Source: an uncultured Pseudomonadales bacterium
Lineage (GTDB): Bacteria > Patescibacteriota > Microgenomatia > UBA1400 > PJMF01
Direction: 5' to 3'
DNA: 58,216 nucleotides
Assembly: GCA_964509285.1 (NCBI GenBank)
Contig: CAZDWQ010000002.1
Location: forward strand, 1-58,216
Shown: piece by piece, positions 1 to 58,216 of the stretch
Layout: every line of letters begins with the position of its first letter
How positions within the stretch are numbered: the first letter of the stretch is position 1
Translations under genes and position numbers: made by a program
The notes under the pieces: generated by a model
Seen by the model: only the letters and a program-made list of their open reading frames with translations
Database searches by the model: none
Told to the model about the DNA's origin: nothing

Positions 1-63
1 TTTGAAAAAGAATTATTAACTATTGGTGCGCGGATTCCAACGCGAATGTAGGTTACAGAGTAG

Positions 64-222
64 TTACTTTTTTTCTGATAAAATCTCGTGACCCTTTTGC
101 ATAATCCTGTTGACCAAAATAGACACAATTCCTTGCAAGTCGCTTCTGGTGAAATCATTTTGAGTATCAATCAGTTCTAAAATCTCATTTTCAAATTCTA
201 TTGTAATTCTTGAATCTAGCAT
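64..222 (-). CDS. small 52-aa ORF, possible ribbon-helix-helix/CopG-like protein (below ORF-track cutoff)
   Basis: Hand translation of the minus strand gives ATG 222..220, MLDSRITIEFENEILELIDTQNDFTRSDLQGIVSILVNRIMQKGHEILSEKK, TAA 66..64. The start overlaps the stop of the upstream ArdC-like gene (ATGCTAG). The sequence has a short beta-strand followed by helices. Confidence 0.3.
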   Translation of the reverse strand: MLDSRITIEFENEILELIDTQNDFTRSDLQGIVSILVNRIMQKGHEILSEKK

Positions 223-998
223 GATAACCCTTCCTCCAACAACACTTCCAATACCTTTTCCACTGTTCCTATGGCCTTAGTAACGGCTAGAAGAGGATCA
301 TCCGCATACTGACTAATATAATTCCACGCATTGCCTGTAGTATCTGCAAAACCATATAAATCCATCAGTATCACACTTGTAAACTCTGCAATTGTTTCTT
401 GACCTGCATGCTGTCCACCTTTGAGTTCTCCGTCTATTCTCGCATGGATCGCGTGGGCGAGTTCATGAAAAAATATGCGCGCATCATGAGTGCCAAGTCG
501 TATTTTGCTCCCATCTGCCAAGCAATCTCCCAGCTTATTATCTGCAACTGGGGCATATTCAACTTGTACCCCTAATTTTTGGGCTATTTCATAGAGTGGT
601 GGATATTCTACTGGATCATATACACAAAGATCACTCGTACCTTCTGTGCTTGAAACTGCAAACACTGGAACAGTTGAAAAACCAATGCAAGTATAGTTTT
701 CTTCCAGTTCTTCGCTGTCCTGTTTTTGCATTCTCACCATAACCGGACGCAAGATATAAACAGCTTTTTCACCTTTTTTGACTGTTCTGCCTGCCTGCTC
801 CCACTGTTTGAAACCTCTGCAATCAAGCTCGCCTGATTGAGCATATGCAAGTACTTTATTTGAAAGACTCCACTTCTTTGCTGGTGCAGTATCATCCAAG
901 TGAATACGTGCTACTTTTGTAATTGGTGAGAGATCACCACTCTTGAATTGTCGCAGTACCTTGCGCATGCTTTCTTCTGCTCGTTGTGAAAACTTCAC
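216..998 (-). CDS. ArdC-like protein: N-terminal ssDNA-binding (DUF1738-like) domain plus HExxH zincin metallopeptidase domain
   Basis: N-terminal segment reads KWSLSNKVLAYAQSG...GFKQWEQAGRTVKKGEKAVYILRP. C-terminal segment reads FFHELAHAIHARIDG...ETIAEFTSVILMDLYG, which contains an HExxH motif. This architecture is typical of conjugative-element ArdC proteins. Confidence 0.7.
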   Translation of the reverse strand: MKFSQRAEESMRKVLRQFKSGDLSPITKVARIHLDDTAPAKKWSLSNKVLAYAQSGELDCRGFKQWEQAGRTVKKGEKAVYILRPVMVRMQKQDSEELEENYTCIGFSTVPVFAVSSTEGTSDLCVYDPVEYPPLYEIAQKLGVQVEYAPVADNKLGDCLADGSKIRLGTHDARIFFHELAHAIHARIDGELKGGQHAGQETIAEFTSVILMDLYGFADTTGNAWNYISQYADDPLLAVTKAIGTVEKVLEVLLEEGLSC

Positions 999-1276
999 TT
1001 TTTCCTTTCCCCTGACTTCCTGAATTTATAATTTTTTGTATGGAAGTAGGTGTGCCTACTTCCATTACATGGAAATAAAAAAGCGGGGTGAGTTTGTCAA
1101 GGGTTGCGAGTATGCGAGCAATTTACGAAGCCCTTGTCAAATGAGGGGCAAGGCCCCTGAAACAGTTAGGAAAAAAGAGAAAGATCGGGAAAAGAGAGAA
1201 CTTAAAACAAAAAAATATCAAACTCGAATTGCTCTGAGAAACTCTCAAAGCAATTAGGTATTAAAAGAAATAGAAA

Positions 1277-3331
1277 CTACTCATACCGCAAAGCATTAAG
1301 TGCAGAAATCTTGGTCGCACGTTTCGCTGGATAATATCCAGTCAAAATACCTACAACTAATGAGAGAGCTACCACTGTTAGTACAAACGAAAATGGAACA
1401 ACTGAAACATCAACAAAACCAACACCACGAGCAATGGCTACACTCGATAGGAGTAAGCTCAATAGCTTGCCCACACCAAAGCCAATTAACAGTCCAAGTA
1501 GTCCACCATAAAATCCCATAATCATTGATTCTGTTAAAAATAGCTCGCGTACTTCTTCAGATTTCATACCCATCGCTTTCATCAAGCCAACCTCACGGGT
1601 TCGCTCCAACAGTGACACAGTCAGGGTGTTAAACATTCCTAGTGTTGCCACAGAGAGTGCGACCATACCAATTATTGCCAAAACAAGTCTAAAAGAGACA
1701 AACAAGCTATTAATTTGTGAAACGGTATCTACCACAGAGACCGTACCATATCCCATTGCCTCGATAGATGCACGCACACCCGGCAAGGAGTCTTTGTCAT
1801 CTGCTATTACTTTAATTTGTGAAATCCTTGTTATACCAAGCGAGCGTAACTCAATAAATGGCACATAGACTACGGGAGTGCCTTCCTCTGGGGTGACTCC
1901 TACTATGGTGTAGTCAGTAGGAACAGATTCGATTCTATCTGATTCGCCTTCTGTTAAGTCTCCAACTGCGACAAAGGTTAGGGTGATTTTCTTGCCAACA
2001 GCTTCGCTCTCACTCATGCCAATGATTGCAAGCACTGCTCTGTTTACAACTGCTTGCTTGAGAGCTTGATCGGGAATTGGGATAACTCTACGATTTTCAT
2101 TCACTACTTCTGCCGAAGCAGTTGCAAGGGTAACAACAGGCAGAGTGCCATCTGATCTCACTTGTGTTCCAGAAGTGTCTTGTGTGTCAGCTTGTGCAAT
2201 TTGCGTTGTTTCTCCTAAAACCTTATCAGTCACTATCACAGAAATCTGAGCTGTGTATCCAGTTTGCACAACTTGGTTAGCAGATTCATCCTTGAGCGGT
2301 ACATATTGTCCATCTTCACACTCTGGGTCAATTAAGACATTTTCAGTTGCTTCATCAGTTTGCGAAACAGCACAAGCAACTTCTCTCCATAGAGTAAACT
2401 CTGACTGAATCCATAATCCCTGTCTTTCACCAGCATCATCTAACACTTCTGGGCCTGAATAGCCAGTATAGTATGAACCAATTACTTGATTCCCTTCCTG
2501 ATTTGTCTGCATCCTTCTGGTGTAACCAATAACAGACCCCTCAGTTGAGCTTTCACTTCTCACCCGTAACCATGCACCATCCGAAATATTGAAAAGAATT
2601 GGTTTTTCTTGTGTTGTAGTTGAATCTGCTGTTTGTTCTTCAGCAATTTCCCCACCTTCTTGAGTTCTGCGATTTTTAACAGTATAGGCAATCTCTTGAC
2701 TGTCAAAAATTTTGCCTTGAATTGGTTGAATTGCAGACGAAGTTAAGTAATCAGTGGTCACGCCGTATACAGCCAAATCAGACACAGAATCTTGAAAGGA
2801 AACTCTCCCAACTACGCTAATAAGTGGCAGGGTTGCCTTCACGTTTGGCATTGCATTCAGACGAGATAAAATTTCATCAGTCAGTGCGAGTTCTTCGCTT
2901 AAACCCGGTAAAATTTCTGCTTGCTGTAGTTCTTCAAGGCGCGCTACTCTTGTAGTCACCATGTCCTGCAATCCATACCCAAGAGACACTAAAAACACAA
3001 TGAAGGCAATACCAATAGCCATACCACCGACCGTAACAATGGTGCGTGTTTTTTTGGCTTGCATGTTACGAAAAGCAAGTTCAATCAGGTAAGAGCGACT
3101 CACATTACTACCTTTGTCAAAATCTAGTTTTACAGAAATCTTTTCATAAAATTGGTTGAATTTGCTGGCAACACCTCTAAAAAATCGAGCAGTTTTTCGA
3201 GTTGGCAGCGAGAGTGAATCGAGCAATAATTTTATTGAATACAAAATCACTAACACAGTAAAGCCAACTATAATCAGCAAGCGATGTAGCATTTTAGGAA
3301 TAGCTTGTGTTATTGGTGTAAAAAATCTCAT
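1277..3331 (-). CDS. ABC transporter permease, FtsX/MacB-type with large extracytoplasmic domain
   Basis: 684 aa. An N-terminal TM is followed by a long soluble insert and a C-terminal FtsX-like 3-TM bundle (LMKAMGMKSEEVRELFLTESMIMG...). It overlaps the upstream ATPase gene by 4 nt. Confidence 0.85.
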   Translation of the reverse strand: MRFFTPITQAIPKMLHRLLIIVGFTVLVILYSIKLLLDSLSLPTRKTARFFRGVASKFNQFYEKISVKLDFDKGSNVSRSYLIELAFRNMQAKKTRTIVTVGGMAIGIAFIVFLVSLGYGLQDMVTTRVARLEELQQAEILPGLSEELALTDEILSRLNAMPNVKATLPLISVVGRVSFQDSVSDLAVYGVTTDYLTSSAIQPIQGKIFDSQEIAYTVKNRRTQEGGEIAEEQTADSTTTQEKPILFNISDGAWLRVRSESSTEGSVIGYTRRMQTNQEGNQVIGSYYTGYSGPEVLDDAGERQGLWIQSEFTLWREVACAVSQTDEATENVLIDPECEDGQYVPLKDESANQVVQTGYTAQISVIVTDKVLGETTQIAQADTQDTSGTQVRSDGTLPVVTLATASAEVVNENRRVIPIPDQALKQAVVNRAVLAIIGMSESEAVGKKITLTFVAVGDLTEGESDRIESVPTDYTIVGVTPEEGTPVVYVPFIELRSLGITRISQIKVIADDKDSLPGVRASIEAMGYGTVSVVDTVSQINSLFVSFRLVLAIIGMVALSVATLGMFNTLTVSLLERTREVGLMKAMGMKSEEVRELFLTESMIMGFYGGLLGLLIGFGVGKLLSLLLSSVAIARGVGFVDVSVVPFSFVLTVVALSLVVGILTGYYPAKRATKISALNALRYE

Positions 3332-4083
3332 GTCTCTTGCCTTTGACCACGTTTCATATGGTTGCCATTTTTCTTTGCATAGTCGCTTGGATCTTGTAAC
3401 TCTGCTACTATTTTGCCATTAAACATCTCTAAGCTTCTGCCAGCATACTCTAAGTATTCCAAGTCATGAGTAACCATGATGACTGTTTTGCCTTGTTTAT
3501 GCAGAGATTCAAGCAGTTTCATTAATTCTTGACCCGATTCAAAATCCAAGTTACCCGTTGGCTCGTCTGCAATGATAATATCGGGATTGGTTACCACCGC
3601 ACGAGCAAGGGCAACTCTTTGTTGTTGACCAGAACTTAACTCAGTAGGAATATAATCCTGCCAATCGGTCATGCCAACCAGAGACAACACTTCAAGTGCT
3701 CGAGTTGATGCCTGACTCACTTTCATACCACTCAGACGCAGAGCAAACATCACATTTTCTTTGACACTGAGAGATTTAATCCAGTTTGGTTGCTGATACA
3801 CCATGCCAATATGTTCTTTTCTAATTTCTGACCTGCCATCTTCATCCAAGTTGCCATACAGTGACTTGCCCATAAAAACCACATCACCTTTGGTTGGTTC
3901 TTCAAGCCCCAGTAAAATATGTAGGAGTGTTGATTTGCCACAACCAGATGGCCCAAAAATCACTAAAAACTCACCTGTAGAAACAGACATGCTCACATCA
4001 TGTAAGACCTCGACATTTTGTGCTTTCACAAAAAAGGTTTTAGAAATATTTTTGGCCACGACTATTACTTGTTTTGATTGCAC
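3328..4083 (-). CDS. ABC transporter ATP-binding protein (MacB/LolD-like)
   Basis: Walker A GPSGCGKSTLL, signature LSSGQQQRVALARA, Walker B IIIADEPTGNLD, H-loop VTHD. Confidence 0.95.
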   Translation of the reverse strand: MQSKQVIVVAKNISKTFFVKAQNVEVLHDVSMSVSTGEFLVIFGPSGCGKSTLLHILLGLEEPTKGDVVFMGKSLYGNLDEDGRSEIRKEHIGMVYQQPNWIKSLSVKENVMFALRLSGMKVSQASTRALEVLSLVGMTDWQDYIPTELSSGQQQRVALARAVVTNPDIIIADEPTGNLDFESGQELMKLLESLHKQGKTVIMVTHDLEYLEYAGRSLEMFNGKIVAELQDPSDYAKKNGNHMKRGQRQET

Positions 4084-4090
4084 TATATTT

Positions 4091-7000
4091 TTATTCCCTC
4101 AAGAAGCTTAAAAAGCTAAATGCTGATACTAAATTTTCAATGACTAAATCAAGGGCAGAGCGAGTGGCTTTTGGTGCAATGGTTGCCATGTCAATGCTTT
4201 TACCCTCATTGCCTGCAGAATCTTTAGAAATGGCTCTGAGGTGATACACTTGGCTTGGTGTGAGACCAGAAATGATAACGGTGTGATTGAGTGTTAGGTT
4301 GCCATCTTCTTGAGTTTTTTGGCTGTAGCTGGTTCCCGTACCTTCACCGTACTCAACTTGGGTAGTTGCTGGTTCGTCTGTGTCCCAAGAAACAACTAAT
4401 TGTGCTTTAATTTGACCTGCGGCGAAGCCAACTGGTGGGATAGTTCCACCAACAATCTTCATATTGAGAATTTGTGGTGGTCTGGTATCGGTGGCAGTAG
4501 TGAAAGTGTAGACATCAGATTCCGCCTCATTACCCACTCGGTCACGACCACGAACCACTAAATTGTATTGTTGTTGTGGTAAGAAGCCAGTAATAACCAT
4601 TTCTCGTCTGCCAGAGAGCAATTCAACCTCGACCTTGTCTTGTGCCAAACTTGGCTGTCCGGTTGGATAGTAGCTAACAATTCCAGACATTGGGGTGTTG
4701 GCGCTCCAACTCACTAAAATGGTAGTTTGAGAGGTGCCACCAATTTCTTGCAAGGTGACATTGGTAATTCGAGGACGAGGTAAAGTCTCAAAAGTTAAAG
4801 CTTGACCTTCGTACTCAAAACCTTCGCTGTCGAGGGTATTGATTTTGTAGTAGTACAAACTACCATCCTCAAGTCCCGTGAGTTCTGTGGTTACCGTATT
4901 TTCAGTTGTTGAAGTAGCCACTTCCTTAACTCCACCGAATTCTGTTGTTCTGCCATAGTAAATTTTGACACTACTGGCTCCAGTTACTGTGTAGCGAATA
5001 ATGGCACTAGTTAAGCCAATTTGAGTAGCTTGTGGATCAGTCACGGTTGGAGCAGGCTCAGTTGAAAATCGTTTTTCTTCGCTTTCACCTGTATTACCGT
5101 CTTCATCTGTCCATTTTGCTTTGTAATAGTACGTTGTACCAGGAGAAAGGTTAGTTAAGTTAATCACATGATCAGTTACTTGAGTAGAATTGGATGGTTC
5201 TTCATCAAAGTACTCACCTGATTTAGTTCCATAGGCAACTTTTGAATCACTATCTCTATTTGTAGTCCAAGATATTTTGGCTTTTCTGGTGGTAATATCA
5301 CTTGCCGTTGGCCCTGAAGTTAATTCTGCCGGATCGGTAAAGCTACCTTTGGGAATCAGAGTAACGGCATTAGTATAAGAGGGACTTGCAATTGAAGCTG
5401 CAGAAGTATCACTTGTACCAACTCTCCAATAGTATTGTTTTGATTCACCAACAGTATCAACATATGCTGTACCAGCAGTAGTGGTTATTGTTGTCCAATC
5501 GGTGCCGTTTTCTGAGCGTTGCACAGTGTAGGTAAGTGTGCCGGTTCCTTGATAGTCTGGATGATTCCAAGCTAGTGAGGCTCTCCACAGCTCCACTGAC
5601 TTAATCGATGCATCGGAGACTGTTAAATCTTTAGCTGGATCTGGATTGGTTGAGTTTAGAGTGAATGAGCCAGAAATGTAGTTGCTTGAAGAATAGTTAT
5701 TCCCATCATCTACTGCCACCACGCTCACAGTGTTACTTCCTTTTTGCACTCCAGATAATTTGCCCGCAGCAATTGAAGTGCTGGTGGTCGGAATATACGT
5801 GGCTGGATTACTTGTTAAGGTACTTAAAGTCACTGGCGGAGTTGTGTTGATCATGTAGTAATAGCTTGATACTGTTTGACCATCCGCAGGTGTTGCTTCT
5901 GGCCAAGAGAGAGCGAAAGAGTTGGTGGTATTTGTCGCAGGGGTTACTGTAACCACTGCGCCATCTGCAAAAACTGGTGCGTCACCTCCATATGCTAGAC
6001 TTCCAGTTCTGTATGAAGAAGGTAAAGATACGTTTCCAGATGCATCAACAGTTCTAAAGGTAATAATATTATCTCCAATCACTATATAATCTCCATCACG
6101 CTCCTGAGATAAATAGAGTGGTTGTTCAAAACCTGTGGGGATATAGTCAATTCCAAGTGTTGCATGTGTGGATGAACCCTCCCAAACATCACTATTGTTA
6201 ACCATGTACTGCCATCCTAGTACACCAGAGTGCACATCGCTACTTGCAGCACTCCCTGTTGTTGGCCAAGAAAAATTCATATCTTCTATGTTATTAAAAG
6301 TTCCAGAGGCAGGATTGATAAATGAAACATTGGTTGGTACGGCACTATCAAATTGAAAGTTAAACGATGTTGTACTGGTATTGTACGTGTTACCGACATT
6401 GTCAATTGCTTTGATATGCAAGTAATATGTTGAGCCATTGACAAAACTACTCGACAAGTAATCATCAACAGACAAATCAAGCGTAGTACCTGAAACAATA
6501 AATAAACAGTCAGTTCCAACGGTAGATACAGGGGAATTGGTCAATAATCCAGCCGTGCCAGACTCTGTCAGATGATTGCCTGGGTCAGCATTACTTTCTG
6601 TTCCTAAGTACAAACAGTATCCTTTTAAGCCTGCTCCACCTTCATTATCAGCTCCAGCTGTCCAAGTAAAATACGGCTCAAAGCTGTTAGACCAACCAGC
6701 TTCTTCAACAGTATGGCCGTCAACTGCTGATTTCATGGCAATTGAGGAGGCATTGGTGGTAGGTTCGGTGTTATCTGGATTGTAGTCAACGATACTCACA
6801 CCTGGAGTAGTAAAGTTAAACCAGCCTAAATCTTCGGAAAACGCATATCCACTTAAAGTACCATTTGTCAGGTTTATAGTTACCAAACTGTTGTAGTTGG
6901 TAAAATCTATATACGCACCAGTTTCCAAGACATACGCTTTTCCAGCCAACACTCCGGTACCAGAATCAAAGGTCACAGGCCCCTCTGGATTATCGACATC

Positions 7001-7258
7001 ACCAAAATCAACCCATCCCAAATCTTCTGAGAACACGTATCCACTAAAGTAGTGATTATTCATGTTGATACGGACATTAGAGTTGTAGTTGTCAAAATCA
7101 AGTAGTGCGCTAGTATTTTCAGATACAGCAGAGCCTGAAATAGCAAAACTCGCCGCATACACTAGGGGATGAAGAAACATTGCAACTGCTACTAGACCAA
7201 ATACCAATCCAAAGAACGGCAACAAGAACCTCTTAGCTGTTGACAGCATATTTTTCAT
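4091..7258 (-). CDS. large secreted/cell-surface protein with multiple fibronectin type III-like repeats
   Basis: 1055 aa with an N-terminal signal/anchor (FLLPFFGLVFGLVAVAMFL). It has a duplicated SEDLGW(V/F)(D/N)F motif and several C-terminal FN3-like modules (W..P......Y.V......G.Y.YRV-type patterns). It is co-oriented with the ABC pair. Confidence 0.75.
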   Translation of the reverse strand: MKNMLSTAKRFLLPFFGLVFGLVAVAMFLHPLVYAASFAISGSAVSENTSALLDFDNYNSNVRINMNNHYFSGYVFSEDLGWVDFGDVDNPEGPVTFDSGTGVLAGKAYVLETGAYIDFTNYNSLVTINLTNGTLSGYAFSEDLGWFNFTTPGVSIVDYNPDNTEPTTNASSIAMKSAVDGHTVEEAGWSNSFEPYFTWTAGADNEGGAGLKGYCLYLGTESNADPGNHLTESGTAGLLTNSPVSTVGTDCLFIVSGTTLDLSVDDYLSSSFVNGSTYYLHIKAIDNVGNTYNTSTTSFNFQFDSAVPTNVSFINPASGTFNNIEDMNFSWPTTGSAASSDVHSGVLGWQYMVNNSDVWEGSSTHATLGIDYIPTGFEQPLYLSQERDGDYIVIGDNIITFRTVDASGNVSLPSSYRTGSLAYGGDAPVFADGAVVTVTPATNTTNSFALSWPEATPADGQTVSSYYYMINTTPPVTLSTLTSNPATYIPTTSTSIAAGKLSGVQKGSNTVSVVAVDDGNNYSSSNYISGSFTLNSTNPDPAKDLTVSDASIKSVELWRASLAWNHPDYQGTGTLTYTVQRSENGTDWTTITTTAGTAYVDTVGESKQYYWRVGTSDTSAASIASPSYTNAVTLIPKGSFTDPAELTSGPTASDITTRKAKISWTTNRDSDSKVAYGTKSGEYFDEEPSNSTQVTDHVINLTNLSPGTTYYYKAKWTDEDGNTGESEEKRFSTEPAPTVTDPQATQIGLTSAIIRYTVTGASSVKIYYGRTTEFGGVKEVATSTTENTVTTELTGLEDGSLYYYKINTLDSEGFEYEGQALTFETLPRPRITNVTLQEIGGTSQTTILVSWSANTPMSGIVSYYPTGQPSLAQDKVEVELLSGRREMVITGFLPQQQYNLVVRGRDRVGNEAESDVYTFTTATDTRPPQILNMKIVGGTIPPVGFAAGQIKAQLVVSWDTDEPATTQVEYGEGTGTSYSQKTQEDGNLTLNHTVIISGLTPSQVYHLRAISKDSAGNEGKSIDMATIAPKATRSALDLVIENLVSAFSFLSFLRE

Positions 7259-7463
7259 TACTTCTACTATACCAATAAATAAACAAGACTGGCAAACTCA
7301 ATAATTATTCTTTACTATAATTAAGCCCCTACAATACAGTGGCCAGAATTTCATATAGCAAAAACACATTTGTTACTGCTTTTGAGAGTGAAGTTATAAA
7401 TTAAAAGGCGACTTGCTGACCCATACATTTTTATGGGTAAAACTATATAGCAAGTTTTCGTTG

Positions 7464-7601
7464 CTGCGGCCAATTACTGGTCGAGCACTACTAACACCAC
7501 GAATACTCATAACGCCTGGTACACTAACTTGAGTAATGGTAACACGAACAACAATACCAAGACGAATAATAACTCGTTTAGGTGTGTACGTTAGCGCAAG
7601 G
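7464..7601 (+). repeat. DGR template repeat (TR)
   Basis: 138 bp that is the reverse complement of 10658-10795 (paired positions sum to 18259). 127/138 positions are identical. All 11 mismatches fall at TR adenines: 7502, 7509, 7526, 7536, 7541, 7542, 7548, 7551, 7554, 7566, 7569. Confidence 0.92.
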
Positions 7602-7611
7602 ACTCTTATTT

Positions 7612-7968
7612 ATGACAATGTTTTATCAAAGCATGCCACTGTATCTTGGGCTTTTGGATTTACTTAAATTTGAATACCTAATAGTTAAAGGCTTGCCAAA
7701 AGAATATAAACACACTCTGGGTGAGAATATTCTCAGCCTAACTTGGCAACTCATCGACTTATTTATAGAAATACAGCTTAATCAGTCATTTAAAACACCA
7801 AAAAAACTGTATCTCATAAAATCAATGAATACCTATCATGAGCAACTCAAATTACGAATTCGATTCTTAGGTGATTTGAAACTCATCTCACTTAAACAAC
7901 AAGCCACAATAAATACACATGTTGTTGAAATTGGCAAAATGATTGGGAGCTGGATTAAAAATGTATAA
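7612..7968 (+). CDS. avd: DGR accessory variability determinant (Avd-like four-helix-bundle protein)
   Basis: About 118 aa, lying directly upstream of the RT. The C-terminus ...VVEIGKMIGSWIKNV resembles the Bordetella phage Avd C-terminus (..EVGRILGSWIARV). The start is taken as ATG 7612 rather than the track start at 7582, which lies inside the TR. Confidence 0.75.
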   Translation: MTMFYQSMPLYLGLLDLLKFEYLIVKGLPKEYKHTLGENILSLTWQLIDLFIEIQLNQSFKTPKKLYLIKSMNTYHEQLKLRIRFLGDLKLISLKQQATINTHVVEIGKMIGSWIKNV

Positions 7969-7979
7969 CAAACTCCCTT

Positions 7980-9125
7980 GTGCCTGCTAGTATTTTTTGC
8001 TATCAAAAAGTGCTTAAGGCATATTTTAATTGTCGTATTAATAAGCGAAAGTCTATTAGTGCGATTTCTTATGAACTCCAACTTGAAAAAAATTTAGCAG
8101 AGCTAACGACGCAACTTCAGCAAAGAACCTATATTCCAGATAGATTGGTATGTTTTGTTATCACAAAACCAAAGGCAAGAGAAATCTTTGCCTCCGAATT
8201 TGCAGACCGCATTACACACCACATTTTGATAAACGAGGTAGAAAAGATTTGGGAAAAAGATATTTTCATTACCGACTCATATGCTTGCAGAAAAGGGAAA
8301 GGTCATCACTTCGCAGCTCAAAGGGTATACTCGTTTGCACAGAAATATCGTTATTATGGACAGTTTGATATCAAAAATTTCTTCTCAAGCCTCAGTAAGC
8401 AAAAATTGTTTGATCAGTTTCGTAAGGTGATAGTAAAACAACATAGACCAGGGTTTTGGAAAGATGATATTTTATGGCTTGCGAAAACCATTATTTTTAA
8501 TGACCCCACACATAATGCTTTTTACAAGGGAGACCCCAAACTCAAATTACTGTTACCACACCAAAAATCACTCTTTGAACAAGATGAAGATATTGGTATG
8601 CCTATTGGAAATTTAAGTAGTCAATTTTTAGCAAACGTGTATATGCATGAGCTAGATGCATTTGTCACAAATGAGCTTAAAATTCCTGCCTATGCTCGGT
8701 ATGTTGATGATTTTATTATTTTTAGCAATTCAAAAGATGAAATTATCAAAGCTAGAAATGAAATGTCGAAATTTCTGTTCGCAAACCTTAAACTTACTCT
8801 TCATCCAAAGAAACAACAAATTCAACCAACCAAGCATGGCATTCCCTTTGTTGGCTATTTTATTAGACCCACTGGCATACAAGTGAGACGTAATGTAGTT
8901 AAGGCAGTGAAGAACAAACTGTATGCATATAAAAAGCAACCCAATCCAGATGCAATGATTACTTCACTGAATTCATACTATGGCCACTTTTGCATTGCTC
9001 GGTCATACAATTTAAGGAAACACTTATTTTTTGAACATATTGATCCCAAACTTCGGCCTATCCTTTGGATCATTGGCAATTGGAAGTATTTTAGGCTCAC
9101 TAAGAGTTGCAAGCTTAAAAAGTAA
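7980..9125 (+). CDS. DGR-type reverse transcriptase
   Basis: 381 aa with a GTG start. It has the KPKAREIFASEFADRITHHIL motif, the DGR-diagnostic IGNLSSQFLANVYM (LGxxxSQ-type rather than QGxxxSP), and the catalytic YARYVDDFIIF box. Confidence 0.9.
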   Translation: MPASIFCYQKVLKAYFNCRINKRKSISAISYELQLEKNLAELTTQLQQRTYIPDRLVCFVITKPKAREIFASEFADRITHHILINEVEKIWEKDIFITDSYACRKGKGHHFAAQRVYSFAQKYRYYGQFDIKNFFSSLSKQKLFDQFRKVIVKQHRPGFWKDDILWLAKTIIFNDPTHNAFYKGDPKLKLLLPHQKSLFEQDEDIGMPIGNLSSQFLANVYMHELDAFVTNELKIPAYARYVDDFIIFSNSKDEIIKARNEMSKFLFANLKLTLHPKKQQIQPTKHGIPFVGYFIRPTGIQVRRNVVKAVKNKLYAYKKQPNPDAMITSLNSYYGHFCIARSYNLRKHLFFEHIDPKLRPILWIIGNWKYFRLTKSCKLKK

Positions 9126-9135
9126 CCATAAGTTA

Positions 9136-9201
9136 TTGACATTTAAAAAATAGTTGTTAGACTAATAACTAGACTAATCGCTAGACTGAAAATAGACTAA
9201 T
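9136..9201 (+). promoter_or_regulatory. putative promoter (TTGACA-N16-TAGACT) overlapping four phased direct repeats of TAGACT(A/G)A
   Basis: TTGACA lies at 9136-9141. Repeat units start at 9158, 9170, 9182 and 9193, giving 12/12/11-bp spacing. The array ends at the fic ATG (9203). Confidence 0.5.
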
Positions 9202-9202
9202 T

Positions 9203-10408
9203 ATGAATGAAATTACAATACTAAAACCATTTACTAAGCCTTTCTTAAACCAACTCATTCTCACCCCGAGTTTACTTCCTTTTACAGATGAAGAAATTCT
9301 TAAGCTTGATAGTGATTTGAGTCAATATGAACAGCTATTCTTAGATCCTGATATTGAAAAAAACCTTATTAGCAAGAATGAGTTATTAGCCTCTTTTGCT
9401 ATTTCTAAAGCAGAGAACTCTAGCCTAACGCTCCAAGAGGCACAAGATATATATGCTTTCATTTTAAAAAATGAAGAGTACTCCTTCATAGCAGAAAAGC
9501 TAAAAGCCAAAAAAAAGCTAACCAAAAAAGATTACGAAAAACTTGAGTTTTTCAACATCGCTAAAACTTTCAGAAATTTTCAAGCAGTAAAAATCAATGA
9601 CATCACACCACAGTTTATCCGAGATTTACATCAGCAATTAACACAAGGTTTGGATGTTTTCCAAAACTATTTGCCACACTTTGACATTTACAAATCGGGA
9701 AGTTGGAGAAACAACGATACAATTCGAGTTGGGTCTTACCAACCGGCTCCCTATACTTCTATCCCAGCTGGAGTCACTGAATTATTAAACTGGATAAAAG
9801 AGCACCAAACAATTACTTCTGTTGGTATCTTTCACACAGCACTGTATGCACTTCACCCATTTTGCAACGGAAATAAAAGAGTCTCAAGAATCCTTGAGCA
9901 TATATTGCTTAGATCCTTGAACATTAATACAAAAAATTTATATAGCACTTCTTACTACTACCACAAGGAAAAAACTCGATACTACAAATACCTTCTCTTT
10001 TCTTTAGAGCGAAAGAACTTAAATCATTTTGTCAATTTCTTTCAGGAATCACTTGTGCTCTCAATTCTTGCAGTCATAAAGACCAGTCTTGAAGTAAAAC
10101 GTATGGATTTTCTGGAAAGCAAAGATCTAGATGCTCAAGCAAAGCTTGTTTGTAGACCACTTATCAAAAGACATGAAGTCCAATTTAAAAATCTACTAAA
10201 AAGTATTGGTAACAAAATGGCTCGCCAGACTTTTGTTAACTACCTACAATTAGCTGTAGACCAAGGAGTAGCCATTAGAAGAGAAAGTGGTAAAACTACT
10301 TTTTACAGTTTGAACATATCTCCACAAGAAGAAAGTACGTTTAAAGAAATGCTTACATTTATACAAACAAAACTTTCATTCATTCCTGACGAGATTAAGT
10401 TAGCGTAA
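9203..10408 (+). CDS. Fic/DOC-family protein with non-canonical active-site motif and C-terminal winged-helix-like region
   Basis: The motif HPFCNGNKRVSR sits at the expected position, compared with the canonical HPFx(D/E)GNGRxxR. 401 aa. Confidence 0.75.
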   Translation: MNEITILKPFTKPFLNQLILTPSLLPFTDEEILKLDSDLSQYEQLFLDPDIEKNLISKNELLASFAISKAENSSLTLQEAQDIYAFILKNEEYSFIAEKLKAKKKLTKKDYEKLEFFNIAKTFRNFQAVKINDITPQFIRDLHQQLTQGLDVFQNYLPHFDIYKSGSWRNNDTIRVGSYQPAPYTSIPAGVTELLNWIKEHQTITSVGIFHTALYALHPFCNGNKRVSRILEHILLRSLNINTKNLYSTSYYYHKEKTRYYKYLLFSLERKNLNHFVNFFQESLVLSILAVIKTSLEVKRMDFLESKDLDAQAKLVCRPLIKRHEVQFKNLLKSIGNKMARQTFVNYLQLAVDQGVAIRRESGKTTFYSLNISPQEESTFKEMLTFIQTKLSFIPDEIKLA

Positions 10409-10422
10409 TGGCACTTCTCAAG

Positions 10423-10456
10423 CAACCATCTGTATTTGTATAAATTCAGATGGTTG
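10423..10456. other. perfect 10-bp inverted repeat (CAACCATCTG-N14-CAGATGGTTG) between convergent fic and DGR target genes
   Basis: Read directly from the sequence. There is no flanking T-run, so it is not a canonical intrinsic terminator. Confidence 0.5.
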
Positions 10457-10508
10457 AGTAGCAGATATTTGGATGACTTTGTCAATGCCAAAAAAAATCG
10501 TAGCGCGA

Positions 10509-10528
10509 GTCTTGCCTATCGGCAAGAC
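10509..10528 (-). terminator. candidate terminator hairpin downstream of the DGR target gene
   Basis: GTCTTGCC-tatc-GGCAAGAC forms a perfect 8-bp stem. On the minus strand a T8 run (10491-10498) follows after about 10 nt, which is non-ideal spacing. Confidence 0.35.
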
Positions 10529-10632
10529 ACCAAATGAACCAAATCAAATATTGATAGTCAACATAAGTATTACTATAGGAGAAACTATGACTTATTTAAA
10601 CACTTATTTGTATAATATCAAAAGAGATCAAA

Positions 10633-10650
10633 CACTGTCTAACGACAGTG
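10633..10650 (-). promoter_or_regulatory. VR-proximal hairpin (7-bp stem, 4-nt loop), candidate DGR target-recognition structure
   Basis: The coding strand reads CACTGTC-GTTA-GACAGTG, beginning 7 nt beyond the 3' end of TR/VR homology. No counterpart follows the TR. Confidence 0.6.
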
Positions 10651-10657
10651 AAAAAGG

Positions 10658-10795
10658 CCTTGCGCTAACGTACACACCTAAACGAGTTAGTAGTCGTCTT
10701 GGTAATGGTGCTCGTGGCACCAGTACTCAAGTAAGTGTACCAGGCGTTAAGAGTATACGTGGTGTTAGTAGTGCTCGACCAGTAATTGGCCGCAG
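10658..10795 (-). repeat. DGR variable repeat (VR), covering the last 43 codons, the stop and 7 nt of 3' flank of the target gene
   Basis: See the TR feature. VR encodes ...AANYWSSTTNTTYTLNAWYTYLSTGATSTITKTTTNSFRCVR*. TR would encode ...NTHNAWYTNLSNGNTNNNTKTNNNSFRCVR*. Confidence 0.92.
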
Positions 10796-11507
10796 AGTTA
10801 CTTAAAGCGGACGCTCCACCATCTATGTATGCCATCATATTCTCTTTTTGGTATGGAAGTCGCCAGTTACCATCGCCCTGTGCTTCACAGCCCGTTTTGG
10901 ACTCTGTTAATTTGGTACAAATACAACCTGGGTTACCATTGGCAGTACATGCATTAGGACCTAAGGGAGCTACTCCATTGCTTGGTTGCAAACAGTTATT
11001 AGCAGTAAACCAATTAGCACTCGCACTTATACGTGTAGACCAAATCAAACCAGTATTTTCGTCTTGTTTCTCAGCAAGTGAGTCTGCAGTGTCACAGTAG
11101 TTATTACCTACATTACAAGTAGTCCAGTCAGCAGTGTAGCTACCTGCAACATAGGTAGTATCATCATGAATGCCACCTTTGTTTTGTGGGAAGTCAGTGT
11201 TGCCACCATTGTATAATCCATTGGCTTTTGCATCATTGAATGTACCTTGAGCTGCAGAGCTAATTCTATTCCAATATGCTCCCCAATCAGCAATGGCTCC
11301 GTTGGCTGGATCTCCATAACTGAGTGCTTCAAGACTATCTGCAAGTTGTTTCAGGCGGGAATCAGCACCCGCTACCGGAGAACCACCAGACTGTTCAGCC
11401 CGAATGGTGGTGATGGTTTTGGTAATGGCAAATGTTGCCAGACCTATGAAGATGACGGAAAATATTAGTAGTGATTTTAATCTGTTTTTTGTTGTTTTTT
11501 GTGTCAT
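10665..11507 (-). CDS. DGR target protein: membrane-anchored/secreted, DUF1566 (Lcl C-terminal)-like C-type-lectin-fold domain
   Basis: 280 aa with an N-terminal hydrophobic anchor (LLIFSVIFIGLATFAI). The C-terminal pattern is ...GNWRLPYQKENMMAYI...YWSST...FRCVR. The VR sits at the extreme C-terminus. Confidence 0.85.
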   Translation of the reverse strand: MTQKTTKNRLKSLLIFSVIFIGLATFAITKTITTIRAEQSGGSPVAGADSRLKQLADSLEALSYGDPANGAIADWGAYWNRISSAAQGTFNDAKANGLYNGGNTDFPQNKGGIHDDTTYVAGSYTADWTTCNVGNNYCDTADSLAEKQDENTGLIWSTRISASANWFTANNCLQPSNGVAPLGPNACTANGNPGCICTKLTESKTGCEAQGDGNWRLPYQKENMMAYIDGGASALSNSAANYWSSTTNTTYTLNAWYTYLSTGATSTITKTTTNSFRCVR

Positions 11508-11798
11508 TGCTGTTTTAACTTTGTTTATTGTGTTAGTGATTTATTTTACTAATGTGAGAACATATAGCTAATAGAATATACTGGTAGTCGAGTTAATGTT
11601 TTGAAATAGTTTCAATATTTTTGAGCCACCACACACCAATTACCTACATTTATAGTGACGGATTTACTTGGTATTTGTCAAGTGTAGTTTTAGTTTTATT
11701 GGGTTGTTTTTGGCTGTTATGATTTTCGTCATTGCAGTTAGCTTGAAGATCATCTAGCCAGTAATAATCAATCACAATTGTTATTAGTTTTTTCTCTC

Positions 11799-11826
11799 TT
11801 GATATACCCCAGACTACTGATATAAT
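11799..11826 (+). promoter_or_regulatory. sigma70-like promoter TTGATA-N16-TATAAT upstream of the T4SS cluster
   Basis: The hexamers lie at 11799-11804 and 11821-11826. Confidence 0.4.
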
Positions 11827-11865
11827 TTGATACAATTTAAATCAAAAGTAAATTGTTATAACAAG

Positions 11866-11895
11866 AGCTGCCCTACTAGTGAGGTAGCTTTTTTT
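11866..11895 (+). terminator. hairpin plus T-run between the promoter and the virB2-like gene (attenuator or small-RNA terminator candidate)
   Basis: AGCTGCC-N10-GGTAGCT (one G:U pair) is followed by TTTTTTT and ends 29 nt before ATG 11924. Confidence 0.4.
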
Positions 11896-11923
11896 GTAAC
11901 AACTCATAGTGAAAGGGTTGTAT

Positions 11924-12256
11924 ATGAAAAAGCTAGTATTCTTCCAAAGCTTGGTGCTTACTTCATTGGTCGTTGCCTCACCAGCATTTGCTCAATCTAC
12001 AGAAGTTGGTCAGATCCAGTCTTTCATTCAAAGTGTTATTCAAGTTATGGTCACGCTTTCTGGTTTTATTGCAGCTGGTTTCATAGTCTGGGGTGGCGTT
12101 GGCTACATTACTAGTTCTGGAAACCCAGAAGCGCTGGATAAATCAAAGAAGACTATTCTGTATTCTGCTATTGGTCTTACTTTAGTTTTAGGAGCATTTG
12201 TTATTTCAAATATTGTCAGCCAATTAGCAACAACCGCCTTTGGGGCAGGTATGTAA
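11924..12256 (+). CDS. TrbC/VirB2-like T4SS pilin
   Basis: About 110 aa. It has a signal peptide ending AFAQS and two hydrophobic helices separated by YITSSGNPEALDKSKKT. An RBS (GAAAGGG) precedes ATG 11924. Confidence 0.7.
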   Translation: MKKLVFFQSLVLTSLVVASPAFAQSTEVGQIQSFIQSVIQVMVTLSGFIAAGFIVWGGVGYITSSGNPEALDKSKKTILYSAIGLTLVLGAFVISNIVSQLATTAFGAGM

Positions 12257-12276
12257 TAAAAGGAAGATACGTAAAA

Positions 12277-13575
12277 ATGAGCAGGTTACTTGCAACTACA
12301 TTTACAACAACACTTTTCTTGCTTTTTTCTAGTTCTCCTGTTTTTGCTCAAAGCACCAATCCTGATCTTCTTAACTTTACCAAAGATACACTCCAAATAA
12401 TAACCTTAATCGCGACCGCACTAGCGGTCTTTTTTTTAGTCTTTGCCGGATATACTTATATAACCTCAGCAGGCAAACCAGAAGCACTGGAGTCTGCCAA
12501 GAAAACTATCAAAAATACTCTTATTGGTCTTACTCTTGTTTTGGCCGCTAATGTGGTAACTTCTGTATTTCAGCATGCTCTCAATTCTCAAACTTCTCTT
12601 GGAAGTAGTTCGGCAGTTGACGTAATGAATCTTCAGACGGTTGAGCCCAGTGATGGTTTAACTCAAGTTTTAATTGATGCAGTAGCTGGATTTATTCAAA
12701 ATATTGTAGAAAGCTCAACTGCGCCGATTGTAAATGGGGTACTTGGTTACTTAACTACCACGCCAACACTTTTAGGTAATGAGGTGATACGCAACTTTTG
12801 GTTTATTACTGTTGGTATAGTGGATGGTCTGTTTATCTTGGTAGTTGCCCTGATGGGGTTACAAGTTATGAGTGCCAGCACTTTTGGATTTGAGGAAGTT
12901 GAGATAAAACATCTTTTGCCTAAACTCGGACTTACATTCTTACTAGCAAATATTTCACTCTTTTTAGCAGATTACGCTATTATCACCTGTAATACTTTAG
13001 TCAAAGTTATTCTTGATTCAACTGGAGGGCTTAATCACACATGGATTGAAAATGCTTTTAATCCAACTGCTGTCATTACTGGAACAACACCACTAATTAT
13101 CCTTATTTTTATGGTTTTGTTTTTGATTGTCTCGATTGTATTACTATTGATGTACATTAGTCGCCTCATTTTTATTTCCCTAGGAGCTGTTTTGTCTCCA
13201 TTTATCTTTTTACTCTCTGCCTTGCCAAAATTTTCTGATTTTGCCTTTATTGCTATGAAAACCTACTTAGTAAGTGTTTTTGTTGTGTTTGTGCATGTAA
13301 TTATTATTCAACTGGCAAGTGCTTTTTTAACTCTGCCTGAGCACAATGAAAACTCACTAATTTCTATTGCCATTGGCATTGGATTATTTATTACATTGCT
13401 CAAGACCCCAAACTTAATGATGCAGATGGTCTTGTATACCTCAAATTCTGGATCTATGAGAAAACTTGGAAATCAAATTATTAATGTTATGACGACAGAC
13501 AATGCATCTGCAGGCAGTAGAATCAGTGCAAAAAATGCAGCTGTAAAAGTAACTGAAAAGGCAATCAAAGTATGA
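12277..13575 (+). CDS. T4SS membrane protein: VirB2-like N-terminal module fused to a VirB6/TrbL-like polytopic domain
   Basis: The N-terminal ~100 aa are paralogous to the preceding pilin (AQST..., YITSAGKPEALESAKKTI..IGLTLVL). These are followed by about 6 further TM segments. Confidence 0.55.
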   Translation: MSRLLATTFTTTLFLLFSSSPVFAQSTNPDLLNFTKDTLQIITLIATALAVFFLVFAGYTYITSAGKPEALESAKKTIKNTLIGLTLVLAANVVTSVFQHALNSQTSLGSSSAVDVMNLQTVEPSDGLTQVLIDAVAGFIQNIVESSTAPIVNGVLGYLTTTPTLLGNEVIRNFWFITVGIVDGLFILVVALMGLQVMSASTFGFEEVEIKHLLPKLGLTFLLANISLFLADYAIITCNTLVKVILDSTGGLNHTWIENAFNPTAVITGTTPLIILIFMVLFLIVSIVLLLMYISRLIFISLGAVLSPFIFLLSALPKFSDFAFIAMKTYLVSVFVVFVHVIIIQLASAFLTLPEHNENSLISIAIGIGLFITLLKTPNLMMQMVLYTSNSGSMRKLGNQIINVMTTDNASAGSRISAKNAAVKVTEKAIKV

Positions 13576-14081
13576 GAAGTCAAGTAATTCCCGCTCAAAT
13601 AACCACAGTGGAAGATAAAATTGCAGGTGATTTTAGTATGACGCAAATTATGCTGTTATTATTACCTGTCTTAATTACCTCGGCAATTTATGCATTCATG
13701 CCACCAAGCATGACACTGGTTATTTATAAGTTAGTACTGGCAAGTGTGCTTGCAATCTTTTGTATTACTCTAGCTGTGCGAGTAAAAGGTAGACTTGTTG
13801 CAAATTGGCTTTTAGTGTTTGCTCGATACAACCTACGCCCTAAGTTTTATATTTACAACAAAAACACGACGCTTTACAGAGAAGTGATTAAGCCAGAAAT
13901 AGTGTTGAATGCTGTGCAAAAAACAGCACGCCAAAAGAAAAAAACCAAACTAATCAGTACTCCTAATATTCGTGACATTCTGCAACTCAATCATATTTTA
14001 GACACCACCGATTTTAACTTCATCTACAAAACAGGCAAGAAAGGAGGGCTGAATGTGGCTTTTGAAAAAGTCTCTAGATAA
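13572..14081 (+). CDS. PrgI/VirB3-like small T4SS membrane protein
   Basis: The N-terminus QVIPAQITTVEDKIAGDFSMTQIMLLLLP plus two TM helices match the PrgI-family pattern. The gene sits immediately upstream of VirB4 and overlaps its neighbour by 4 nt. Confidence 0.6.
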   Translation: MRSQVIPAQITTVEDKIAGDFSMTQIMLLLLPVLITSAIYAFMPPSMTLVIYKLVLASVLAIFCITLAVRVKGRLVANWLLVFARYNLRPKFYIYNKNTTLYREVIKPEIVLNAVQKTARQKKKTKLISTPNIRDILQLNHILDTTDFNFIYKTGKKGGLNVAFEKVSR

Positions 14082-14673
14082 GGTTAGTTCTAGAAACCAA
14101 ATTGCAATCAAAGAAGTGCGTGATGGTATTTTAGTTTTACCTAATAATGAACATCGTTTAATTATCGAAACTTCCCCTGTAAACTTTGAACTTAAAAGTG
14201 AGGCCGAACAAGATGTGTTGATTGATAGTTTTCAGAATTTTTTGAATTCTCTACCAACGCAGTTGCAGATTTTAATTCGTATCCGCGAAGTAGATATTGA
14301 TCAATACATCGACTCAATTGAGTTGCTCAAGACGACAGAAACAGATGATCAATATTTAGAGCATATTGATGACTACACTCAGTTTATTCGCCAGCTTGTA
14401 TCTGGAAATAAAATTTTATCTCGCAAGTTCTACATTGTGCTTCCATATAAGCCAGAAAATTCCAACAACGCATTTGATCTTGCAAAAACACAACTGAATC
14501 TCACCCAAGATATGGTAATTAAGGCGCTTGAAAAACTAGGTATGAAAGCTCGAACTTTAAATAGCTTGGAAGTCTTGCAACTTTTTTATAGTTTCTACAA
14601 TAAAAACCAACTTAAAACTCAAGAATTATCTAGTGCAACAATGAAAGCAGTCTTGGAGCATAACTATGTTTAA
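14053..14673 (+). CDS. VirB4-family ATPase, N-terminal domain encoded as a separate ORF
   Basis: IKEVRDGILVLPNNEHRLIIETSPVNFELKSEAEQDVLIDSFQNFLNSLPTQLQILIRIREVDI matches the N-terminal domain of Gram-positive VirB4/TraE/PrgJ proteins. An 8-nt overlap (ATGTTTAA) links it to the next ORF. Confidence 0.7.
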   Translation: MWLLKKSLDKVSSRNQIAIKEVRDGILVLPNNEHRLIIETSPVNFELKSEAEQDVLIDSFQNFLNSLPTQLQILIRIREVDIDQYIDSIELLKTTETDDQYLEHIDDYTQFIRQLVSGNKILSRKFYIVLPYKPENSNNAFDLAKTQLNLTQDMVIKALEKLGMKARTLNSLEVLQLFYSFYNKNQLKTQELSSATMKAVLEHNYV

Positions 14674-16480
14674 TCTTGTGCAATCAAACTATCAAATTAT
14701 AAAAAAATGGAATTCTAAAAAGATGCGTAAATTCCGTGCTGGTCAGGAAAAGAAGCGTCGAGAACGGTTGTCCCTACAGTTTAGTTTTGGTGAGCAAGAT
14801 CAAGTTGATCTGATTTCATATTCTGGATTGATGGAAGAATCAACCTATGTGCAGATTGGCGACACCTTTGTACGAACACTGTTTATTTCTGGCTATCCAT
14901 ATGTAGCTAATGTAGGTTGGTTAAATATGCTTATAAATTTTAACCATGACTTGGATATTTCATATCATATTGAACAAGTAGATCCTTTAATGGCTCTGCC
15001 AAAACTTAATCGCAAAATAACTGAGCTTGAATCAACCAAACGAAGCATGCTTAAAGCCGGAAAAGTGATTGGTTCTGAAATTACTGATCCGCTTGAGTCT
15101 GCCATGGAACTGAAAGACAAAATCCAAAGAGGGCAAGAAAAACTCTTTCAGATATCTATTTATATGACTTTGAGTGCAAGTAGTTTGGAAGAGTTAAATA
15201 AAACTACTCAGGTGTTAGAGACAATCATGGCCTCCAGAATGTTTTATATTAAAACTGCCACCTTTCAGCAATTAGAAGGTCTACAATCTGTTTTACCAAG
15301 GGGTGAAAACCAACTCGCACAAAAAAGAAACTTGGATAGTTCGAGTGCCGCACTTACTTTTCCGTTTGTTTCATCTGAGCTAGTGCAAGAATCTGGTATT
15401 TTGTATGGAATTAATAAGTCAAATAACTCGCTGGTCATTGTGGATCGGTTTTCTTTGAATAATGCTAACTCAATTATTTTTGCTCAATCTGGAAGTGGTA
15501 AAAGCTACACTGCTAAGGTCGAAATCTTGCGTCAACTCATGCAACAAACCAAAGTGATTGTTATTGACCCAGAGCGGGAATATAAACAACTTGCTAAATC
15601 TATTGGTGGCACATATATTCGTTTGTCTGCAACTTCTAAAGAGAAAATTAATCCTTTTGATTTTTCGCTTAAATCTGTGACTGGTGAAAATGGACTGGCT
15701 GAACACATTCAAGATCTAACTGAGATTATTTCATTGATGGCAGGTTCACTCTCTGATGAAGAACGTGCAGTGGTAGATAAAGCATTGATTAAAACTTACA
15801 AGCAGTTTGGTATTAGTATGAGAAAACAAAAGTATGAAGAAAAAGTAAAGTTCCCACTTCTCAAAGATTTTTATAAAGTGCTCAAGACCATGAAACAAAA
15901 AGAATTGTGTCACAGGTTAGATAAGTTTGTGAGTGGTTCACTTTCTAGCGTATTTACCGCACAAACTAATGTAGATCTATCTAACAGACTGGTTGTTTTT
16001 GATATTAAAGATCTTGATGAGTCATTGCGCCAGATAATGATTCTCACAACTGCCAATTTTGTTCACTCACAGGTGAAAAGTGATCCACAAAAAAGAATTT
16101 TAGTCATAGATGAGGCTTGGTTGCTATTACAACATGAAGAAAGCGCTCGATTCCTAGCAGGTCTTGTAAGGCGTGCCCGCAAACATTACTTAGGAGTGAC
16201 TTTAATTTCTCAACAAGCTAATGACTTTTTGAATCAAGAATACGGCAGAGTTATTGCCTCACAATCATCTTTGAGAATTCTGATGAAACAGGATACAACC
16301 TCAATTAAAAAAGTAGTGCAAGAATTTAACTTGAGTGAGTATGAGCAACAATTTTTACTGACTTGTGATCGAGGCGAAGCCTTAATTATTGCTGATCAAA
16401 ACCATGTTGCCGTTAAAATTGTTGCTTCAGAAAAAGAACACCCAATGTTAACCACTGATCCGAAAGATTTATATCTATAG
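14666..16480 (+). CDS. virB4: VirB4-family T4SS ATPase (central and C-terminal ATPase domains)
   Basis: Walker A FAQSGSGKSYT and Walker B RILVIDEAWLLL are present, plus YLGVTLISQQ. The context is T4SS genes. Confidence 0.9.
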   Translation: MFNLVQSNYQIIKKWNSKKMRKFRAGQEKKRRERLSLQFSFGEQDQVDLISYSGLMEESTYVQIGDTFVRTLFISGYPYVANVGWLNMLINFNHDLDISYHIEQVDPLMALPKLNRKITELESTKRSMLKAGKVIGSEITDPLESAMELKDKIQRGQEKLFQISIYMTLSASSLEELNKTTQVLETIMASRMFYIKTATFQQLEGLQSVLPRGENQLAQKRNLDSSSAALTFPFVSSELVQESGILYGINKSNNSLVIVDRFSLNNANSIIFAQSGSGKSYTAKVEILRQLMQQTKVIVIDPEREYKQLAKSIGGTYIRLSATSKEKINPFDFSLKSVTGENGLAEHIQDLTEIISLMAGSLSDEERAVVDKALIKTYKQFGISMRKQKYEEKVKFPLLKDFYKVLKTMKQKELCHRLDKFVSGSLSSVFTAQTNVDLSNRLVVFDIKDLDESLRQIMILTTANFVHSQVKSDPQKRILVIDEAWLLLQHEESARFLAGLVRRARKHYLGVTLISQQANDFLNQEYGRVIASQSSLRILMKQDTTSIKKVVQEFNLSEYEQQFLLTCDRGEALIIADQNHVAVKIVASEKEHPMLTTDPKDLYL

Positions 16481-17101
16481 ATGCATGCTGTTTTTACCGC
16501 CCACACCATTTGGTCTTTTAGAAAAGAGTTGCAATTTGTAGCCCTCACTTTCTTGATTTTGATATCACTACCGATTATTGCAGTAGTTATTTTAACCAAC
16601 ACTGGTATCAATATTGTCTCGGATGCTTTAATCGATATTGAGCCAGAGACACAAACTATCTTGATTAAAAACCCTGCAGATGGGTCAGTAGTAAAAGAAG
16701 TGTCTAAAAAAGTTGCTTGGCCTGTAAATGGCAAAACCACCCTCGATTTTGCAGACTCAAGTAAATATCAGAAATTCCACGCAGGAATTGATATTGCTAA
16801 TGCTAGTGGGAGAGTTGGTGATCCCATTACTCCGTTTATGGAAGGCACTGTTACTTACGCTGGAGAAATTTTCTGGGGTTATGGCAAACACGTCATGATT
16901 GATCATGGGGATAATATTTCTTCTGTGTATGCACATCTAGACCGTATTCAGGTTTATAAGGGTCAGGAAGTGAATATCGGTGACACTATTGGCACTATGG
17001 GTAGTACTGGCTGGTCTACAGGGCCTCATTTGCATTTTGAGATTAGGGTGTATGGGGTGCCGGTGAATCCGAAAGTCATTCTATTAAATAATTTAAAATG
17101 A
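16481..17101 (+). CDS. M23/LytM-family peptidoglycan endopeptidase (T4SS-associated hydrolase)
   Basis: An N-terminal TM is present. Metal-site motifs are HAGIDIA (HxxxD) and GPHLHFE (HxH). The ATG directly abuts the virB4 stop. Confidence 0.9.
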   Translation: MHAVFTAHTIWSFRKELQFVALTFLILISLPIIAVVILTNTGINIVSDALIDIEPETQTILIKNPADGSVVKEVSKKVAWPVNGKTTLDFADSSKYQKFHAGIDIANASGRVGDPITPFMEGTVTYAGEIFWGYGKHVMIDHGDNISSVYAHLDRIQVYKGQEVNIGDTIGTMGSTGWSTGPHLHFEIRVYGVPVNPKVILLNNLK

Positions 17102-17185
17102 TTAATATTTATGATCCTATTTAGTCAAGATAAAGTAATCTAAAGTCTTATAATAAAATTATAATGTGATATAATAATGAAATAA

Positions 17186-19342
17186 ATGAACAATAAACCA
17201 ATTTCAGCATTATCACTACCACTGAGATTAGAAAACTCGTTAAGACGTAATAAAATTGTCTATCTTAATGATTTGCAAATAATCGACGAAGAATTATTGG
17301 GAAAAATTAAGAATATTGGACCCAAATCTGTTCAATTAATTAAAAAGTCCTTAAAAGAATACTTAATCTTAAAAGAAAATTTTTCAGAAAAGTCATTGTT
17401 AAACAAAGATTTGCAATCAATTATTAAAATGATTTCATTTTCTAAACTAGAAAATAGTGCATTTTCAACAATAAACATTTATGATGAGCATAAAGAAATT
17501 TCAAATATAAACACCACGATAAATGAAGATCATAATGAAATTGAAAATAATGACATTGTGTCAAATAATAATCATAAGCAAGTAGCAAATTATCCGATAT
17601 TTTCAATCAATCTTCCAGAGAGAATAGAAAATTCATTAATTAAATCTAATATTAATACTCTTTCATCTTTAGCAAATTGTCATCAATCTGACCTACTTAA
17701 AATTAAAAATATAGGTCAAACATCAATAAATATAATTATTTCTCAAGCAAAAAGGTTCATATCAAAAAACTTCTCCAAAATTATTGATATTTCTGAGTTA
17801 GAAAATATTGATAGTTTTAATGATATCTCGTCATTATTGAAAGAATTACTAACTAAACAAGCAATAGAATCAAGAAAAAATTTGCAATCAAAATCTAAAG
17901 AAGAAATGATATTAGATTATTTTAGTGATTTAGAAACCTATCTAAATGATTTTATTCAATCTAATATTCTAACAAATAAAGAAAAAATAATTCTAAATAA
18001 TAGGTTGAGAATAATGAAGAATAATTCGTCTATTAGAACATATACACTTGAGGAAATTGGAAATAATAACCAAGTTAATCTCACAAGAGAAAGAGTTAGA
18101 CAATTAGAAAAAAAGTTACTTATAAAATTATCAAATAAAATAGATTTTTTTAATTCATTTCATTTTAATGAACACCAATTAATAAGGACAGTAATAATAA
18201 ATTATGTAAATCAACTTGGATTCATACAATGGCCAAATGATCTGCCTTTATTAATTAATGAACTAAATGTAAATAATAAGCTCTTAAATATTAAGTTTTA
18301 TGAATATTTAACTTTTCGTGAAATTAACAAAATTAGCGGGCTAAATGAGTATAAATATAAAGATTTATCATACTTTTTTTATAATGATGATTTTAATAGG
18401 ATCCAAATTAATAATATTTTAAAGAACTGTATAAATAGATTAAAGAAATATGAATATCCTATTATAAATGAAAATGATTTGTATGATAAATCTCTACTAA
18501 ATACAAAAGAAGTGAAATTAATCAGAGATATTATTTCAAAGTTATCAGATTTCATTTTTTTTGACAATCAATACAAGATTAAAGAAATGAAACCGTATCA
18601 ATTTGCATATTTAATTCTTGAAGAACACAATAATCCCATGCATTACGAGATACTATTTAATAAAATTAAGGAACGGACTAATGTTGGCTCAATATTAACT
18701 TTTAAAAATTCCTTACTAAATGACAAACATATAATCACTCAAGGGAATGGGATGTATGCATTAAACAAATGGGGATTGAAAAGATATAAAAGAAATGTCC
18801 ATTATGGAAAGAATACTGTAAAAAATCTCATAAGGGAATATATAGCTATAAATCTAAACGCATCCAATGATCAAATTAAACAATATGTTTTAAGCAAAAG
18901 AAATGCTGCTGATACAACAATTACACAAGGTATTTCTGATGTCAATCAGAAACTGAACAGGCATAGTAAAAAAATTTCAATTCCGGATTTAATTATTGAG
19001 TTCTTTTCAAATCATAAAGAAGCAAATTTTAAACAAATTTATACCTACATTGAAAAAAGAAAGCATAATGTTAAAAAGGGTCAAGTTTATACCGCAATTT
19101 ATAACTATTGCAAAAAGAATGATGAGGGAAATTACTATTTATATAAAAATAAGAAAAAAAGAGTCAAAAATAACTCAATAAAAGAAAAATTAATCTTATG
19201 TTTAAAAGAAAATACACCGCTTACTTTAGATGAAATATTTGTAATATTATCAAAAAATAATAAAGTTAGTAAAAATACTATAAGATCTTACATAAGTAGT
19301 CTTGAAATAAAACAAGATGAAAATGGAAAATACTCATTATAA
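17186..19342 (+). CDS. 718-aa multi-HTH DNA-binding protein: two RpoA alpha-CTD-like HhH modules, sigma-70 region-4-like HTH, HARE-HTH-like module and further wHTH-like repeats
   Basis: Alpha-CTD-like modules: LSLPLRLENSLRRNKIVYLNDL...LLGKIKNIGPKSVQLIKKSL and INLPERIENSLIKSNINTLSSL...LLKIKNIGQTSINII. Sigma region-4-like: YTLEEIGNNNQVNLTRERVRQLEKKLLIKL. HARE-HTH-like: PYQFAYLILEEHNNPMHYEILFNKI...GNGMYALNKWG. Confidence 0.65.
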   Translation: MNNKPISALSLPLRLENSLRRNKIVYLNDLQIIDEELLGKIKNIGPKSVQLIKKSLKEYLILKENFSEKSLLNKDLQSIIKMISFSKLENSAFSTINIYDEHKEISNINTTINEDHNEIENNDIVSNNNHKQVANYPIFSINLPERIENSLIKSNINTLSSLANCHQSDLLKIKNIGQTSINIIISQAKRFISKNFSKIIDISELENIDSFNDISSLLKELLTKQAIESRKNLQSKSKEEMILDYFSDLETYLNDFIQSNILTNKEKIILNNRLRIMKNNSSIRTYTLEEIGNNNQVNLTRERVRQLEKKLLIKLSNKIDFFNSFHFNEHQLIRTVIINYVNQLGFIQWPNDLPLLINELNVNNKLLNIKFYEYLTFREINKISGLNEYKYKDLSYFFYNDDFNRIQINNILKNCINRLKKYEYPIINENDLYDKSLLNTKEVKLIRDIISKLSDFIFFDNQYKIKEMKPYQFAYLILEEHNNPMHYEILFNKIKERTNVGSILTFKNSLLNDKHIITQGNGMYALNKWGLKRYKRNVHYGKNTVKNLIREYIAINLNASNDQIKQYVLSKRNAADTTITQGISDVNQKLNRHSKKISIPDLIIEFFSNHKEANFKQIYTYIEKRKHNVKKGQVYTAIYNYCKKNDEGNYYLYKNKKKRVKNNSIKEKLILCLKENTPLTLDEIFVILSKNNKVSKNTIRSYISSLEIKQDENGKYSL

Positions 19343-19358
19343 AGTGTATAATTGACAT

Positions 19359-19532
19359 ATGAAAAAAAATGATGATGATCTGATTCTACTCAAGGATCTT
19401 TGCCAAAAATATGAACTAAACTTTGATAAAGTAGAAAAACTCATAGAAGTTACAAAAGAATTTGAGATTAAGGATACTAGAAATGGCATTTATAATGCTT
19501 TAAAAGAGATAATTGAGAACAGAAATTTTTAA
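19359..19532 (+). CDS. 57-aa hypothetical protein (below ORF-track cutoff), packed between island genes
   Basis: Hand translation gives MKKNDDDLILLKDLCQKYELNFDKVEKLIEVTKEFEIKDTRNGIYNALKEIIENRNF. Its stop lies 2 nt before the next ATG. Confidence 0.4.
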   Translation: MKKNDDDLILLKDLCQKYELNFDKVEKLIEVTKEFEIKDTRNGIYNALKEIIENRNF

Positions 19533-19534
19533 TA

Positions 19535-21514
19535 ATGATAATTAAAAGAATTTTAATAGATAATTACAAATCATTCCAAAAACCAACTGAAATATATTTC
19601 CCATCTACTGATGATGAAAAGAATATCTTTTTAATTGGAGGCATGAATGGCGCTGGTAAAACATCATTATTAGAAGCAATTTCAATCTCACTTTATGGTG
19701 AAAAAAAAGAGTATATTTACAAAAGAATAAATAAAAATGAATTTGAAAATAATAATTTTTCGGTCATTTTTGAATTAGAATTAGAAACAGACGAATTTGA
19801 CATTTTAATAATCAGAAGAACCTACAAGTGTAACGAGCCAAATAATCCAAATCCTAGTAATTTTGAGGAATTACTTTCTATAACCAAAAATGGCGAACAA
19901 ATTAGTTATAGAAATAATAACGCTTGGAATGATTATATAGCCTCAAGATTCCCAAAGAGTATTACCCAGTTTTTCTTTTTTGATGGTGAAAAAATTCAAG
20001 AAGTTGCCGACGATGATCATTTTGAAATTAGATTAAAAAGCTCATTAGAGGCTGCTCTTGGTATTAAATTTTTATCTCAATTATCATCTGATATATCAAA
20101 AGTTAAGCAAACTGAAAGACAAGGTTTTATTGAAATATCAAATGAAGATATAAAATTAAAAGAAAATAATATTGAATTGTTAAATAGTAAAATAAATAAA
20201 TTAAATAATAATAGAAATATAATTCAAAATGAAATTAATGATTTAGAAAAAGAACATAGTTTAATTAAAAAAAGATTTAAAATACTATTTAACCAGGATC
20301 CAGAACAAGCAGATGAAATTAATAAAAAAGAATTAGAAAAAACTCAATTAATTATTAAATTAAATAAAATTGAAAACGAAATAAAATTAGTAATCGAAAA
20401 TTTTTTACCTTTATCATTGAGCAGTTCAGTTTTTGCTGATATTAAAAAACAAATTGAAGCAGAATCTGATTCTTCACAGCAGACCACACTTAAAGATTCC
20501 ACAGAAATCATAGTGGATATTGCAATAAAGTCTCTTTATGAACCCTATAAAATAATCTCTAATGATCTCTCAACAAAAGATCAAAATGAATTTAAAAAAA
20601 GAATTAGAGATTACATTGATACAGATAAAAATAATAATGATAAGATTTTGGACTTAACACAAAGAGAGGCTGCAAGTATTCTAAATGTCATCAAAAATAT
20701 TGAACAAAGCGACATTAGAAGACTAGACATTCTTATTGAAGAAAAATCTGAATTAGAAAACAGTTTGAAATTTATAAATGAAAATTTAAGAACTAGAAAT
20801 GATAATGATCAAAGTACCTTTTCTTCTCTTCAAGATGAAATTGATAATTTATCAACTCAGATAGGAAGAAAGAATGGTGAACTAAATTCTGTAATCGACT
20901 CAATTCTTGAAAATGAAGAAAAGATTAAGAAAGAAGAAAATGACTTATCTTATCTTTATGAAAGAATTAACTTATCAAAAGAAAAATCAGACTTCATTAC
21001 TGAATGCGAAAATCTATCAACAATGCTAAATGAATATGTAGTACTTCTAAGAGAAAAGAAAAATAAATTACTTAAAGAAAAAACTCTTGAGATGTATAAA
21101 CTTTTATCAAGTAAAAGCGATCTTATTTCCGATATAATAATAGACCCAAATACATACGAAGTAATCATCAAAGATACCAATAACTTAGAAATTAAAAAAT
21201 CTGTTTTATCAGCTGGTGAAAAAGAAGTTTTTGCCATCTCGCTACTTTGGGGATTAGCTCAAACTAGCAAAATTAATCTTCCAATAATTATTGATACTCC
21301 ATTATCAAGACTAGATAGTCTTCATAGAGATAATATTATAAATAATTATTTTCCAAATTCAGGAAAACAAGTAATTATTTTATCTACCGATACAGAAGTA
21401 GATAACAAATATTATCAGGATTTGAAAAAATATCTGGTTGGATCAGGTACGTTATTTTTTGATAAAGATAAACAAAGAACTTCCTTTAAAGAAAATTATT
21501 TTGGAGAAAATTAA
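19535..21514 (+). CDS. DndD/SspC-like SMC-type ABC ATPase
   Basis: The N-terminus is IFLIGGMNGAGKTSLLEAISISLYG, followed by a long central coiled coil. The C-terminus is LSAGEKEVFAISLLWGLAQ..PIIIDTPLSRLDSLHRDNIINNYFP..QVIILSTDTEV. Confidence 0.8.
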   Translation: MIIKRILIDNYKSFQKPTEIYFPSTDDEKNIFLIGGMNGAGKTSLLEAISISLYGEKKEYIYKRINKNEFENNNFSVIFELELETDEFDILIIRRTYKCNEPNNPNPSNFEELLSITKNGEQISYRNNNAWNDYIASRFPKSITQFFFFDGEKIQEVADDDHFEIRLKSSLEAALGIKFLSQLSSDISKVKQTERQGFIEISNEDIKLKENNIELLNSKINKLNNNRNIIQNEINDLEKEHSLIKKRFKILFNQDPEQADEINKKELEKTQLIIKLNKIENEIKLVIENFLPLSLSSSVFADIKKQIEAESDSSQQTTLKDSTEIIVDIAIKSLYEPYKIISNDLSTKDQNEFKKRIRDYIDTDKNNNDKILDLTQREAASILNVIKNIEQSDIRRLDILIEEKSELENSLKFINENLRTRNDNDQSTFSSLQDEIDNLSTQIGRKNGELNSVIDSILENEEKIKKEENDLSYLYERINLSKEKSDFITECENLSTMLNEYVVLLREKKNKLLKEKTLEMYKLLSSKSDLISDIIIDPNTYEVIIKDTNNLEIKKSVLSAGEKEVFAISLLWGLAQTSKINLPIIIDTPLSRLDSLHRDNIINNYFPNSGKQVIILSTDTEVDNKYYQDLKKYLVGSGTLFFDKDKQRTSFKENYFGEN

Positions 21515-23040
21515 TGTCAGATAGACTTTTTACATCATCAGATACAGAAAAAATTATTAGAGAATTAAGATTAGAAACAAAACTAACTCAAACTTTGTTA
21601 TCGAAAGTTGCTTTTATTATTTCACTAACAAAAGTAGGAAATAAAGTTAGTAGTAATAATGACTTTAAAGGAATGAGAGTCAATAGAACTGCATTCAATG
21701 GAGAAGATGAAATTTTTATTCGTACACTAATTAGACATGCTTATAAAAAAACCACTTTTACTGATGATGAAATCTTTTCAAATAAATCAATAATTAAGTA
21801 TCATATTGATAATGGTGCTCAAGAGCTAAACAACATTTACAAGAATGTAAATTTTGATACCAACTCTTTTTTAAAAAGTTTGGCTGTAATTGCATCAAAA
21901 GATCTTAATAACACATATTTGGGTAAAGATTTAAATATTTTCTTAGGGAATACAACTCTTGAGAATGATAGTTTAATAATGGAATTAAATAATAGTGCTA
22001 AACATGCAAATTCGCATATGGCAATCATGGGAAAGCCTGGTGTTGGTAAGACACAATTCTTACTGAAAATTTTAACTGATATTAGAATACAATCTAAATT
22101 TCAAACAAATTTTATATTTTTTGACTACAAAGGTGACGTCGTAACAAACGAAAATTTTGTAGATCAAACAAAAGCCTCTACTTACAAGTTATTAAATAAT
22201 AATCAAACTATACCAATAAATCCTTTTATTTTACCAAGCTACGATGAACAATCAGTGCTAATCTCATCAAGAGAAAAAGCAGAATCATTTGCTTCAATAA
22301 ATTCAAAGTTAGGAACTGTTCAAAAGGGTACGCTTTCTGAGGCTATTAAAATTGCATACTCAAAAAGAAAGAAGCTTGAACTTCCATATCCAGATTTTAA
22401 AGAAGTATATACAATTATTCAAAAAATTTACGAAGAAGAAGAGAGAAGGAATGATAGTCTCATTGAGGTAATGAAAGACCTTTCTGATTTCAACTTATTT
22501 TGGAGTCATGGAGATAGCTCAAAACCAATAGAACAGCTTTCCAATCGAACAATGATTGTTGATATTCATTCCATGCCTGTTCTTAAAGAATTAGTAGGAT
22601 ACTTAGTAATTGAGAGATTATATAAAGAAATGCTCACTCTACCTGATAGTCCTATCGAAAATGGCAAGCGCACCATTAGAACAATATTAGCAATTGATGA
22701 AGCACATAATTATCTACCTCAAAAAAATATATTTTTACAAAGGATTATTAGAGAAGGAAGATCTAAAGGAATTTTTGTTTTCTTTGCATCTCAATCACCC
22801 AATGATTACCAGCAACAAGATTTTAATTTTCAGGAATTACTAGAATTTGCATTTATATTTCAAACTGAAGGTGTATCTGCAAAATCAGTCCAAGATATTC
22901 TAGGTTGTACAAATAATACTGCTAAAGAGCTGCAAACAGAAATTTCTAGATTATTACCATTTCAAACTATTTCAAAAAGCTTTTCTAAAAATAAAGAATT
23001 TACTAAGTTTAAAGCTGAAGCATTTTATAAGAATTACTAA
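21514..23040 (+). CDS. fusion protein: DndE-like N-terminal domain plus HerA/FtsK (DUF87)-type P-loop ATPase
   Basis: The N-terminal ~110 aa (FTSSDTEKIIRELRLETKLTQTLLSKVAFIISL...NRTAFNGEDEIFIRTLIRHAY...KYHIDNGAQEL) follow the DndE pattern. Walker A is IMGKPGVGKTQ and Walker B is ILAIDEAHNYL. The start overlaps the DndD-like stop (TAATG). Confidence 0.65.
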   Translation: MSDRLFTSSDTEKIIRELRLETKLTQTLLSKVAFIISLTKVGNKVSSNNDFKGMRVNRTAFNGEDEIFIRTLIRHAYKKTTFTDDEIFSNKSIIKYHIDNGAQELNNIYKNVNFDTNSFLKSLAVIASKDLNNTYLGKDLNIFLGNTTLENDSLIMELNNSAKHANSHMAIMGKPGVGKTQFLLKILTDIRIQSKFQTNFIFFDYKGDVVTNENFVDQTKASTYKLLNNNQTIPINPFILPSYDEQSVLISSREKAESFASINSKLGTVQKGTLSEAIKIAYSKRKKLELPYPDFKEVYTIIQKIYEEEERRNDSLIEVMKDLSDFNLFWSHGDSSKPIEQLSNRTMIVDIHSMPVLKELVGYLVIERLYKEMLTLPDSPIENGKRTIRTILAIDEAHNYLPQKNIFLQRIIREGRSKGIFVFFASQSPNDYQQQDFNFQELLEFAFIFQTEGVSAKSVQDILGCTNNTAKELQTEISRLLPFQTISKSFSKNKEFTKFKAEAFYKNY

Positions 23041-23050
23041 TTTAATTAAT

Positions 23051-23257
23051 ATGTCATCACTACAAAAATTCGGTCAAAACCTTAAAATGGCAAGAGAAAG
23101 TAAAAACCTAACTCAAGAAGAGCTTGCAACTAAAGCTGATCTTAGTGCTAATTACTTTGCAAAGATTGAAAGAGGTGAAATAAACATCACTTATAAAACC
23201 TTATATAAGATCATTATTGCTTTAAAAACGAAATCATCTGAAATTTTACCATTTTAA
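23051..23257 (+). CDS. XRE-family helix-turn-helix regulator
   Basis: LKMARESKNLTQEELATKADLSANYFAKIERGE is a classic HTH_XRE sequence. 68 aa. Confidence 0.85.
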   Translation: MSSLQKFGQNLKMARESKNLTQEELATKADLSANYFAKIERGEINITYKTLYKIIIALKTKSSEILPF

Positions 23258-23457
23258 TTCTTAAGCACTTTAGTTTTTTTTCTTTCCAAATCTTTTAATT
23301 CCGAAGTAAAAATCCTGAGGCAAATTTCAATCATATCTAGATGTATAATTGTCTCCTGCAATGAGCCATTTGAATTCTTTTTGGCAATATTATACAAATT
23401 TTTTACAATATCCATGTTTTTTTTCATTGCTATCTGCGACTTAGTACTTATTTTCAT
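23254..23457 (-). CDS. 67-aa hypothetical protein downstream of the PLD nuclease gene
   Basis: An ORF only, co-oriented with the PLD gene. No motif was recognised. Confidence 0.35.
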   Translation of the reverse strand: MKISTKSQIAMKKNMDIVKNLYNIAKKNSNGSLQETIIHLDMIEICLRIFTSELKDLERKKTKVLKN

Positions 23458-23515
23458 AAATTCTACCTTTCATTAGAAAATATTATTTGAGATATACTAT
23501 CACGCTTTTTTGATA

Positions 23516-24007
23516 TCAAATAAATTTTTCAAGTTTTAAAAAATCGAACATAACTTGAGCATGGTTAGCCCCTTGAATCCTTCTCATAATTTCTCGACTC
23601 TTTGTTTGTGACAAAATATTAAGACTTCCTTCCCACAATATTTTTCTATCTAATATTGCAAGTTTTCTATGATGATTATTGGTGGCTGATAAAACATGAA
23701 CTCCCAGAATCTCAAATTCTTTAATTATTTGTCTGGAATAACTTGCCAGTGGTTCTTTTAAAAGGTTGGCACTTTTTGTTATTACATAGACTTTTATATC
23801 TTTTTCAATTAGTTTTTCAAAGATTGGGAATAAATGATCCATTCTGGCTAACGATATAAACGGACTTTCAATGATGACTTCTTCTTCACATTCGAGTAAA
23901 TCATTAATGAATGAAGGATAAAAAGTTTTCTCATCAAATAGTTTTGAATTAAAAACGTCAGATTTTTTTGTTTTAGTCTTAAACCACATCAGAATCTCCC
24001 TCTTCAT
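23516..24007 (-). CDS. PLD-superfamily (HKD) nuclease, Nuc-like single-domain
   Basis: HxKxxxxD plus GSxN is present as NHHRKLAILDRKILWEGSLNILSQ. The 163-aa size is typical of Nuc/NucT-type endonucleases. Confidence 0.8.
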   Translation of the reverse strand: MKREILMWFKTKTKKSDVFNSKLFDEKTFYPSFINDLLECEEEVIIESPFISLARMDHLFPIFEKLIEKDIKVYVITKSANLLKEPLASYSRQIIKEFEILGVHVLSATNNHHRKLAILDRKILWEGSLNILSQTKSREIMRRIQGANHAQVMFDFLKLEKFI

Positions 24008-24180
24008 CTATTTGATATGCTATCATTAACTTATGAAAATGAACTAGAAGTGGTTCAAAATAAAAGGCGTCTCCTCCACATAGTTTTAATACTAGAAAAA
24101 ACTTTCAAATTGTAATAAAATACGGGTATTCGTAGATAAGGTTCATAAGAAAACTGTACCAACAGTAAACTCGAAAAAGT

Positions 24181-24216
24181 AACAAGCTTCCATTAATTGG
24201 GAGCTTGTTTTGTTTT
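24181..24216. terminator. orphan bidirectional terminator-like hairpin
   Basis: AACAAGCTTCC-N7-GGGAGCTTGTT is followed by TTGTTTT on the plus strand and by ACTTTTT on the minus strand. Confidence 0.45.
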
Positions 24217-24329
24217 ACACCGACATTTTTTAATAGAATAAACTGTTTTAACCAATAAAGTATGAAAAAGTATGACCCATAGATCGGTCCTTTTTTAATT
24301 TTGGTACTTGCAAGCTCTAGCATAAAAAT

Positions 24330-24368
24330 CTAGAATGAAGTTCTAGTGCCCAACACTAGATTTTTTTT
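24330..24368 (+). terminator. two overlapping, mutually exclusive hairpins; the second is followed by T8
   Basis: The first hairpin is CTAGAA-tgaag-TTCTAG (24330-24346). The second is CTAGTG-cccaa-CACTAG (24343-24359), followed by A and TTTTTTTT. Confidence 0.5.
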
Positions 24369-24458
24369 ACCGCCAGCCCAAAATCTAACGAAGTTTCCAT
24401 CCTGCATTCAGTTGCGGAAACGGTTGATTAAGAAACAGAATCAACAAAACTCACAAAA

Positions 24459-24487
24459 ACAAAGTCAAACAGACTTTGTTTTTTTTT
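24459..24487 (+). terminator. strong intrinsic terminator-like hairpin in the argG upstream region
   Basis: ACAAAGTC-aaaca-GACTTTGT is followed by a run of about 9 T. Confidence 0.6.
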
Positions 24488-24604
24488 GCCCCGAATTAAG
24501 AGTGGGGGCGCCCACTCAGAAGCCTGAAAAATTTAAATTCAGGCGCCCCCAAACAATCCGCCCAAATCCCCAGTATTTATTAGTACAGGAAAGGAGGAAG
24601 GACC

Positions 24605-24922
24605 ATGCAAGCGCCTACCTACACTAAAGTATCAAATTACGAAGGAAGGAAGGGAGAAGTCAAAAAAGTTGTACTTCTGTATTCTGGAGGGCTTAACACT
24701 TCTGTCATGCTCAAGTGGATTCAAGAAGAATATGGTGCCCAAGTTGTCGCCCTCACCATAGATATTGGCCAGCAAGCTGATGACCTTGAAGAAATCAGAA
24801 AAAAGCACTCAAATTTGGAGCTGTCAAAACCATCGTCATCGACGCCAAAAATGAATTCGCCTACCACTATATTGCCAAGGGAATCAAGGCAAATGCCAGT
24901 TATCAAGGCAAATATCACATGA
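24605..24922 (+). CDS. argG: argininosuccinate synthase, N-terminal fragment (frame 0; authentic sequence only up to codon ~66)
   Basis: [37 protein letters not shown] is the N-type ATP pyrophosphatase P-loop region. After EIRKK the translation becomes nonsense, while the -1 frame continues as ArgG. Confidence 0.85.
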
Positions 24923-26226
24923 GCACGCCTTTAGGCAGGCCACTGCTTGCTAAACTCGCCGTCCAAGTTGCCAGAGATGAAGAGTGTGACACGATCGCTC
25001 ACGGGTGCACCTGCAAAGGCAATGATCAAGTCCGCATCGAAGGCACCGTCCTCACCCTTACCCCAGAAATGAAAATCATTACCCCCGTTCGCGAGTGGAG
25101 TATGGGCCGTGATGAAGAAATCGCTTATGCAAAAAAATATGGCATTCCGGTCAAGCAAACCGTCGACAAGCCGTATTCCTACGATGACAACATGTGGGGC
25201 GTGACCGGGGAGAGTGGAGAAATCGAAAATCCGGCCCTGATTCCTCCGCTAGATAAAATTCTCCAAGTTTGCAGTTTAGTAGAAAAAACCCCAGATAAGC
25301 CACAATACATCAAACTTAACTTTGTCAAAGGCATTCCGGTCAAACTTGATGGCAAACACCTGGGGCTTACTGAAGTTATCCATAAACTCAATGCACTTGG
25401 CGCCAAACATGGAGTAGGGGTGACGCATCATATAGAAGATCGGTTGGTCGGACTCAAAGTTCGCGGACTCTATGAAGCTCCTGCCGCCGAGATTATTATC
25501 AACGCACACTTTAATCTGGAAAAATATGTCTGTACTCGGGTTGAAAATGAGTTTAAGGCTGAAGTTGACAACAAATGGGCATATCTCTGTTATGGCGCAC
25601 TCTGGTATGAGCCACTTATGGATGACCTCAACGCATTTATCGATAAAATCAACGAGAAAGTTACCGGAACCGTTACCATCAAACTCTTTAAAGGTGTCGC
25701 CGAAGTGGTCGCAGTAGAAACTGCCAACTCAATTTTCGATGAAAAACTGGCAACCTTTATGCGAAATAACGCCTACAACCAAAATGCTTCGCCTGGATTT
25801 ATCGAAATTTACACTATGCAGATGCGTTTGGCTCAAAAGAAAGAGCGGTTTGTGCTCCTTACTATCGGCGGTGATTCAAACAAGAGAAAATTCCTCCCGG
25901 CTATTAAGGAACTAGACAAACTTGGCTACCAATTTTACGCCACTGAGAATACACACAAGTTCTATGAAAAACACGGGATACGTTCCGTCTTCATATACAA
26001 GATGTATGAAAATAAAAATCCAAATATTGAGGATGTTCTCAGGCAAGATATATTCGATTTAGTCATTCATATCCCATACAAGAGCAACCCAAAGGAGGCA
26101 AAACTCGATGAGAGCATCGTTAAAAAGTGGGCTGTACGAACAGAAGTTCCAATTATCAACGACGCCAAAATTTTGAATGAGTTAGTGAAGAAACTCAAGA
26201 AAAATATGGTGGTGGCTAGTAAGTAA
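24919..26226 (+). CDS. argG: argininosuccinate synthase, main body (frame open from 24805) with C-terminal MGS-like domain
   Basis: [38 protein letters not shown] and ...[21 protein letters not shown] are ArgG motifs. The extra ~125 aa, [46 protein letters not shown]..., resemble the CarB allosteric MGS-like domain. Confidence 0.9.
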
Positions 26227-26322
26227 AGTTTTAGCTTGCACAGTCGTCACGAACCTTTGGTCCGGATTGACTCCTTTAGCAAGTAAAAACTTTACTATAC
26301 AAAAATCAAGAAAGAAAGGGAA

Positions 26323-27300
26323 ATGAGAATGAACCAAAACTGGGACTTACGCAAGAAAATCGTCGACAAAATTACAAAGAAAGGTGGGTGGGTAAATACG
26401 CACACCCACCTTGATCGCGCCTATACCATCACTCCAAAAATGCTTGACTTAGCCAATAAACACTTACATGAAAAATGGCTGATTGTCGATGAAATTAAGG
26501 CAAAATCAACCGTAACACAAATATATGACCGGATGTGTTTTGCGGTCGAGGAGCAAATTAAGCAGGGCGTCACTGTTCTGGGCAGTTTTATTGATGTTGA
26601 TGGAGTAGTCAAAGATAAGGCCCTCAAGGCTGCTGCCAAAATCAAGGAAAAGTATAAAAATGATATCAAGCTCATTTTTACTAACCAGGCCCTAAAAGGA
26701 GTCTTGGATCCGACTGCAAAACTGTGGTTTGATGAAGCGCTCTCTTTTGTAGATATTATTGGCGGCCTTCCCGCTAAGGATACGGGCAGAGAAGAGGAAC
26801 ATCTCAACGTTTTGTTTGAAACGGGAAAGCGTCTGGGAAAAATGCTCCACGTTCATGTCGACCAGCTCAATACTACCGCAGAAAAAGAAACAGAAACCCT
26901 CGCACACAAGACCAAAGAGTTTGGCATGGAGGGCAGAGTCGTTGCTGTTCATGGCATTTCATTGGCTTCTCACCCTAAAAAGTATAGACAGAAAATCTAT
27001 AAAAAAATGAAAACAGCTGGAGTTATGCTCATTTCTTGCCCAACTGCTTGGATAGACTCGCGGCGAAATGAAGAGTTGGCCGTAACTCATAACTCCATTG
27101 CACCAGTAGAGGAGCTGATTGCTGCTGGAGTAGTGGTTGGCGTTGGGACAGATAATATTGCCGACGTCTATAAACCATTTACCGATGGAGATATGTGGAC
27201 AGAGTTGCGGTTCATGCTCGAGAGTTGTCACTTCTATGATGTCGATGAATTAGTAAAGATCGCAACTACAAATGGCAGGAAAATCCTTGGAATTGGGTAA
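26323..27300 (+). CDS. metal-dependent amidohydrolase, cytosine-deaminase-like subfamily
   Basis: GGWVNTHTHLDRAY is an HxH metal motif. It also has ...HVHVDQ..., ...AVHG... and ...GTDNI.. 325 aa. Confidence 0.7.
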   Translation: MRMNQNWDLRKKIVDKITKKGGWVNTHTHLDRAYTITPKMLDLANKHLHEKWLIVDEIKAKSTVTQIYDRMCFAVEEQIKQGVTVLGSFIDVDGVVKDKALKAAAKIKEKYKNDIKLIFTNQALKGVLDPTAKLWFDEALSFVDIIGGLPAKDTGREEEHLNVLFETGKRLGKMLHVHVDQLNTTAEKETETLAHKTKEFGMEGRVVAVHGISLASHPKKYRQKIYKKMKTAGVMLISCPTAWIDSRRNEELAVTHNSIAPVEELIAAGVVVGVGTDNIADVYKPFTDGDMWTELRFMLESCHFYDVDELVKIATTNGRKILGIG

Positions 27301-27408
27301 ACCTTGAGAAGTTATATATTTTAGTAATCCTAAAACTACTATTAGACAAGAAAGGAAAAATGTTCTAAAATTTAATTGATAAATGGGCACTTTTATCTGG
27401 AATAAATA

Positions 27409-27437
27409 ATTAGCAGAGTTAGTTGTTGTCTGCTAAT
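27409..27437. promoter_or_regulatory. inverted repeat (A)TTAGCAGA-N11-TCTGCTAA(T)
   Basis: Perfect 9-bp arms. The same arms and the same spacer length recur at 57569-57595. Confidence 0.5.
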
Positions 27438-27630
27438 GGCTCATAATAATTATAAAAGTGTTATTATAAATACATGCTTACATATTGAATGTGTATTGCA
27501 ACATTATAAGACACTATTATATAATGTTAAGAATTTAACAATAATGTTTGTTACAGGATATAAAGTGTAGCAACCAAAGTAGAAAAAATAGATTATACAC
27601 CCAAAATATGGGCTGTAAAAGTAGGGAAAA

Positions 27631-29577
27631 ATGAGTAAACATTCAGGTAGATACGATGCAGCAAATAATGCCGCGAAAACACAAGCGGAACTTGCTCGTT
27701 TCTCAACGAGAAGACAAAGAGTAGAGAGAACTACTAAATATGGCCTTACAGCAAAAGAACAAAGAAGGTCAACAGATGAAGAAGCTCAAAATAGAAAAGA
27801 TAGAAAAAGAAGAGAAAGAGAAATCGCAAAACTACTCAAGCTGCAACAAAAACTTGCAAAAACCAAAAAAGCTGCTACACCTGCAGAAATAAGATTTGCA
27901 GAACAAAATTTTGCTACATCAGAACCTCTTACACAAACTTCTTTTTCAAGTGAGTCTGGACATATCAGATTAGACGTTGCTAGGAATTTGATGTTAATTC
28001 TCCTAGCAATTTCCCTTTTACTTACTTCTATTGGTTGTTCTAACAATGTTGGCACTGTCGACATTGCTCCTACGGCAATTGCAACACAAGTGGCCCCTGA
28101 AGCAAGCCCGGCACCCCCAGCAGTAACTCCAGTAACTGAAGAAGTACCTGCTGAAGAGCCTGCTTCTGAAGAAGAAACAAGCCCTGGAAATGAAGAAACT
28201 CCTCCAATAGAGGAAAGTCCTGTGGCGGAAGAAAGTCCAGAAGTTACAGGTACAGAAATTCCCGTCCAAGCGATAATCGATGCTGCAGCAGAACAAGGAA
28301 TAACACTTACCCCTGAGGCTATCGCTACATTCAACGTTCAAACTGAAGATGACAAAATCAGGTTACGAAAAACAACAAACACCGTTGAGGTAATAGTTAC
28401 TCCAGAAGGTGGACCTGTAAGATTTATTAGTATTCCAAACGGTACTATTATAGAAGAGGGCCAAGATACTGCTGATGTATCAGATGATGTCATTAAAGTG
28501 ACAAATGAAAATGGTTATGAAGTATTAAGCATTGAAAGAGATACTTCTGTGATGACTGAAACACCAGAGCCTGAAGCAGCTCCAACTGCAGAAGGAGAAC
28601 CGGGAACAGAAGAGCCTCCAGTTGATGAGGGGACAGCAGAACCACCAACACCTGAGGTAAGCCCTGAAAATAACGTTGAACTTGCTCAAGCTGTAGTTGG
28701 TCCTGAAACTCTAATTGATCACTTGGGTAGTCTTGAACTTCCTCTAGTCGAAGATAAAAATAATGCCAACCCCACGGCGGTAACGTACCGTGTAGCGTAT
28801 GATGCAAACGGTATAATTGTCGCAAGATTTTCTAACGAAAATGGTGGTGATCCACAGTGGATAGCTGGAGGACCATTTAGCAACAACGAACTCAATGGTG
28901 GATCTTCAAACTTCCCTTGCGCTGTTAACGGGTTCAATTACTGCGGAGTCCAACTGAGAGTATCCCAATACCTTGAATTAGGCTCATATGATAGTGGTAA
29001 TGCTATCAGACTACTAGATAGTAGTGGCAATCCATCTCCATTTTTCATGGAAGACGGGGTAATAGCATACTACTTAGATGCTAGTGGTAAACAACAAGTT
29101 GCAATTTACCCAACCTTGATTGTTAACGAAACAACTGGGCAAAGAATGAATATGGATAATTTCCATGAAACTGCTGCTCCTAATTGGCAATTCACAGACT
29201 TTCTGATTAGAAGAAGTGAATTGTACTTCTTGACCCATTTTGATGAAACATTGTTTGACAATCCAAGAAATGAAAGCACCAACTATTACTTAAATCCAAA
29301 TGCTGTACGCCCTGCACTCGGGCCACTAGATATACTCACCATGTCCTTTCCTTATCCGGGTAGAACCCCAAGCGGTAATGATGAAATAACAGGAAATTAC
29401 CAATTCCTCAGTCCATTAACTACTGGATTATATTCAGGTGATTCTTACCAAAGCTTTATGGTTTCAGGTGACTTATCACTGTTGCAGACAACAAATTTCT
29501 ATAATGGAATACCAATTTTTATTCCTAATAACGGGATTATTTGGGAAAAAGATACTGCAAGACCTGCTCTTGAATAA
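27631..29577 (+). CDS. hypothetical membrane-anchored protein with basic N-terminal tail and Pro/Glu/Thr-rich linkers
   Basis: 648 aa. A Lys/Arg-rich first ~110 aa is followed by a single TM (LMLILLAISLLLTSIG), low-complexity PE-rich segments and a globular C-terminal region. No family was recognised. Confidence 0.6.
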   Translation: MSKHSGRYDAANNAAKTQAELARFSTRRQRVERTTKYGLTAKEQRRSTDEEAQNRKDRKRREREIAKLLKLQQKLAKTKKAATPAEIRFAEQNFATSEPLTQTSFSSESGHIRLDVARNLMLILLAISLLLTSIGCSNNVGTVDIAPTAIATQVAPEASPAPPAVTPVTEEVPAEEPASEEETSPGNEETPPIEESPVAEESPEVTGTEIPVQAIIDAAAEQGITLTPEAIATFNVQTEDDKIRLRKTTNTVEVIVTPEGGPVRFISIPNGTIIEEGQDTADVSDDVIKVTNENGYEVLSIERDTSVMTETPEPEAAPTAEGEPGTEEPPVDEGTAEPPTPEVSPENNVELAQAVVGPETLIDHLGSLELPLVEDKNNANPTAVTYRVAYDANGIIVARFSNENGGDPQWIAGGPFSNNELNGGSSNFPCAVNGFNYCGVQLRVSQYLELGSYDSGNAIRLLDSSGNPSPFFMEDGVIAYYLDASGKQQVAIYPTLIVNETTGQRMNMDNFHETAAPNWQFTDFLIRRSELYFLTHFDETLFDNPRNESTNYYLNPNAVRPALGPLDILTMSFPYPGRTPSGNDEITGNYQFLSPLTTGLYSGDSYQSFMVSGDLSLLQTTNFYNGIPIFIPNNGIIWEKDTARPALE

Positions 29578-29608
29578 GGTAATTCCTTAATGCTATCATG
29601 AATAGCAT

Positions 29609-30370
29609 ATGGATAATTTGAGTCCTGGAAACGATAAAAAAAAGTTGCTACTAGTTGCTGTATTTTCTGTTGTACTTTTGTTAATATTAGCCTTAGTTTC
29701 ATTGCTCTACTTATATATAAGAGACAAAAAGGTTCCTACAACTAGCACTAATAGACAAATGGTCTCGACAAACTTTCCTATTATAAGGAATGATTTTGAT
29801 ACATACTCATTTAGTTGTACAGTTAAAGAATTCTTTCTCACAAATAAAGAAATTCAGACTAACAAAACAATCAAAGCTGGAATTTTGTGTGAATACTATG
29901 ACATTAAGCTAAATTTGCACGAAATAAGAGTGCCACTAATAGTGAGTAGCTCAGACTTTCTACTAGCTTCGAACAAAATATATAGCAATATTGACTTTTT
30001 TAAATGGACAATAGATGACCATCTCAATAATATTTCAAGGTATTATTATTATAAAAGTGAAAACAAAGTCAAATATGATAACCCTAATGATGAAGAAACC
30101 AACTACTTCACTAAACAAGTAAACAAACCCACAATTTCAAAAGGTGATACAATTCTTGTATCTTTCGCACTGAATACAAGCGCGATTTACTCTCATGAAG
30201 AGTTAGGAAACTCTGCTTCCTTTTTCAAAGAATACCATCAGAATATAGTGGGATATGATAATCTAGACAAATTCTTAAAAACAGGTGAATTCCCTGAAAT
30301 ACTATTTACTGAAGGTGAAGAATGGATTATACCTACTTTTGTTGTATTTGAAAAAGATAACGACATATGA
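29609..30370 (+). CDS. hypothetical single-pass membrane protein
   Basis: 253 aa with an N-terminal TM (LLLVAVFSVVLLLILALVSLLYLY). It overlaps the next gene by 4 nt. Confidence 0.5.
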   Translation: MDNLSPGNDKKKLLLVAVFSVVLLLILALVSLLYLYIRDKKVPTTSTNRQMVSTNFPIIRNDFDTYSFSCTVKEFFLTNKEIQTNKTIKAGILCEYYDIKLNLHEIRVPLIVSSSDFLLASNKIYSNIDFFKWTIDDHLNNISRYYYYKSENKVKYDNPNDEETNYFTKQVNKPTISKGDTILVSFALNTSAIYSHEELGNSASFFKEYHQNIVGYDNLDKFLKTGEFPEILFTEGEEWIIPTFVVFEKDNDI

Positions 30371-33300
30371 ATAGACTATTGAACATAAAAAATACTTTCG
30401 TTATTTTACTTTTAACCTATTTTTTCCTTACTCTTGCCAATAAATCAATTGTTTCCGCTGATCTTGCTTGTGACCCTTACAGTTGTTCATCAACAAATGC
30501 TTATTTCAGAGTTGATGCCTGTAGTTGGAACACAACCTCTTGTGGAGTAACAGCATCTACACCTTCTGCTCCATACAATTGCGATACTGGAGGAGGTCCT
30601 GGAACCTGCAAAGGACCAACCCCGGGGAGACTTGGTTGTATCCAAACGTCCCCAACTATACCGTCATGTGAATGTACTGACCCTGCCTACTCGAGCTCAT
30701 GTACGGGTCCTGGGCAATCTTGTGGCCCATATGGGGGCTTTTGTCAGAATTGTACATACTATGGCTCTTGCGCTGTCGAACAAACTAGTGAGCTTGGTTG
30801 TTGCTTAATTACAACAACACCTACACCAACTCCTCCAACACCTACACCAACTCCTCCACCTAATTGTCCTAATGGCTCTTGTGGGTCAGGAGAGGACAAT
30901 TGTAATTGTCCTCAAGATTGTAGTGGTACTTGCCCCACACCTCCTCCAGGAATTCCAGATTGTGACGTGACTCTCTCGCCATCAACCGTCAACTTATATA
31001 CAGATAGTGCTCCTTTTAACATAACTGCAAACGTTTCAGGTATTAGTGGTGGCAATGTCAGTCAAGTTGAATTTTCAAAATCAAATAATAATATTTCAAT
31101 GAATCCAGTTTTTGACCAAAATGGGCTACCATACCAATCTTATATCACTCCTCAAGCTCAAGGAAGCTCAACTATTACTGCAAATGTATACATGGGCGGA
31201 GGAACACCAGTCTGTTCCACCACCGCTACCGTCAACATCACCGTCAACAACACTCCAACAGATGAAGCTCCAGACTGTGACTCCTTTGAAGTACTCCCAA
31301 GCACTCCAGTTACAAAAGGGGAAATAGTCACATTCACAGCAAAAATTACAGATATAGGAGTCAACCTTGCCTACGGTGGAGGATTTGAAGAGGGTAATAT
31401 GAATTTCTGGCCAACTGCATACCAACTTAACGAATGGTGGGCTGTACCAAATGCAATTTGGCCATCGCCAGGATCTGAAGGTGCATACTATGCAAAAATT
31501 TTAGCCTTACTTTCAGCAACTGACTCTCACGCCGCAACTGACTGGATTGAAACTGGTGAAGATCTCACTAATCAAAACTATACTTTGAAACTGAAAGCAA
31601 AAAGCCACTCTTCAAGTGAAACAGTGAGCAACGTGTACTTACAAAGAGAACCATACTTAGGTAGTTGGACAGGACACATCGCGCCAGGTGGAAACCTTTC
31701 TATGACACTCAATCCATCTAGCTGGCAAAATTTCTCAGCTTCTGGAACATGGGTAAACCCAGGAAATGGTTCTACTACTTCTAGATTTCGAGTTGTTTTA
31801 AGACCAGGTTCTACTCATGGCGGAACGTGGACCCAACCAATGTATTACGATTCTATAAAAGCATATAAAACAAGTGAAGCTGGAATTCAACCGGATTCTG
31901 TCAGATTTTATTACACTCTAGTTAGAGCAGATGGAAATTACTGTGGCGCACCATGGACTGAAATTATTCCAGCGGCAACTCAATCTGGAAACAACTATAC
32001 AATAACTTGGGATACTTCTACAATAACACCAGGAAACTACATCATAGCCGTAAACGCAATTGATATTCAAGGAAATGCCTCTACTGGCAATCCTTCAGGG
32101 TCATGTAGTGCAATTATGACACCTCGTCCTGCATGTTACAGCTCTCAAACTATAAATATTTGCGCTCCTTCTTGTGGGGGGATTATGTGCGGAAACACCG
32201 GAGCAACTCCAAACCCACCAACAAATGTTCTCGTAAATGGAACATCATCAGGCAATATCGATTTAACTAATAGTGCAAGTATGAGTATTACCTGGGATCC
32301 ACCCATACCACAATCGGAAGATCCAAATTCAGACATTGAAGACTATGAAATTTGGATTTGGGATAGAAATATATATCCATATCCAAGTACCCCGACTACT
32401 TGTGACAACACAACAGCAACTGACTGTATGAAATATATTGTTAACGGTGGGAGTACAAGTTCATACACAACTAATGCTAATGCAATCCACAGCAATAACA
32501 TAACAGTCGCAATACGATCTAGAAACACTACTTGTAATCAAACAACATATAGCTCTTTCTCTGTAAATCGTACATATGACTTAGTAGCCCAAGTCAGTGG
32601 AAATATTTATGAGGCAGTAGTCAACCCAAGTGGAAATAATTGTATTATGCCAAACCCAACCCCAGCACCAATAAACATTGCTGCACCAGGAACAACCATT
32701 CAAGCAAGTACTGGTGGTACAACTGCAAGTCCAACAGATACATATTCACTCTCTAATGTGCCGTATGCTCCAACTTCTGCATGGGGAGTAGACTATGGAT
32801 TCAACGTCACCCTTACCTTAGAAAATTCTGACCCTGCCAACTCCTACTATTGTAGTTGTCCTGGCCCTGGTGGTAACCCATCATCATGTATGCATACTGA
32901 TACAAGATCACCATGGACAATAGCTAATGGAAACCCTCAAAACTTCTTCGTTACCGCCATTGATCTTTCTAACGGACCATGGTGGCAAGCAAAAGAAGGT
33001 AATGTATATGGAACCGCCGGTTATTCTAGCAACGTTCCTGATGCGGCAAACTCCTACTTAATTACTCAAAATGCAGACAATGATCCAAAATCAGCTGGCG
33101 CGCCACTCAGTGGAGGAACCATTAGTGCTGGTTCTGGCTGGTACACTGAGTACAACAGTGGAGGAGTTCCACCAATTACTCAACCAAGAGCAAACAACAC
33201 CTCACATGCTAACATTGTCAGGGAAGACTACGACTACTTTGTGAAAAATATTGACCTCACTACTATCGCTTCACTTAATCCAAGTATTACCGTACTTCCA

Positions 33301-33852
33301 AACCCTGCAACCGGCACACTCTATGAAGATGCTAGAGTCTTTAAGAGAACTGGAGATTTAACACTCAATCTCAATGCATTACAAACCGTTGCTTCAGGAA
33401 CAAAGATGATTTTCTTCGTTAGCGGAAATGTAACGATAAATAACACTGGTGCTGCTAACAGGCATCTCATTGATATTGCGGATGGTGGTTATTTAGCAAT
33501 CATTGCCGATGGCGATATTACCATTAGCGATTCAGTCGGTAACACCTGTACATATCCAACTTGTACTTCAACCAACGCAAACATTGATGGTGTATACGTT
33601 GCAAGCAACCAGTTGATCATAGAAGATGATGGAGATATAAACGCTCCTGATAACATGTTTGTTGGAGAAGGTACCTTTGTTGGATGGCAGGGCATTGACC
33701 TCAGAAGGACCTTTGACAATGAAGGAAGTATCTTTGATACAGCACTTAACAACACCTATGCAACAGAGATGTTCAACTTCAGGCCTGACTTCAATGAAAA
33801 TACGCCAGAAATCTTACAACATCCAAACTTAGTCTGGCAGGAAGTAAACTAG
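30367..33852 (+). CDS. giant secreted Cys-rich surface protein (adhesin-like), Ig/FN3-like modules
   Basis: 1161 aa. It has a signal peptide, an N-terminal Cys-rich ~170 aa, a TPTPTPPTPTPTPPP linker, repeated beta-rich modules and a C-terminal beta-helix-like region. Confidence 0.65.
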   Translation: MNRLLNIKNTFVILLLTYFFLTLANKSIVSADLACDPYSCSSTNAYFRVDACSWNTTSCGVTASTPSAPYNCDTGGGPGTCKGPTPGRLGCIQTSPTIPSCECTDPAYSSSCTGPGQSCGPYGGFCQNCTYYGSCAVEQTSELGCCLITTTPTPTPPTPTPTPPPNCPNGSCGSGEDNCNCPQDCSGTCPTPPPGIPDCDVTLSPSTVNLYTDSAPFNITANVSGISGGNVSQVEFSKSNNNISMNPVFDQNGLPYQSYITPQAQGSSTITANVYMGGGTPVCSTTATVNITVNNTPTDEAPDCDSFEVLPSTPVTKGEIVTFTAKITDIGVNLAYGGGFEEGNMNFWPTAYQLNEWWAVPNAIWPSPGSEGAYYAKILALLSATDSHAATDWIETGEDLTNQNYTLKLKAKSHSSSETVSNVYLQREPYLGSWTGHIAPGGNLSMTLNPSSWQNFSASGTWVNPGNGSTTSRFRVVLRPGSTHGGTWTQPMYYDSIKAYKTSEAGIQPDSVRFYYTLVRADGNYCGAPWTEIIPAATQSGNNYTITWDTSTITPGNYIIAVNAIDIQGNASTGNPSGSCSAIMTPRPACYSSQTINICAPSCGGIMCGNTGATPNPPTNVLVNGTSSGNIDLTNSASMSITWDPPIPQSEDPNSDIEDYEIWIWDRNIYPYPSTPTTCDNTTATDCMKYIVNGGSTSSYTTNANAIHSNNITVAIRSRNTTCNQTTYSSFSVNRTYDLVAQVSGNIYEAVVNPSGNNCIMPNPTPAPINIAAPGTTIQASTGGTTASPTDTYSLSNVPYAPTSAWGVDYGFNVTLTLENSDPANSYYCSCPGPGGNPSSCMHTDTRSPWTIANGNPQNFFVTAIDLSNGPWWQAKEGNVYGTAGYSSNVPDAANSYLITQNADNDPKSAGAPLSGGTISAGSGWYTEYNSGGVPPITQPRANNTSHANIVREDYDYFVKNIDLTTIASLNPSITVLPNPATGTLYEDARVFKRTGDLTLNLNALQTVASGTKMIFFVSGNVTINNTGAANRHLIDIADGGYLAIIADGDITISDSVGNTCTYPTCTSTNANIDGVYVASNQLIIEDDGDINAPDNMFVGEGTFVGWQGIDLRRTFDNEGSIFDTALNNTYATEMFNFRPDFNENTPEILQHPNLVWQEVN

Positions 33853-33871
33853 AGTAGAGTAGGGACATCTC

Positions 33872-34387
33872 ATGTTAAGAAGCCAAACACAAATCAAACA
33901 AACCGGTTTTACCCTCATTGAGTTACTTATAACAACGTCTCTCACTGTATTGTTGATGCTCACAATTACCACAATGTTCATGACGTTTTTAATCGGTAAC
34001 TCCAAAACGAATATTAGAAAATCTGTCAAAGAAGAAGGGCTCCATGCCATCAGCCAAATGGAGTTTATAATCAAAAACGCACAATATTATGATGACACTT
34101 TTGCCCCCTGTAACGCTAACCAGAATACAATCAGAGTTGTTGGATTAGATGCTGGTGTTACCACATATAGTACTGCTGTTGATGGGGGAGTGAATAAGAT
34201 TGCTTCAAATAGTGCGCGCCTCACTTCTGACTCTGTCACACTCACTAGCTTAAATTTTGATTGTTCTGGTGACGCTGGTAATAGACAAATCAAGGTCAGC
34301 TTTGATTTAGCTAAAACAGCCCCAACATTGAACGCTGATTCTAATATCACTGAGTCGTTTGAAACTACTGTAAATATGAGGAATTAA
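33872..34387 (+). CDS. prepilin-type N-terminal cleavage/methylation domain protein (minor pilin-like)
   Basis: KQTGFTLIELLITTSLTVLLMLTI. 171 aa. Confidence 0.75.
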   Translation: MLRSQTQIKQTGFTLIELLITTSLTVLLMLTITTMFMTFLIGNSKTNIRKSVKEEGLHAISQMEFIIKNAQYYDDTFAPCNANQNTIRVVGLDAGVTTYSTAVDGGVNKIASNSARLTSDSVTLTSLNFDCSGDAGNRQIKVSFDLAKTAPTLNADSNITESFETTVNMRN

Positions 34388-34548
34388 GCCTTCAATTTTC
34401 TGATTTCTTTCCTTCAATGGTATAATATAGGTCTTTTACGTGCCTAGTATCGTTATTTCGGTACACAGGCGCTCTTTAACAATTAGGTTTAACTTTCAAT
34501 CCAATTTCATATTTTTGATGATCCAAAAAGATTGTCAAAACACATAAG

Positions 34549-37023
34549 GTGAATGTAATGAGAAAGAGTACAGTTCGTTTCAGTTTTCTTTTTGTCGTAT
34601 GCCTGTTAATAGCGGGCATTTTTTATGCAACTTCAGGAAACGCACAAAATAATAATATTGTGTATCTTCCAGTTGTAGTGAAGCCAGTTGGTCCTGTTGA
34701 GATATCAATTGATGGAATACCATTAACAATTGATTCTCCCTTTATGCCCAGTCAAATTGTTGCTTCTAACCCTGGTGATGCGAGCCAAGTTGCAAGTGCC
34801 TTTTCCTTGACCCCATATGAAGAATTTTCGCTCTTGGCTGTCCAGTATGGAAATTTTGCACCTATTGAAGATTTGCCTGTGGCAACCCAAGGTGGTTCAA
34901 TCACCTATCGCTCAGTTTTAGCAAGCTTTCGAAGTCAACAGGGAGGTTCACCCTCACCAGCGTTGTCAGTTGAGCTGTTTGGACAAAATGTTTCCGGTAG
35001 CTACAGTATTGTTGATCTCATAACTGGTGATGTAGCGGCCTCAACTCTGATTGTTGAATGGGTTGTAGAGGCACAAAATCATATATGGATTGTTAGAATT
35101 GTGAAGGACTTGAGCGATGGTACCAATCCGAATACCTTCCTTAACTCGCTTGAAGGATTAAGCATTGTTCAAAACGGTTCTGCTCAAATGGTTGTAAATA
35201 CAAGTACAGACCAGGTTATAGAATCATTGGGCGCTGTGCCTTTTCCCTCATGGTGGTCAGGAAATTGTAACGTAGATAACCACCCCGGCTCCTTCCAACT
35301 TGCTACATATGACGGTTTGGTGTCATGCGGGCCCATTGGCTCATCCCAGCTTGTTTATTTCTTCCCTGGCGCTGTTGGTCAATACGAATGGCAATGTACG
35401 GAACTGGCAAAGAGATATCTATATCTCAAATACAGCATCAACCCCTACCAAGCAAACGGGAAAGATGTTGTTAATAATATGCCAAATCAATATATCGGAG
35501 CAACCTTTGAGCGTATTGCCAATGGAACTTTTCAAAAAACTCCTCAGGCTGGTGACGTAATCAGTTTTGGCCCAGGCACAACATTCGGACATGTTGCTGT
35601 TGTCACTGGTTCTAATGTAGACAGTAATGGTAACGGTACAATAAGCATCATAGAACAAAACTGGAATCAGAATGGACAACGTAGTCTGGCTGTTGTTAGC
35701 TGGAAAGTCAAAAGTAGTTTGCCTGTAAGTAATTGGCTTCATGAAATTGAACAAACTCCCCCTCCAGCTCCTACACCTACCCCAACGCCGCCCCCTGCAA
35801 ATGGGAACACAGTCAGAGTATCAATATCGTCTAATGGTGATGAAGGAAATTCAATATCGTACGACACATCAATTTCGGTAAATGGCAGATATATTGCGTT
35901 TGCATCCAATGCAAGTAACTTGGTACCGGGAGACAGTGGAAGCTACCAAGATATTTTCGTCCATGATAACCAAACTGGTCAAACAATAAGAGTCTCAATT
36001 ACCTCGAATGGAATTGAAGCTAACGGAAACTCCAGGCAACCAATGATTTCATCTGATGGTAGATACGTAGTATTTGTCTCCGAGGCAAATAACTTGGACG
36101 CAAACTACCCCGGAATGTCTGGTATCTTCATTCATGATATCCAAACGGAGACAACTTCTTTGGTGTCAGTATCTTCAGATGGTATTCCAGGTGATAGTGT
36201 CTCCAATTACCCATCTATATCTGCTAATAACCAGTTCATTGCCTTTGACTCAGGTTCACAAAATCTTGTTCCTAACGATACCAACGGAAGACAAGACATA
36301 TTTGTGCGAGATCTCCTAACGGGTGAAACTAATATTGTTTCAATCGCTTCTGATGGTACATATGGGAATAATGAATCAACATTTCCTTTGATATCAGCTG
36401 ATGGCAGATTTATTGCCTTCAGTTCAAAATCAAACAATTTGGTTCAAAATGATGCTAATAATAATACCGATGTGTTCGTCCATGATAGACAGAATGGAAC
36501 TACTGTGCTTATTTCCGTAAGTACAAATGGCACACAAGGTGATGAAAACTCGACTGCTTCATCAATCTCTTCCGACGGTAGATATGTTGTCTTTAGTTCA
36601 AAGTCAGGAAGTTTAGATTCAACTTGTTCGTTTGGCATATCACAAATATATGTTCGGGATAGGGAAACTGCCGAAACAATATGTGTGTCTGTATCCTCAA
36701 ACGGGGAACAAGGCGATTTTCACTCAAGAGATGGCAAGATTACTACGAATGGACAATATATCGTCTTCCATTCTAATGCTAGTAATTTGTCACCTAATGA
36801 TTTAAATCAGTATGGTGATGACCTTTTTATTCATAATCTTGTTCCCGGAGAAACTGAACTTGTACTACTAACCCATGATGGCACACAACAAAATAGTTGG
36901 ATCAGCACTTTTGCTATATCAGAATCTGCTAATTGGATTTCCTTCGATTCTGATTCTGATAACATTGTCCCCGGAGACAATAACGGTTTAAGTGATGTTT
37001 TTCTTCATGGTAGAGAGCAATAA
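34549..37023 (+). CDS. secreted CHAP-domain peptidoglycan hydrolase fused to a seven-repeat TolB/PD40-like beta-propeller
   Basis: CHAP Cys/His residues appear as YEWQCTELAKRY ... GDVISFGPGTTFGHVAVV. A PPPAPTPTPTPPP linker follows. Seven ~58-aa repeats then follow the pattern (V/I)S(V/I)SSxGxxGNxxSxxPSISxDGR(Y/F)(I/V)xFxSxAxNLVPxDxNxxxD(I/V)FVHD. Confidence 0.8.
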   Translation: MNVMRKSTVRFSFLFVVCLLIAGIFYATSGNAQNNNIVYLPVVVKPVGPVEISIDGIPLTIDSPFMPSQIVASNPGDASQVASAFSLTPYEEFSLLAVQYGNFAPIEDLPVATQGGSITYRSVLASFRSQQGGSPSPALSVELFGQNVSGSYSIVDLITGDVAASTLIVEWVVEAQNHIWIVRIVKDLSDGTNPNTFLNSLEGLSIVQNGSAQMVVNTSTDQVIESLGAVPFPSWWSGNCNVDNHPGSFQLATYDGLVSCGPIGSSQLVYFFPGAVGQYEWQCTELAKRYLYLKYSINPYQANGKDVVNNMPNQYIGATFERIANGTFQKTPQAGDVISFGPGTTFGHVAVVTGSNVDSNGNGTISIIEQNWNQNGQRSLAVVSWKVKSSLPVSNWLHEIEQTPPPAPTPTPTPPPANGNTVRVSISSNGDEGNSISYDTSISVNGRYIAFASNASNLVPGDSGSYQDIFVHDNQTGQTIRVSITSNGIEANGNSRQPMISSDGRYVVFVSEANNLDANYPGMSGIFIHDIQTETTSLVSVSSDGIPGDSVSNYPSISANNQFIAFDSGSQNLVPNDTNGRQDIFVRDLLTGETNIVSIASDGTYGNNESTFPLISADGRFIAFSSKSNNLVQNDANNNTDVFVHDRQNGTTVLISVSTNGTQGDENSTASSISSDGRYVVFSSKSGSLDSTCSFGISQIYVRDRETAETICVSVSSNGEQGDFHSRDGKITTNGQYIVFHSNASNLSPNDLNQYGDDLFIHNLVPGETELVLLTHDGTQQNSWISTFAISESANWISFDSDSDNIVPGDNNGLSDVFLHGREQ

Positions 37024-37126
37024 CTAGACACGAAAAGAACAAAACCTAATTGTTATACAAACTTAATATAAAATTTATAAATCATTTACAAAAGCGTAAA
37101 ATGGTTTGTAACTTTTATATCACACT

Positions 37127-37163
37127 ATGGGCGTCTTCGTTGAAGACGCCCATTTTATTTTTT
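37127..37163 (+). terminator. rho-independent terminator
   Basis: ATGGGCGTCTTC-gtt-GAAGACGCCCAT forms a 12-bp stem and is followed by TTTATTTTTT. Confidence 0.8.
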
Positions 37164-37184
37164 CTTACTCTACCTTAGAGAAAA

Positions 37185-37667
37185 TTAATAATTCTCAAAC
37201 TCTTGAACTAATTCAATTTGTCTTGTTTCAGTTCCATCTGTCCAAGAAACAGTCACTTCAATAAAAAGTGCTGGAGCTGTACTACTGACTATTGTTACAT
37301 CTCGTTTAAAATCAGTACCCGCCATTGTAATAACATTGTTTGCTCCGCATTGGCCTTGAGCAGGTTGGGTGCTCAAGTCAGAAGGCATTGTAGAAAAACA
37401 GTAATATTCTTCAGTTCCTTCTGGCGTTGTAATATTGTATATCCCCAAGTTGTAAATCCCGAGTCTATTTCTTTCACCACGAACAAATTCCATCACCTGT
37501 TGTCCTAAAATTGTTGCCGCTTGCCTATATCTTGTTTCACCGGTATTTTTAATAGAATAGGTAACTGCATTAGCAACCGCCGTAACAATCAAACCCACAA
37601 CCATAATGGCTATCAGTAATTCGATAATTGTAGAACCTCTATTAAATTTAAAATTCATTATTTTCAT
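37185..37667 (-). CDS. pilin-like protein (prepilin-type N-terminus)
   Basis: FNRGSTIIELLIAIMVVGLIVTAV. 160 aa. Confidence 0.7.
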   Translation of the reverse strand: MKIMNFKFNRGSTIIELLIAIMVVGLIVTAVANAVTYSIKNTGETRYRQAATILGQQVMEFVRGERNRLGIYNLGIYNITTPEGTEEYYCFSTMPSDLSTQPAQGQCGANNVITMAGTDFKRDVTIVSSTAPALFIEVTVSWTDGTETRQIELVQEFENY

Positions 37668-38188
37668 TATTCAATACTTACAAAAGCCCCGTCTGTAATT
37701 TCACCTGTCGCAAGCACTTGAAACTGGTATGTCAAACTACTGTATTGTCCGGATACAATAATTGTCATATTTCCAACTCCTCCTGTATCAACTCCTCCGC
37801 GTAGTGCCAAAAAAGTAACTGGAGTCATAGAAACTGAAATATTGTCTAATGATAGCTGGGATCTTGGTGGTGTTACAGCTACTACATCACTTGGGTTAGT
37901 CGCTAAAACGCACATTTGGTGAAGTTGCACAAAATTACCACTCACACTAACTCTATATCCTTTCAATTTTCTGTTAACAGCACAACTATCAGCACCTTCA
38001 CCAGCTCGTGCCTTCACTTGAGCAGAACGCATCAACTCTTGTACATCTTTAACGGTCGTTTGCACCTGCTGCCTATCATTAAAGTTCACAAATCCAGCAA
38101 TTCCGGCACCAGTGGTCAATAAGACAATACTGATTACCACCAATAGTTCGATGAGAGTGAATCCAGCTGGTTTTTTAAATATAATCAT
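37667..38188 (-). CDS. pilin-like protein (prepilin-type N-terminus)
   Basis: KKPAGFTLIELLVVISIVLL. 173 aa. Confidence 0.75.
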   Translation of the reverse strand: MIIFKKPAGFTLIELLVVISIVLLTTGAGIAGFVNFNDRQQVQTTVKDVQELMRSAQVKARAGEGADSCAVNRKLKGYRVSVSGNFVQLHQMCVLATNPSDVVAVTPPRSQLSLDNISVSMTPVTFLALRGGVDTGGVGNMTIIVSGQYSSLTYQFQVLATGEITDGAFVSIE

Positions 38189-38208
38189 TGTGCTTAAAAC
38201 GTTTACTA

Positions 38209-38727
38209 TTATGGATTACTTAATGTGTAGTCAGCTGAACCCTCTAGAGGAGCTCTGAGCGTAAAGGTTGTGGTACTGCCCGTATAGGTATAATCACACA
38301 CACTGGCTCCCGTTAGGCCACAACCAGTTTGTCCTGTTTTAGGATCAACTGGAGTAGGAGTACTCATATATCCATTAGACAAAGTAACAATCATCTCGTT
38401 ATATGCAGCATTACTTCCAACTGGCTCAATGGCTGCATGAGCTACTGGAACTCGCAATGCACTTACTAGTTGAGATAAAACACTAATAGGTTGCAACGCT
38501 ACTTTGCTTTCACCTTCTAGCAAAGCAATTGGATACTCTCCGTTGTCACTCTTATACAACACCAAAGCTTGGCGCACTGTTTCTAGATCAGATTTTCTCT
38601 TAGAGTTTCTTGCAGATTTGCCAGCATTAGTAAAACTGACTAAACCAATCGCAGACAGCACCACAATGATTGTTGCAACAACTAACAACTCAATGAGAGT
38701 AAATCCATTTTTTTGTCTTGTTTTCAT
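38209..38727 (-). CDS. type IV pilin / GspG-like pseudopilin
   Basis: QKNGFTLIELLVVATIIVVLSAIGLVSF...RNSKRKSDLETVRQAL. Confidence 0.8.
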   Translation of the reverse strand: MKTRQKNGFTLIELLVVATIIVVLSAIGLVSFTNAGKSARNSKRKSDLETVRQALVLYKSDNGEYPIALLEGESKVALQPISVLSQLVSALRVPVAHAAIEPVGSNAAYNEMIVTLSNGYMSTPTPVDPKTGQTGCGLTGASVCDYTYTGSTTTFTLRAPLEGSADYTLSNP

Positions 38728-38740
38728 ATTATTTTCCTTA

Positions 38741-39424
38741 TTAATTAGTTAACGTAACTACTGAGCCATCCTTTTCTAATCGAGCGGTTAGCTCAAATGA
38801 TGAACCATCTGGGGTACTATATCCATAGTAGTAGGTGTTATCGTTGACTGGATCTAAAGGCAATTCATCTTCTAGATAGCCTTCTTCAACTAAAATTGCA
38901 GACATTTCAACATAGTCTGCAGCTTCCTGAGGTTGTGTTCCAGTGCCAGGAACAATTGTCGGAACAGGAGTAGGGATTGTATCGTCGTCTGCAGGGGGAG
39001 TAGGGGTTGGAGTCACTTGTGGCACAGGGATAGCTGTTTCAAAAATAGGAGTAGGAGTTGCTTCTCCTTTTCCGGTGTCTTCTTCAGAGCTATCATCTCC
39101 TGGAGCAATCGCAGCCTGTGCTTCTGGAACTCTGAAAACCGCTGTCAATCTGGCGACTACTTGCCTTGGAAAAGAAAATGTTACTCGGGGTTGTGAATCC
39201 AAACTTGCGATAGGGTAGTACCCATTTTCACTTCTGTACAACAACAATGTTGTTCGTACATTATCTAAATCCTGCTTTCTTTGAGCATCACGGGCACTCA
39301 CTTGAGCTCCAGAATAACTCACTAAACCAATTGCAGAAACAATAATAACAATTGTAGAAACAACAAGGATTTCAATGAGGGTAAAACCTTTTTTTTGTAC
39401 TTTCTTTTGAGTTTTCTTTTTCAT
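38741..39424 (-). CDS. type IV pilin / GspG-like pseudopilin with Pro/Thr-rich insert
   Basis: KKGFTLIEILVVSTIVIIVSAIGLVSY...RDAQRKQDLDNVRTTL. It is a paralogue of the previous gene (VPEAQAAIAP versus VPVAHAAIEP). Confidence 0.8.
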   Translation of the reverse strand: MKKKTQKKVQKKGFTLIEILVVSTIVIIVSAIGLVSYSGAQVSARDAQRKQDLDNVRTTLLLYRSENGYYPIASLDSQPRVTFSFPRQVVARLTAVFRVPEAQAAIAPGDDSSEEDTGKGEATPTPIFETAIPVPQVTPTPTPPADDDTIPTPVPTIVPGTGTQPQEAADYVEMSAILVEEGYLEDELPLDPVNDNTYYYGYSTPDGSSFELTARLEKDGSVVTLTN

Positions 39425-39448
39425 ATCTTTCCTTTTATTTTTTCAACT

Positions 39449-39880
39449 TTATTGCAAGCTAGAAACACAGAAGTAATTACCAGAACCGTATGAACAAGTT
39501 GTTCCGAGAGCCCCATTGGTTGCATTTCCCGTACCACTCTCTAACTGTGCACAAGCACAGTATGCCTTTGCATTTCCTTGACAGGTATATATGTATGAGC
39601 CACTTCCTTTTGGATCAGTTGGTAAAGATCCAGAAGAAAATTGCACCGCCATTGCCGCACAAGTGTCATAAGCTGAACTATTAGTTGTGTAAAACTGTTC
39701 AAATGCATTTTGCATCGCCTTCATATCACCGCTTCTTCTTGCATCGCGACTTTTCTTTTGGGCAGTGCTATATGCAGAAGCACCAAGCGCGATTAAGATA
39801 CCAATAATAGAAATAACTACCAAAATTTCTAGGAGTGTGAACCCTTTATTAGTGCCGTTTTTCATGTTCAAAAATTTCAT
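39449..39880 (-). CDS. type IV pilin
   Basis: NKGFTLLEILVVISIIGILIALGASAY...SRDARRSGDMKAM. C-terminal Cys pairs are present. Confidence 0.8.
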   Translation of the reverse strand: MKFLNMKNGTNKGFTLLEILVVISIIGILIALGASAYSTAQKKSRDARRSGDMKAMQNAFEQFYTTNSSAYDTCAAMAVQFSSGSLPTDPKGSGSYIYTCQGNAKAYCACAQLESGTGNATNGALGTTCSYGSGNYFCVSSLQ

Positions 39881-39895
39881 ATATTCCTTTATAAA

Positions 39896-40858
39896 TTACT
39901 GTCTTACTACAATTATCTTAACTTTACTCGTTTCTAGCGCAGCCGATTTTACTCCCCAGTTATCTTCTAGTGTCACGCTTGCTATATACTCGCATCTGCT
40001 AGAAGCACATTCATAGGTGTGTGAGGTTTGGCCAGCAAGACCAGAAATAGGTGTTTTCTTACCATCACCAAAATCTAGTATTCCACTCATTGAGGTTGCC
40101 TTACCAAAGTCTGCAACATAAGTATACTCAACAGGGGTTCCTGAGAAAATTTCAACACTCCTGGTGCGTGGATCTAAAAGTGGATTAGTATTTAAGGAAA
40201 GTAGTACTGGTCTGGTTGCACATGAGGAAAAACAACTTTTTTCACAATCAGGAAGTCCGGTAATTCTGTCACCAACTCCAAAGTGAGAAACTTCATTACA
40301 ACACTCATATCCATATCCTGCACAGACAGTCACCGGGCCATTTCCCACCAACCCTTGAGTGCTATCTTTTATCAGCACGCCGTTCTCAGCAACGATTGGT
40401 TTATTTTTAGCCAAAAACGAAAAATCAAAACCTGTTGCTTCAGATAACTTGCTAATTTCTAGTGCAAAAACTTCGAGTTCAATACCACTTTGCTCATAGG
40501 ATAGAGTAAAGCCAGAAGTTCCGGGAACTTTTGTCACAAACTCAGGCAGCAAACCTTGTGAGATAGTGATTGGATCATAAAGGAATCCTTCACAAGCTGC
40601 CTCAACAATGTATTCTGAAGAAGAGATAAATCTAATTTGATAGGTGACTAAAGTTTCTCCGGCAATCGCATTTGATCCAAGCTCGGAACACTGAGCACCA
40701 TAAGTACCTCTATTTTGAGCTAAACTCAGTTCTCTTAAAGAACCCCTGATTTTGCTCACACCCCAATAAAGGAGTAGTTCTCTGATTAAGAAAAACCCAC
40801 CAACAATTATAACTGCAAAAAACAGGAAAGCACTGAAAATAATCCGCAATATACGCAT
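39896..40858 (-). CDS. membrane-anchored protein with C-terminal PKD-like domain (pilus-locus accessory)
   Basis: The N-terminal TM is IIFSAFLFFAVIIVGGFFLI. The C-terminus is ILDFGDGKKTPISGLAGQTSHTYECASSRCEYIASVTLEDNWG. Confidence 0.5.
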   Translation of the reverse strand: MRILRIIFSAFLFFAVIIVGGFFLIRELLLYWGVSKIRGSLRELSLAQNRGTYGAQCSELGSNAIAGETLVTYQIRFISSSEYIVEAACEGFLYDPITISQGLLPEFVTKVPGTSGFTLSYEQSGIELEVFALEISKLSEATGFDFSFLAKNKPIVAENGVLIKDSTQGLVGNGPVTVCAGYGYECCNEVSHFGVGDRITGLPDCEKSCFSSCATRPVLLSLNTNPLLDPRTRSVEIFSGTPVEYTYVADFGKATSMSGILDFGDGKKTPISGLAGQTSHTYECASSRCEYIASVTLEDNWGVKSAALETSKVKIIVVRQ

Positions 40859-40931
40859 ACTAATTTCTCTAGAGTTTCTCTAGTTACATTAAAGCATATT
40901 TTGGCTATCCAAAGCAAGATCAAGGGCGTAT

Positions 40932-41750
40932 TTAGAAAATGAGAGAGTAGTACCAAAAAAAGAGGGCATCACCCCAGAGCAAACTAATCGCTGTTGCCAA
41001 AATCAAAAATGGACCAAAAGGAATAGCCGTTTTGAGTTTTCCTCTCCCAAAAGCAATTAAAATCACTCCGACTACCGCACCAATCACAAATGCTAAAAAC
41101 AAACAAATCAGCATCTTTTGCGCACCAAGTAACAAAGCTAAAGGCACTACAAGCTTCACATCACCAAAACCCATGCCTTTACCTTTCGTAAAAAACCACA
41201 GTGAAAAGAAAAAAACAAAAGAGAGGAAAGCGGCAATAATTGCTAAATACAGATCATTAGTTTGCATGATACCAGAGGCAACTAAGGCAATTCTATATAG
41301 CACTGCGACTCCAAACAAAGCATACACTGGTCTATCTGGTAAAAGCATGTAGTTGAGATCGATAATAAACAAATAAATTAAAAGCAACCCAACCGCTAGC
41401 CAAAATAGTGGTTGTAAGACACTCAATGGCGTTTGAGTTAATTGAAAAAAGATAAACCCACCCCAATACCACCAGACAAACAAAACACCAGTAAGCACCT
41501 CAACCATAGGATGTAATGGCAGAATCGGTTCTTTGCAGTAACGGCACTTTCCTCTCAAGATTAAGAATGAAAGTATAGGAATATTGTCATACCAGGCTAT
41601 GGTATTTCTGCATGTATCACATCGAGAGCGACCGGCTACCCAACCTTCGCCAGCAATAGAACGCAAGATCACAACACTCAAAAAACTACCTATTATTGCA
41701 CCAAGAATAAATAAAAAAGTTGTAACAAGTAAGAATGAAATAGTAACCAT
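40932..41750 (-). CDS. pilD: prepilin peptidase (A24 family)
   Basis: CxxC...CxxC is present as CDTCRNTIAWYDNIPILSFLILRGKCRYCKEPI. Catalytic Asp motifs are GFGDVKL and PFGPFL. The protein is polytopic. Confidence 0.9.
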   Translation of the reverse strand: MVTISFLLVTTFLFILGAIIGSFLSVVILRSIAGEGWVAGRSRCDTCRNTIAWYDNIPILSFLILRGKCRYCKEPILPLHPMVEVLTGVLFVWWYWGGFIFFQLTQTPLSVLQPLFWLAVGLLLIYLFIIDLNYMLLPDRPVYALFGVAVLYRIALVASGIMQTNDLYLAIIAAFLSFVFFFSLWFFTKGKGMGFGDVKLVVPLALLLGAQKMLICLFLAFVIGAVVGVILIAFGRGKLKTAIPFGPFLILATAISLLWGDALFFWYYSLIF

Positions 41751-41770
41751 GTAGGGTTAAGTGTAACATA

Positions 41771-41800
41771 CAAAAAGCCCCAGGCAAATTGCCTGGGGCT
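41771..41800 (-). terminator. rho-independent terminator downstream of the pilA-like gene
   Basis: On the minus strand, AGCCCCAGGC-aattt-GCCTGGGGCT is followed by TTTTT. Confidence 0.75.
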
Positions 41801-41824
41801 TCAAGTTTCAGTTAAGCAAACCTG

Positions 41825-42445
41825 TTATGGTAAGCAAATACAGTTGGAAGCTGTTCCAACGGCTCCACATAGACCTGTAACATCACCAACAGCTGCTGCT
41901 GGATAATCTGCAGGCAAGGTAGTTGCAACTCTATTGTCCGCCTCAGTTTTGAATGCATCAGACTTTGGTGCAAAACAAACATATGTACTATCTGATGGGT
42001 TTGGTCCATGGTAGACCTTTAAGAAATTATAACCACTATCAAAAATTCTGGTAAAGAATGTAACTTTTAATTCATTTGAACCCGTGCAAGATGCGCCATC
42101 ACCTGCAGCTAAAAGATCGGAAACATTACATGAGGCATCATTATTAACTAATGCATCCTCTGCGTCCCATGCAGCAAATGCTACATCATAAACTGTGTCT
42201 GAAGCGCCATTCTGCCATGGATAGTATCCAGCGAATGCATTATATCTATCAATAGCACTCAAAACTTGCTCAGCATCAGATCGAGAACCGGTATCTCTAC
42301 CTCTATTGATCTGCTCAACTGGATTGATTGCAGAAAGCACTGCAACAGCCAGAATACCTAAAATTGCGATCACGATCAAAAGCTCGATCATGGTAAAACC
42401 AGCTTGGCTGCTGAGTTTTCGCAAATTAGAAAGAAGTTTTGTCAT
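41825..42445 (-). CDS. type IV pilin (likely major pilin); start moved to internal Met
   Basis: MTKLLSNLRKLSSQAGFTMIELLIVIAILGILAVAVLSAINP. An RBS (AAAGGGA) precedes ATG 42445. The track ORF extends to 42511. Confidence 0.8.
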   Translation of the reverse strand: MTKLLSNLRKLSSQAGFTMIELLIVIAILGILAVAVLSAINPVEQINRGRDTGSRSDAEQVLSAIDRYNAFAGYYPWQNGASDTVYDVAFAAWDAEDALVNNDASCNVSDLLAAGDGASCTGSNELKVTFFTRIFDSGYNFLKVYHGPNPSDSTYVCFAPKSDAFKTEADNRVATTLPADYPAAAVGDVTGLCGAVGTASNCICLP

Positions 42446-42511
42446 ATTTTGTATGTCCCTTTTTAATTTACTTTCTTTAGTCAAAAAATACTTATTACCA
42501 CTGTACAACAA

Positions 42512-43714
42512 TTAGAACTGACTGGTCAAGTTGTAAATAGGCATTATGATTGCAATAACCATAGCTCCAACTCCTAGACCCAATACGATCATAATCATTG
42601 GTTCAATAGCCGTTGTCATGTTTTTGATTGCGTGCTCACTTTCTTGTTCAAAATATGCAGAAAGTTTTTTCAACACTTCATCGAGTTTACCTGTTTCTTC
42701 TCCCACACTCATCATTTGATGCAAGATAGTAGGAAAACTATCATAGTGACTTAATGCACCAGAAAGAGAGGAGCCTTTTTCAACTTGCTTGCTCACTTCT
42801 AGTAAAGCTGAGCGGTACACAATGTTCTCGACAGAATCAGTCACAATAGAAATTGCTTCAAGTAAAGTAATACCAGAACCTAACAATAAAGCCAACGTTC
42901 TAGAAAACTCGGTTAAGATCACTTTTTTCTGTAATTCACCAAAAATCGGAATTTTAAGCTTGAGTTCGTCGATTTTATACCGACCAATCTCTGTCTTGTA
43001 ATACTGTTTAAAAGCAAAAATCAAACCAGCTATTCCAGCACCAAAAATCCACCAGAATTTAATCATTGCTTCAGAAAGGCCTATCAAAATTCTGGTTGCA
43101 AATGGCAACTCAGCACCAAAATCCTTGTACATCTCTGTCAATTTTGGAATCACAAAGATCATCATAATTGCACCAACTGCAATCATGGCAATAATAACGA
43201 TAACTGGATAAATCAAAGCACCTTTGGTTTTTGCCTTAAATTCTTTCTCTTTTTCCATGTTATCTGCCAAACGTTCCAAAACCGTATCAAGCACACCACC
43301 TGTTTCACCTGCACGAACCAACTGAATATAGAGTCTAGAAAAAATCTTTTTGTGTTTTGCCAACGCATCGGCAAACGCATTTCCACCTTCAACATCTTGC
43401 AAAATCACTGCCATCATCTGTGTAACTTCTGGCTTACCGTCACGGACTAAAATAGAAAGAGCACCAGCAAGTGGTAAACCAGCCGTGATCATAGTAGAAA
43501 GTTGACGAGTAAAATTCACTACATCATCAAACTTCACTCCGCCAAACATCTTTTTCACAAACGCCAATGAGTCTTCTGTTAAAGGATTTAACCGAATTAC
43601 AAGCAAACCACGAGTAGTGAGCAAAGTCGCAGCTTGATCAATGGTTCTGGACTCAACTTTCCCGTTAATCGTTTCGCCGAACTTGTTTTTTGCTGTGTAT
43701 TTAAAAAATGGCAT
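42512..43714 (-). CDS. pilC: type IV pilus platform protein PilC (GspF family)
   Basis: 400 aa. It has two T2SS-F repeats (..FTRQLSTMITAGLPL.. and ..FSRTLALLLGSGITL..) and 3 TM segments. Confidence 0.9.
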   Translation of the reverse strand: MPFFKYTAKNKFGETINGKVESRTIDQAATLLTTRGLLVIRLNPLTEDSLAFVKKMFGGVKFDDVVNFTRQLSTMITAGLPLAGALSILVRDGKPEVTQMMAVILQDVEGGNAFADALAKHKKIFSRLYIQLVRAGETGGVLDTVLERLADNMEKEKEFKAKTKGALIYPVIVIIAMIAVGAIMMIFVIPKLTEMYKDFGAELPFATRILIGLSEAMIKFWWIFGAGIAGLIFAFKQYYKTEIGRYKIDELKLKIPIFGELQKKVILTEFSRTLALLLGSGITLLEAISIVTDSVENIVYRSALLEVSKQVEKGSSLSGALSHYDSFPTILHQMMSVGEETGKLDEVLKKLSAYFEQESEHAIKNMTTAIEPMIMIVLGLGVGAMVIAIIMPIYNLTSQF

Positions 43715-43719
43715 ACTTT

Positions 43720-44775
43720 TTATTCACCTAATAATCTGTGTATATCCTCTGGCCTAAACGCATGTTGCAACGCAGTTTCTTTTGAAATTGCTCCTCGTTG
43801 TACTAGTTGTTGCAAATAGGTTTCAAATAATATCATACCCTGGTCAGCAGAAGTTTGAATCACGGAATCAATTTGGTGAGTCTTTTGTTCACGAACTAAG
43901 TTAGCCATTGCCGGAGTTGCCACCAAAATTTCGAGTGCTGGTACACGGCCGCCACCAATAGCTGGCAGTAATCTTTGAGCCACAATCGCCTTAATTGTTG
44001 CTGCTAACTGCTGTCTGACCTGACTCTGTTGATGAGCAGGGAACACGTCAATAATACGATCAACTGTTTGAGCAGCGCTAGAAGTATGTAGCGTTGCAAA
44101 CACTAAATGGCCAGTCTCAGCAATCGTAATTGCAGAAGCAATTGTTTCATAATCACGCATTTCACCAATCAGCACTACGTCTGGATCTTCACGAAGCACA
44201 GACTTTAAAGCTACATTCCATGAATGGGTATCATGGTTTATCTCTCTTTGAGAAATAATACTTCGTTTTGGTTTGTATAAAAACTCAACAGGGTCTTCAA
44301 TCGTGACAATATGCTCACTTCTGGTAGAGTTAATTTCATCAATCATACCCGCCAAAGTTGTTGATTTTCCTTCACCGGTAGGACCAGTTAGCAACACTAA
44401 ACCCTGACTATATCTGGTAAATTCATGCAAAATTGGTGGCAATTGCAACTCATCCAAAGTTTTAATTTGCGTAGGAATCAAACGCATCGCAGCCGCAAGC
44501 GCACCTTGGCTATGATATACGTTTACACGGAACCTGCCTTTTTCTTTAAACTGATACCCAAAATCCAACTCTTTGTTGACTGTCACAAAATCCTTTTGTT
44601 CTTGAGTCATGATTGGGTAGATCAAACTTTCAGCTTGCTCTGAGTTTAGAGATGGGGTACCTTCAACTGCTTGTAGTTCACCATGGATACGAATCATTGG
44701 CGGAGTACCAACAATTACATGGATATCAGAACCATTTTGGTTGATCAACATGTCCATAATATCGTGAATGTTCAT
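43720..44775 (-). CDS. pilT: type IV pilus retraction ATPase PilT
   Basis: SDIHV..., Walker A LLTGPTGEGKSTT, VLIGEMRD, LVFATLHT. 351 aa. Confidence 0.9.
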   Translation of the reverse strand: MNIHDIMDMLINQNGSDIHVIVGTPPMIRIHGELQAVEGTPSLNSEQAESLIYPIMTQEQKDFVTVNKELDFGYQFKEKGRFRVNVYHSQGALAAAMRLIPTQIKTLDELQLPPILHEFTRYSQGLVLLTGPTGEGKSTTLAGMIDEINSTRSEHIVTIEDPVEFLYKPKRSIISQREINHDTHSWNVALKSVLREDPDVVLIGEMRDYETIASAITIAETGHLVFATLHTSSAAQTVDRIIDVFPAHQQSQVRQQLAATIKAIVAQRLLPAIGGGRVPALEILVATPAMANLVREQKTHQIDSVIQTSADQGMILFETYLQQLVQRGAISKETALQHAFRPEDIHRLLGE

Positions 44776-44796
44776 AGTTTTTTTATTTCCTTTTTT

Positions 44797-47034
44797 CTAA
44801 ATTTCTGCCACACGTAAGACCTCTTCTACTGTTGTAATTCCCTCAAGAGCTTTAATATATCCGTCTTGCTTCATAAATAGCATACCATCTTCTACCGCAA
44901 GTTTTTCCATTTCTGTTGCCGGTTTTCGCTCCAAAATCAGTTTGCCAATCTTTTCTGTAACTGGCATAACTTCAAAAATAGCCACACGACCTTTATATTC
45001 TGGCTCTGTTTGCGGCCGATCTTTTTTACCACGATACAAAATTATGTCGTTTGCAGATTTAATACCTTTTTTCTTGAGCCAATCATCAAGTTTTGGACCA
45101 AGCACCCTTTTAATATCTTCTATCACAGCTGGCTCAGGTTTATATTCTTCTTTGTAGGCTTCGTTGATTTTACGCACCACACGCTGAGCCATCGTTAAAG
45201 TCATAGAAGAAGCAAGCAAAAACGGCTCAGCTCCCATATCAAGCAAACGAGGAATTGCGCCTGCTGCACTAGAAGTGTGCAGAGTAGAGAAGACCAAATG
45301 ACCAGTTAAAGAAGCCTGGATTGCCAGCTCCGCCGTTTCTGAGTCACGAATTTCTCCCACCATGATAATGTTCGGATCTTGACGCAAGAATGAACGCAAA
45401 CCTGATGCAAACGTCAATCCCGCTTGCGGATTAATTTGCACCTGGTTAATTCCCACCATCTGGTACTCAACCGGGTCTTCCAAAGTCATAATATTCACTT
45501 TTGGCGTATTAATCGTATGCAAGACAGAGTAGAGAGTTGTAGTCTTACCAGATCCAGTAGGACCAGTGACCAACACAATCCCGTGAGGCACTTTAATTGC
45601 GTCTTTCACTCTGCTCAGAGCCACACCTAATAATCCCAACTCCTCAAGAGCCGGCACAGAAGCATCCTTTTTTAACAACCGCATCACGATTTTTTCACCG
45701 TGAATGGTTGGCAGGGTAGAGACACGAAGATCAACCTCAGCTCCACCAGAAACAAAGGTAAACCGACCATCTTGTGGAATACGCTTTTCATCAATTTTTA
45801 ACCCAGAAAGAATCTTGATACGAGAGACAACCGCTTCATGTACACTTCTTGGCAAAATTAACTTTTCAACCAAAATACCGTCAATTCTATATCGAACACG
45901 AGTGCGCTGTTCTTGAGGTTCGATGTGAACATCAGAAGCTCGAGCCTTCATAGCGAAAGCAACGATCGTTTGCACAATTTTAGTAATTGGAGCCTCGCGG
46001 ATTGTCTCACCAGATAAACCACTCAGATCCTGCTTCATCGCCTTGTCTTCAGCAACCTGAGATGTCTGCTCCAAGGCAGCGGTCACTTCACTTGATAGAC
46101 TTTGCGAATAGTTCTCGGCAATTTTGCGCTCGAGCTCTGAAGGCATTGCATAGTACGCAATAATCTTTAATCCAGACTTCTGCTCAGCAAAGTCAATGGC
46201 TGAAAGGTCAAGCGGATCCTTCATTGCCACTGTCAAATTATGCTTCTCTTTGTCAAATTCAAGGGGCAACATATTGTAGTTACGAGCCACACCCTCCGGC
46301 AGTTGGGTCAAAGCCTGAGGATCATTACCATATTCTGAAATATTTACGAATGGGATTTTATGGACCACAGATTTAGCCTGTGTAAGTTGTTCTTCTGTAA
46401 CAAATTTGTTTTCTTCCAGGATTGTTTCGAAAGTCTTGCCTGAACTCACATTCTCTACTAAAATTTGGTTGGCTTCATCCTGATCAAGAGCACCAGTGTC
46501 TTTCAACACTTCAACAATATTACTGTATGTTTTGTCTGGGTCAATTCCAGGAGCATCTTCAGGTTTTTTGATTGCACTTACCACGCCACCAGACTTAGCC
46601 AGTGCTGCTTGAGTTTGCAGCGTTTGAGGTGACAGAGAAGAAAGTGGGGCAGAACCGATATCTTGGACCGATTGTGCTGGTTGGACCTTAACTAACGGCA
46701 CTTCCATAACTTGTGGTTGTTCTGTTGGTGCCGCCTGTGTTGGAACTTCAGGAACAACATTTGTTTCATCCGCAGCACCTGGAGTAGAGTTCGCTGTCAA
46801 ATTTTCAGTTTCTTTTTCTAGTGATTCTGCAATTTTTGTAAGATCTGTGCCAGATAAAGGCGTCTCTGCTTGAACAGTTTGTTCAGCTGTCTGCATATCC
46901 ATAGGTGGAGTCGTAACAGCAGAAGCTACCGATGTTCCCGCGCCTAAACCAACGCTAGGGTCAGAACTTGAAACCCTTACTGGATCTGTTTGTGGTATTT
47001 GAACTGGATTTGTTGATTGGGCAGGATCAAACAT
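44797..47034 (-). CDS. pilB: type IV pilus assembly ATPase PilB (GspE family) with long low-complexity N-terminal extension
   Basis: Walker A VTGPTGSGKTTT, IMVGEIRD, LVFSTLHT. A GSPII_E N-terminal-like region is preceded by about 150 aa of Pro/Thr/Gln-rich sequence. Confidence 0.9.
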   Translation of the reverse strand: MFDPAQSTNPVQIPQTDPVRVSSSDPSVGLGAGTSVASAVTTPPMDMQTAEQTVQAETPLSGTDLTKIAESLEKETENLTANSTPGAADETNVVPEVPTQAAPTEQPQVMEVPLVKVQPAQSVQDIGSAPLSSLSPQTLQTQAALAKSGGVVSAIKKPEDAPGIDPDKTYSNIVEVLKDTGALDQDEANQILVENVSSGKTFETILEENKFVTEEQLTQAKSVVHKIPFVNISEYGNDPQALTQLPEGVARNYNMLPLEFDKEKHNLTVAMKDPLDLSAIDFAEQKSGLKIIAYYAMPSELERKIAENYSQSLSSEVTAALEQTSQVAEDKAMKQDLSGLSGETIREAPITKIVQTIVAFAMKARASDVHIEPQEQRTRVRYRIDGILVEKLILPRSVHEAVVSRIKILSGLKIDEKRIPQDGRFTFVSGGAEVDLRVSTLPTIHGEKIVMRLLKKDASVPALEELGLLGVALSRVKDAIKVPHGIVLVTGPTGSGKTTTLYSVLHTINTPKVNIMTLEDPVEYQMVGINQVQINPQAGLTFASGLRSFLRQDPNIIMVGEIRDSETAELAIQASLTGHLVFSTLHTSSAAGAIPRLLDMGAEPFLLASSMTLTMAQRVVRKINEAYKEEYKPEPAVIEDIKRVLGPKLDDWLKKKGIKSANDIILYRGKKDRPQTEPEYKGRVAIFEVMPVTEKIGKLILERKPATEMEKLAVEDGMLFMKQDGYIKALEGITTVEEVLRVAEI

Positions 47035-47102
47035 ACGGTATACACTTTTAGTACTTCTTGTAATACTATAAATTAAATTTAGTCGTCAGACAACTAATAA
47101 CA

Positions 47103-47813
47103 ATGAAATACATCTCATCAATCATTATTAAACCGGATTTAACACTCACAGCACTTGATTCTGTTATTTTATGGCTGCCTACCGAAACTAAAAGTAACTT
47201 TGATACCCAATCTATCTGCAATCAGGCAAACATCACCTTAATCAATCAGGTACGAGAAAGTATCAAAATCAAAACTGTGAGGGAGATAAAGGCCCAGCTC
47301 GCATATGGAACATACCAAGTTGGACAAACGAGATACCTTATTTTCTTAGATGCCCAGCTTCTTACCATTCCTGCCCAAAATGCTTTGCTGAAATCAATAG
47401 AAGAACCACCTACCAACACCCAACTTGTTTTTGTAACCCAAACTCCAGAAAAGTTACTAGAAACAATACGATCCCGCTGTCAAATGATACATATTATCGA
47501 TCCCAACAAAAGTGAAACACAATCAGAACTCAAAACCAACGAAATAAAAAACCTTTTTTCCGAGATTATAAACAGCAACCCCGGTCAAAAAATTACTATT
47601 GCCGCTAACTATAAAGAAAGAGAAGACTCGCTCTCACTGTGTAATACACTGCTAAAATTCTTGCATACAGAACTCAGTAATCCAAAAACTGAATTTACCA
47701 CAAAACAACTCACTCACAATCTAAAAATTTTGCTCAAAACTATTACTTATTTGGAACACAATACTAACGCAGCACTCACATTGGAGAATTGTTTTTTCGA
47801 ACTCCAAGCTTAA
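47103..47813 (+). CDS. holB: DNA polymerase III delta-prime-like clamp-loader subunit (short form)
   Basis: YLIFLDAQLLTIPAQNALLKSIEEPPTNTQLVFVTQTPEKLLETIRSRCQ (SRC motif). Confidence 0.65.
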   Translation: MKYISSIIIKPDLTLTALDSVILWLPTETKSNFDTQSICNQANITLINQVRESIKIKTVREIKAQLAYGTYQVGQTRYLIFLDAQLLTIPAQNALLKSIEEPPTNTQLVFVTQTPEKLLETIRSRCQMIHIIDPNKSETQSELKTNEIKNLFSEIINSNPGQKITIAANYKEREDSLSLCNTLLKFLHTELSNPKTEFTTKQLTHNLKILLKTITYLEHNTNAALTLENCFFELQA

Positions 47814-47823
47814 AGTTTTCAAT

Positions 47824-48273
47824 TTATTCTCCAACTCTTCTTCTCAGTCTTGTGTTATGTTTTTGAGGTCTCAAAATTTGGAAATTTCTTTGCTTATACA
47901 GCTCAATTCCGTGCCTCAAAATACCTACATGTACTTGTACCGTCTCATTTGAAAATAAGTTTGCAGAAACGTTCTCTATATACTGTCCAAGCGTGTTCAA
48001 CAGTACATTCATTCGTTCTGCTTTTGCTGGTGTTAATTCTCCAGTATCTTCTGCAACAATTTTTGTTACCAGTGTGTGCAAATTGCGAAATAGTTCTGGC
48101 TTTTGGTAACCCTGCAACAAAACCTTTGGGTCATCAATACAATCAATAAGAATGGCAACTTCAATACCAAAAGCACCTTGTTCTAACAACTCTGTTATTT
48201 GCCGTGTGACATGCTCAGAATGTTGGTTACTAATTCTAATCACAGGTTCTTTATCTTGATGTGTTCTAATCAT
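47824..48273 (-). CDS. hypothetical protein
   Basis: A 149-aa ORF with no motif recognised. Confidence 0.45.
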   Translation of the reverse strand: MIRTHQDKEPVIRISNQHSEHVTRQITELLEQGAFGIEVAILIDCIDDPKVLLQGYQKPELFRNLHTLVTKIVAEDTGELTPAKAERMNVLLNTLGQYIENVSANLFSNETVQVHVGILRHGIELYKQRNFQILRPQKHNTRLRRRVGE

Positions 48274-48610
48274 AAGTTTTCTTATTTTAACACATTTTTT
48301 AATATATCAAAATATATAGCAATGGTATTTAACATACAGCAATATATCTTGATACAACGCCATTTTTATTTCGAATAACAAATTAGCAGTATTACCATTA
48401 GACTGCCAGAGTCCTAGATAAATTATTTTCCTCAAGTAATATAACTGCAAGCCCTCCAAAGCTAGCAAAACCGGATTTTATTTATAAAAATGCTACTATC
48501 CACAGTGTCAAATTTGCTGTATATTATTTTGTAATTCACATAGTCCCGCTGTATAACTTCCTGCCAATGTGATATAAAAAGTATCTCATTATTTTTAGAT
48601 TGAAATAGCT

Positions 48611-50632
48611 ATGGCCAAACAACAAGAATCGCACTATCAAGCATCAGAAATCAAGGTCCTTGAAGGCCTTGAACCTGTTCGTAAAAGACCGGGTATGTAT
48701 ATCGGTTCTACCGATGCTCGTGGACTCCATCATTTAGCAAAAGAAATTCTTGATAACGCTGTTGACGAAGCTATCGCGGGCTTTGGAAAAAAGATCCAAT
48801 TATATTTGTCTCCACTCACAGAAGAACAAGTCAAACTCATCGCTGACAAAGAAGCAGGGGACCAAGCAATTACTGTCGTTGACGAAGGTCGTGGTATCCC
48901 AGTCGATATGCACGCTTCCGGCGTTTCTGCATTAGAAGTTGTTATGACAAAATTGCACGCTGGTGGTAAGTTTGAAGAAACTGCCTACCAAGCTTCTGGT
49001 GGTTTGCACGGGGTTGGTTCGAGTGCCGTGAATGCGTTGTCTACTTTGCTACAAGTTATCGTCAAACGTGATAATAAATTCCACTATCAAGCCCACTCAC
49101 GTGGTATTCCTTTTGAAAGAGTCAAAGTTATCTCCGAAGCTGAAGTTATTAAAATGTTTCCACAACAGTCTGCGCAGTTCATTAAAAATAAAACTGGTAC
49201 ATTGCTTTCATTTGTCCCGGACCCAACTATTTTTTCTACCACAAAGTTCAGTCATCATACTTTAATCAACGTTGTTAAAGACCGCGCATATTTAATGGCA
49301 GGCATTTACTTTGAGTTCTCAGACTTATTTTTAAACACTAATCAGCATTACTACTATGAAAGTGGTATTCGTTCCTTGGTTGAACATATCAACATGACCA
49401 AAAAGGCATTGCATGATGTTATGTATCTTAATCAAACATGGGAAGACGAAGAAACTCATAAAAAAATTGGAGTTGAGATTGCCTTGCAATATAACGATTC
49501 TTATAACGAACGGTTGGAATCATATGTCAACGTGATTCACACTCCTGATGGTGGGGCACACGTGAATGGATTTAGAACTGCTCTGGGCTATGTATTGCGC
49601 GACTATGCTAAAAAATATGGTTTATTAAAAGAAAAAGAATCATTCACTCCTGATGACATGAAAGAAGGTTTGGCTGCAGTTATCTTCGTGAAGATGCCTT
49701 CTAATGATTTGCAGTTCGAATCACAGACCAAAACGAAACTAAATAACTCTGAAGCACAAACTGCTGTCTACCAAATTCTGAAAGATGGCTTTACTACATT
49801 CCTGGAAGAAAATCCAAAGGCGGGGAAGACAATTATTGATAAGATCATGTTGTCTGCTCGCGCGCGCATGGCTGCGCGCGCTGCCAAGGACGCCGTCATT
49901 CGCAAAGGCGTCCTTGAGGGCAGTACTCTGCCGGGAAAACTGGCAGACTGCCAGAGCAGAGATGCTTCAGAAGCAGAAATTTATATTGTTGAGGGTGACT
50001 CAGCAGGTGGTTCCGCAAAGCAGGGCAGAGACCGTAAGTTCCAGGCAATCTTCCCACTTCGTGGCAAGATCCTGAATACAGAACGTGCCCGCCTCGATAA
50101 AATCGTCGCTTTTGAAGAACTTAAAAACCTCGTCATCGCCCTCGGCGCTGGAATCGGGGAGACCTTCAATCCAGAAAAACTTCGCTACCATCGTATTATT
50201 CTCATGAACGATGCTGACGTTGACGGTGAACATATTACAACTCTTGGTTTAACGTTCTTCTTTAGACATTTGCCACAAATAGTAGAGCAGGGGTATCTGT
50301 ATATCGCTATGCCACCACTCTACAAAATTAAACATGGCAAAACTGAAAAATACGTCTATTCAGATGAAGAAAAAGACGCGTATACCAGAGAAGTGCTCGC
50401 CAAAAATAAAGATGAAAAATTTGGCATTCAACGCTATAAAGGTCTTGGAGAAATGAACCCTGAACAACTCTGGGATACTACCATGAATCCAGAATTCAGA
50501 ATGCTCAAGCGCGTCACGATCGCCGACGCTGTTAAAGCAGACCAAACTTTCACCACCTTGATGGGTGATGAAGTTGCGCCAAGAAAGAAATTTATTCAGT
50601 CACACGCTAAGTTAGCAACTATTGATATTTAA
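48611..50632 (+). CDS. gyrB: DNA gyrase subunit B
   Basis: YQASEIKVLEGLEPVRKRPGMYIGST, GLHHLAKEILDNAVDE, Toprim EIYIVEGDSAGGSAKQGRDR, and PLRGKILN. Confidence 0.97.
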   Translation: MAKQQESHYQASEIKVLEGLEPVRKRPGMYIGSTDARGLHHLAKEILDNAVDEAIAGFGKKIQLYLSPLTEEQVKLIADKEAGDQAITVVDEGRGIPVDMHASGVSALEVVMTKLHAGGKFEETAYQASGGLHGVGSSAVNALSTLLQVIVKRDNKFHYQAHSRGIPFERVKVISEAEVIKMFPQQSAQFIKNKTGTLLSFVPDPTIFSTTKFSHHTLINVVKDRAYLMAGIYFEFSDLFLNTNQHYYYESGIRSLVEHINMTKKALHDVMYLNQTWEDEETHKKIGVEIALQYNDSYNERLESYVNVIHTPDGGAHVNGFRTALGYVLRDYAKKYGLLKEKESFTPDDMKEGLAAVIFVKMPSNDLQFESQTKTKLNNSEAQTAVYQILKDGFTTFLEENPKAGKTIIDKIMLSARARMAARAAKDAVIRKGVLEGSTLPGKLADCQSRDASEAEIYIVEGDSAGGSAKQGRDRKFQAIFPLRGKILNTERARLDKIVAFEELKNLVIALGAGIGETFNPEKLRYHRIILMNDADVDGEHITTLGLTFFFRHLPQIVEQGYLYIAMPPLYKIKHGKTEKYVYSDEEKDAYTREVLAKNKDEKFGIQRYKGLGEMNPEQLWDTTMNPEFRMLKRVTIADAVKADQTFTTLMGDEVAPRKKFIQSHAKLATIDI

Positions 50633-50678
50633 AAAAATCGCGGCAGCAGAAAAACACCTGCTTGAAAGGAACAAAATT

Positions 50679-51638
50679 ATGAAAACCACATACATCACCG
50701 GCCACACTAAACCAGATACAGACGCTGTCGTTGCAGCAATGGCTTTTGAATACCTCTGCAAAAATTGGCCAGAAATGGGTTACGAAAACCCAACTGCTGT
50801 CATAACCGATCCTCTCAACCCAGAAACTCAATTTTTATTCGAAAAATTTGGTGTGAGTGCTCCAAAATTGATCTCCGCAACCGATTTAAACGAAAATACT
50901 CAAGTAGTTTTGGTTGACCACAACGAAGCTTCACAAAGAATGGCTGGACTTGATAGTTCTGACCTGGCCGACCAACAAATTGTTGAAATAGTTGACCACC
51001 ACAAAGCAAACATCAACTTTAACAACCCAATTTATCTTACTTTCAAGCCTTGGGGCTCAACTTGTTCAATCGTCTACTATTTAATGAAAAAACTTGGAGT
51101 CAAACCAGATAAAACTTTAGCTTCCCTTATGTTAGCTTCAATTTTGTCAGACACAGTTGGCTACAAATCTGCAACTTGTACTCCTCATGACCAGAAATTC
51201 GGCGGAGAGTTGGCAGAACTCGCAGGTATCAAAGAAGTAGATACTTTCACTTTAGAAATTTTCAAGGCAAAATCTAACATTTCTTCATTAACTGATGAAC
51301 AAATTATCAAAAATGACTATAAAGTGTTCGAATTTGGCAAAAAAACCATGATCGACCAACTCGAAACAGTTGAACAAGACTTAGTTATGACCCAGAAAAA
51401 GGCAAGTTTGCTCAAAGCAATGGAAACTGTAAAAGCAGAACTTGGTGCAGAACTCATTTTTGTGGCCATTACCGATATTCTCAAAGTAAATACCAAACTT
51501 CTTATCCTTGGTGACGCAGAAAAAGTAGTAGCAGAAAAAGCTTTTGGCGGCACAACCGTTGATAATGTCCTTGATATTGGCTCAAGAATGTCTCGTAAAA
51601 AAGAAATTGCTCCTGCCATAGAAACCGCACTCAAATAA
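50679..51638 (+). CDS. ppaC: family II (DHH/DHHA2) manganese-dependent inorganic pyrophosphatase; start moved to internal Met
   Basis: MKTTYITGHTKPDTDAVVAAMAF, LVDHNE, IVDHHK, and the DHHA2 C-terminus. An RBS (AAAGGA) lies 8 nt upstream of ATG 50679. Confidence 0.8.
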   Translation: MKTTYITGHTKPDTDAVVAAMAFEYLCKNWPEMGYENPTAVITDPLNPETQFLFEKFGVSAPKLISATDLNENTQVVLVDHNEASQRMAGLDSSDLADQQIVEIVDHHKANINFNNPIYLTFKPWGSTCSIVYYLMKKLGVKPDKTLASLMLASILSDTVGYKSATCTPHDQKFGGELAELAGIKEVDTFTLEIFKAKSNISSLTDEQIIKNDYKVFEFGKKTMIDQLETVEQDLVMTQKKASLLKAMETVKAELGAELIFVAITDILKVNTKLLILGDAEKVVAEKAFGGTTVDNVLDIGSRMSRKKEIAPAIETALK

Positions 51639-51673
51639 GTAAACAAAGAATACTAACTAACTAGAAAACACAT

Positions 51674-54451
51674 ATGGCAGACTCACAAGAAAAAGACGAT
51701 ATTATCGAAGAAATCAAGCAAGAAGTTGCAGATATTGAAGAAGCAGACCAAGTAGCTGAAAAAGTGAAATTACAAGAAGCTAACTCTGAAGAAGTTAATC
51801 AAGCTTTAATAGGCACAGTTGAAGACACCCGGTTTGGCAAAATGAAGTTCATCTCTATTAAAGAAGAGATGGAAAAAAGTTACCTCGACTACGCCATGAG
51901 CGTTATCGTTTCTCGTGCACTTCCAGATGTGCGTGACGGTCTCAAACCTGTTCACAGACGTATTTTGTACTCCATGCACCGTAGTGGTATTCATTGGAAC
52001 TCCGCATACAAAAAATCCGCCCGTATTGTTGGAGACGTCTTGGGTAAATATCACCCACATGGTGATGCCCCTGTGTACATGGCAATGGTCAGGTTAGCTC
52101 AAGATTTTAGCATGCGCTACGAATTGATTGATGGCCAAGGTAACTTTGGTTCTGTTGATGGTGATAGTCCAGCTGCAATGCGGTATACCGAAGCTAGAAT
52201 GGCCAAGATTACTCGAGAACTTTTGCAAGATATTGATAAAAATACCGTTCCGTTTTCTGATAACTTTGATGGTTCACTTCAAGAACCAGATGTTTTGCCA
52301 GCAAAATTGCCAAACTTACTCCTCATGGGTTCAGAAGGTATTGCTGTTGGTATGGCTACCAAAATTCCACCTCATAACTTAACCGAGGTCATTGCTGCTA
52401 CTGTCGCAACCATAAAAGCAGGAAAAGCAGTTTTAAATGCTGAAAAATCAGTGGCCCTCCCAGAAAGAGGCGTCAAAAAAGGCAACAAAGAAGACGAAAT
52501 CAAGAACATGCACGCCCAGATCGATGCATTATTGGCAACTGACTCAGCAATTCTTGCAGGTGAGTTTGACAGTGAAATCAGCATCGATGAAATCATGCAA
52601 CATATTAATGGTCCAGATTTCCCAACCGGTGGTATTATGTACGACTTTGAAGCAATCAAAGAAGGGTACCGAACAGGCAAGGGTAGAGTAGTTACTCGAG
52701 CAAAAACTGAAATTACAGAAGATAAAAAGGGTCGTTGGCACATTATCGTCACCGAGCTTCCATACCAGGTAAACAAGGCCCGATTACTCGAAAAAATTGC
52801 CCAGATGGTTCGAGATAAAAAAATTGAAGGTATCAAAGACCTTAATGACGATTCAGACAGAAATGGTCTACAAATTACTATTGATTTGAAAAAAGACGCA
52901 ATTCCTAAGGTCGTTTTGAACAAATTGTTCAAGTATTCAGAACTACAAACCACTTTCTCAATGAACGTCGTGGCTCTTAACTCTGAAGGCACACCTCAAC
53001 TCATGAATATTCGCCAGATCTTGATGGAATATATTGCTCACAGACAGCTCATGATCGTCAAGAGAAGTCAAAATGAGCTCAAAGAAGCTCGAAACCGTGC
53101 TCACATCTTGGAAGGCTTATTGATTGCGCTCGCAAATCTGGACGATGTCATAGACACAATCAGAAAGTCAAAAACCAGTGAAGACGCAAAAGAAGCCTTA
53201 ATGAAAAAGTTTGGCCTTTCTGAAGCACAATCTCTGGCAATTCTTGACATGCAACTCAAAAGATTAGCAGCTCTCGAAAGACAAAAAATTGAAGAAGAGT
53301 ATGAAGCAATCAAAAAGATTCTTGATGATTTGATTACACTTTTGAGCCACCCACAGGCAATTTTAGATGTCATTGTTAACGAAGCAAATGAATTAGTTAC
53401 CCTCTACGGCGACGCAAGAAGAACTAAATTGGTAAAAGGCAAGATTGGCGAGTTTTCTGAACAAGACCTGGTTGCCAGTGAAGAAGTTGTCATTACCTTG
53501 ACTGAAACCGGCTACATCAAACGCATGACCCCAGACACCTTTAGATCACAGAGTAGGGGAGGAAAAGGGAGCGTCGGCCTCAAGATGAAGGCAGAAGACG
53601 TGGTTCAAACCTTGCTGACCGTGAATACCCACGACACATTGATGGTTTTCACCAACACCGGGCGTGTATTCAAACTCAAAGCGTTCGAAATTCCAGAATC
53701 TTCAAGAACTGCAAAAGGTACTGCAATCGTTAACATCATTAACCTGCAACAAGAAGAAAAAGTACTTTCTATCCTAGTAATTGATGAAAAGAAAGATGCT
53801 GATAAATACATTACCTTTGCCACAACCCAAGGTTTGGTCAAGAAAACTGCCGTGAAATTATATGACAATATTCGTCAAAACGGTATTATTGCCATCACCT
53901 TGAATGAAGGCGACACTGTTGTCAAAGGCACACTTACCTCTGGTACAGATGAACTCATCATGATTACCCACGAGGGTAAATGTATCAGATTTGACGAAGC
54001 AGAAGTCAAGGCAAGTAACCGCGACACCAAAGGCGTGAAGGGTATGACTATCAAACGAGAAGACTTTGTTGTTGGATTTGAAGTTATTGATGCTGAAGAT
54101 CTTGAATCAAGTAACGAAAAGACCCAGCTCTTGATTGTTACCGAAAACGGCATGGGTAAACGAACTAAGCTAGATCAATATCCAAAACAGAAACGCTCGG
54201 GAATGGGTGTTAAGGTAGCCGACATCACTAAACGTACTGGTATGGTATCGAGTGCACGCAAAGTAAACACTGATATTCACTCAGATTTGGTGATTACTAC
54301 TCTAGATGGGCAGACAATCAAAATGCCAATCGCTAAGAAATCTATTCCTGTCCTTACTAGACCAACCCAAGGGGTTATCTTGATGAGACTCAAAGGTGAC
54401 AACAAAGTTGCAGCTGTGGCTTTGACGCTGAAGAAGGAAGAGGAAGAGTAG
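51674..54451 (+). CDS. gyrA: DNA gyrase subunit A
   Basis: [32 protein letters not shown], active-site [10 protein letters not shown], and the C-terminal beta-pinwheel repeats. Confidence 0.97.
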
Positions 54452-54453
54452 AA

Positions 54454-54771
54454 TTACCCTTCTGTGAGAATCTTTATATAGTCAGATTTTTTAGCTTGAT
54501 GCAAAATCACATTTGTCCAGGGAAAATGAATCCAATCGCCTTTTTCTTCACTATTTTTTTGTGCTGATTTAGTAAAACCATCGCTATATTCTTTGCTTTT
54601 GTCTTTGTCAGATTTAAATGGGTTATTTATTTTTGCCAACTCGAGATTCTGAACCTTGAACAAATCAATCACGATGAGCTTATTCTCGTTCTTAAAAAAG
54701 GCAATATCTTCTTTACTATACTGACCCTCATAAAAAATTTTTGGTATTTCTGGGTTATTACTGTTATCCAT
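54454..54771 (-). CDS. hypothetical protein (start trimmed to Met outside the tRNA)
   Basis: The track ORF 54454..54840 runs into the tRNA gene. The first Met outside it gives MDNSNNPEIPKIFYEG..., 105 aa. Confidence 0.4.
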   Translation of the reverse strand: MDNSNNPEIPKIFYEGQYSKEDIAFFKNENKLIVIDLFKVQNLELAKINNPFKSDKDKSKEYSDGFTKSAQKNSEEKGDWIHFPWTNVILHQAKKSDYIKILTEG

Positions 54772-54798
54772 AAGTGAAAGTATTTTAGTTAGCTTCTG

Positions 54799-54872
54799 TG
54801 GACCTGAGGGGATTCGAACCCCTGACCTTTTGTATGCCATACAAACGCGCTAACCAGCTGCGCTACAGGCCC
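54799..54872 (-). tRNA. tRNA-Ala (anticodon GGC), no encoded CCA
   Basis: The minus strand reads GGGCCTG-TA-GCGC-AGCTGGTTA-GCGC-G-TTTGT-ATGGCAT-ACAAA-AGGTC-AGGGG-TTCGAAT-CCCCT-CAGGTCC-A. This folds as a cloverleaf and carries the G3:U70 Ala identity pair. Confidence 0.9.
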
Positions 54873-54963
54873 AAACAAACATCAGCTTGTATTCTATAAA
54901 ACAACTTGAGAACAAACAATAGCAAATCAATGAAAAAACTGATACCATTATTATCAACATATT

Positions 54964-56469
54964 ATGACAATTGATAATCCTGTCCCTGGCAGGGAGCACC
55001 AAAGGGAAAAAGACACTTTAGGCTCACTCAAAGAAGTTGAACTGCCGTTCAGTGGTCCTGATCAAAATGTAGAAACTCATTATGTACTCAACAATGAAGG
55101 TTTTTTCAAAAGGTTTAGTCTTCCTAAAATCGATCAATCTAATGAGCTCAAACCAAACTTTCCAGCAGTTGCTAAAGAATACCTTGCTGGACTCCTCCCT
55201 TTTGTAGCAATAGTACCTGAAGACATTCAAAGAAGAGTTCAGGAAGCACTCTCAAAAAGGTTCCCATCGGGATATAAAATTGAAACTGAAGGGGTAATCA
55301 TTCAACAATCATATTCTGCCTTAAAGATAAGAGAAATTTTTGGTTTTGATCACTATTTAAGTTATCCAACTGTCGCCACACATATTTATGACGAAAATAA
55401 CGAATTTGTTAAAAAAATTGAATTCAACTTTATCGATAAAAGAACAGCAAAAAAAATTGAAGCAATAAAAACAAAGTTTGAGGGGCTGAGTGATCAGGAA
55501 AAAAAGCTATTCCAAGAAAAATTAGCTTCTCTCTGGAGTAGTTATGAACAAGATGGCTTAACCGAGCGTCTAATTGAAAATGAAAAATCTGTAGGAATGC
55601 TAGGAAGTTTAAGAGGACTCTCTGTCATAGATTTGAGCTTAATGATTCTCGAACACAAATCTGAAGCAAATTGGCTAGACCAATCATATCAAGGAAACGA
55701 GACTAAATTTTCAAGAGAGCAACATAGAATCCTCAAAAAAAGAAAAGAGCTGTACTCGAATGGGGAAAATATTGAAGGAGAAGCGCTCCTTCCTACAGAA
55801 TTGGAAGTACTTCAAAAAGCAGTTGACATCTTAGCAATGTATGGCACAGATCCCTCTCGGCTCGACTCAAACCTACGTCCCTCTTCAAAAGAATATTTAG
55901 AAAACCTTCTTGTTGACCTTTCTCAAGGATTTTCACACTATCACCACAACATTGCTCGTGGTGGACAAATGTACAGTTTTTGGAAAAAACGAGAACCAGG
56001 AGAAAAATATACATTTTTTGACAAACTTAAGTTAATAGCTAGCAGCAAACGACTCATACCATATAAAGGTACCTATATTAAAGGAAGTTACTTTCAAGGT
56101 ATAGATTTTGGATCAGAAGAACCCATCAGTTTGCTTTCTTTATTATACGGAGAAAGATTGAAAAATAACTTGACCTCACCAATTATTTTTGATGTCGTAA
56201 TGAAAAAAATGCCTACATTTAAGCATCAAAATGGATATGTGAGATATGTCGATACTCAACTACCAAGGTCTCTTAGAAGAGTTATTATTGAAAAAGAGCA
56301 ATACATAGAGCAGACCCAACAAATACTCACAGAGGCTGGTTACCAGAATATTGAAGTAGTAACTTCAGCCCAATTTGAAGCAGAAGTGCTTCTACTTCAG
56401 TTAGCAAGAAGAGAACTTCTCAGAGAAAAAGGCCTCGTAAAGACTATTCCCGCAAACCCCAAACCTTAA
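54964..56469 (+). CDS. hypothetical protein
   Basis: A 501-aa ORF with ordinary composition and no motif recognised. Confidence 0.55.
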   Translation: MTIDNPVPGREHQREKDTLGSLKEVELPFSGPDQNVETHYVLNNEGFFKRFSLPKIDQSNELKPNFPAVAKEYLAGLLPFVAIVPEDIQRRVQEALSKRFPSGYKIETEGVIIQQSYSALKIREIFGFDHYLSYPTVATHIYDENNEFVKKIEFNFIDKRTAKKIEAIKTKFEGLSDQEKKLFQEKLASLWSSYEQDGLTERLIENEKSVGMLGSLRGLSVIDLSLMILEHKSEANWLDQSYQGNETKFSREQHRILKKRKELYSNGENIEGEALLPTELEVLQKAVDILAMYGTDPSRLDSNLRPSSKEYLENLLVDLSQGFSHYHHNIARGGQMYSFWKKREPGEKYTFFDKLKLIASSKRLIPYKGTYIKGSYFQGIDFGSEEPISLLSLLYGERLKNNLTSPIIFDVVMKKMPTFKHQNGYVRYVDTQLPRSLRRVIIEKEQYIEQTQQILTEAGYQNIEVVTSAQFEAEVLLLQLARRELLREKGLVKTIPANPKP

Positions 56470-56574
56470 CAACCTATAATTCTATATCAATATATTTAAT
56501 AATATTAGTTATTGCATCAAAACTACACAGTAAAGAGTAGGGGACAAACAAAGGCCAAGCTAACACCTCAAAAT

Positions 56575-57510
56575 CTACAACTCCGAATGGTTCTTATCAT
56601 AAGATTTCTTCAAATCTGGCCTGGTAACATGAGTATAAATCTGGGTAGTTGCAATATTTTTATGCCCCAACATCTCCTGCACATCTCTTAAAGAAGCGCC
56701 ATTACTCAATAAATCTGTCGCAAAACTATGCCTAATCCCATGAGGACTAATCTTAATTGGCAACTTTGCCTTCCTGCAGTAAGTATCAACCAGGCGTTGT
56801 ACACTCCTTGCTGTCAGTCGCATCTCTTCACCATCAGCTAATAACTCAGGCTGCCCACCAGAATAGCGGATAAACACAGGATCCCAGTTATCAGCCCGAG
56901 ACGACATATACTTCTGCAACCAATACACAGCACGCTCACTTAAAAACACAACCCGTGGTCGGCGACCTTTTCCGATCACTCCAAACTCACGCTTAGCCAA
57001 ATCAATTTGATCGCGGTTCAACCCAACCAACTCACTCACCCGCAAACCAGTAGAAAACAAAACTTCCAAAATTGCCTTGTCCCGTAACCCACTTTTTGCC
57101 GACAAAAGTGGCTGATTTAACAACCGTTCAACTCTCTCAATATTCAAAAATTCCATCTGTTTTGACTCAGCTTTTGGCAAATCAATCTTCTCCGGATGCA
57201 TCACTGGAGCATCATTTTTGACCATAAATTTCAACAAAGAACGCAGGGCAATCGCGTAGTAACTCTGCGTTCGCTTAGACAAAGTTCGCCCAATTTCATC
57301 AACGTAGCGAGACAAATATACGCGGTAACTACGCACCACATCTTGGTTTAATTCCGTTAAATCTTTGTAGCCTTCATTCAAAAACCACTCGTTAAAACGA
57401 CGCAAATAGTGGGAGTAATTTCTGATAGTAAGACGGCTCACATTCCGCTCAACTTCAAGATGTTCAACAAAAGTAAGAAGTGCTTTATGGGGATTAGTAG
57501 AAAGTGCCAT
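56575..57510 (-). CDS. tyrosine site-specific recombinase, XerC/XerD-like
   Basis: The N-terminal SAM-like domain reads LLTFVEHLEVERNVSRLTIRNYSHYLRRF. Catalytic motifs are GLRVSELVGL ... HGIRHSFATDLL ... LGHKNIATTQIYTHV. Confidence 0.9.
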   Translation of the reverse strand: MALSTNPHKALLTFVEHLEVERNVSRLTIRNYSHYLRRFNEWFLNEGYKDLTELNQDVVRSYRVYLSRYVDEIGRTLSKRTQSYYAIALRSLLKFMVKNDAPVMHPEKIDLPKAESKQMEFLNIERVERLLNQPLLSAKSGLRDKAILEVLFSTGLRVSELVGLNRDQIDLAKREFGVIGKGRRPRVVFLSERAVYWLQKYMSSRADNWDPVFIRYSGGQPELLADGEEMRLTARSVQRLVDTYCRKAKLPIKISPHGIRHSFATDLLSNGASLRDVQEMLGHKNIATTQIYTHVTRPDLKKSYDKNHSEL

Positions 57511-57568
57511 ACAACAATTTTTTCTTGTAAAAATATAGTTTACTTATTCAACAAAATACTATGAGTTT

Positions 57569-57595
57569 TTAGCAGACAAAATACTATTCTGCTAA
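57569..57595. promoter_or_regulatory. inverted repeat TTAGCAGA-N11-TCTGCTAA in the recombinase upstream region
   Basis: Perfect 8-bp arms identical to those at 27410-27436. The loop shares CAAAATACTAT with a direct copy at 57552-57562. Confidence 0.5.
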
Positions 57596-57894
57596 TTTTA
57601 CTTTATAAAATCAAAGATTGATATATCAACCCTTTTATATTGCAATATTTTGATCCACTATGATACAAATAAGAATATTATTTTAAAAAAAAGGGACTTT
57701 ATTAAATCAAGAGCTCGTTATTTTTCATCTAGTGTCCCCCGAGAGAGGCAAGGAGGGGAGTGAAGAATACCTCTTCGCAAATTCGGTGCACATTGTAGTG
57801 AACTCAAAGTATATTAAAGAACAAAAGTAGAATACTAAATACAAGTATACACAAACTTAAAATATTGTGCGACGTAAAATAGATTTTAGTTCGA

Positions 57895-58170
57895 TTAGTT
57901 TAGAAGATACCCTGACGTTGTAAGAGAAATAAACGCTTGAACTTCAACGTCGTTTGGAACTGTCTGAGCAAATTTTGCTGTAATGTAATTGGCCATTTCG
58001 TTAATCTCCTTGACCTCAGTCAAACCAAGCGTGAGGGCAAACCAAACAAAAAGATCCTGAGTGAAATTATCTACGAGTGACTGATCAATATCTCGTTTAT
58101 ATAACCTGAAGTCTTCAGACTTTACTGACTGACCGTTCAGATATATCAACAACCCATCATCATATAGCAC
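57895..58170 (-). CDS. hypothetical protein
   Basis: A 91-aa ORF near the window edge with no motif recognised. Confidence 0.35.
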   Translation of the reverse strand: MLYDDGLLIYLNGQSVKSEDFRLYKRDIDQSLVDNFTQDLFVWFALTLGLTEVKEINEMANYITAKFAQTVPNDVEVQAFISLTTSGYLLN

Positions 58171-58216
58171 CTGAAAAACCAGTTGTCAGATTTGATACAG
58201 AAACGTTTGCTGGTGA

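Follow-up and report, generated by a model that had tools for sequence, protein, structure and literature searches.

DGRs of the clade considered here, together with their gene order, have already been catalogued and are abundant in CPR bacteria (PMC5758913, PMC8144416). Roux et al. (2021, PMC8144416) describe a Patescibacteria-restricted DGR clade (clade 2), and a gene order in which the template repeat (TR) comes first is given as typical of CPR by Wu et al. (2018, PMC5758913), as architecture B3. The biochemically defined prototype is the DGR of Bordetella phage BPP-1 (mtd-avd-TR-brt), and a further point of reference is the DGR of Legionella pneumophila with its LdtA target (category 'd'/CLec2 of Wu et al.).

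The window, i.e. the whole stretch of 58,216 nt analyzed here, carries a locus that is very likely to be a complete, chromosomal DGR of a Patescibacteria-specific lineage, and probably an active one. With the CPR DGRs of Paul et al. (2017), the 'CPR set' and B3 of Wu et al., and clade 2 of Roux et al., it shares a Patescibacteria host, a TR upstream of avd (accessory variability determinant) and the reverse transcriptase (RT) gene, one small target gene, separated from the core by unrelated nested ORFs, and a chromosomal location. The named RT homologues, which are Patescibacteria, and the TR-avd-RT order agree with clade 2 and B3 and would place the locus there. However, B3 is written 'TR-(avd)-RT' in Wu et al. 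(PMC5758913), with parentheses denoting the reverse strand, whereas avd of the window lies on the strand of TR and RT, and CPR targets typically lack recognizable domains according to Roux et al. (PMC8144416), whereas the target of the window has a DUF1566/Lcl_C domain and a membrane anchor. Features in common with BPP-1 are RT and Avd, adenine-specific differences between TR and the variable repeat (VR), a lectin-fold gene with VR at its 3' end, a 3' segment that is invariant and IMH-like, a hairpin after VR, and a helix of about 7 bp at the 3' boundary of the copied TR (TR-Sp in BPP-1, P4 here); the order there is avd-TR-RT and the element is phage-borne, whereas here it is TR-avd-RT and cellular. 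The Legionella target, too, is short, has a DUF1566-type lectin fold and conserved cysteines, carries a signal for export or anchoring at its N-terminus and is diversified at its C-terminus, while host phylum, RT lineage and gene order (avd-TR-RT) differ. The parts of the cassette are as follows.

7464–7601, plus strand: TR, non-coding, with 47 adenines and 13 in-frame AAY codons
7602–7616, plus strand: TR 3' boundary, consisting of A7602 (fixed A/C difference) and then the 3' strand of helix P4 (7603–7616), which covers the upstream ATG at 7612
7618–7968, plus strand: avd (Pfam bAvd, E=1.7e-16, 61 bits, cut-off 40)
7980–9125, plus strand: DGR reverse transcriptase, 381 aa, GTG start, with IGNLSSQ and YVDD (RVT_1, E=6e-18)
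9203–10408, plus strand: Fic-domain gene (Pfam Fic, E=2e-13), between RT and target
10633–10650, minus strand: hairpin CACTGTC-GTTA-GACAGTG, terminator-like in a scan, with a 7-bp stem and 4-nt loop
10652–10795, minus strand: VR (10658–10795) with its 6-nt imperfect extension (10652–10657, CCTTTT), the IMH-side boundary
10665–11507, minus strand: target gene, 280 aa (Pfam Lcl_C, E=1.5e-11), with VR at its 3' end (residues 239–280)

Realignment of TR to the reverse complement of 10658–10795 was gapless, with 127 of 138 positions identical, and it reproduced exactly the 138-bp pair of the original prediction, in which all 11 mismatches fall on TR adenines (7502, 7509, 7526, 7536, 7541, 7542, 7548, 7551, 7554, 7566 and 7569). 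Five of the changes from TR to VR are A to C, four are A to T and two are A to G. With 47 adenines in 138 positions, the probability of all 11 falling on A by chance is 3.0e-6 (hypergeometric). Read in frame with the 280-aa ORF on the minus strand, the changes fall on positions 1 and 2 of nine AAY codons and convert one CAT to CTT; the codon positions that had been predicted, and the TR and VR peptides quoted with them, are exact. No further copy of the repeat was found in the 58-kb window. TR sits outside any conserved ORF and is 96–98% identical between strains, compared with 83–89% for the flanking genes, and its 3' part (7570–7601, 32 nt), which is IMH*-like, has no differences from VR.

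Imperfect TR/VR homology continues for another 6 nt (7602–7607 and 10652–10657), and this extension opens with an A in TR and a C in VR (TR A-CTCTT, VR C-CTTTT), as it does in most related loci. The same A/C boundary is present in 12 of 17 of these, in the fixed form GG-A-CTTT (TR) and GG-C-CTTT (VR), and the difference at A7602 is a fixed boundary mark rather than a product of mutagenesis. On the VR side, the hairpin starts 7 nt past the end of the perfect match, and in one related locus (L033) the stem at the same position is CACCCCGC/GCGGGGTG, with compensatory changes. T-rich sequence comes after it, and the hairpin is indistinguishable from an intrinsic terminator; it may mark the DGR target site, terminate the target gene, or do both. 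Inverted repeats after VR are reported for only 34% of DGRs by Wu et al. (PMC5758913).

The start of avd lies only about 10–20 nt from TR. The conserved start is the ATG at 7618; gene callers choose the ATG at 7612, and a GTG at 7582, inside TR, gives the longest ORF. All relatives retain the start ATGTTTTAYCAAA, and a conserved hairpin at this position showed no covariation. Against the NCBIfam equivalog DivGenRetAVD the product scores 63.5 bits, under the 80-bit cut-off. The RT ORF begins with GTG, without an obvious ribosome-binding site, and its product has both the DGR RT motif, (I/V/L)GxxxSQ, and the catalytic YxDD. Its best PDB match is the Bordetella DGR RT (8ub7; E=1.8e-31, 113 bits), the next best being at 9e-10, while group II intron and retron RTs score 42 bits or less. 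Those of its 1014 homologues that are named come from Microgenomates/Patescibacteria, including Brennerbacteria and Paceibacterota. An identity as a retron or group II intron was considered and rejected, as RNA families gave no match (Rfam, at E<=1 within 7200–11950 and at the gathering score in the whole window) and the RT matches lie far under the NCBIfam cut-offs. GyrB shares 92% identity with a 'Patescibacteria group' protein and 78% with one of Woesebacteria, and by these comparisons the host belongs to the Patescibacteria, a placement that would fit an earlier remark that the organism probably depends on host-cell contact.

At its N-terminus the target product carries a membrane anchor or signal helix; it also has eight conserved cysteines, and its C-terminal part forms a DUF1566/Lcl_C lectin-fold domain. 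In the AF2 model, pLDDT exceeds 90 for residues 125–280 and a helix spans residues 6–39. The top Foldseek match is the C-terminal domain of Legionella Lcl (8q4e, probability 1.0), followed by C-type lectin-like domains; 8q4e is the best match by both structure and sequence, over residues of about 150–280, at an identity of only 22%. Lcl is a collagen-like adhesin and, unlike the target of the window, is not diversified by a DGR. The target protein is probably surface-exposed and ligand-binding.

The mechanism that we envisage begins with a transcript from about 7340 that would carry a folded 5' element (7341–7455), TR, avd and the RT gene. The RT-Avd complex would reverse-transcribe the TR RNA, inserting random bases opposite adenines, and the cDNA would replace VR at the 3' end of the convergent gene on the other strand. 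In this way some 13 AAY-encoded positions of a membrane-anchored, cysteine-rich protein with a DUF1566/C-type-lectin fold could be randomized, allowing about 10^25 possible proteins. Because the segments 3' of ...AAGG differ between TR and VR and a hairpin follows VR, transfer is expected to run one way, from TR to VR.

Related loci provide a comparative view of this process. Of some 30 related loci, 17 have TR/VR pairs that are A-only or A-biased, and in these TR lies about 500 nt upstream of RT; four more distant loci show the same pattern. All related loci (more than 20) have the order TR-avd-RT, and most targets of this sub-clade are convergent and lie immediately after RT. Between the VRs of the window and of its relative L001 there are 19 differences, every one at a TR adenine and none at a non-A column, while the same genes differ by 16.7% outside VR. 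Two loci of a sister strain from two metagenomes (L032 and L034) have targets with no differences over 712 positions outside VR and nine inside it, all at TR adenines. The VRs of L032–L034 deviate from those of the window and L001 at non-A columns only where the TR of L032 has itself changed, and its TR substitutions C35T, A125G and C132T are mirrored in three VRs, from which it follows that the DGR lineage is active. Such a strain comparison is an unusually clean sign of recent activity from assemblies alone. As a separate observation, the TR of L001 carries CT where the VRs and the other TRs imply AA.

The gene between RT and target differs among strains. The 90% cluster of the Fic gene has a single member, and in L001 and L032 there is an AAA_14/DUF4143 gene instead, at another insertion point; the Fic gene is strain-specific cargo and stands outside the DGR mechanism. 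Nested ORFs are common in functional DGRs according to Wu et al. (PMC5758913).

The same data bear on two other accounts of the cassette. One is that there is no DGR at all, only a gene's 3' end that was duplicated in inverse orientation and diverged by ordinary mutation beside an unrelated RT of retron or group II intron type. Sub-threshold NCBIfam matches of the RT to group II intron, retron and Drt models point that way, but they fall well short of their cut-offs, the A-only pattern (P=3e-6) recurs in more than 20 loci, a bAvd gene stands between TR and an RT whose best structural relative is a DGR RT, and this account is exceedingly improbable. A genuine DGR that survives in this strain only as a frozen relic, its VR written earlier and its cassette since silenced by the Fic insertion or an unseen defect, is easier to envisage, since a single VR allele is known for the window strain, RT and target are separated by a foreign gene that has a promoter-like site of its own, and the CT-for-AA change in L001 demonstrates that drift of TRs is possible in this lineage. 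We nevertheless consider it unlikely: avd and RT are intact, with their catalytic motifs present, there is not one non-A mismatch between TR and VR, and the RNA element, boundary motif and hairpin have all been preserved. Furthermore, a sister strain with another nested gene in the same place has diversified very recently, and functional DGRs often have nested ORFs. The reading as a complete and probably active DGR is preferred, and the element in the window strain itself, for which one VR allele is known, is probably active still. The original prediction of adenine-specific mutagenic retrohoming is upheld by the A-only pattern, bAvd, the DGR RT, the Lcl_C target, recurrence across the clade and diversification in the sister strain. 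Its individual elements also stand, as the quoted C-terminus of the Avd-like gene is present and the bAvd match is above the Pfam cut-off, the IGNLSSQ and YVDD motifs are in place in an RT whose best solved relative is that of the Bordetella DGR, and the DUF1566/CLec-type families raised for the target are matched by both the Lcl_C/DUF1566 profile and the lectin-fold model.

As such, the window DGR is one more well-annotated example among thousands. It lends support to the idea that genome-reduced Patescibacteria devote resources to hypervariable, lectin-like surface proteins, presumably as a means of attaching to changing partners or evading phages.

Directly upstream of TR, a structured RNA element is indicated by covariance models, RNAalifold and RNAfold. 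All of its parts are on the plus strand.

7330–7335: TACAAT, a -10-like box and the likely promoter of the DGR transcript (position and function predicted)
7341–7455: structured 5' RNA element, about 115 nt
7341–7346: GGCCAG, part of the element
7349–7360 and 7377–7387: helix P1
7384–7388: GAGAG motif
7393–7407: 5' strand of P4, with core UUAAAAG (7401–7407) and extension GUUAUAAAU (7393–7401), pairing with 7603–7616
7407–7411: invariant GGCGA
7411–7417 and 7449–7455: helix P2
7419–7425 and 7432–7438: hairpin P3

A TACAAT-like box lies 5–9 nt ahead of a GGGGCCAG motif in most related loci, and the DGR transcript is predicted to start near 7340. Covariance models score 54 and 114 bits at 7333–7482, and in each related locus they find one strong match, which invariably lies directly 5' of TR and has the strand of RT. 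Covariation supports P1–P3: compensatory changes are seen in 18 of 28 pairs, and 93.9% of cells are paired, compared with 35–53% in slid controls, although the alignment behind the P1–P3 counts had itself been fitted to the model. The same helices are recovered by RNAalifold, and by RNAfold on the window sequence alone. Rfam gave no match at E<=1 within 7200–11950 and none at the gathering score in the whole window, and a description of such an element was not found in the literature, of which recent papers were incompletely covered.

The 7-bp core of P4 covaries across 13 loci (one pair is CG in six, UA in four and AU in two). In all, P4 has three covarying pairs and analogous helices in three distant loci, and the single-sequence fold agrees. 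An alternative to P4 is a pairing of the GAGAG linker with AGGACUUU, and a further candidate helix, P0 (GGCCAG with CUGGUC of TR), showed no compensatory change. In the Bordetella-type arrangement the priming and Avd-binding RNA, with the Sp partner of the TR 3' end, is downstream of TR, whereas here the covarying partner of that boundary is upstream. Since P4 pairs the upstream element with the TR 3' boundary, the primer-side strand would lie upstream of the template, as it does in retrons. By analogy with the 7-bp TR-Sp helix of the Bordetella phage, P4 may bring the TR 3' end beside GGCGA and GAGAG and so set the site of self-primed cDNA synthesis.

Retron ncRNA has an msr-msd region closed by the a1/a2 inverted repeats. 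The topology here is the same, namely the 5' strand of a closing helix, conserved purines and stem-loops, the template, and finally the 3' strand of that helix, located where reverse transcription would begin; the likeness is one of connectivity only, without similarity of sequence or model. The window RT, in contrast, is of DGR type with Avd, and the predicted fate of its product is homing into a gene, not persistence as msDNA. We tentatively propose, as a possibility somewhat short of probable, that the template RNA in this lineage of CPR DGRs corresponds to the Bordetella DGR RNA in a permuted, retron-like form, with a P1/GAGAG/GGCGA/P2/P3 scaffold 5' of TR, a TR loop closed by P4, and a priming nucleotide located upstream instead of in a downstream spacer.

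The element could also be unconnected with retrohoming and serve as an ordinary 5' leader regulating avd-RT, or belong to a divergent promoter region shared with the FN3 gene. It does lie in a 205-nt divergent intergenic region, which is about 97% conserved between strains, and P4 covers the ATG at 7612, as would be compatible with translational control. However, it ends 4–10 nt ahead of TR in every locus whatever lies upstream, including loci with the target gene there in place of a divergent gene, and P4 both covaries and pairs with the exact boundary of TR/VR homology. In Bordetella, moreover, RNA flanking TR is essential for cDNA synthesis, and a role confined to regulation seems rather unlikely. 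The proposed template RNA offers a testable model of template specificity and priming for the gene order of CPR, which is the most frequent DGR layout of that radiation, and suggests that DGR and retron RNAs share connectivity. The covariance model could also help to find TRs, and to establish the orientation of DGR cassettes, in fragmentary metagenomic contigs.

On the far side of the cassette, the adjacency of the target gene to a T4SS cluster had been overstated in the original prediction, in that it is not conserved: in L001, rplJ/rplL are found at that place.

The original prediction placed a complete diversity-generating retroelement (DGR) at 7464–11507, and this reading is correct: the alignment on which it was based is real, and the Avd, reverse transcriptase (RT) and target families match. 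The template repeat (TR) aligns without gaps to the reverse complement of the variable repeat (VR), with 127 of 138 positions identical, as claimed. All 11 mismatches fall on plus-strand adenines of the TR (7502, 7509, 7526, 7536, 7541, 7542, 7548, 7551, 7554, 7566 and 7569) and comprise four A->T, five A->C and two A->G changes; given 47 adenines in 138 positions, the chance of this is 3.0e-6. In the frame of the 280-aa minus-strand ORF, the changes lie at positions 1-2 of nine AAY codons and one CAT, and the TR- and VR-encoded peptides that had been read from the sequence are exact. Imperfect homology between the repeats continues for 6 nt more (7602–7607 / 10652–10657), and no additional copy of the repeat is present across the 58-kb window. 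The TR contains 13 AAY codons in frame, mutagenesis could yield a stop from only one codon (AAG), and about 10^25 proteins are theoretically possible. The components of the locus are as follows.

7464–7601, plus strand: TR
7618–7968: avd, the ORF 3' of the TR (Pfam bAvd, 61 bits, cut-off 40)
7980–9125: RT (RVT_1; motifs IGNLSSQ and YVDD)
9203–10408, plus strand: Fic-domain gene, between RT and target and not part of the DGR
10658–10795: VR
10665–11507, minus strand: target gene (Lcl_C/DUF1566)

The closest solved relative of the RT is the Bordetella phage DGR RT (8ub7, E=1.8e-31, 113 bits), with group II intron RTs next (about 42 bits); every match to the NCBIfam group II intron, retron and Drt models is far under the cut-off. 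The assignment of the target to the DUF1566/lectin-fold families also stands. An AlphaFold model, made with an alignment of 45 homologues, gives residues 125-280 a pLDDT >90 and places a helix at the N-terminus (6-39). In the PDB the model is closest to the Legionella Lcl C-terminal domain (probability 1.0), and dozens of C-type lectin-like domains come next. Eight conserved cysteines and the hydrophobic nature of the N-terminal helix suggest that the protein is exported and membrane-anchored. An antisense ORF that overlaps the VR (10473–10805, plus strand, 110 aa, with AGGAGA-N5-ATG at about 10590) is probably not a gene, and was treated as spurious because its ATG is not conserved in L032, a related metagenomic locus.

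The window GyrB shares 92% identity with a protein labelled 'Patescibacteria group bacterium' and 75–78% with Woesebacteria proteins, and named RT homologues come from Microgenomates, Brennerbacteria and Paceibacterota. Since gyrA, a type IV pilus ATPase and a T4SS-like cluster are also present in the window, the DGR is chromosomal in a bacterium of the candidate phyla radiation (CPR). The titles 'uncultured Pseudomonadales bacterium' or 'Gammaproteobacteria bacterium' are carried by three related contigs (L003, L004 and L006) and two homologous proteins (P0145 and P0169) that are clearly from Patescibacteria by GyrB, RT and DGR content; these titles, probably placeholders or wrong submission taxonomy, were set aside. 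The window GyrB itself (48611–50632, plus strand) is 673 aa long, while several close relatives (81–96% identical) are 812–1107 aa and contain an intein domain (PF14890), so the presence of the intein is variable in this lineage.

A simple DGR-finder run over about 30 related loci (RT 54–93% identical) found A-biased TR/VR pairs in 17. In these, the TR is on the RT strand and consistently precedes the RT by about 500 nt, and in 15 of them an inverted VR closely follows the RT, making the target gene convergent. In four more distant loci (RT 43–47% identical) the order is again TR-avd-RT, and the target precedes it, encoded on the same strand. In Wu et al. 2018 (PMC5758913), 90% of the CPR set has this TR-first order ('B3'), and a Patescibacteria-restricted DGR clade was described by Roux et al. 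2021 (PMC8144416). In layout and lineage, the element is thus of a well-catalogued kind, mostly covered by published surveys of CPR DGRs, and what merits follow-up in this locus is the folded RNA enclosing the TR.

Among the window, L001 (another related locus) and L032, the 205 nt that precede the TR share about 97% identity, above the level of the coding flanks. Across related loci, this region contains an element of about 115–140 nt that always ends 4–10 nt before the TR, and which has the following parts.

GGGGCCAGA: motif
7349–7360 with 7377–7387: hairpin P1
7384–7388: GAGAG motif
AAAGGCGA: invariant sequence
7411–7417 with 7449–7455: helix P2, enclosing P3
7419–7425 with 7432–7438: hairpin P3

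A first covariance model was built from six loci, and searches returned exactly one strong match per locus, on the RT strand and ending 19 nt into the TR. The window match (7333–7482) scored 54 bits, and 114 bits with a second model. On 17 distinct sequences, P1-P3 pairing is maintained in 93.9% of cells, against 35–53% in slid controls, and in the model-fitted alignment of these sequences compensatory changes occur in 18 of 28 pairs (P1, 9/11; P2, 5/7; P3, 4/4). The P1-P3 covariation score, also from an alignment fitted to the model, was equalled by none of 500 shuffles. The same helices were recovered by RNAalifold on the model-fitted alignment, and P1-P3 by RNAfold on the window sequence alone. 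No match to the element was found in Rfam 15 at E<=1. A further candidate helix, P0, would join the 5'-terminal GGCCAG to CUGGUC in the TR, but both sides are near-invariant, with one-sided changes only and no compensatory ones, and GGCCA within the window TR is a competitor for the CUGGUC partner.

A long-range helix, P4, encloses the TR. One strand (consensus AUCAAAG) is the 7 nt whose last base is the first G of GGCGA; its complement (consensus CUUUGAU) is the 7 nt that follow the boundary A, A7602 in the window, just after the perfect TR/VR match. Alternatively, the GAGAG linker could pair with AGGACUUU. The evidence for P4 comes from a gapless, unfitted alignment of 13 loci, in which compensatory changes occur at three pairs (one being CG in six, UA in four and AU in two) and the other four do not vary, with a covariation score of 0.258 versus 0.100 for shuffles (0/500). 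Cognate duplexes are also more stable than those with permuted partners (-7.7 versus -5.7 kcal/mol, P=0.002), and in the window P4 is extended to 7393–7407 / 7603–7616 and forms part of the minimum-free-energy fold. Against more distant DGRs (RT 33–47% identical) the covariance models gave weak matches only, and the shared layout in these was judged by inspection and duplex energies. Helices of unrelated sequence occur at the P4 position in the distant loci L037 (GAAUAUUAA/UUAAUAUUC) and L035 and L038 (GAUUCC/GGRAKU and CGGCU/AGCC).

In the Bordetella DGR, the spacer (Sp) downstream of the TR binds Avd, and a 7-bp helix between it and the TR 3' end sets Sp A56 to prime at TR G117. P4 is geometrically equivalent to that helix, except that the strand on the primer side precedes the template instead of following it. 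An upstream primer-side strand is the connectivity of retron msr-msd RNA, which the P4-closed TR RNA resembles in this respect. By analogy with the Bordetella helix, we infer that P4 may serve in priming in this DGR.

A downstream 'Sp-like' element was also considered at the start of avd, which is kept in all relatives as ATGTTTTAYCAAA (at 7618 in the window). The nucleotides of the first codons (7618–7640, plus strand; ATGTTTTAYCAAAACATGCC) are near-invariant across loci and could form a 7–8-bp hairpin (ATGTTTT..AAAACAT). This was rejected as evidence because compensatory changes are absent, and the conservation may simply be due to the MFYQNMP peptide.

The perfect TR/VR match stops at ...AAGG, after which the TR reads A-CTCTT and the VR C-CTTTT; in 12 of 17 related loci the same position shows GG-A-CTTT in the TR and GG-C-CTTT in the VR. 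Since the boundary A is never randomised in VRs, it falls beyond the copied segment and sets apart the invariant 3' segments of the TR (IMH*) and VR (IMH). Seven nt past the VR match is a hairpin, CACTGTC-GTTA-GACAGTG (10650–10633), which may act as the target hairpin of the DGR, as an intrinsic terminator, or in both roles. The locus L033 has a hairpin at the equivalent place (stem CACCCCGC/GCGGGGTG), and other related loci have unrelated G+C-rich hairpins after the VR. Wu et al. 2018 (PMC5758913) describe IMH/IMH* as near-universal and inverted repeats as present in 34% of DGRs. The roughly 140 nt downstream of the VR hairpin (10491–10632, minus strand) are about 86% conserved with L001, and visibly so with L032, despite differing adjacent cargo, and end in a second hairpin, GTCTTGCC-GATA-GGCAAGAC (10528–10509), followed by a T8 run. 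In the predicted fold, the VR 3' end (CGUUAGCGC) pairs with GCGCUACG, 150 nt downstream (z=-2.9), and the target gene may thus have a structured 3' UTR here.

For the window strain a single VR allele is known, and comparisons bearing on activity come from the following relatives.

L001 (JGI 3300078356): same cassette, RT 93% identical to the window, about 86% DNA identity
L032 (JGI 3300048836): sister lineage, 88.8% identical to the window in the target gene outside the VR
L034 (JGI 3300048837): sister lineage shared with L032
L033 (Logan SRR29782967): sister lineage shared with L032

An exact-pattern scan of metagenome contigs with the invariant VR/TR 3' end found no VR alleles, and these were taken from protein-cluster members instead. 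A Logan contig with an identical RT (SRR8893623) breaks within both TR and VR, as repeats do in assemblies. The VRs of the window and L001 differ at 19 positions, all at TR adenines, and all non-A columns are identical, whereas 16.7% of positions differ in the target gene outside the VR. Between L032 and L034 there are no differences in the 712 nt preceding the VR and nine in its first 112 nt, 9/9 at TR-adenine columns. Relative to the window, the L032 TR carries the substitutions C35T, A125G and C132T, which are also present in the VRs of L032, L033 and L034; TR-to-VR copying has therefore occurred since the lineages split.

The L001 TR reads CT at 9547–9548, where the window (7526–7527) and L032 TRs have AA, and this accounts for the sole non-A mismatch inside the L001 repeat. 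At these columns the VR of L034 has CT and those of L001 and L033 have TT. Either two adenines mutated, or VR-like sequence was copied back into the TR. In the L032 VR (about 7660–7719), one nucleotide is missing close to the 3' end (CTCGATAGG versus CTCGTTTAGG), so that the last residues are read in another frame and the protein is extended to 292 aa; either the repeat was misassembled or the allele is damaged.

The Fic-domain gene occurs only in the window strain, has its own promoter-like site, and has a degenerate active-site motif (HPFCNGNKRVSR versus HxFx[D/E]GNGRxxR). It is inserted exactly between ...TAGACTAATTATGA and the hairpin CAACCATCTG...CAGATGGTTG (10423–10456). L001 (11350–12483) and L032 (8018–9154) are without it and carry, in the same spacer, an AAA_14/DUF4143 ATPase gene inserted after this hairpin. 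With differing genes at differing points, the RT-to-VR spacer is a variable cargo slot; non-DGR ORFs nested between core and target are also noted by Wu et al. 2018 (PMC5758913). Between the RT stop and the Fic start (9158–9198, plus strand) are four direct copies of TAGACT(AAT), at 9158, 9170, 9182 and 9193 (spacing 11–12 nt), of which two or three are kept in L001 and L032; this is possibly an operator or protein-binding array.

A block of about 10 kb is common to the window (1254–11514) and L001 (3268–13606), with about 86% identity and different flanks. It encodes a MacB-like permease, an ABC ATPase and a 1055-aa FN3-repeat surface protein, followed by the DGR and target. In the window it is flanked by an ArdC-like gene and the T4SS cluster, and in L001 it lies within a rplA-rplJ stretch of about 14 kb, together with a threonyl-tRNA synthetase gene and three small ORFs. 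Possibly the whole block moves as one piece. The predicted adjacency of the target gene to the T4SS cluster holds in the window and in L032, but is not kept in L001, where the neighbours are rplJ/rplL. The VirB4/TraC-like ATPase of the cluster (14053–16480, plus strand) appears to be split into two overlapping ORFs, 14053–14673 (TraC N-terminal part) and 14666–16480 (P-loop part), and because L032 is split likewise (206 aa and 604 aa), the split is conserved rather than a frameshift error.

What the first reader, a model, noticed from the sequence alone, without database searches (positions are those of the whole stretch)
17102..24340. AT-rich island with a DndD-like ATPase, a DndE::HerA-type ATPase fusion, a multi-HTH DNA reader and a PLD nuclease, but no DndA/DndC: candidate undescribed defence system
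Base composition drops sharply between the M23 peptidase gene and the argG leader, and the proteins become Asn/Lys/Ile-rich, pointing to foreign origin. One tightly packed plus-strand operon encodes four proteins. First is a 718-aa multi-HTH protein. Second is a 57-aa ORF. Third is a 659-aa ATPase matching DndD/SspC-type SMC-like ABC ATPases motif for motif (LIGGMNGAGKTSLLEAISISLYG; coiled coil; LSAGEKEVFAISLLWGLAQ..PIIIDTPLSRLDSLHRDNIINNYFP..ILSTDTEV). Fourth, joined through a TAATG stop/start overlap, is a 508-aa protein with a DndE-like N-domain and a HerA/FtsK-type P-loop. An XRE regulator follows, and a convergent single-domain HKD nuclease closes the island. DndD and DndE normally act with a cysteine desulfurase (DndA/IscS) and the PAPS-reductase-like DndC to phosphorothioate DNA. 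None of DndA, DndB, DndC, DndFGH or SspB/D/E is present in the island or in the window. A DndD+DndE module recombined with a translocase-type ATPase, a nuclease and a sigma/HARE-HTH-type DNA reader has the flavour of an anti-phage or anti-plasmid system. I cannot assign it to any named system.
Basis: partly seen in the sequence, partly recalled or inferred. Interest (0 to 1): 0.85.

Follow-up and report, generated by a model that had tools for sequence, protein, structure and literature searches.

The report
Dnd-derived ATPase module lacking modification enzyme
A four-gene operon dropped into a defence-gene hotspot reuses the DNA-handling parts of the bacterial DNA-sulfur (Dnd) system, fused to a DNA motor and led by a large DNA-binding protein, with no DNA-modifying enzyme and no nuclease; it is a rare subtype of a widespread, apparently uncharacterised restriction-like system.

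Summary
The genes and the GC drop are real. Synteny with related genomes puts the inserted block at 17083-23050, which is four genes only. XRE, the small ORF and the PLD nuclease belong to a conserved T4SS-element backbone that flanks a cargo hotspot, with three different cargoes seen in three genomes.

The four genes are:
- a 718-aa reader made only of DNA-binding domains (two RNAP alpha-CTDs, sigma-70 region 4, HARE-HTH, winged helices);
- a 57-aa Sp-DndD, which is the detached C-terminal tail of DndC;
- a genuine DndD-family ABC ATPase;
- DndE fused to the DndH/DptH C-terminal HerA/FtsK-type motor.

The last three form a module found in at least 135 species across many phyla, and the fusion is 60-71% identical throughout. 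In about 80% of loci the module follows a nuclease-methyltransferase and an S subunit. In a distant branch it follows a DndC core. The window belongs to a small clade in which the long reader replaces the enzyme.

It is not Dnd, DndFGH, Pbe, Ssp, Septu or MADS by membership tests. The most likely role is anti-mobile-DNA defence. The mechanism is inferred. Literature searches mostly failed, so novelty is provisional.

The parts
17083..23050 (.). Inserted cargo block. This is the true extent of the island, set by the synteny break against L148.
   Evidence: blastn of the window against L148 aligns 14950-17082 and 23051-24080 at 82% identity, with nothing in between. GC is 0.21-0.30.
17186..19342 (+). 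718-aa reader made only of DNA-binding domains: two RNAP alpha-CTD units (about residues 1-60 and 128-190), sigma-70 region 4 (262-315), an unassigned helical middle region, then HARE-HTH and winged helices (about 473-718).
   Evidence: Pfam RNA_pol_A_CTD 67.9 bits in two stretches; Sigma70_r4 22.8 bits. Residues 473-718 are homologous to HARE-HTH proteins of L006 and L147. Family scan: sigma-4 in 8 of 11 members, alpha-CTD in 7, HARE-HTH in 4, no enzymatic domain. The AF2 model is poor (pLDDT 47.9).
19359..19532 (+). 57-aa Sp-DndD, a stand-alone homolog of the C-terminal tail of DndC. Its presumed role as an adaptor to DndD is inferred.
   Evidence: PF20306 32.7 bits (cutoff 27.2). It matches positions ~405-455 of PADLOC DndC models and 397-446 of TIGR03183. 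The family profile hits Halorubrum DndC residues 418-467 at E about 1e-10. It keeps 17 of 22 family-conserved columns.
19535..21514 (+). 659-aa DndD-family SMC/Rad50-like ABC ATPase, intact.
   Evidence: TIGR03185 352.6 bits (cutoff 245.85). PADLOC DndD 397.5 bits. Full-length 214-bit match to DndD of a genuine dndCDEA cluster and no match to the adjacent PbeC. It keeps 114 of 126 columns that are at least 95% conserved, including Walker A/B, Q-loop, signature and STDTE.
21514..23040 (+). 508-aa fusion: a DndE-family domain (about residues 4-109) plus a DndH/DptH C-terminal-type HerA/FtsK ATPase (about 140-500). Its start overlaps the DndD stop (TAATG).
   Evidence: PF08870 39.2 bits. hhalign to a genuine DndE gives E 1.9e-4. 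PADLOC DndH C-terminus 131 bits. PDB 7ES4 scores E 1.7e-27 by sequence and E 2.8e-20 with TM 0.79 by fold. Walker A and DEAH are invariant across the family.
16481..17101 (+). Left boundary of the hotspot: M23 peptidase, the last gene of the T4SS cluster. Backbone, not part of the module.
   Evidence: Pfam Peptidase_M23. 79% amino-acid identity to L148. Same position in L152 and L153.
23051..24007 (.). Right boundary of the hotspot: XRE HTH (23051-23257, +), 67-aa ORF (23254-23457, -) and 163-aa PLD nuclease (23516-24007, -). Backbone, not part of the module.
   Evidence: XRE is 94%, the 67-aa ORF 54% and the PLD 83% identical at amino-acid level to L148. The same trio flanks different cargo in L148, L149, L152 and L153. 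The PLD family has 3248 homologs, up to 92% identical.

Best explanation
Window 17083-23050 is a four-gene cargo operon. It sits in a variable slot between the M23 peptidase and the XRE gene of a conjugation-type (T4SS) element in a small-genome, probably Patescibacteria-like, bacterium.

It is a methyltransferase-less subtype of a widespread Dnd-derived module. The module consists of Sp-DndD (the detached DndC tail), DndD (an SMC/Rad50-like ABC ATPase) and DndE fused to the DndH C-terminal HerA/FtsK-type motor.

Shown:
- The homologies.
- The module's tight conservation and gene order.
- Its coupling to alternative upstream 'heads': a DndC core, a PD-(D/E)xK nuclease::m6A-methyltransferase with an S subunit, or, in the window's clade, a long protein with only DNA-binding domains.
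- The hotspot and defence-island contexts.

Inferred mechanism:
3. A DndD dimer clamps or nicks the DNA in an ATP-dependent way.
4. The DndE domain holds the nicked or distorted site.
5. The attached ring motor translocates along the DNA.
6. The result is damage to invading DNA or a block to its replication.

No modification enzyme or recognisable nuclease is encoded.
For: Identity:
- Domain calls.

Conserved module (133 non-redundant loci):
- DndD lies directly upstream of the fusion in 126 of 129 loci, and Sp-DndD lies upstream in 99 of 102.
- The fusion is 60-71% identical across many phyla.

Alternative heads:
- MTase in 61 of 74 loci and MTase plus S in 58 of 74.
- The MTase carries a conserved D130...E147-x-K149 nuclease motif.
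- A split DndC core, Sp-DndD, DndD and DndE::HerA occur together on the M. extorquens AM1 megaplasmid.

The window type is inherited, not decay:
- P0001, P0002, P0003, P0004 and P0005 form one clade.
- Every member with known context has the long reader and no MTase in the operon.
- The deeper, TGA-recoded L139 has the same layout.

Genes are intact.

Defence context:
- Three different cargoes occupy the same slot.
- L006 lies next to a type I RM system and L139 next to a type III RM system plus a recombinase.
- Septu is nested inside the operon in several loci.
- Integrases are nearby.

Precedent for nuclease-free exclusion by an SMC-like ATPase system: PbeABCD (PMC6459918).
Against: - There are no experimental data for any family member.
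- No nuclease or modification enzyme is present in the window operon, so both the effector step and self-protection are unexplained.
A cryptic activity cannot be excluded.
- In about 80% of family loci the module works alongside an RM-like enzyme pair. The bare module may therefore be insufficient on its own.
- Guilt by association is indirect evidence.
- The literature could not be searched properly, so an existing description may have been missed.
Confidence: 0.55

Rival explanations
1. Non-nucleolytic exclusion. This is the same module, but it acts as PbeABCD is reported to act: the SMC-like DndD and the ring motor load onto target DNA chosen by the reader, then block replication or transcription without cutting. 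For example, they could occupy AT-rich promoter or UP-element-like DNA recognised by the alpha-CTD and sigma-4 domains.
For: No nuclease domain is found in any of the four proteins or in 11 reader-family members. PbeABCD contains a small protein plus an AAA_23 SMC-like ATPase and halts viral replication with the DNA left intact (PMC6459918).
Against: The window proteins are not homologous to PbeB, PbeC or PbeD by direct comparison. The closest structural relative of the motor belongs to DndFGH, which is a DNA-damaging restriction complex. In the main family, the module sits beside a conserved PD-(D/E)xK nuclease.
Confidence: 0.2
2. A split phosphorothioation or other modification system. The Sp-DndD/DndD/DndE::motor chassis works with a DndC-like core and a cysteine desulfurase encoded elsewhere in the genome, and it modifies host DNA. 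The reader provides targeting or regulation.
For: Sp-DndD is the DndC tail. On the M. extorquens AM1 megaplasmid a tail-less DndC core (277 bits to DndC) sits directly upstream of Sp-DndD, DndD and DndE::HerA. DndD passes the TIGR03185 equivalog cutoff.
Against: There is no PAPS-reductase or PP-loop protein in the 58-kb window other than ArgG, and no desulfurase was seen. None of the five window-type loci has a DndC core adjacent. In the closest large group, the position is filled by a methyltransferase, not by DndC. Only the window is available, so the rest of the genome is untested.
Confidence: 0.1
3. A decaying or orphan remnant of the RM-linked system that has lost its nuclease-methyltransferase and S subunit. 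It would now be non-functional, or dependent on an unrelated RM system.
For: About 80% of family loci carry MTase plus S. Sporadic MTase-less loci exist in other lineages. L006 and L139 sit beside classical RM systems.
Against: The MTase-less layout with a specific long reader is shared by a whole clade and by a deeper TGA-recoded branch. All catalytic motifs are intact and the genes are tightly packed. The enzyme was replaced by a different protein, not simply deleted.
Confidence: 0.1
4. Part of the conjugation machinery of the T4SS element. The HerA/FtsK-type ATPase would serve as a coupling-protein-like DNA pump, and the reader as a relaxosome or oriT accessory factor.
For: The operon directly follows the T4SS pilin, PrgI, VirB4 and M23 genes. 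The fusion has weak TrwB_AAD_bind and AAA_10 hits and its fold resembles TrwB.
Against: The same T4SS backbone exists in L148, L152 and L153 without these genes. The family is otherwise linked to RM genes and integrases, not to T4SS genes. No full-length member occurs among 72,556 plasmids. 7ES4 and HerA are much better matches than TrwB.
Confidence: 0.05

Closest known systems
DndCDE core of the DndABCDE DNA phosphorothioation system
   Same: DndD is a full-length homolog: 214 bits to DndD of a dndCDEA cluster and TIGR03185 above its cutoff. The fusion's N-domain belongs to the DndE family. The 57-aa ORF is homologous to the DndC C-terminal tail. Gene order (tail, DndD, DndE) mirrors dndC-dndD-dndE.
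   Different: There is no DndC catalytic (PAPS-reductase/Fe-S) body, no DndA/IscS and no DndB in the window. DndE is fused to a motor ATPase. TIGR03184 (the DndE equivalog) is not reached: 36.4 bits against a cutoff of 71.85. No sulfur chemistry is encoded.
DndFGH (DptFGH) phosphorothioate-dependent restriction complex, specifically the DndH/DptH C-terminal domain (PDB 7ES4)
   Same: The ATPase half of the fusion (about residues 140-500) is the closest sequence and structural relative of the DndH C-domain: E 1.7e-27 by sequence, Foldseek E 2.8e-20 and TM 0.79. PADLOC DndH models match only through their C-termini.
   Different: DndF, DndG and the ~1,250-residue N-terminal part of DndH are absent. 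Here the motor is fused to a modification-side protein (DndE).
The main (unnamed) RM-linked family: nuclease::N6-MTase, S subunit, Sp-DndD, short Mrr_N/RAMA reader, DndD, DndE::HerA. NCBI annotates the fusion only as 'DndE family protein'.
   Same: The Sp-DndD, DndD and 508-aa fusion are the same, at 60-64% (fusion) and 45-49% (DndD) identity. Gene order and tight packing also match.
   Different: The window clade lacks the HSDR_N_2::N6_Mtase/Eco57I enzyme and the S subunit. It replaces the ~212-aa short reader with an unrelated 600-720-aa alpha-CTD/sigma-4/HARE-HTH protein.
PbeABCD (phosphorothioate-blocked DNA exclusion; Xiong et al. 2019, PMC6459918)
   Same: The layout is analogous: a ~60-aa protein, then an AAA_23 SMC-like ATPase, then another protein. 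PADLOC 'PbeC' models score up to 377 bits on the window's DndD. Many pbeAC pairs are solitary or next to MTases, and exclusion occurs without DNA cleavage.
   Different: In direct comparison with a genuine cluster (L150), the window's DndD does not match PbeC, Sp-DndD does not match PbeB, and the fusion does not match PbeD. There is no PbeA (PLD-ResIII-helicase).
HerA-based defence complexes (SIR2-HerA/Nezha, DUF4297-HerA, TdpAB) and type I restriction enzymes
   Same: The motor has a ring-translocase fold. In the main family the logic resembles type I RM: the HsdR-type nuclease domain is fused to HsdM-like MTase, there is a separate HsdS-like subunit, and an ATP motor is supplied separately.
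   Different: There is no SIR2, DUF4297, NurA or TdpB partner and no SF2 HsdR motor. In the window there is no MTase, S subunit or nuclease at all.

Membership tests
DndABCDE phosphorothioation system | DndC: PAPS-reductase-like PP-loop/Fe-S sulfurtransferase | tested here: not met
   Only a 57-aa homolog of the DndC C-terminal tail is present. There is no PAPS_reduct or SGGxDS protein in the window apart from ArgG. The rest of the genome is unavailable.
DndABCDE phosphorothioation system | DndA/IscS cysteine desulfurase | tested here: not met
   None was found among the island proteins or the window ORFs that were scanned. Not every small window ORF was scanned, and a copy acting in trans elsewhere in the genome cannot be tested.
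DndABCDE phosphorothioation system | DndD SMC-like ATPase | tested here: met
   TIGR03185 352.6 bits against a cutoff of 245.85. 214 bits, full length, to DndD of a dndCDEA cluster.
DndABCDE phosphorothioation system | DndE, a stand-alone ~110-130-aa protein that binds nicked DNA | tested here: inconclusive
   The Pfam DndE domain is present (39.2 bits, cutoff 25) and hhalign to a genuine DndE gives E 1.9e-4. However, the TIGR03184 equivalog is not reached (36.4 against 71.85), and the domain is fused to a 370-aa ATPase.
DndABCDE phosphorothioation system | Phosphorothioate modification of DNA | not testable with these tools
   Requires LC-MS/MS or PT-sensitive cleavage of host DNA.
DndFGH restriction complex | DndF, DndG and full-length DndH (~1,700 aa) | tested here: not met
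   PADLOC gives no DndF or DndG hits. DndH models match only at positions ~1275-1714. 7ES4 covers only the C-domain.
PbeABCD | PbeA (PLD + ResIII + helicase C), with PbeB, PbeC and PbeD | tested here: not met
   There is no PbeA-like protein. phmmer and hhalign against the genuine Halorubrum PbeB, PbeC and PbeD give no matches. The high scores on PADLOC 'PbeC' models are not reproduced against that PbeC.
SspABCD-SspE/FGH | SspB (DUF4007), SspC, SspD (PAPS reductase), SspE (DUF262-DUF1524) | tested here: not met
   No Ssp models appear among the listed PADLOC hits of the eight island proteins. For DndD only the best 25 of 64 matching families were listed, all DndD or PbeC. No DUF262, DUF4007 or PAPS_reduct was found by Pfam.
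Type I / IIG / BcgI-like restriction-modification | DNA methyltransferase, specificity subunit and nuclease | tested here: not met
   These are present in the main family. They are absent from the window operon and from the scanned remainder of the window.
Septu (PtuAB) / Lamassu | PtuA AAA_15 ATPase with PtuB HNH; or LmuB SMC with an LmuA effector | tested here: not met
   The best 25 PADLOC families for the window's DndD are all DndD or PbeC. Genuine PtuA/PtuB are separate genes nested in some family operons. Lamassu models did not appear among the listed hits; only 25 of 64 were listed.
MADS (methylation-associated defence system) | The eight-gene mad1-8 set | tested here: not met
   Only the motor resembles mad8 (69.7 bits). 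In the main family the MTase and S subunit resemble mad2 and mad5 weakly (110 and 95 bits). No other mad hits appeared among the listed results.
Sp-DndD / DndD / DndE::DndH-CTD module (unnamed family defined here) | Three adjacent co-directional genes: a ~60-aa Sp-DndD, a ~660-aa DndD and a ~508-aa DndE::HerA fusion | tested here: met
   All three are present, intact and tightly packed in the window. The same trio recurs in 126 of 129 loci (DndD) and 99 of 102 loci (Sp-DndD).

The most novel reading that the evidence does not exclude
The Sp-DndD/DndD/DndE::DndH-motor trio is a general, ATP-driven DNA-scanning chassis. Evolution has plugged it into interchangeable 'heads': DndC sulfur chemistry, a nuclease-m6A methyltransferase, or a pure DNA reader. 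The window type is a modification-independent immune system. Its reader, built from RNA-polymerase promoter-binding domains (two alpha-CTDs plus sigma region 4) and a HARE-HTH, would recognise foreign promoter or UP-element DNA, or foreign DNA modifications, and direct the motor complex onto it. That would be a previously undescribed sensing principle.
Probability: 0.2. Interest if true: 0.85.

Novelty: new variant of a known kind. Interest (0 to 1): 0.6.

Why it matters
Dnd proteins are known only as parts of DNA phosphorothioation (DndA-E) and its cognate restriction (DndFGH).

This study shows three things:
- The DNA-handling half of that machinery (the DndC tail, DndD and DndE), welded to the DndH motor, circulates as an independent and extremely conserved module. 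The fusion is 60-71% identical between distant phyla, and the module occurs in at least 135 species.
- The module is usually coupled to an m6A nuclease-methyltransferase rather than to sulfur chemistry.
- In a small clade it is coupled to no enzyme at all.

If the module is functional, this reframes DndD and DndE as a generic DNA-processing engine. It also offers a type I-like restriction system with a non-SF2 motor, and a candidate modification-free defence system in small-genome bacteria.

There is an annotation consequence too. These genes are currently labelled 'DNA sulfur modification protein DndD/DndE', which would wrongly predict phosphorothioation.

Tried and rejected
Literature:
- The paper most likely to describe Sp-DndD (Krishnan et al. 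2020, PMC7544218; id confirmed) is not held.
- Kaur et al. 2020 (eLife) does not mention Dnd.
- Tong et al. 2018 timed out.

Hypotheses rejected:
- PLD and XRE as system components: rejected by synteny.
- Pbe membership: suggested by PADLOC PbeC scores and the PbeB/PbeD sizes, but rejected by direct comparison with a genuine cluster.
- A coupling-protein role in conjugation: rejected by backbone comparison.

Dead ends:
- Structure of the 718-aa reader: the model was too poor to use (pLDDT 47.9), so no fold search was run on it.
- A shared region between the long and short readers: none found.
- Flanking direct or inverted repeats: only AT-rich noise.
- Promoter scan: fewer sites than in shuffled sequence.
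- Rfam: only tRNA-Ala.
- Plasmid, phage and E. coli collections: no full-length family member.
- Host naming through 90% clusters: no names attached.
- The PDB hits for the PLD were spurious matches to designer PPR repeats.

Full report
**Observation.** GC drops to 0.21-0.30 between about 17.0 and 24.0 kb, against 0.35-0.39 upstream and 0.42-0.48 downstream. Profile searches confirm the domain calls:
- The 718-aa protein has two RNAP alpha-CTD units (67.9 bits) and a sigma-70 region 4.
- The 659-aa protein scores 352.6 bits on TIGR03185 DndD (cutoff 245.85).
- The 508-aa protein has an N-terminal DndE domain (PF08870, 39.2 bits) followed by a HerA/FtsK-type P-loop ATPase.
- The 68-aa protein is an XRE HTH.
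- The 163-aa minus-strand protein is PLDc_2.

Two details were new. First, the 57-aa ORF is Pfam 'Sp-DndD' and matches the last ~50 residues of DndC models. Second, the ATPase of the fusion is closest to the C-terminus of DndH. It matches the solved DndH/DptH C-domain 7ES4 at E 1.7e-27 by sequence. A confident AF2 model of the fusion (pLDDT 80.5) matches 7ES4 at Foldseek E 2.8e-20 with TM 0.79, ahead of the HerA, SIR2-HerA, TdpAB and TrwB rings.

**True extent of the island.** The PLD protein has much closer relatives (83-92% identity) than the Dnd-like genes do. In a related 213-kb contig (L148), window 14950-17082 (VirB4 and M23) and window 23051-24080 (XRE, small ORF, PLD) each align at 82% nucleotide identity. 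The interval between them holds P4-cII-like, Beta_protein, M78-peptidase and HigB genes instead. In L152 and L153 the same backbone carries a single AAA_15/AAA_21 ATPase in that slot. L149 shows the PLD-XRE pair beside yet other genes.

The insert is therefore 17083-23050, four genes. XRE, the 67-aa ORF and the PLD belong to the backbone of a T4SS-bearing element. That element comprises T4SS pilin, PrgI, TraC/VirB4 and M23, with an ArdC-like protein further upstream. The M23-XRE junction behaves as a cargo hotspot.

**The module is widespread and highly conserved.**
- The fusion has at least 890 homologs, nearly all 508-509 aa and 60-71% identical to the window protein. Where NCBI names them, the name is only 'DndE family protein'.
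- A scan of one genome per species found 135 encoding loci. They span Pseudomonadota, Desulfobacterota, Bacteroidota, Bacillota, Planctomycetota, Acidobacteriota, Spirochaetota, Chloroflexota, Nitrospirota, Verrucomicrobiota and others. A metagenome scan added 55 more loci.
- Across 133 non-redundant loci, DndD lies directly upstream of the fusion in 126 of 129, and Sp-DndD lies upstream in 99 of 102.
- Where at least 7 kb of upstream sequence is available, an HSDR_N_2::N6_Mtase/Eco57I protein is present in 61 of 74 loci, and together with a Methylase_S-type subunit in 58 of 74.
- The N-terminal domain of that MTase keeps a D...E-x-K nuclease motif in at least 90% of 53 sequences. It falls in PADLOC type I MTase families.
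- A ~212-aa reader is present in 47 of 74 loci. It has a shared N-terminal region and either an Mrr_N or a RAMA head.
- Septu PtuA/PtuB is nested inside the operon in several loci.
- No full-length member was found on 72,556 plasmids, in 50,697 phage records or in E. coli genomes.

**The window is an inherited subtype.** The window's closest fusion relatives (P0002 71%, P0003 67%, P0004 66%, P0005 65%) form one clade with it. Every member of that clade with known context has a long alpha-CTD/sigma-4/HARE-HTH protein, then Sp-DndD, DndD and the fusion, with no MTase in the operon. A deeper, TGA-recoded locus (L139) has the same layout and sits next to a type III RM system and a serine recombinase. 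L006 is followed directly by a type I RM system.

The long reader family is rare. Only about nine near-full-length representatives exist among 1.84 billion proteins. The family contains only DNA-binding domains. It shares nothing detectable with the short readers. The window's DndD keeps 114 of 126 strongly conserved columns, including all ATPase motifs. The fusion's Walker A and DEAH motifs are invariant across the family.

**Origin of the module.** A genuine dndC-dndD-dndE-dndA plus pbeABCD cluster on a Halorubrum trapanicum plasmid (L150) served as the reference. Against it:
- The window's DndD aligns full-length to DndD (214 bits) and not at all to PbeC.
- The Sp-DndD profile hits DndC residues 418-467 (E about 1e-10) and does not hit PbeB.
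- The fusion's N-domain aligns with DndE (E 1.9e-4) and not with PbeD.

The unannotated Methylorubrum extorquens AM1 megaplasmid provides an intermediate form. A 380-aa DndC core (277 bits to DndC residues 24-371) is followed by a 70-aa Sp-DndD, a DndD and a 514-aa DndE::HerA. This gives a series:
1. DndC-DndD-DndE.
2. DndC core | tail | DndD | DndE::motor.
3. Nuclease-MTase | S | tail | reader | DndD | DndE::motor.
4. The window type: long reader | tail | DndD | DndE::motor.

**Mechanism.** What is shown is homology, conservation, modular head-swapping and defence-type context. What is inferred is the following. Sp-DndD tethers it to DndD. DndD clamps or nicks the DNA. DndE holds the lesion. 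The ring motor translocates. Invading DNA is then damaged, or its replication is blocked. PbeABCD provides a precedent for replication block without cleavage (PMC6459918). The missing nuclease and the missing self-marking are the main weaknesses of this account.

The rivals are split phosphorothioation with a distant DndC core, a decaying RM remnant, and a conjugation function. Each is less likely, for the reasons given in its entry.

**Comparison and novelty.** The block fails membership tests for DndABCDE, DndFGH, PbeABCD, Ssp, RM, Septu/Lamassu and MADS, although it is clearly derived from Dnd. Pfam's wording for PF20306 ('small protein found in certain Dnd DNA modification systems') shows that at least the small protein's association was noticed computationally. 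I could not read the likely source, and paper searches mostly failed, so prior description of the family cannot be excluded. I found no dedicated PADLOC (2023) or NCBIfam (2026) model and no solved structure for the fusion. I therefore rate it a new variant of a known kind, with moderate-to-high interest.

Noticed in passing
window 16481-17101 / 23051-24007; L148, L149, L152, L153: The junction between the M23 peptidase and the XRE/PLD genes of this T4SS element is a cargo hotspot. Three cargoes were seen in three genomes: the Dnd-derived operon; cII-like/Beta_protein/M78/HigB; and a 596-aa AAA_15/AAA_21 ATPase. In L149 a 73-aa AAA_23 fragment lies next to XRE.
   Followed up: partly
window 7582-10408: A diversity-generating-retroelement-like pair, bAvd (7582-7968) and a reverse transcriptase (7980-9125), is followed by a Fic-domain protein (9203-10408). 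I did not search for template or variable repeats.
   Followed up: no
window 216-998: An ArdC-N-like (anti-restriction) protein lies upstream of the T4SS genes, which fits a conjugative-element origin for this part of the window.
   Followed up: no
window 24605-26226: argG is split into two overlapping ORFs (105 aa and 435 aa), and the second reading frame continues upstream of its ATG. This is either an apparent frameshift or a sequencing error. The second ORF also carries about 130 extra C-terminal residues beyond a typical ArgG. No Rfam leader element was found upstream.
   Followed up: partly
L001/L010 6048-7990; L108, L118, L137, L140: A complete Septu pair (PtuA 407 bits, PtuB 210 bits) is nested inside the canonical operon, upstream of DndD, in several unrelated lineages. 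This suggests either recurrent insertion or functional cooperation.
   Followed up: partly
L139 (whole locus), L141: These distant members of the module use TGA as a sense codon, with 17-23 in-frame TGAs per gene and GC of 0.25-0.29. They therefore come from code-25/4-type organisms.
   Followed up: partly
L151 5257-10239 (Methylorubrum extorquens AM1 megaplasmid NC_012811.1, about 1013848-1018830): This stretch is unannotated in the plasmid collection's gene table. It encodes a split DndC (380-aa core plus 70-aa tail), a DndD and a DndE::HerA fusion, which makes it a possible phosphorothioation-type system with a built-in motor in a laboratory model organism.
   Followed up: partly
PADLOC models PDLC02756, PDLC02740 and others ('PbeC') compared with L150 7912-9837: PADLOC 'PbeC' models score 300-377 bits on this DndD-family protein, yet the PbeC of a genuine dndCDEA-pbeABCD cluster shows no phmmer similarity to it. 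Several 'PbeC' models therefore appear to describe DndD-like proteins, which could cause mis-annotation.
   Followed up: partly
L147 3-1882: The long reader gene of this window-type locus is interrupted inside the sigma-4 'TRERVRQLE' motif at a (GA)n run. This could be a frameshift, phase variation or an assembly error.
   Followed up: no
L130-L133 (364-aa ORF upstream); L006 11024-11884: YhcG/DUF1016-type PD-(D/E)xK nucleases lie near some MTase-less or type I-linked members of the module. They are possible alternative nuclease partners.
   Followed up: no

What the first reader, a model, noticed from the sequence alone, without database searches (positions are those of the whole stretch)
21514..23040. 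DndE-like nicked-DNA-binding domain fused to a HerA/FtsK-type ATPase
Residues ~5-110 (FTSSDTEKIIRELRLETKLTQTLLSKVAFIISL ... NRTAFNGEDEIFIRTLIRHAY ... KYHIDNGAQEL) follow the pattern of stand-alone DndE (~110-130 aa), which binds nicked dsDNA. The rest is a DUF87/HerA-FtsK-like P-loop with Walker A GKPGVGKTQ and Walker B ILAIDEAHNYL. This domain combination would couple recognition of a DNA lesion or nick to a hexameric translocase. I do not recognise it as a described architecture. Translational coupling to the DndD-like gene (TAATG) suggests the two proteins form a complex.
Basis: partly seen in the sequence, partly recalled or inferred. Interest (0 to 1): 0.65.

Follow-up and report, generated by a model that had tools for sequence, protein, structure and literature searches.

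The report
DndE–HerA/FtsK fusion ATPase, already described
The gene really encodes a DndE DNA-binding module fused to a HerA/FtsK motor ATPase and paired with DndD, but this fusion is a widespread family already noted in the literature; here it sits in an untested variant cassette that has a multi-HTH DNA "reader" and no DNA-modifying enzyme.

Summary
ORF 21514-23040 (508 aa) has an N-terminal DndE domain. Pfam scores it 39 bits (cutoff 25), a profile search hits the solved DndE structures 7X4E, 5WTU and 4LRV, and Foldseek on the AlphaFold2 model finds only DndE. The C-terminal half is an intact HerA/FtsK ATPase whose closest relative is the DndH/DptH C-domain (7ES4, TM 0.88). The start overlaps the stop of a bona fide DndD gene (TAATG).

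The fusion is not an artefact. More than 890 homologs of about 508 aa exist across many phyla, and identical fragments occur in independent metagenomes.

It is not an undescribed architecture. [quoted passage not shown] NCBI names the family "DndE family protein". Pfam holds a model (PF20306) for the accompanying 57-aa small protein, which I found at 19359-19532.

The conserved core is Sp-DndD + DndD + DndE::HerA. Most relatives add a nuclease-methylase and a specificity subunit, and a distant subfamily adds DndC. The window belongs to a well-supported sub-clade that instead carries an alpha-CTD/sigma-4/HARE-HTH reader, in a low-GC island. The likely role is an ATP-driven DNA-scanning anti-invader module. 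This is untested.

The parts
17186..19342 (+). 718-aa non-enzymatic multi-HTH 'reader'. It has two RNA-polymerase alpha-CTD (HhH) modules, a sigma-70 region-4 HTH, a weak HARE-HTH match at residues 474-497, and further wHTH-like repeats.
   Evidence: Pfam RNA_pol_A_CTD, 2 stretches, E 6.3e-19; Sigma70_r4 E 6.3e-5; HARE-HTH E 0.13. Proteins with the same domain order precede the DndD/DndE::HerA core in the contig of P0002, in L030 and in L023/L024/L025. The protein evolves fast: only one distant homolog was found.
19359..19532 (+). 57-aa small protein Sp-DndD, a free-standing homolog of the C-terminal ~50 residues of DndC.
   Evidence: PF20306 Sp-DndD 32.7 bits (cutoff 27.2), E 8.3e-8. It aligns to positions 397-446 of 447 of TIGR03183 DndC (E 3.2e-5) and 407-457 of 505 of PRK06850, and to PADLOC DndC 405-455 of 481. 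It is present upstream of DndD in all informative loci.
19535..21514 (+). [quoted passage not shown] It belongs to the DndD clade, not the CxC clade.
   Evidence: TIGR03185 352.6 bits (cutoff 245.85). PADLOC DndD E 3.9e-119. Walker A 35-44, signature LSAGEKE 558-564, Walker B/D-loop IIIDTPLSRLD 584-594; the only cysteines are at 99 and 491, so there is no CxC motif.
21514..23040 (+). The finding: the DndE::HerA/FtsK fusion protein (508 aa).
21523..21840 (+). DndE module (residues 4-109): two ribbon-helix-helix units, approximately residues 4-44 and 55-111.
   Evidence: Pfam DndE. Profile hits to 7X4E, 5WTU and 4LRV. AF2 secondary structure E4-6/H9-22/H26-44 and E55-57/H58-77/H93-111. Foldseek finds DndE only.
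21859..21933 (+). C-terminal helix of the DndE module (residues 116-129/132) followed by a short flexible linker (residues 131-137, pLDDT < 50).
   Evidence: AF2 models. Rakesh et al. propose that this C-terminal helical extension of DndE contacts the ABC ATPase.
21934..23037 (+). HerA/FtsK-type P-loop ATPase (residues 141-508), closest to the DndH/DptH C-terminal ATPase.
   Evidence: 7ES4 by sequence E 7.7e-20 and by fold TM 0.88. PADLOC DndH E 5.9e-39.
22030..22056 (+). Walker A GKPGVGKTQ (residues 173-181).
   Evidence: G173, G176, G178, K179 and T180 are invariant.
22684..22716 (+). Walker B ILAIDEAHNYL (residues 391-401). It is followed by the invariant R413/R416-S-K-G and Q427.
23051..23257 (+). 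68-aa XRE-type HTH, similar to the controller (C) proteins of R-M systems. It starts 10 nt after the fusion gene.
   Evidence: Pfam HTH_3 E 9.9e-13. PADLOC Control_protein E 4.9e-13. A 40%-identical HTH heads the methylase-type operon in L002.
23516..24007 (-). 163-aa single-domain HKD/PLD nuclease, convergent to the operon and inside the low-GC island. It is a possible local effector but is not conserved with the family.
   Evidence: PLDc_2 28 bits (cutoff 27). PADLOC MkoC E 1.8e-10 and DrmC E 4e-5. No homolog lies near any of 25 related loci.
17102..24100 (.). Low-GC island (24-30% GC against 35-45% in the flanks) that contains all parts listed above.

Best explanation
Identity. The ORF is a member of the known but experimentally untested DndE::HerA/FtsK family. 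This is 'clade-3' of the HerA/FtsK tree of Rakesh et al. 2024, and NCBI calls it 'DndE family protein'. It is the last core gene of a horizontally acquired cassette in this order: reader, Sp-DndD, DndD, DndE::HerA, XRE controller.

Shown here:
- A complete DndE module (two RHH units plus a C-terminal helix) is joined by a ~7-residue flexible linker to an intact HerA/FtsK ATPase closest to that of DndH.
- The triad Sp-DndD + DndD + DndE::HerA is the invariant core across phyla.
- Sp-DndD is homologous to the DndD-binding C-terminal tail of DndC.
- The window belongs to a distinct sub-clade that carries a fast-evolving HTH reader instead of a methylase-nuclease or DndC.

Inferred mechanism:
1. 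A DndD dimer clamps DNA in an ATP-dependent way, with Sp-DndD occupying the head site that DndC uses in phosphorothioation systems.
2. The DndE module docks on the DndD coiled coil, as canonical DndE does. This tethers a hexameric HerA/FtsK ring that pumps double-stranded DNA through or along the clamp, so the complex scans DNA.
4. The outcome is interference with invading DNA. The effector is unknown; the island's HKD nuclease is one candidate.
For: Domain identity.

Intact catalytic motifs that are invariant over 21 diverse sequences.

Family size and conservation: at least 890 homologs, 59-71% identical, across Bacteroidota, Pseudomonadota, Bacillota, Spirochaetota and Omnitrophota. The representative search gave 1089 hits, and after the full-length ~500-540-aa proteins the next relatives are ~1700-aa DndH proteins.

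Invariant triad: DndD precedes the fusion gene in 24 of 25 loci, and Sp-DndD is present in all informative loci.

Sp-DndD equals the DndC tail.

Published interaction data (PMC12193691): in E. coli B7A, DndC residues 433-482 and the DndC C-terminal helix bind the DndD head and coiled-coil-1, and DndD coiled-coil-2 binds DndE. The paper verified these predicted interfaces with pull-down assays.

Defence context of relatives: a nuclease-methylase, an HsdS-like subunit, RAMA, a PD-T4-1-like protein, Septu-like ABC+HNH inserts and neighbouring Type I R-M genes.

Low-GC island.

Published interpretation: DndD-DndE as a DNA-scanning core, and HerA/FtsK 'capture' in anti-invader systems.
Against: No experiment exists for any member of this family, so defence activity, complex formation, hexamerisation and translocation are all inferred.

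The HKD nuclease is not conserved with the family.

The rest of the genome could not be searched for DndC, DndA or methylases, because the genome search was shut.

The island lies next to type IV secretion-like genes, so a role in DNA transfer cannot be excluded on position alone.
Confidence: 0.72

Rival explanations
1. The cassette is the scanning half of a split phosphorothioate (or other) DNA-modification system whose DndC/DndA, or a methylase, is encoded elsewhere in the genome.
For: [quoted passage not shown] The distant ~530-aa subfamily (L023, L025) does sit next to a bona fide DndC (TIGR03183 456 and 438 bits, cutoff 290) and, in L022, next to DndB. DndA is often replaced by housekeeping IscS.
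Against: No DndC, DndA or N6-methylase homolog lies in the 58-kb window. Sp-DndD is a detached copy of the DndC tail that binds DndD, which suggests the DndC docking site is filled without DndC. All four reader-type loci with known context lack DndC, and they form their own clade.
Confidence: 0.12
2. The protein is a DNA-transfer component of the neighbouring type IV secretion-like apparatus: a TraY-like RHH relaxosome accessory fused to a TrwB/VirD4/FtsK-like coupling ATPase.
For: The island directly follows pilin, PrgI, split VirB4/TraG-P-loop and M23 peptidase genes. Pfam TrwB_AAD_bind scores 25.5 bits (cutoff 20.5). The DndE fold resembles TraY. TrwB and VirB4 are among the structural matches.
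Against: The TrwB match covers only 57 residues around the P-loop. GC content drops from 35-38% in the secretion genes to 24% in the island, so the adjacency is secondary. None of 25 related loci carries a VirB4/TraG homolog, while nearly all carry DndD. The closest structure is DndH, not TrwB (TM 0.88 against 0.5).
Confidence: 0.05
3. The cassette is a decaying remnant of a methylase-type or DndC-type system and has no function.
For: It lacks the modification and nuclease genes present in most relatives.
Against: All five ORFs are intact. All catalytic motifs are retained. The same reduced layout recurs in at least three other independent contigs that form a supported clade. L024 shows the same layout in the distant subfamily.
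Confidence: 0.05

Closest known systems
DndE fused to HerA/FtsK next to a DndD-related ABC ATPase: 'clade-3' HerA/FtsK of Rakesh, Aravind & Krishnan, NAR 2024 (PMC10853773), citing Krishnan et al., NAR 2020. NCBI name: 'DndE family protein'.
   Same: It has the same two domains in one polypeptide, the same DndD neighbour, and the same closest relatives (the DndH ATPase domain). It is 59-71% identical to proteins that NCBI and JGI label DndE.
   Different: The paper gives one sentence and places these proteins in phosphorothioate-modification systems. In the loci I examined, the large 508-aa subfamily is linked to an adenine methylase-nuclease or, as in this window, to an HTH reader with no modification enzyme. 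Krishnan et al. 2020 could not be read here.
Canonical DndCDE phosphorothioation complex (DndC, DndD, stand-alone DndE of ~110-130 aa)
   Same: DndD passes the equivalog cutoff. The DndE fold is present. The DndC tail survives as Sp-DndD. The published DndD-DndE and DndC-DndD contacts give a template for assembly.
   Different: The window has no DndC catalytic domain, DndA or DndB. DndE is fused to a motor ATPase and scores below the TIGR03184 equivalog cutoff (36.4 against 71.85).
DndH/DptH of the DndFGH restriction system (C-terminal HerA/FtsK ATPase, PDB 7ES4)
   Same: It is the best sequence and structure match for residues 140-505.
   Different: DndH is ~1700 aa with large N-terminal regions that have no counterpart here. 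No DndF or DndG is present. Here the N-terminus is DndE.
Methylase-coupled DndD / DndE::HerA cassettes (HSDR_N-N6_Mtase protein + HsdS-like + RAMA + Sp-DndD + DndD + DndE::HerA)
   Same: The core triad is the same, at 59-64% identity for the fusion protein. An XRE controller is also present.
   Different: The window lacks the methylase-nuclease and the specificity subunit, and it belongs to a separate, supported clade.
MADS (mad1-mad8) methylation-associated defence system
   Same: Both are multi-gene methylation-linked defence operons that end in a HerA-like ATPase. The PADLOC mad8 model matches residues 140-434 (E 7.3e-20).
   Different: MAD7-MAD8 is described as an ATPase-nuclease module, with no DndD or DndE. 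The mad8 match is much weaker than the DndH match, and the neighbouring VirB4-like protein matches mad8 even better. The window is not a member.

Membership tests
DndE::HerA/FtsK fusion family ('DndE family protein', clade-3 of Rakesh et al. 2024) | DndE domain and HerA/FtsK ATPase in one polypeptide | tested here: met
   Pfam DndE 4-109 and AAA_10/DUF87 162-471. AF2 single-chain model, pLDDT 88.
DndE::HerA/FtsK fusion family ('DndE family protein', clade-3 of Rakesh et al. 2024) | Gene adjacent to a DndD-related ABC ATPase | tested here: met
   The upstream gene is DndD (TIGR03185 352.6 bits, cutoff 245.85). There is a 1-nt overlap.
DndE::HerA/FtsK fusion family ('DndE family protein', clade-3 of Rakesh et al. 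2024) | HerA/FtsK domain groups with the DndH ATPase domains | tested here: met
   The best PADLOC, PDB-sequence and Foldseek hits are all DndH/DptH. After the full-length family members, the next relatives are ~1700-aa DndH proteins. I did not build a tree that includes other HerA/FtsK clades.
DndE::HerA/FtsK fusion family ('DndE family protein', clade-3 of Rakesh et al. 2024) | High full-length similarity to annotated members | tested here: met
   59-71% identity over 100% of the length to at least 120 proteins, several named 'DndE family protein'.
Canonical DndE (TIGR03184 equivalog) | Double ribbon-helix-helix fold | tested here: met
   AF2 secondary structure and Foldseek matches to 4LRV, 5WTU and 7X4E.
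Canonical DndE (TIGR03184 equivalog) | Score above the equivalog cutoff and stand-alone size of ~110-130 aa | tested here: not met
   TIGR03184 36.4 bits against a cutoff of 71.85. The protein is 508 aa.
Canonical DndE (TIGR03184 equivalog) | Preferential binding of nicked dsDNA | not testable with these tools
   This is a biochemical property reported for canonical DndE only.
Dnd phosphorothioate-modification system (DndABCDE) | DndC sulfurtransferase (PP-loop ATPase) in the locus | tested here: not met
   No PAPS_reduct/DndC domain was found in the window ORFs I scanned with profiles (7.6-34 kb). ORFs outside that range were not scanned. Only the ~50-aa tail homolog Sp-DndD is present. The rest of the genome could not be searched.
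Dnd phosphorothioate-modification system (DndABCDE) | DndD-DndE pair | tested here: met
HerA/FtsK-type translocase | Intact Walker A, Walker B (DE) and conserved arginines | tested here: met
   G173-T180, D395-E396, R413/R416 and Q427 are invariant.
HerA/FtsK-type translocase | Hexameric ring and dsDNA translocation | not testable with these tools
   Only monomer prediction was available.
MADS | mad2 methylase, mad5 specificity subunit, MAD3-MAD4 and MAD7-MAD8 modules | tested here: not met
   The window has no methylase or specificity subunit. The mad8 model hit is generic and weaker than DndH. For the MAD7-MAD8 description.
Type IV coupling protein (TrwB/VirD4/TraD) | Full-length match to the coupling-protein ATPase and linkage to T4SS/relaxase genes across genomes | tested here: not met
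   The TrwB_AAD_bind match covers only residues 163-219. There are no T4SS genes in the 25 related loci. The GC break separates the island from the T4SS genes.

The most novel reading that the evidence does not exclude
In this reading, a Rad50-like clamp tethered to a HerA/FtsK ring scans DNA and is aimed, or triggered, by a fast-evolving protein that copies the RNA-polymerase surfaces (alpha-CTD, sigma region 4) that phages commonly target. Sp-DndD would be a domesticated DndC tail that keeps DndD assembly-competent without sulfur chemistry.
Probability: 0.12. Interest if true: 0.7.

Novelty: new member of a known kind. Interest (0 to 1): 0.33.

Why it matters
The finding as written (an undescribed DndE + HerA fusion) is not new, so its value lies in context.

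The family is large, very well conserved and spread across phyla, yet nothing about it has been tested. The loci examined here suggest that the published one-line assignment to phosphorothioate systems fits only a minority subfamily.

The window represents a sub-clade with no modification enzyme at all. It would be a clean system for asking two questions: what the DndD-DndE 'scanning core' does by itself, and why it needs a ring translocase and a leftover piece of DndC.

Earlier notes from this scan place the host in Patescibacteria. I did not test that assignment. If it holds, the cassette also adds to the sparse picture of defence-like cassettes in that group.

Tried and rejected
I could not test whether DndC, DndA or a methylase lies elsewhere in the genome.
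- Krishnan et al. 2020 (NAR 48:10045), the primary citation for the fusion, is not held by DOI or PMC id. A search for 'Sp-DndD' in papers and in the supplements of PMC10853773 found nothing.
- I considered MADS because of the mad8, mad2 and mad5 model hits. I rejected it: MAD7-MAD8 is an ATPase-nuclease pair with no DndD or DndE, and the mad hits are weaker than the generic ones.
- I considered a T4SS coupling-protein role because of the neighbouring genes. I rejected it on the GC break and the lack of co-occurrence in other genomes.
- I looked for homologs of the 718-aa reader to test co-occurrence. Only one distant hit was found, on a short contig without DndD. BLASTP against the L025 reader gave only a marginal match in the HARE-HTH region (E 0.069), so the link rests on shared domain order, not on alignable sequence.
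- The promoter/terminator scan of the island found no excess of promoter-like sites. The only terminator-like hairpins lie outside the operon, at 24181-24483.
- The repeat search found no convincing att-like direct repeats at the island borders.
- A contig 'joint' skipping 18933-21925 in run X1 has only 21 nt on one side. I treat it as spurious.


Full report
**Observation**

ORF 21514-23040 on the + strand is open and encodes 508 aa.

Pfam places DndE (PF08870) on residues 4-109, covering model positions 1-107 of 111 (E 9.6e-10, 39.2 bits, cutoff 25). It places AAA_10 and DUF87 (HerA central domain) on residues 162-471.

In PADLOC the C-terminal two thirds match the C-terminal ATPase of DndH best (E 5.9e-39), and the N-terminus matches DndE models.

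The stop of the upstream gene and the start of this gene overlap as TAATG. The upstream gene (19535-21514) passes NCBI's DndD equivalog cutoff (TIGR03185, 352.6 bits against 245.85). It has no CxC motif, so it belongs to the DndD clade, not the CxC/PbeC clade.

Test 1: does the N-domain resemble DndE by profile or structure?
- A profile built from 22 N-terminal segments hits the three solved DndE proteins over their whole length: 7X4E at 3.3e-7, 5WTU at 1.6e-4 and 4LRV at 3.9e-3.
- An AlphaFold2 model of residues 1-139 (pLDDT 91.4, pTM 0.85) retrieves only DndE chains at Foldseek probability 1.00, with target-normalised TM 0.65-0.72. The next matches are TraY chains of the F-plasmid relaxosome, with E > 0.6. 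This is the relationship Rakesh et al. noted for DndE.
- The model shows two strand-helix-helix units (about residues 4-44 and 55-111), a further helix (116-129/132) and a disordered linker (131-137) before the ATPase.

Test 2: is the fusion an artefact?
- A search of 5.8 billion proteins returned at least 890 homologs. The best 120 are nearly all 507-510 aa long, 59-71% identical over full length, and nearly all carry both domains. They come from many phyla, and several are named 'DndE family protein' by NCBI.
- Contig fragments with no differences cover the DndD/DndE junction and parts of the ATPase in two further metagenomes.

The fusion is therefore real.

**The ATPase half**

Residues 140-505 align to the crystal structure of the DptH/DndH C-domain (7ES4) by sequence (E 7.7e-20).

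The full-length model (pLDDT 88.2, pTM 0.72) superposes on 7ES4 with TM 0.88 and rmsd 2.6 A. The following matches are TdpA, the HerA of SIR2-HerA systems, VirB4 and TrwB.

In an alignment of 21 sequences that includes members only 22-24% identical, these residues are invariant: the P-loop G173/G176/G178/K179/T180, D395-E396, R413, R416-S-K-G and Q427. The domain is therefore very probably an active, oligomerising NTPase. That last step is inference.

**What is already known**

[quoted passage not shown] They cite Krishnan et al. 2020, which I could not open.

The same paper argues three further points:
- DndD and DndE are a co-evolving DNA-scanning core.
- DndE consists of two RHH domains with a variable DNA-binding face.
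- HerA/FtsK domains were repeatedly 'captured' by anti-invader systems.

The architecture is therefore described, though only computationally and in one sentence. I found no experimental work on it.

**The cassette**

It matches Pfam PF20306, 'Small protein found in certain Dnd DNA modification systems' (32.7 bits, cutoff 27.2).

It also aligns to the last ~50 positions of DndC models: TIGR03183 397-446 of 447, PRK06850 407-457 of 505, and PADLOC DndC 405-455 of 481.

In E. coli B7A, DndC residues 433-482 and the DndC C-terminal helix are predicted to bind the DndD head and coiled-coil-1, and DndD coiled-coil-2 is predicted to bind DndE. The paper verified these interfaces with pull-down assays (PMC12193691). 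Sp-DndD is thus most simply read as a free-standing DndD-binding tail of DndC. The exact residue correspondence is an inference.

A homolog of this small ORF lies upstream of DndD in all informative related loci, and DndD precedes the fusion gene in 24 of 25 genome loci. The invariant core is Sp-DndD + DndD + DndE::HerA.

Downstream, 10 nt after the fusion gene, is an XRE-type HTH that resembles R-M controller proteins. A 40%-identical HTH heads the operon in L002.

**Variable accessories**

In 16 of 25 genome loci, and also in L031, the core is preceded by three kinds of gene:
- a ~930-aa protein with a Type I R-protein N-terminal (nuclease-fold) domain plus an N6-adenine methylase;
- a ~455-aa HsdS-like specificity subunit;
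- often RAMA or PD-T4-1-like proteins.

L001 and L014 also have a Septu-like ABC ATPase + HNH pair inserted between Sp-DndD and DndD.

A distant ~530-aa subfamily (L022-L025, 22-28% identical) is also a DndE::HerA fusion. L023 and L025 sit beside a genuine DndC, and L022 beside DndB. This is the phosphorothioate-linked subset.

The window has neither accessory set. Its upstream gene (17186-19342) encodes two RNA-polymerase alpha-CTD modules, a sigma-70 region-4 HTH, a weak HARE-HTH match and no enzymatic domain.

The same kind of reader precedes the core in several other places:
- the closest homolog's contig (P0002, 71% identical: alpha-CTD protein, 57-aa ORF, DndD, fusion);
- L030 (an alpha-CTD fragment plus a HARE-HTH protein);
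- L023, L024 and L025 of the distant subfamily.

L024 repeats the DndC-less layout. In L026 a 247-aa wHTH protein takes this place.

A maximum-likelihood tree of the fusion proteins puts the four reader-type loci (plus one of unknown context) in a clade with 99/98 support, separate from the methylase-type clades. The window's layout is therefore a stable lineage, not a broken copy.

In contrast, the motor is 59-71% identical across phyla. This pattern (conserved engine, variable sensor) is typical of conflict systems; that generalisation is my own knowledge.

**Genomic setting**

All these genes, plus a convergent 163-aa single-HKD nuclease (23516-24007), lie in a 7-kb island of 24-30% GC between flanks of 35-45%. 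Upstream are type IV secretion-like genes and downstream is argG.

The nuclease has no counterpart near any related locus. I list it as a possible local effector only.

Earlier notes of this scan assign the genome to Patescibacteria. I did not test this.

**Mechanism**

Shown:
- the domain identities;
- intact motifs;
- the invariant triad;
- homology of Sp-DndD to the DndC tail;
- clade structure that follows accessory type.

Inferred from published DndCDE interaction data and from the general behaviour of Rad50-like ABC ATPases and HerA/FtsK rings:
1. DndD dimers clamp DNA.
2. Sp-DndD fills the DndC docking site.
3. The DndE module docks on the DndD coiled coil and tethers a hexameric pump.

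The output in reader-type cassettes is unknown. I put 0.72 on 'member of the known DndE::HerA family acting as the motor/DNA-binding subunit of a DndD-centred anti-invader module'. Identity alone I put above 0.95.

Rivals:
- a split modification system (0.12);
- a DNA-transfer role with the adjacent T4SS genes (0.05);
- a decaying remnant (0.05).

**Verdict**

The novelty claim is not supported. The gene is a new member of a known but uncharacterised family, in a less-noticed variant cassette.

Noticed in passing
It is homologous to the last ~50 residues of DndC, the region reported to bind DndD.
   Followed up: yes
window 24346-26226: The argG ORF 24919-26226 starts at position 86 of the Pfam N-terminal domain model. 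The short ORFs 24346-24627 and 24605-24922 lie just upstream in other frames, so this is a probable frameshift or pseudogene. The protein also carries a C-terminal MGS-like domain.
   Followed up: no
window 7582-11507: A diversity-generating retroelement: bAvd, a reverse transcriptase, and an Lcl_C-domain target gene on the minus strand. A Fic-domain gene lies at 9203-10408.
   Followed up: no
window 11909-17101: A type IV secretion-like cluster: two pilin-domain proteins, PrgI, a VirB4-like ATPase apparently split into 14053-14673 (TraC_F_IV) and 14666-16480 (TraG P-loop), and an M23 peptidase.
   Followed up: no
window 17078-17092 and 24225-24239: A 15-nt inverted repeat (93% complementary) lies at the two edges of the low-GC island. 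In such AT-rich DNA this may be chance.
   Followed up: no
L001 6048-7990 and L014 6002-8003: A Septu-like pair (AAA_15/AAA_21 ABC ATPase + HNH nuclease) is inserted between Sp-DndD and DndD in two Flavobacteriaceae loci.
   Followed up: partly
L020 6580-9981: In a Tenacibaculum genome, DndD is split into two pieces (residues 1-580 and 576-656) by ~1.4 kb carrying a 410-aa ORF on the opposite strand. This is probably an insertion sequence.
   Followed up: no
L008 8320-11515: A Leptospiraceae locus has a DndE::HerA gene with no DndD upstream. The upstream gene is an unrelated 559-aa protein.
   Followed up: no
L023 1548-2825: In the DndC-linked subfamily, the C-terminus of DndC itself matches the Sp-DndD Pfam model (residues 376-418, E 0.0015). 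This fits the idea that the small protein originated from the DndC tail.
   Followed up: partly
L026 4772-11884: A reader-type cassette is followed directly by a complete Type I R-M system (HsdR, HsdS, DUF3800, HsdM) and a YhcG/EVE-like nuclease. This looks like a defence island or a functional pairing.
   Followed up: no
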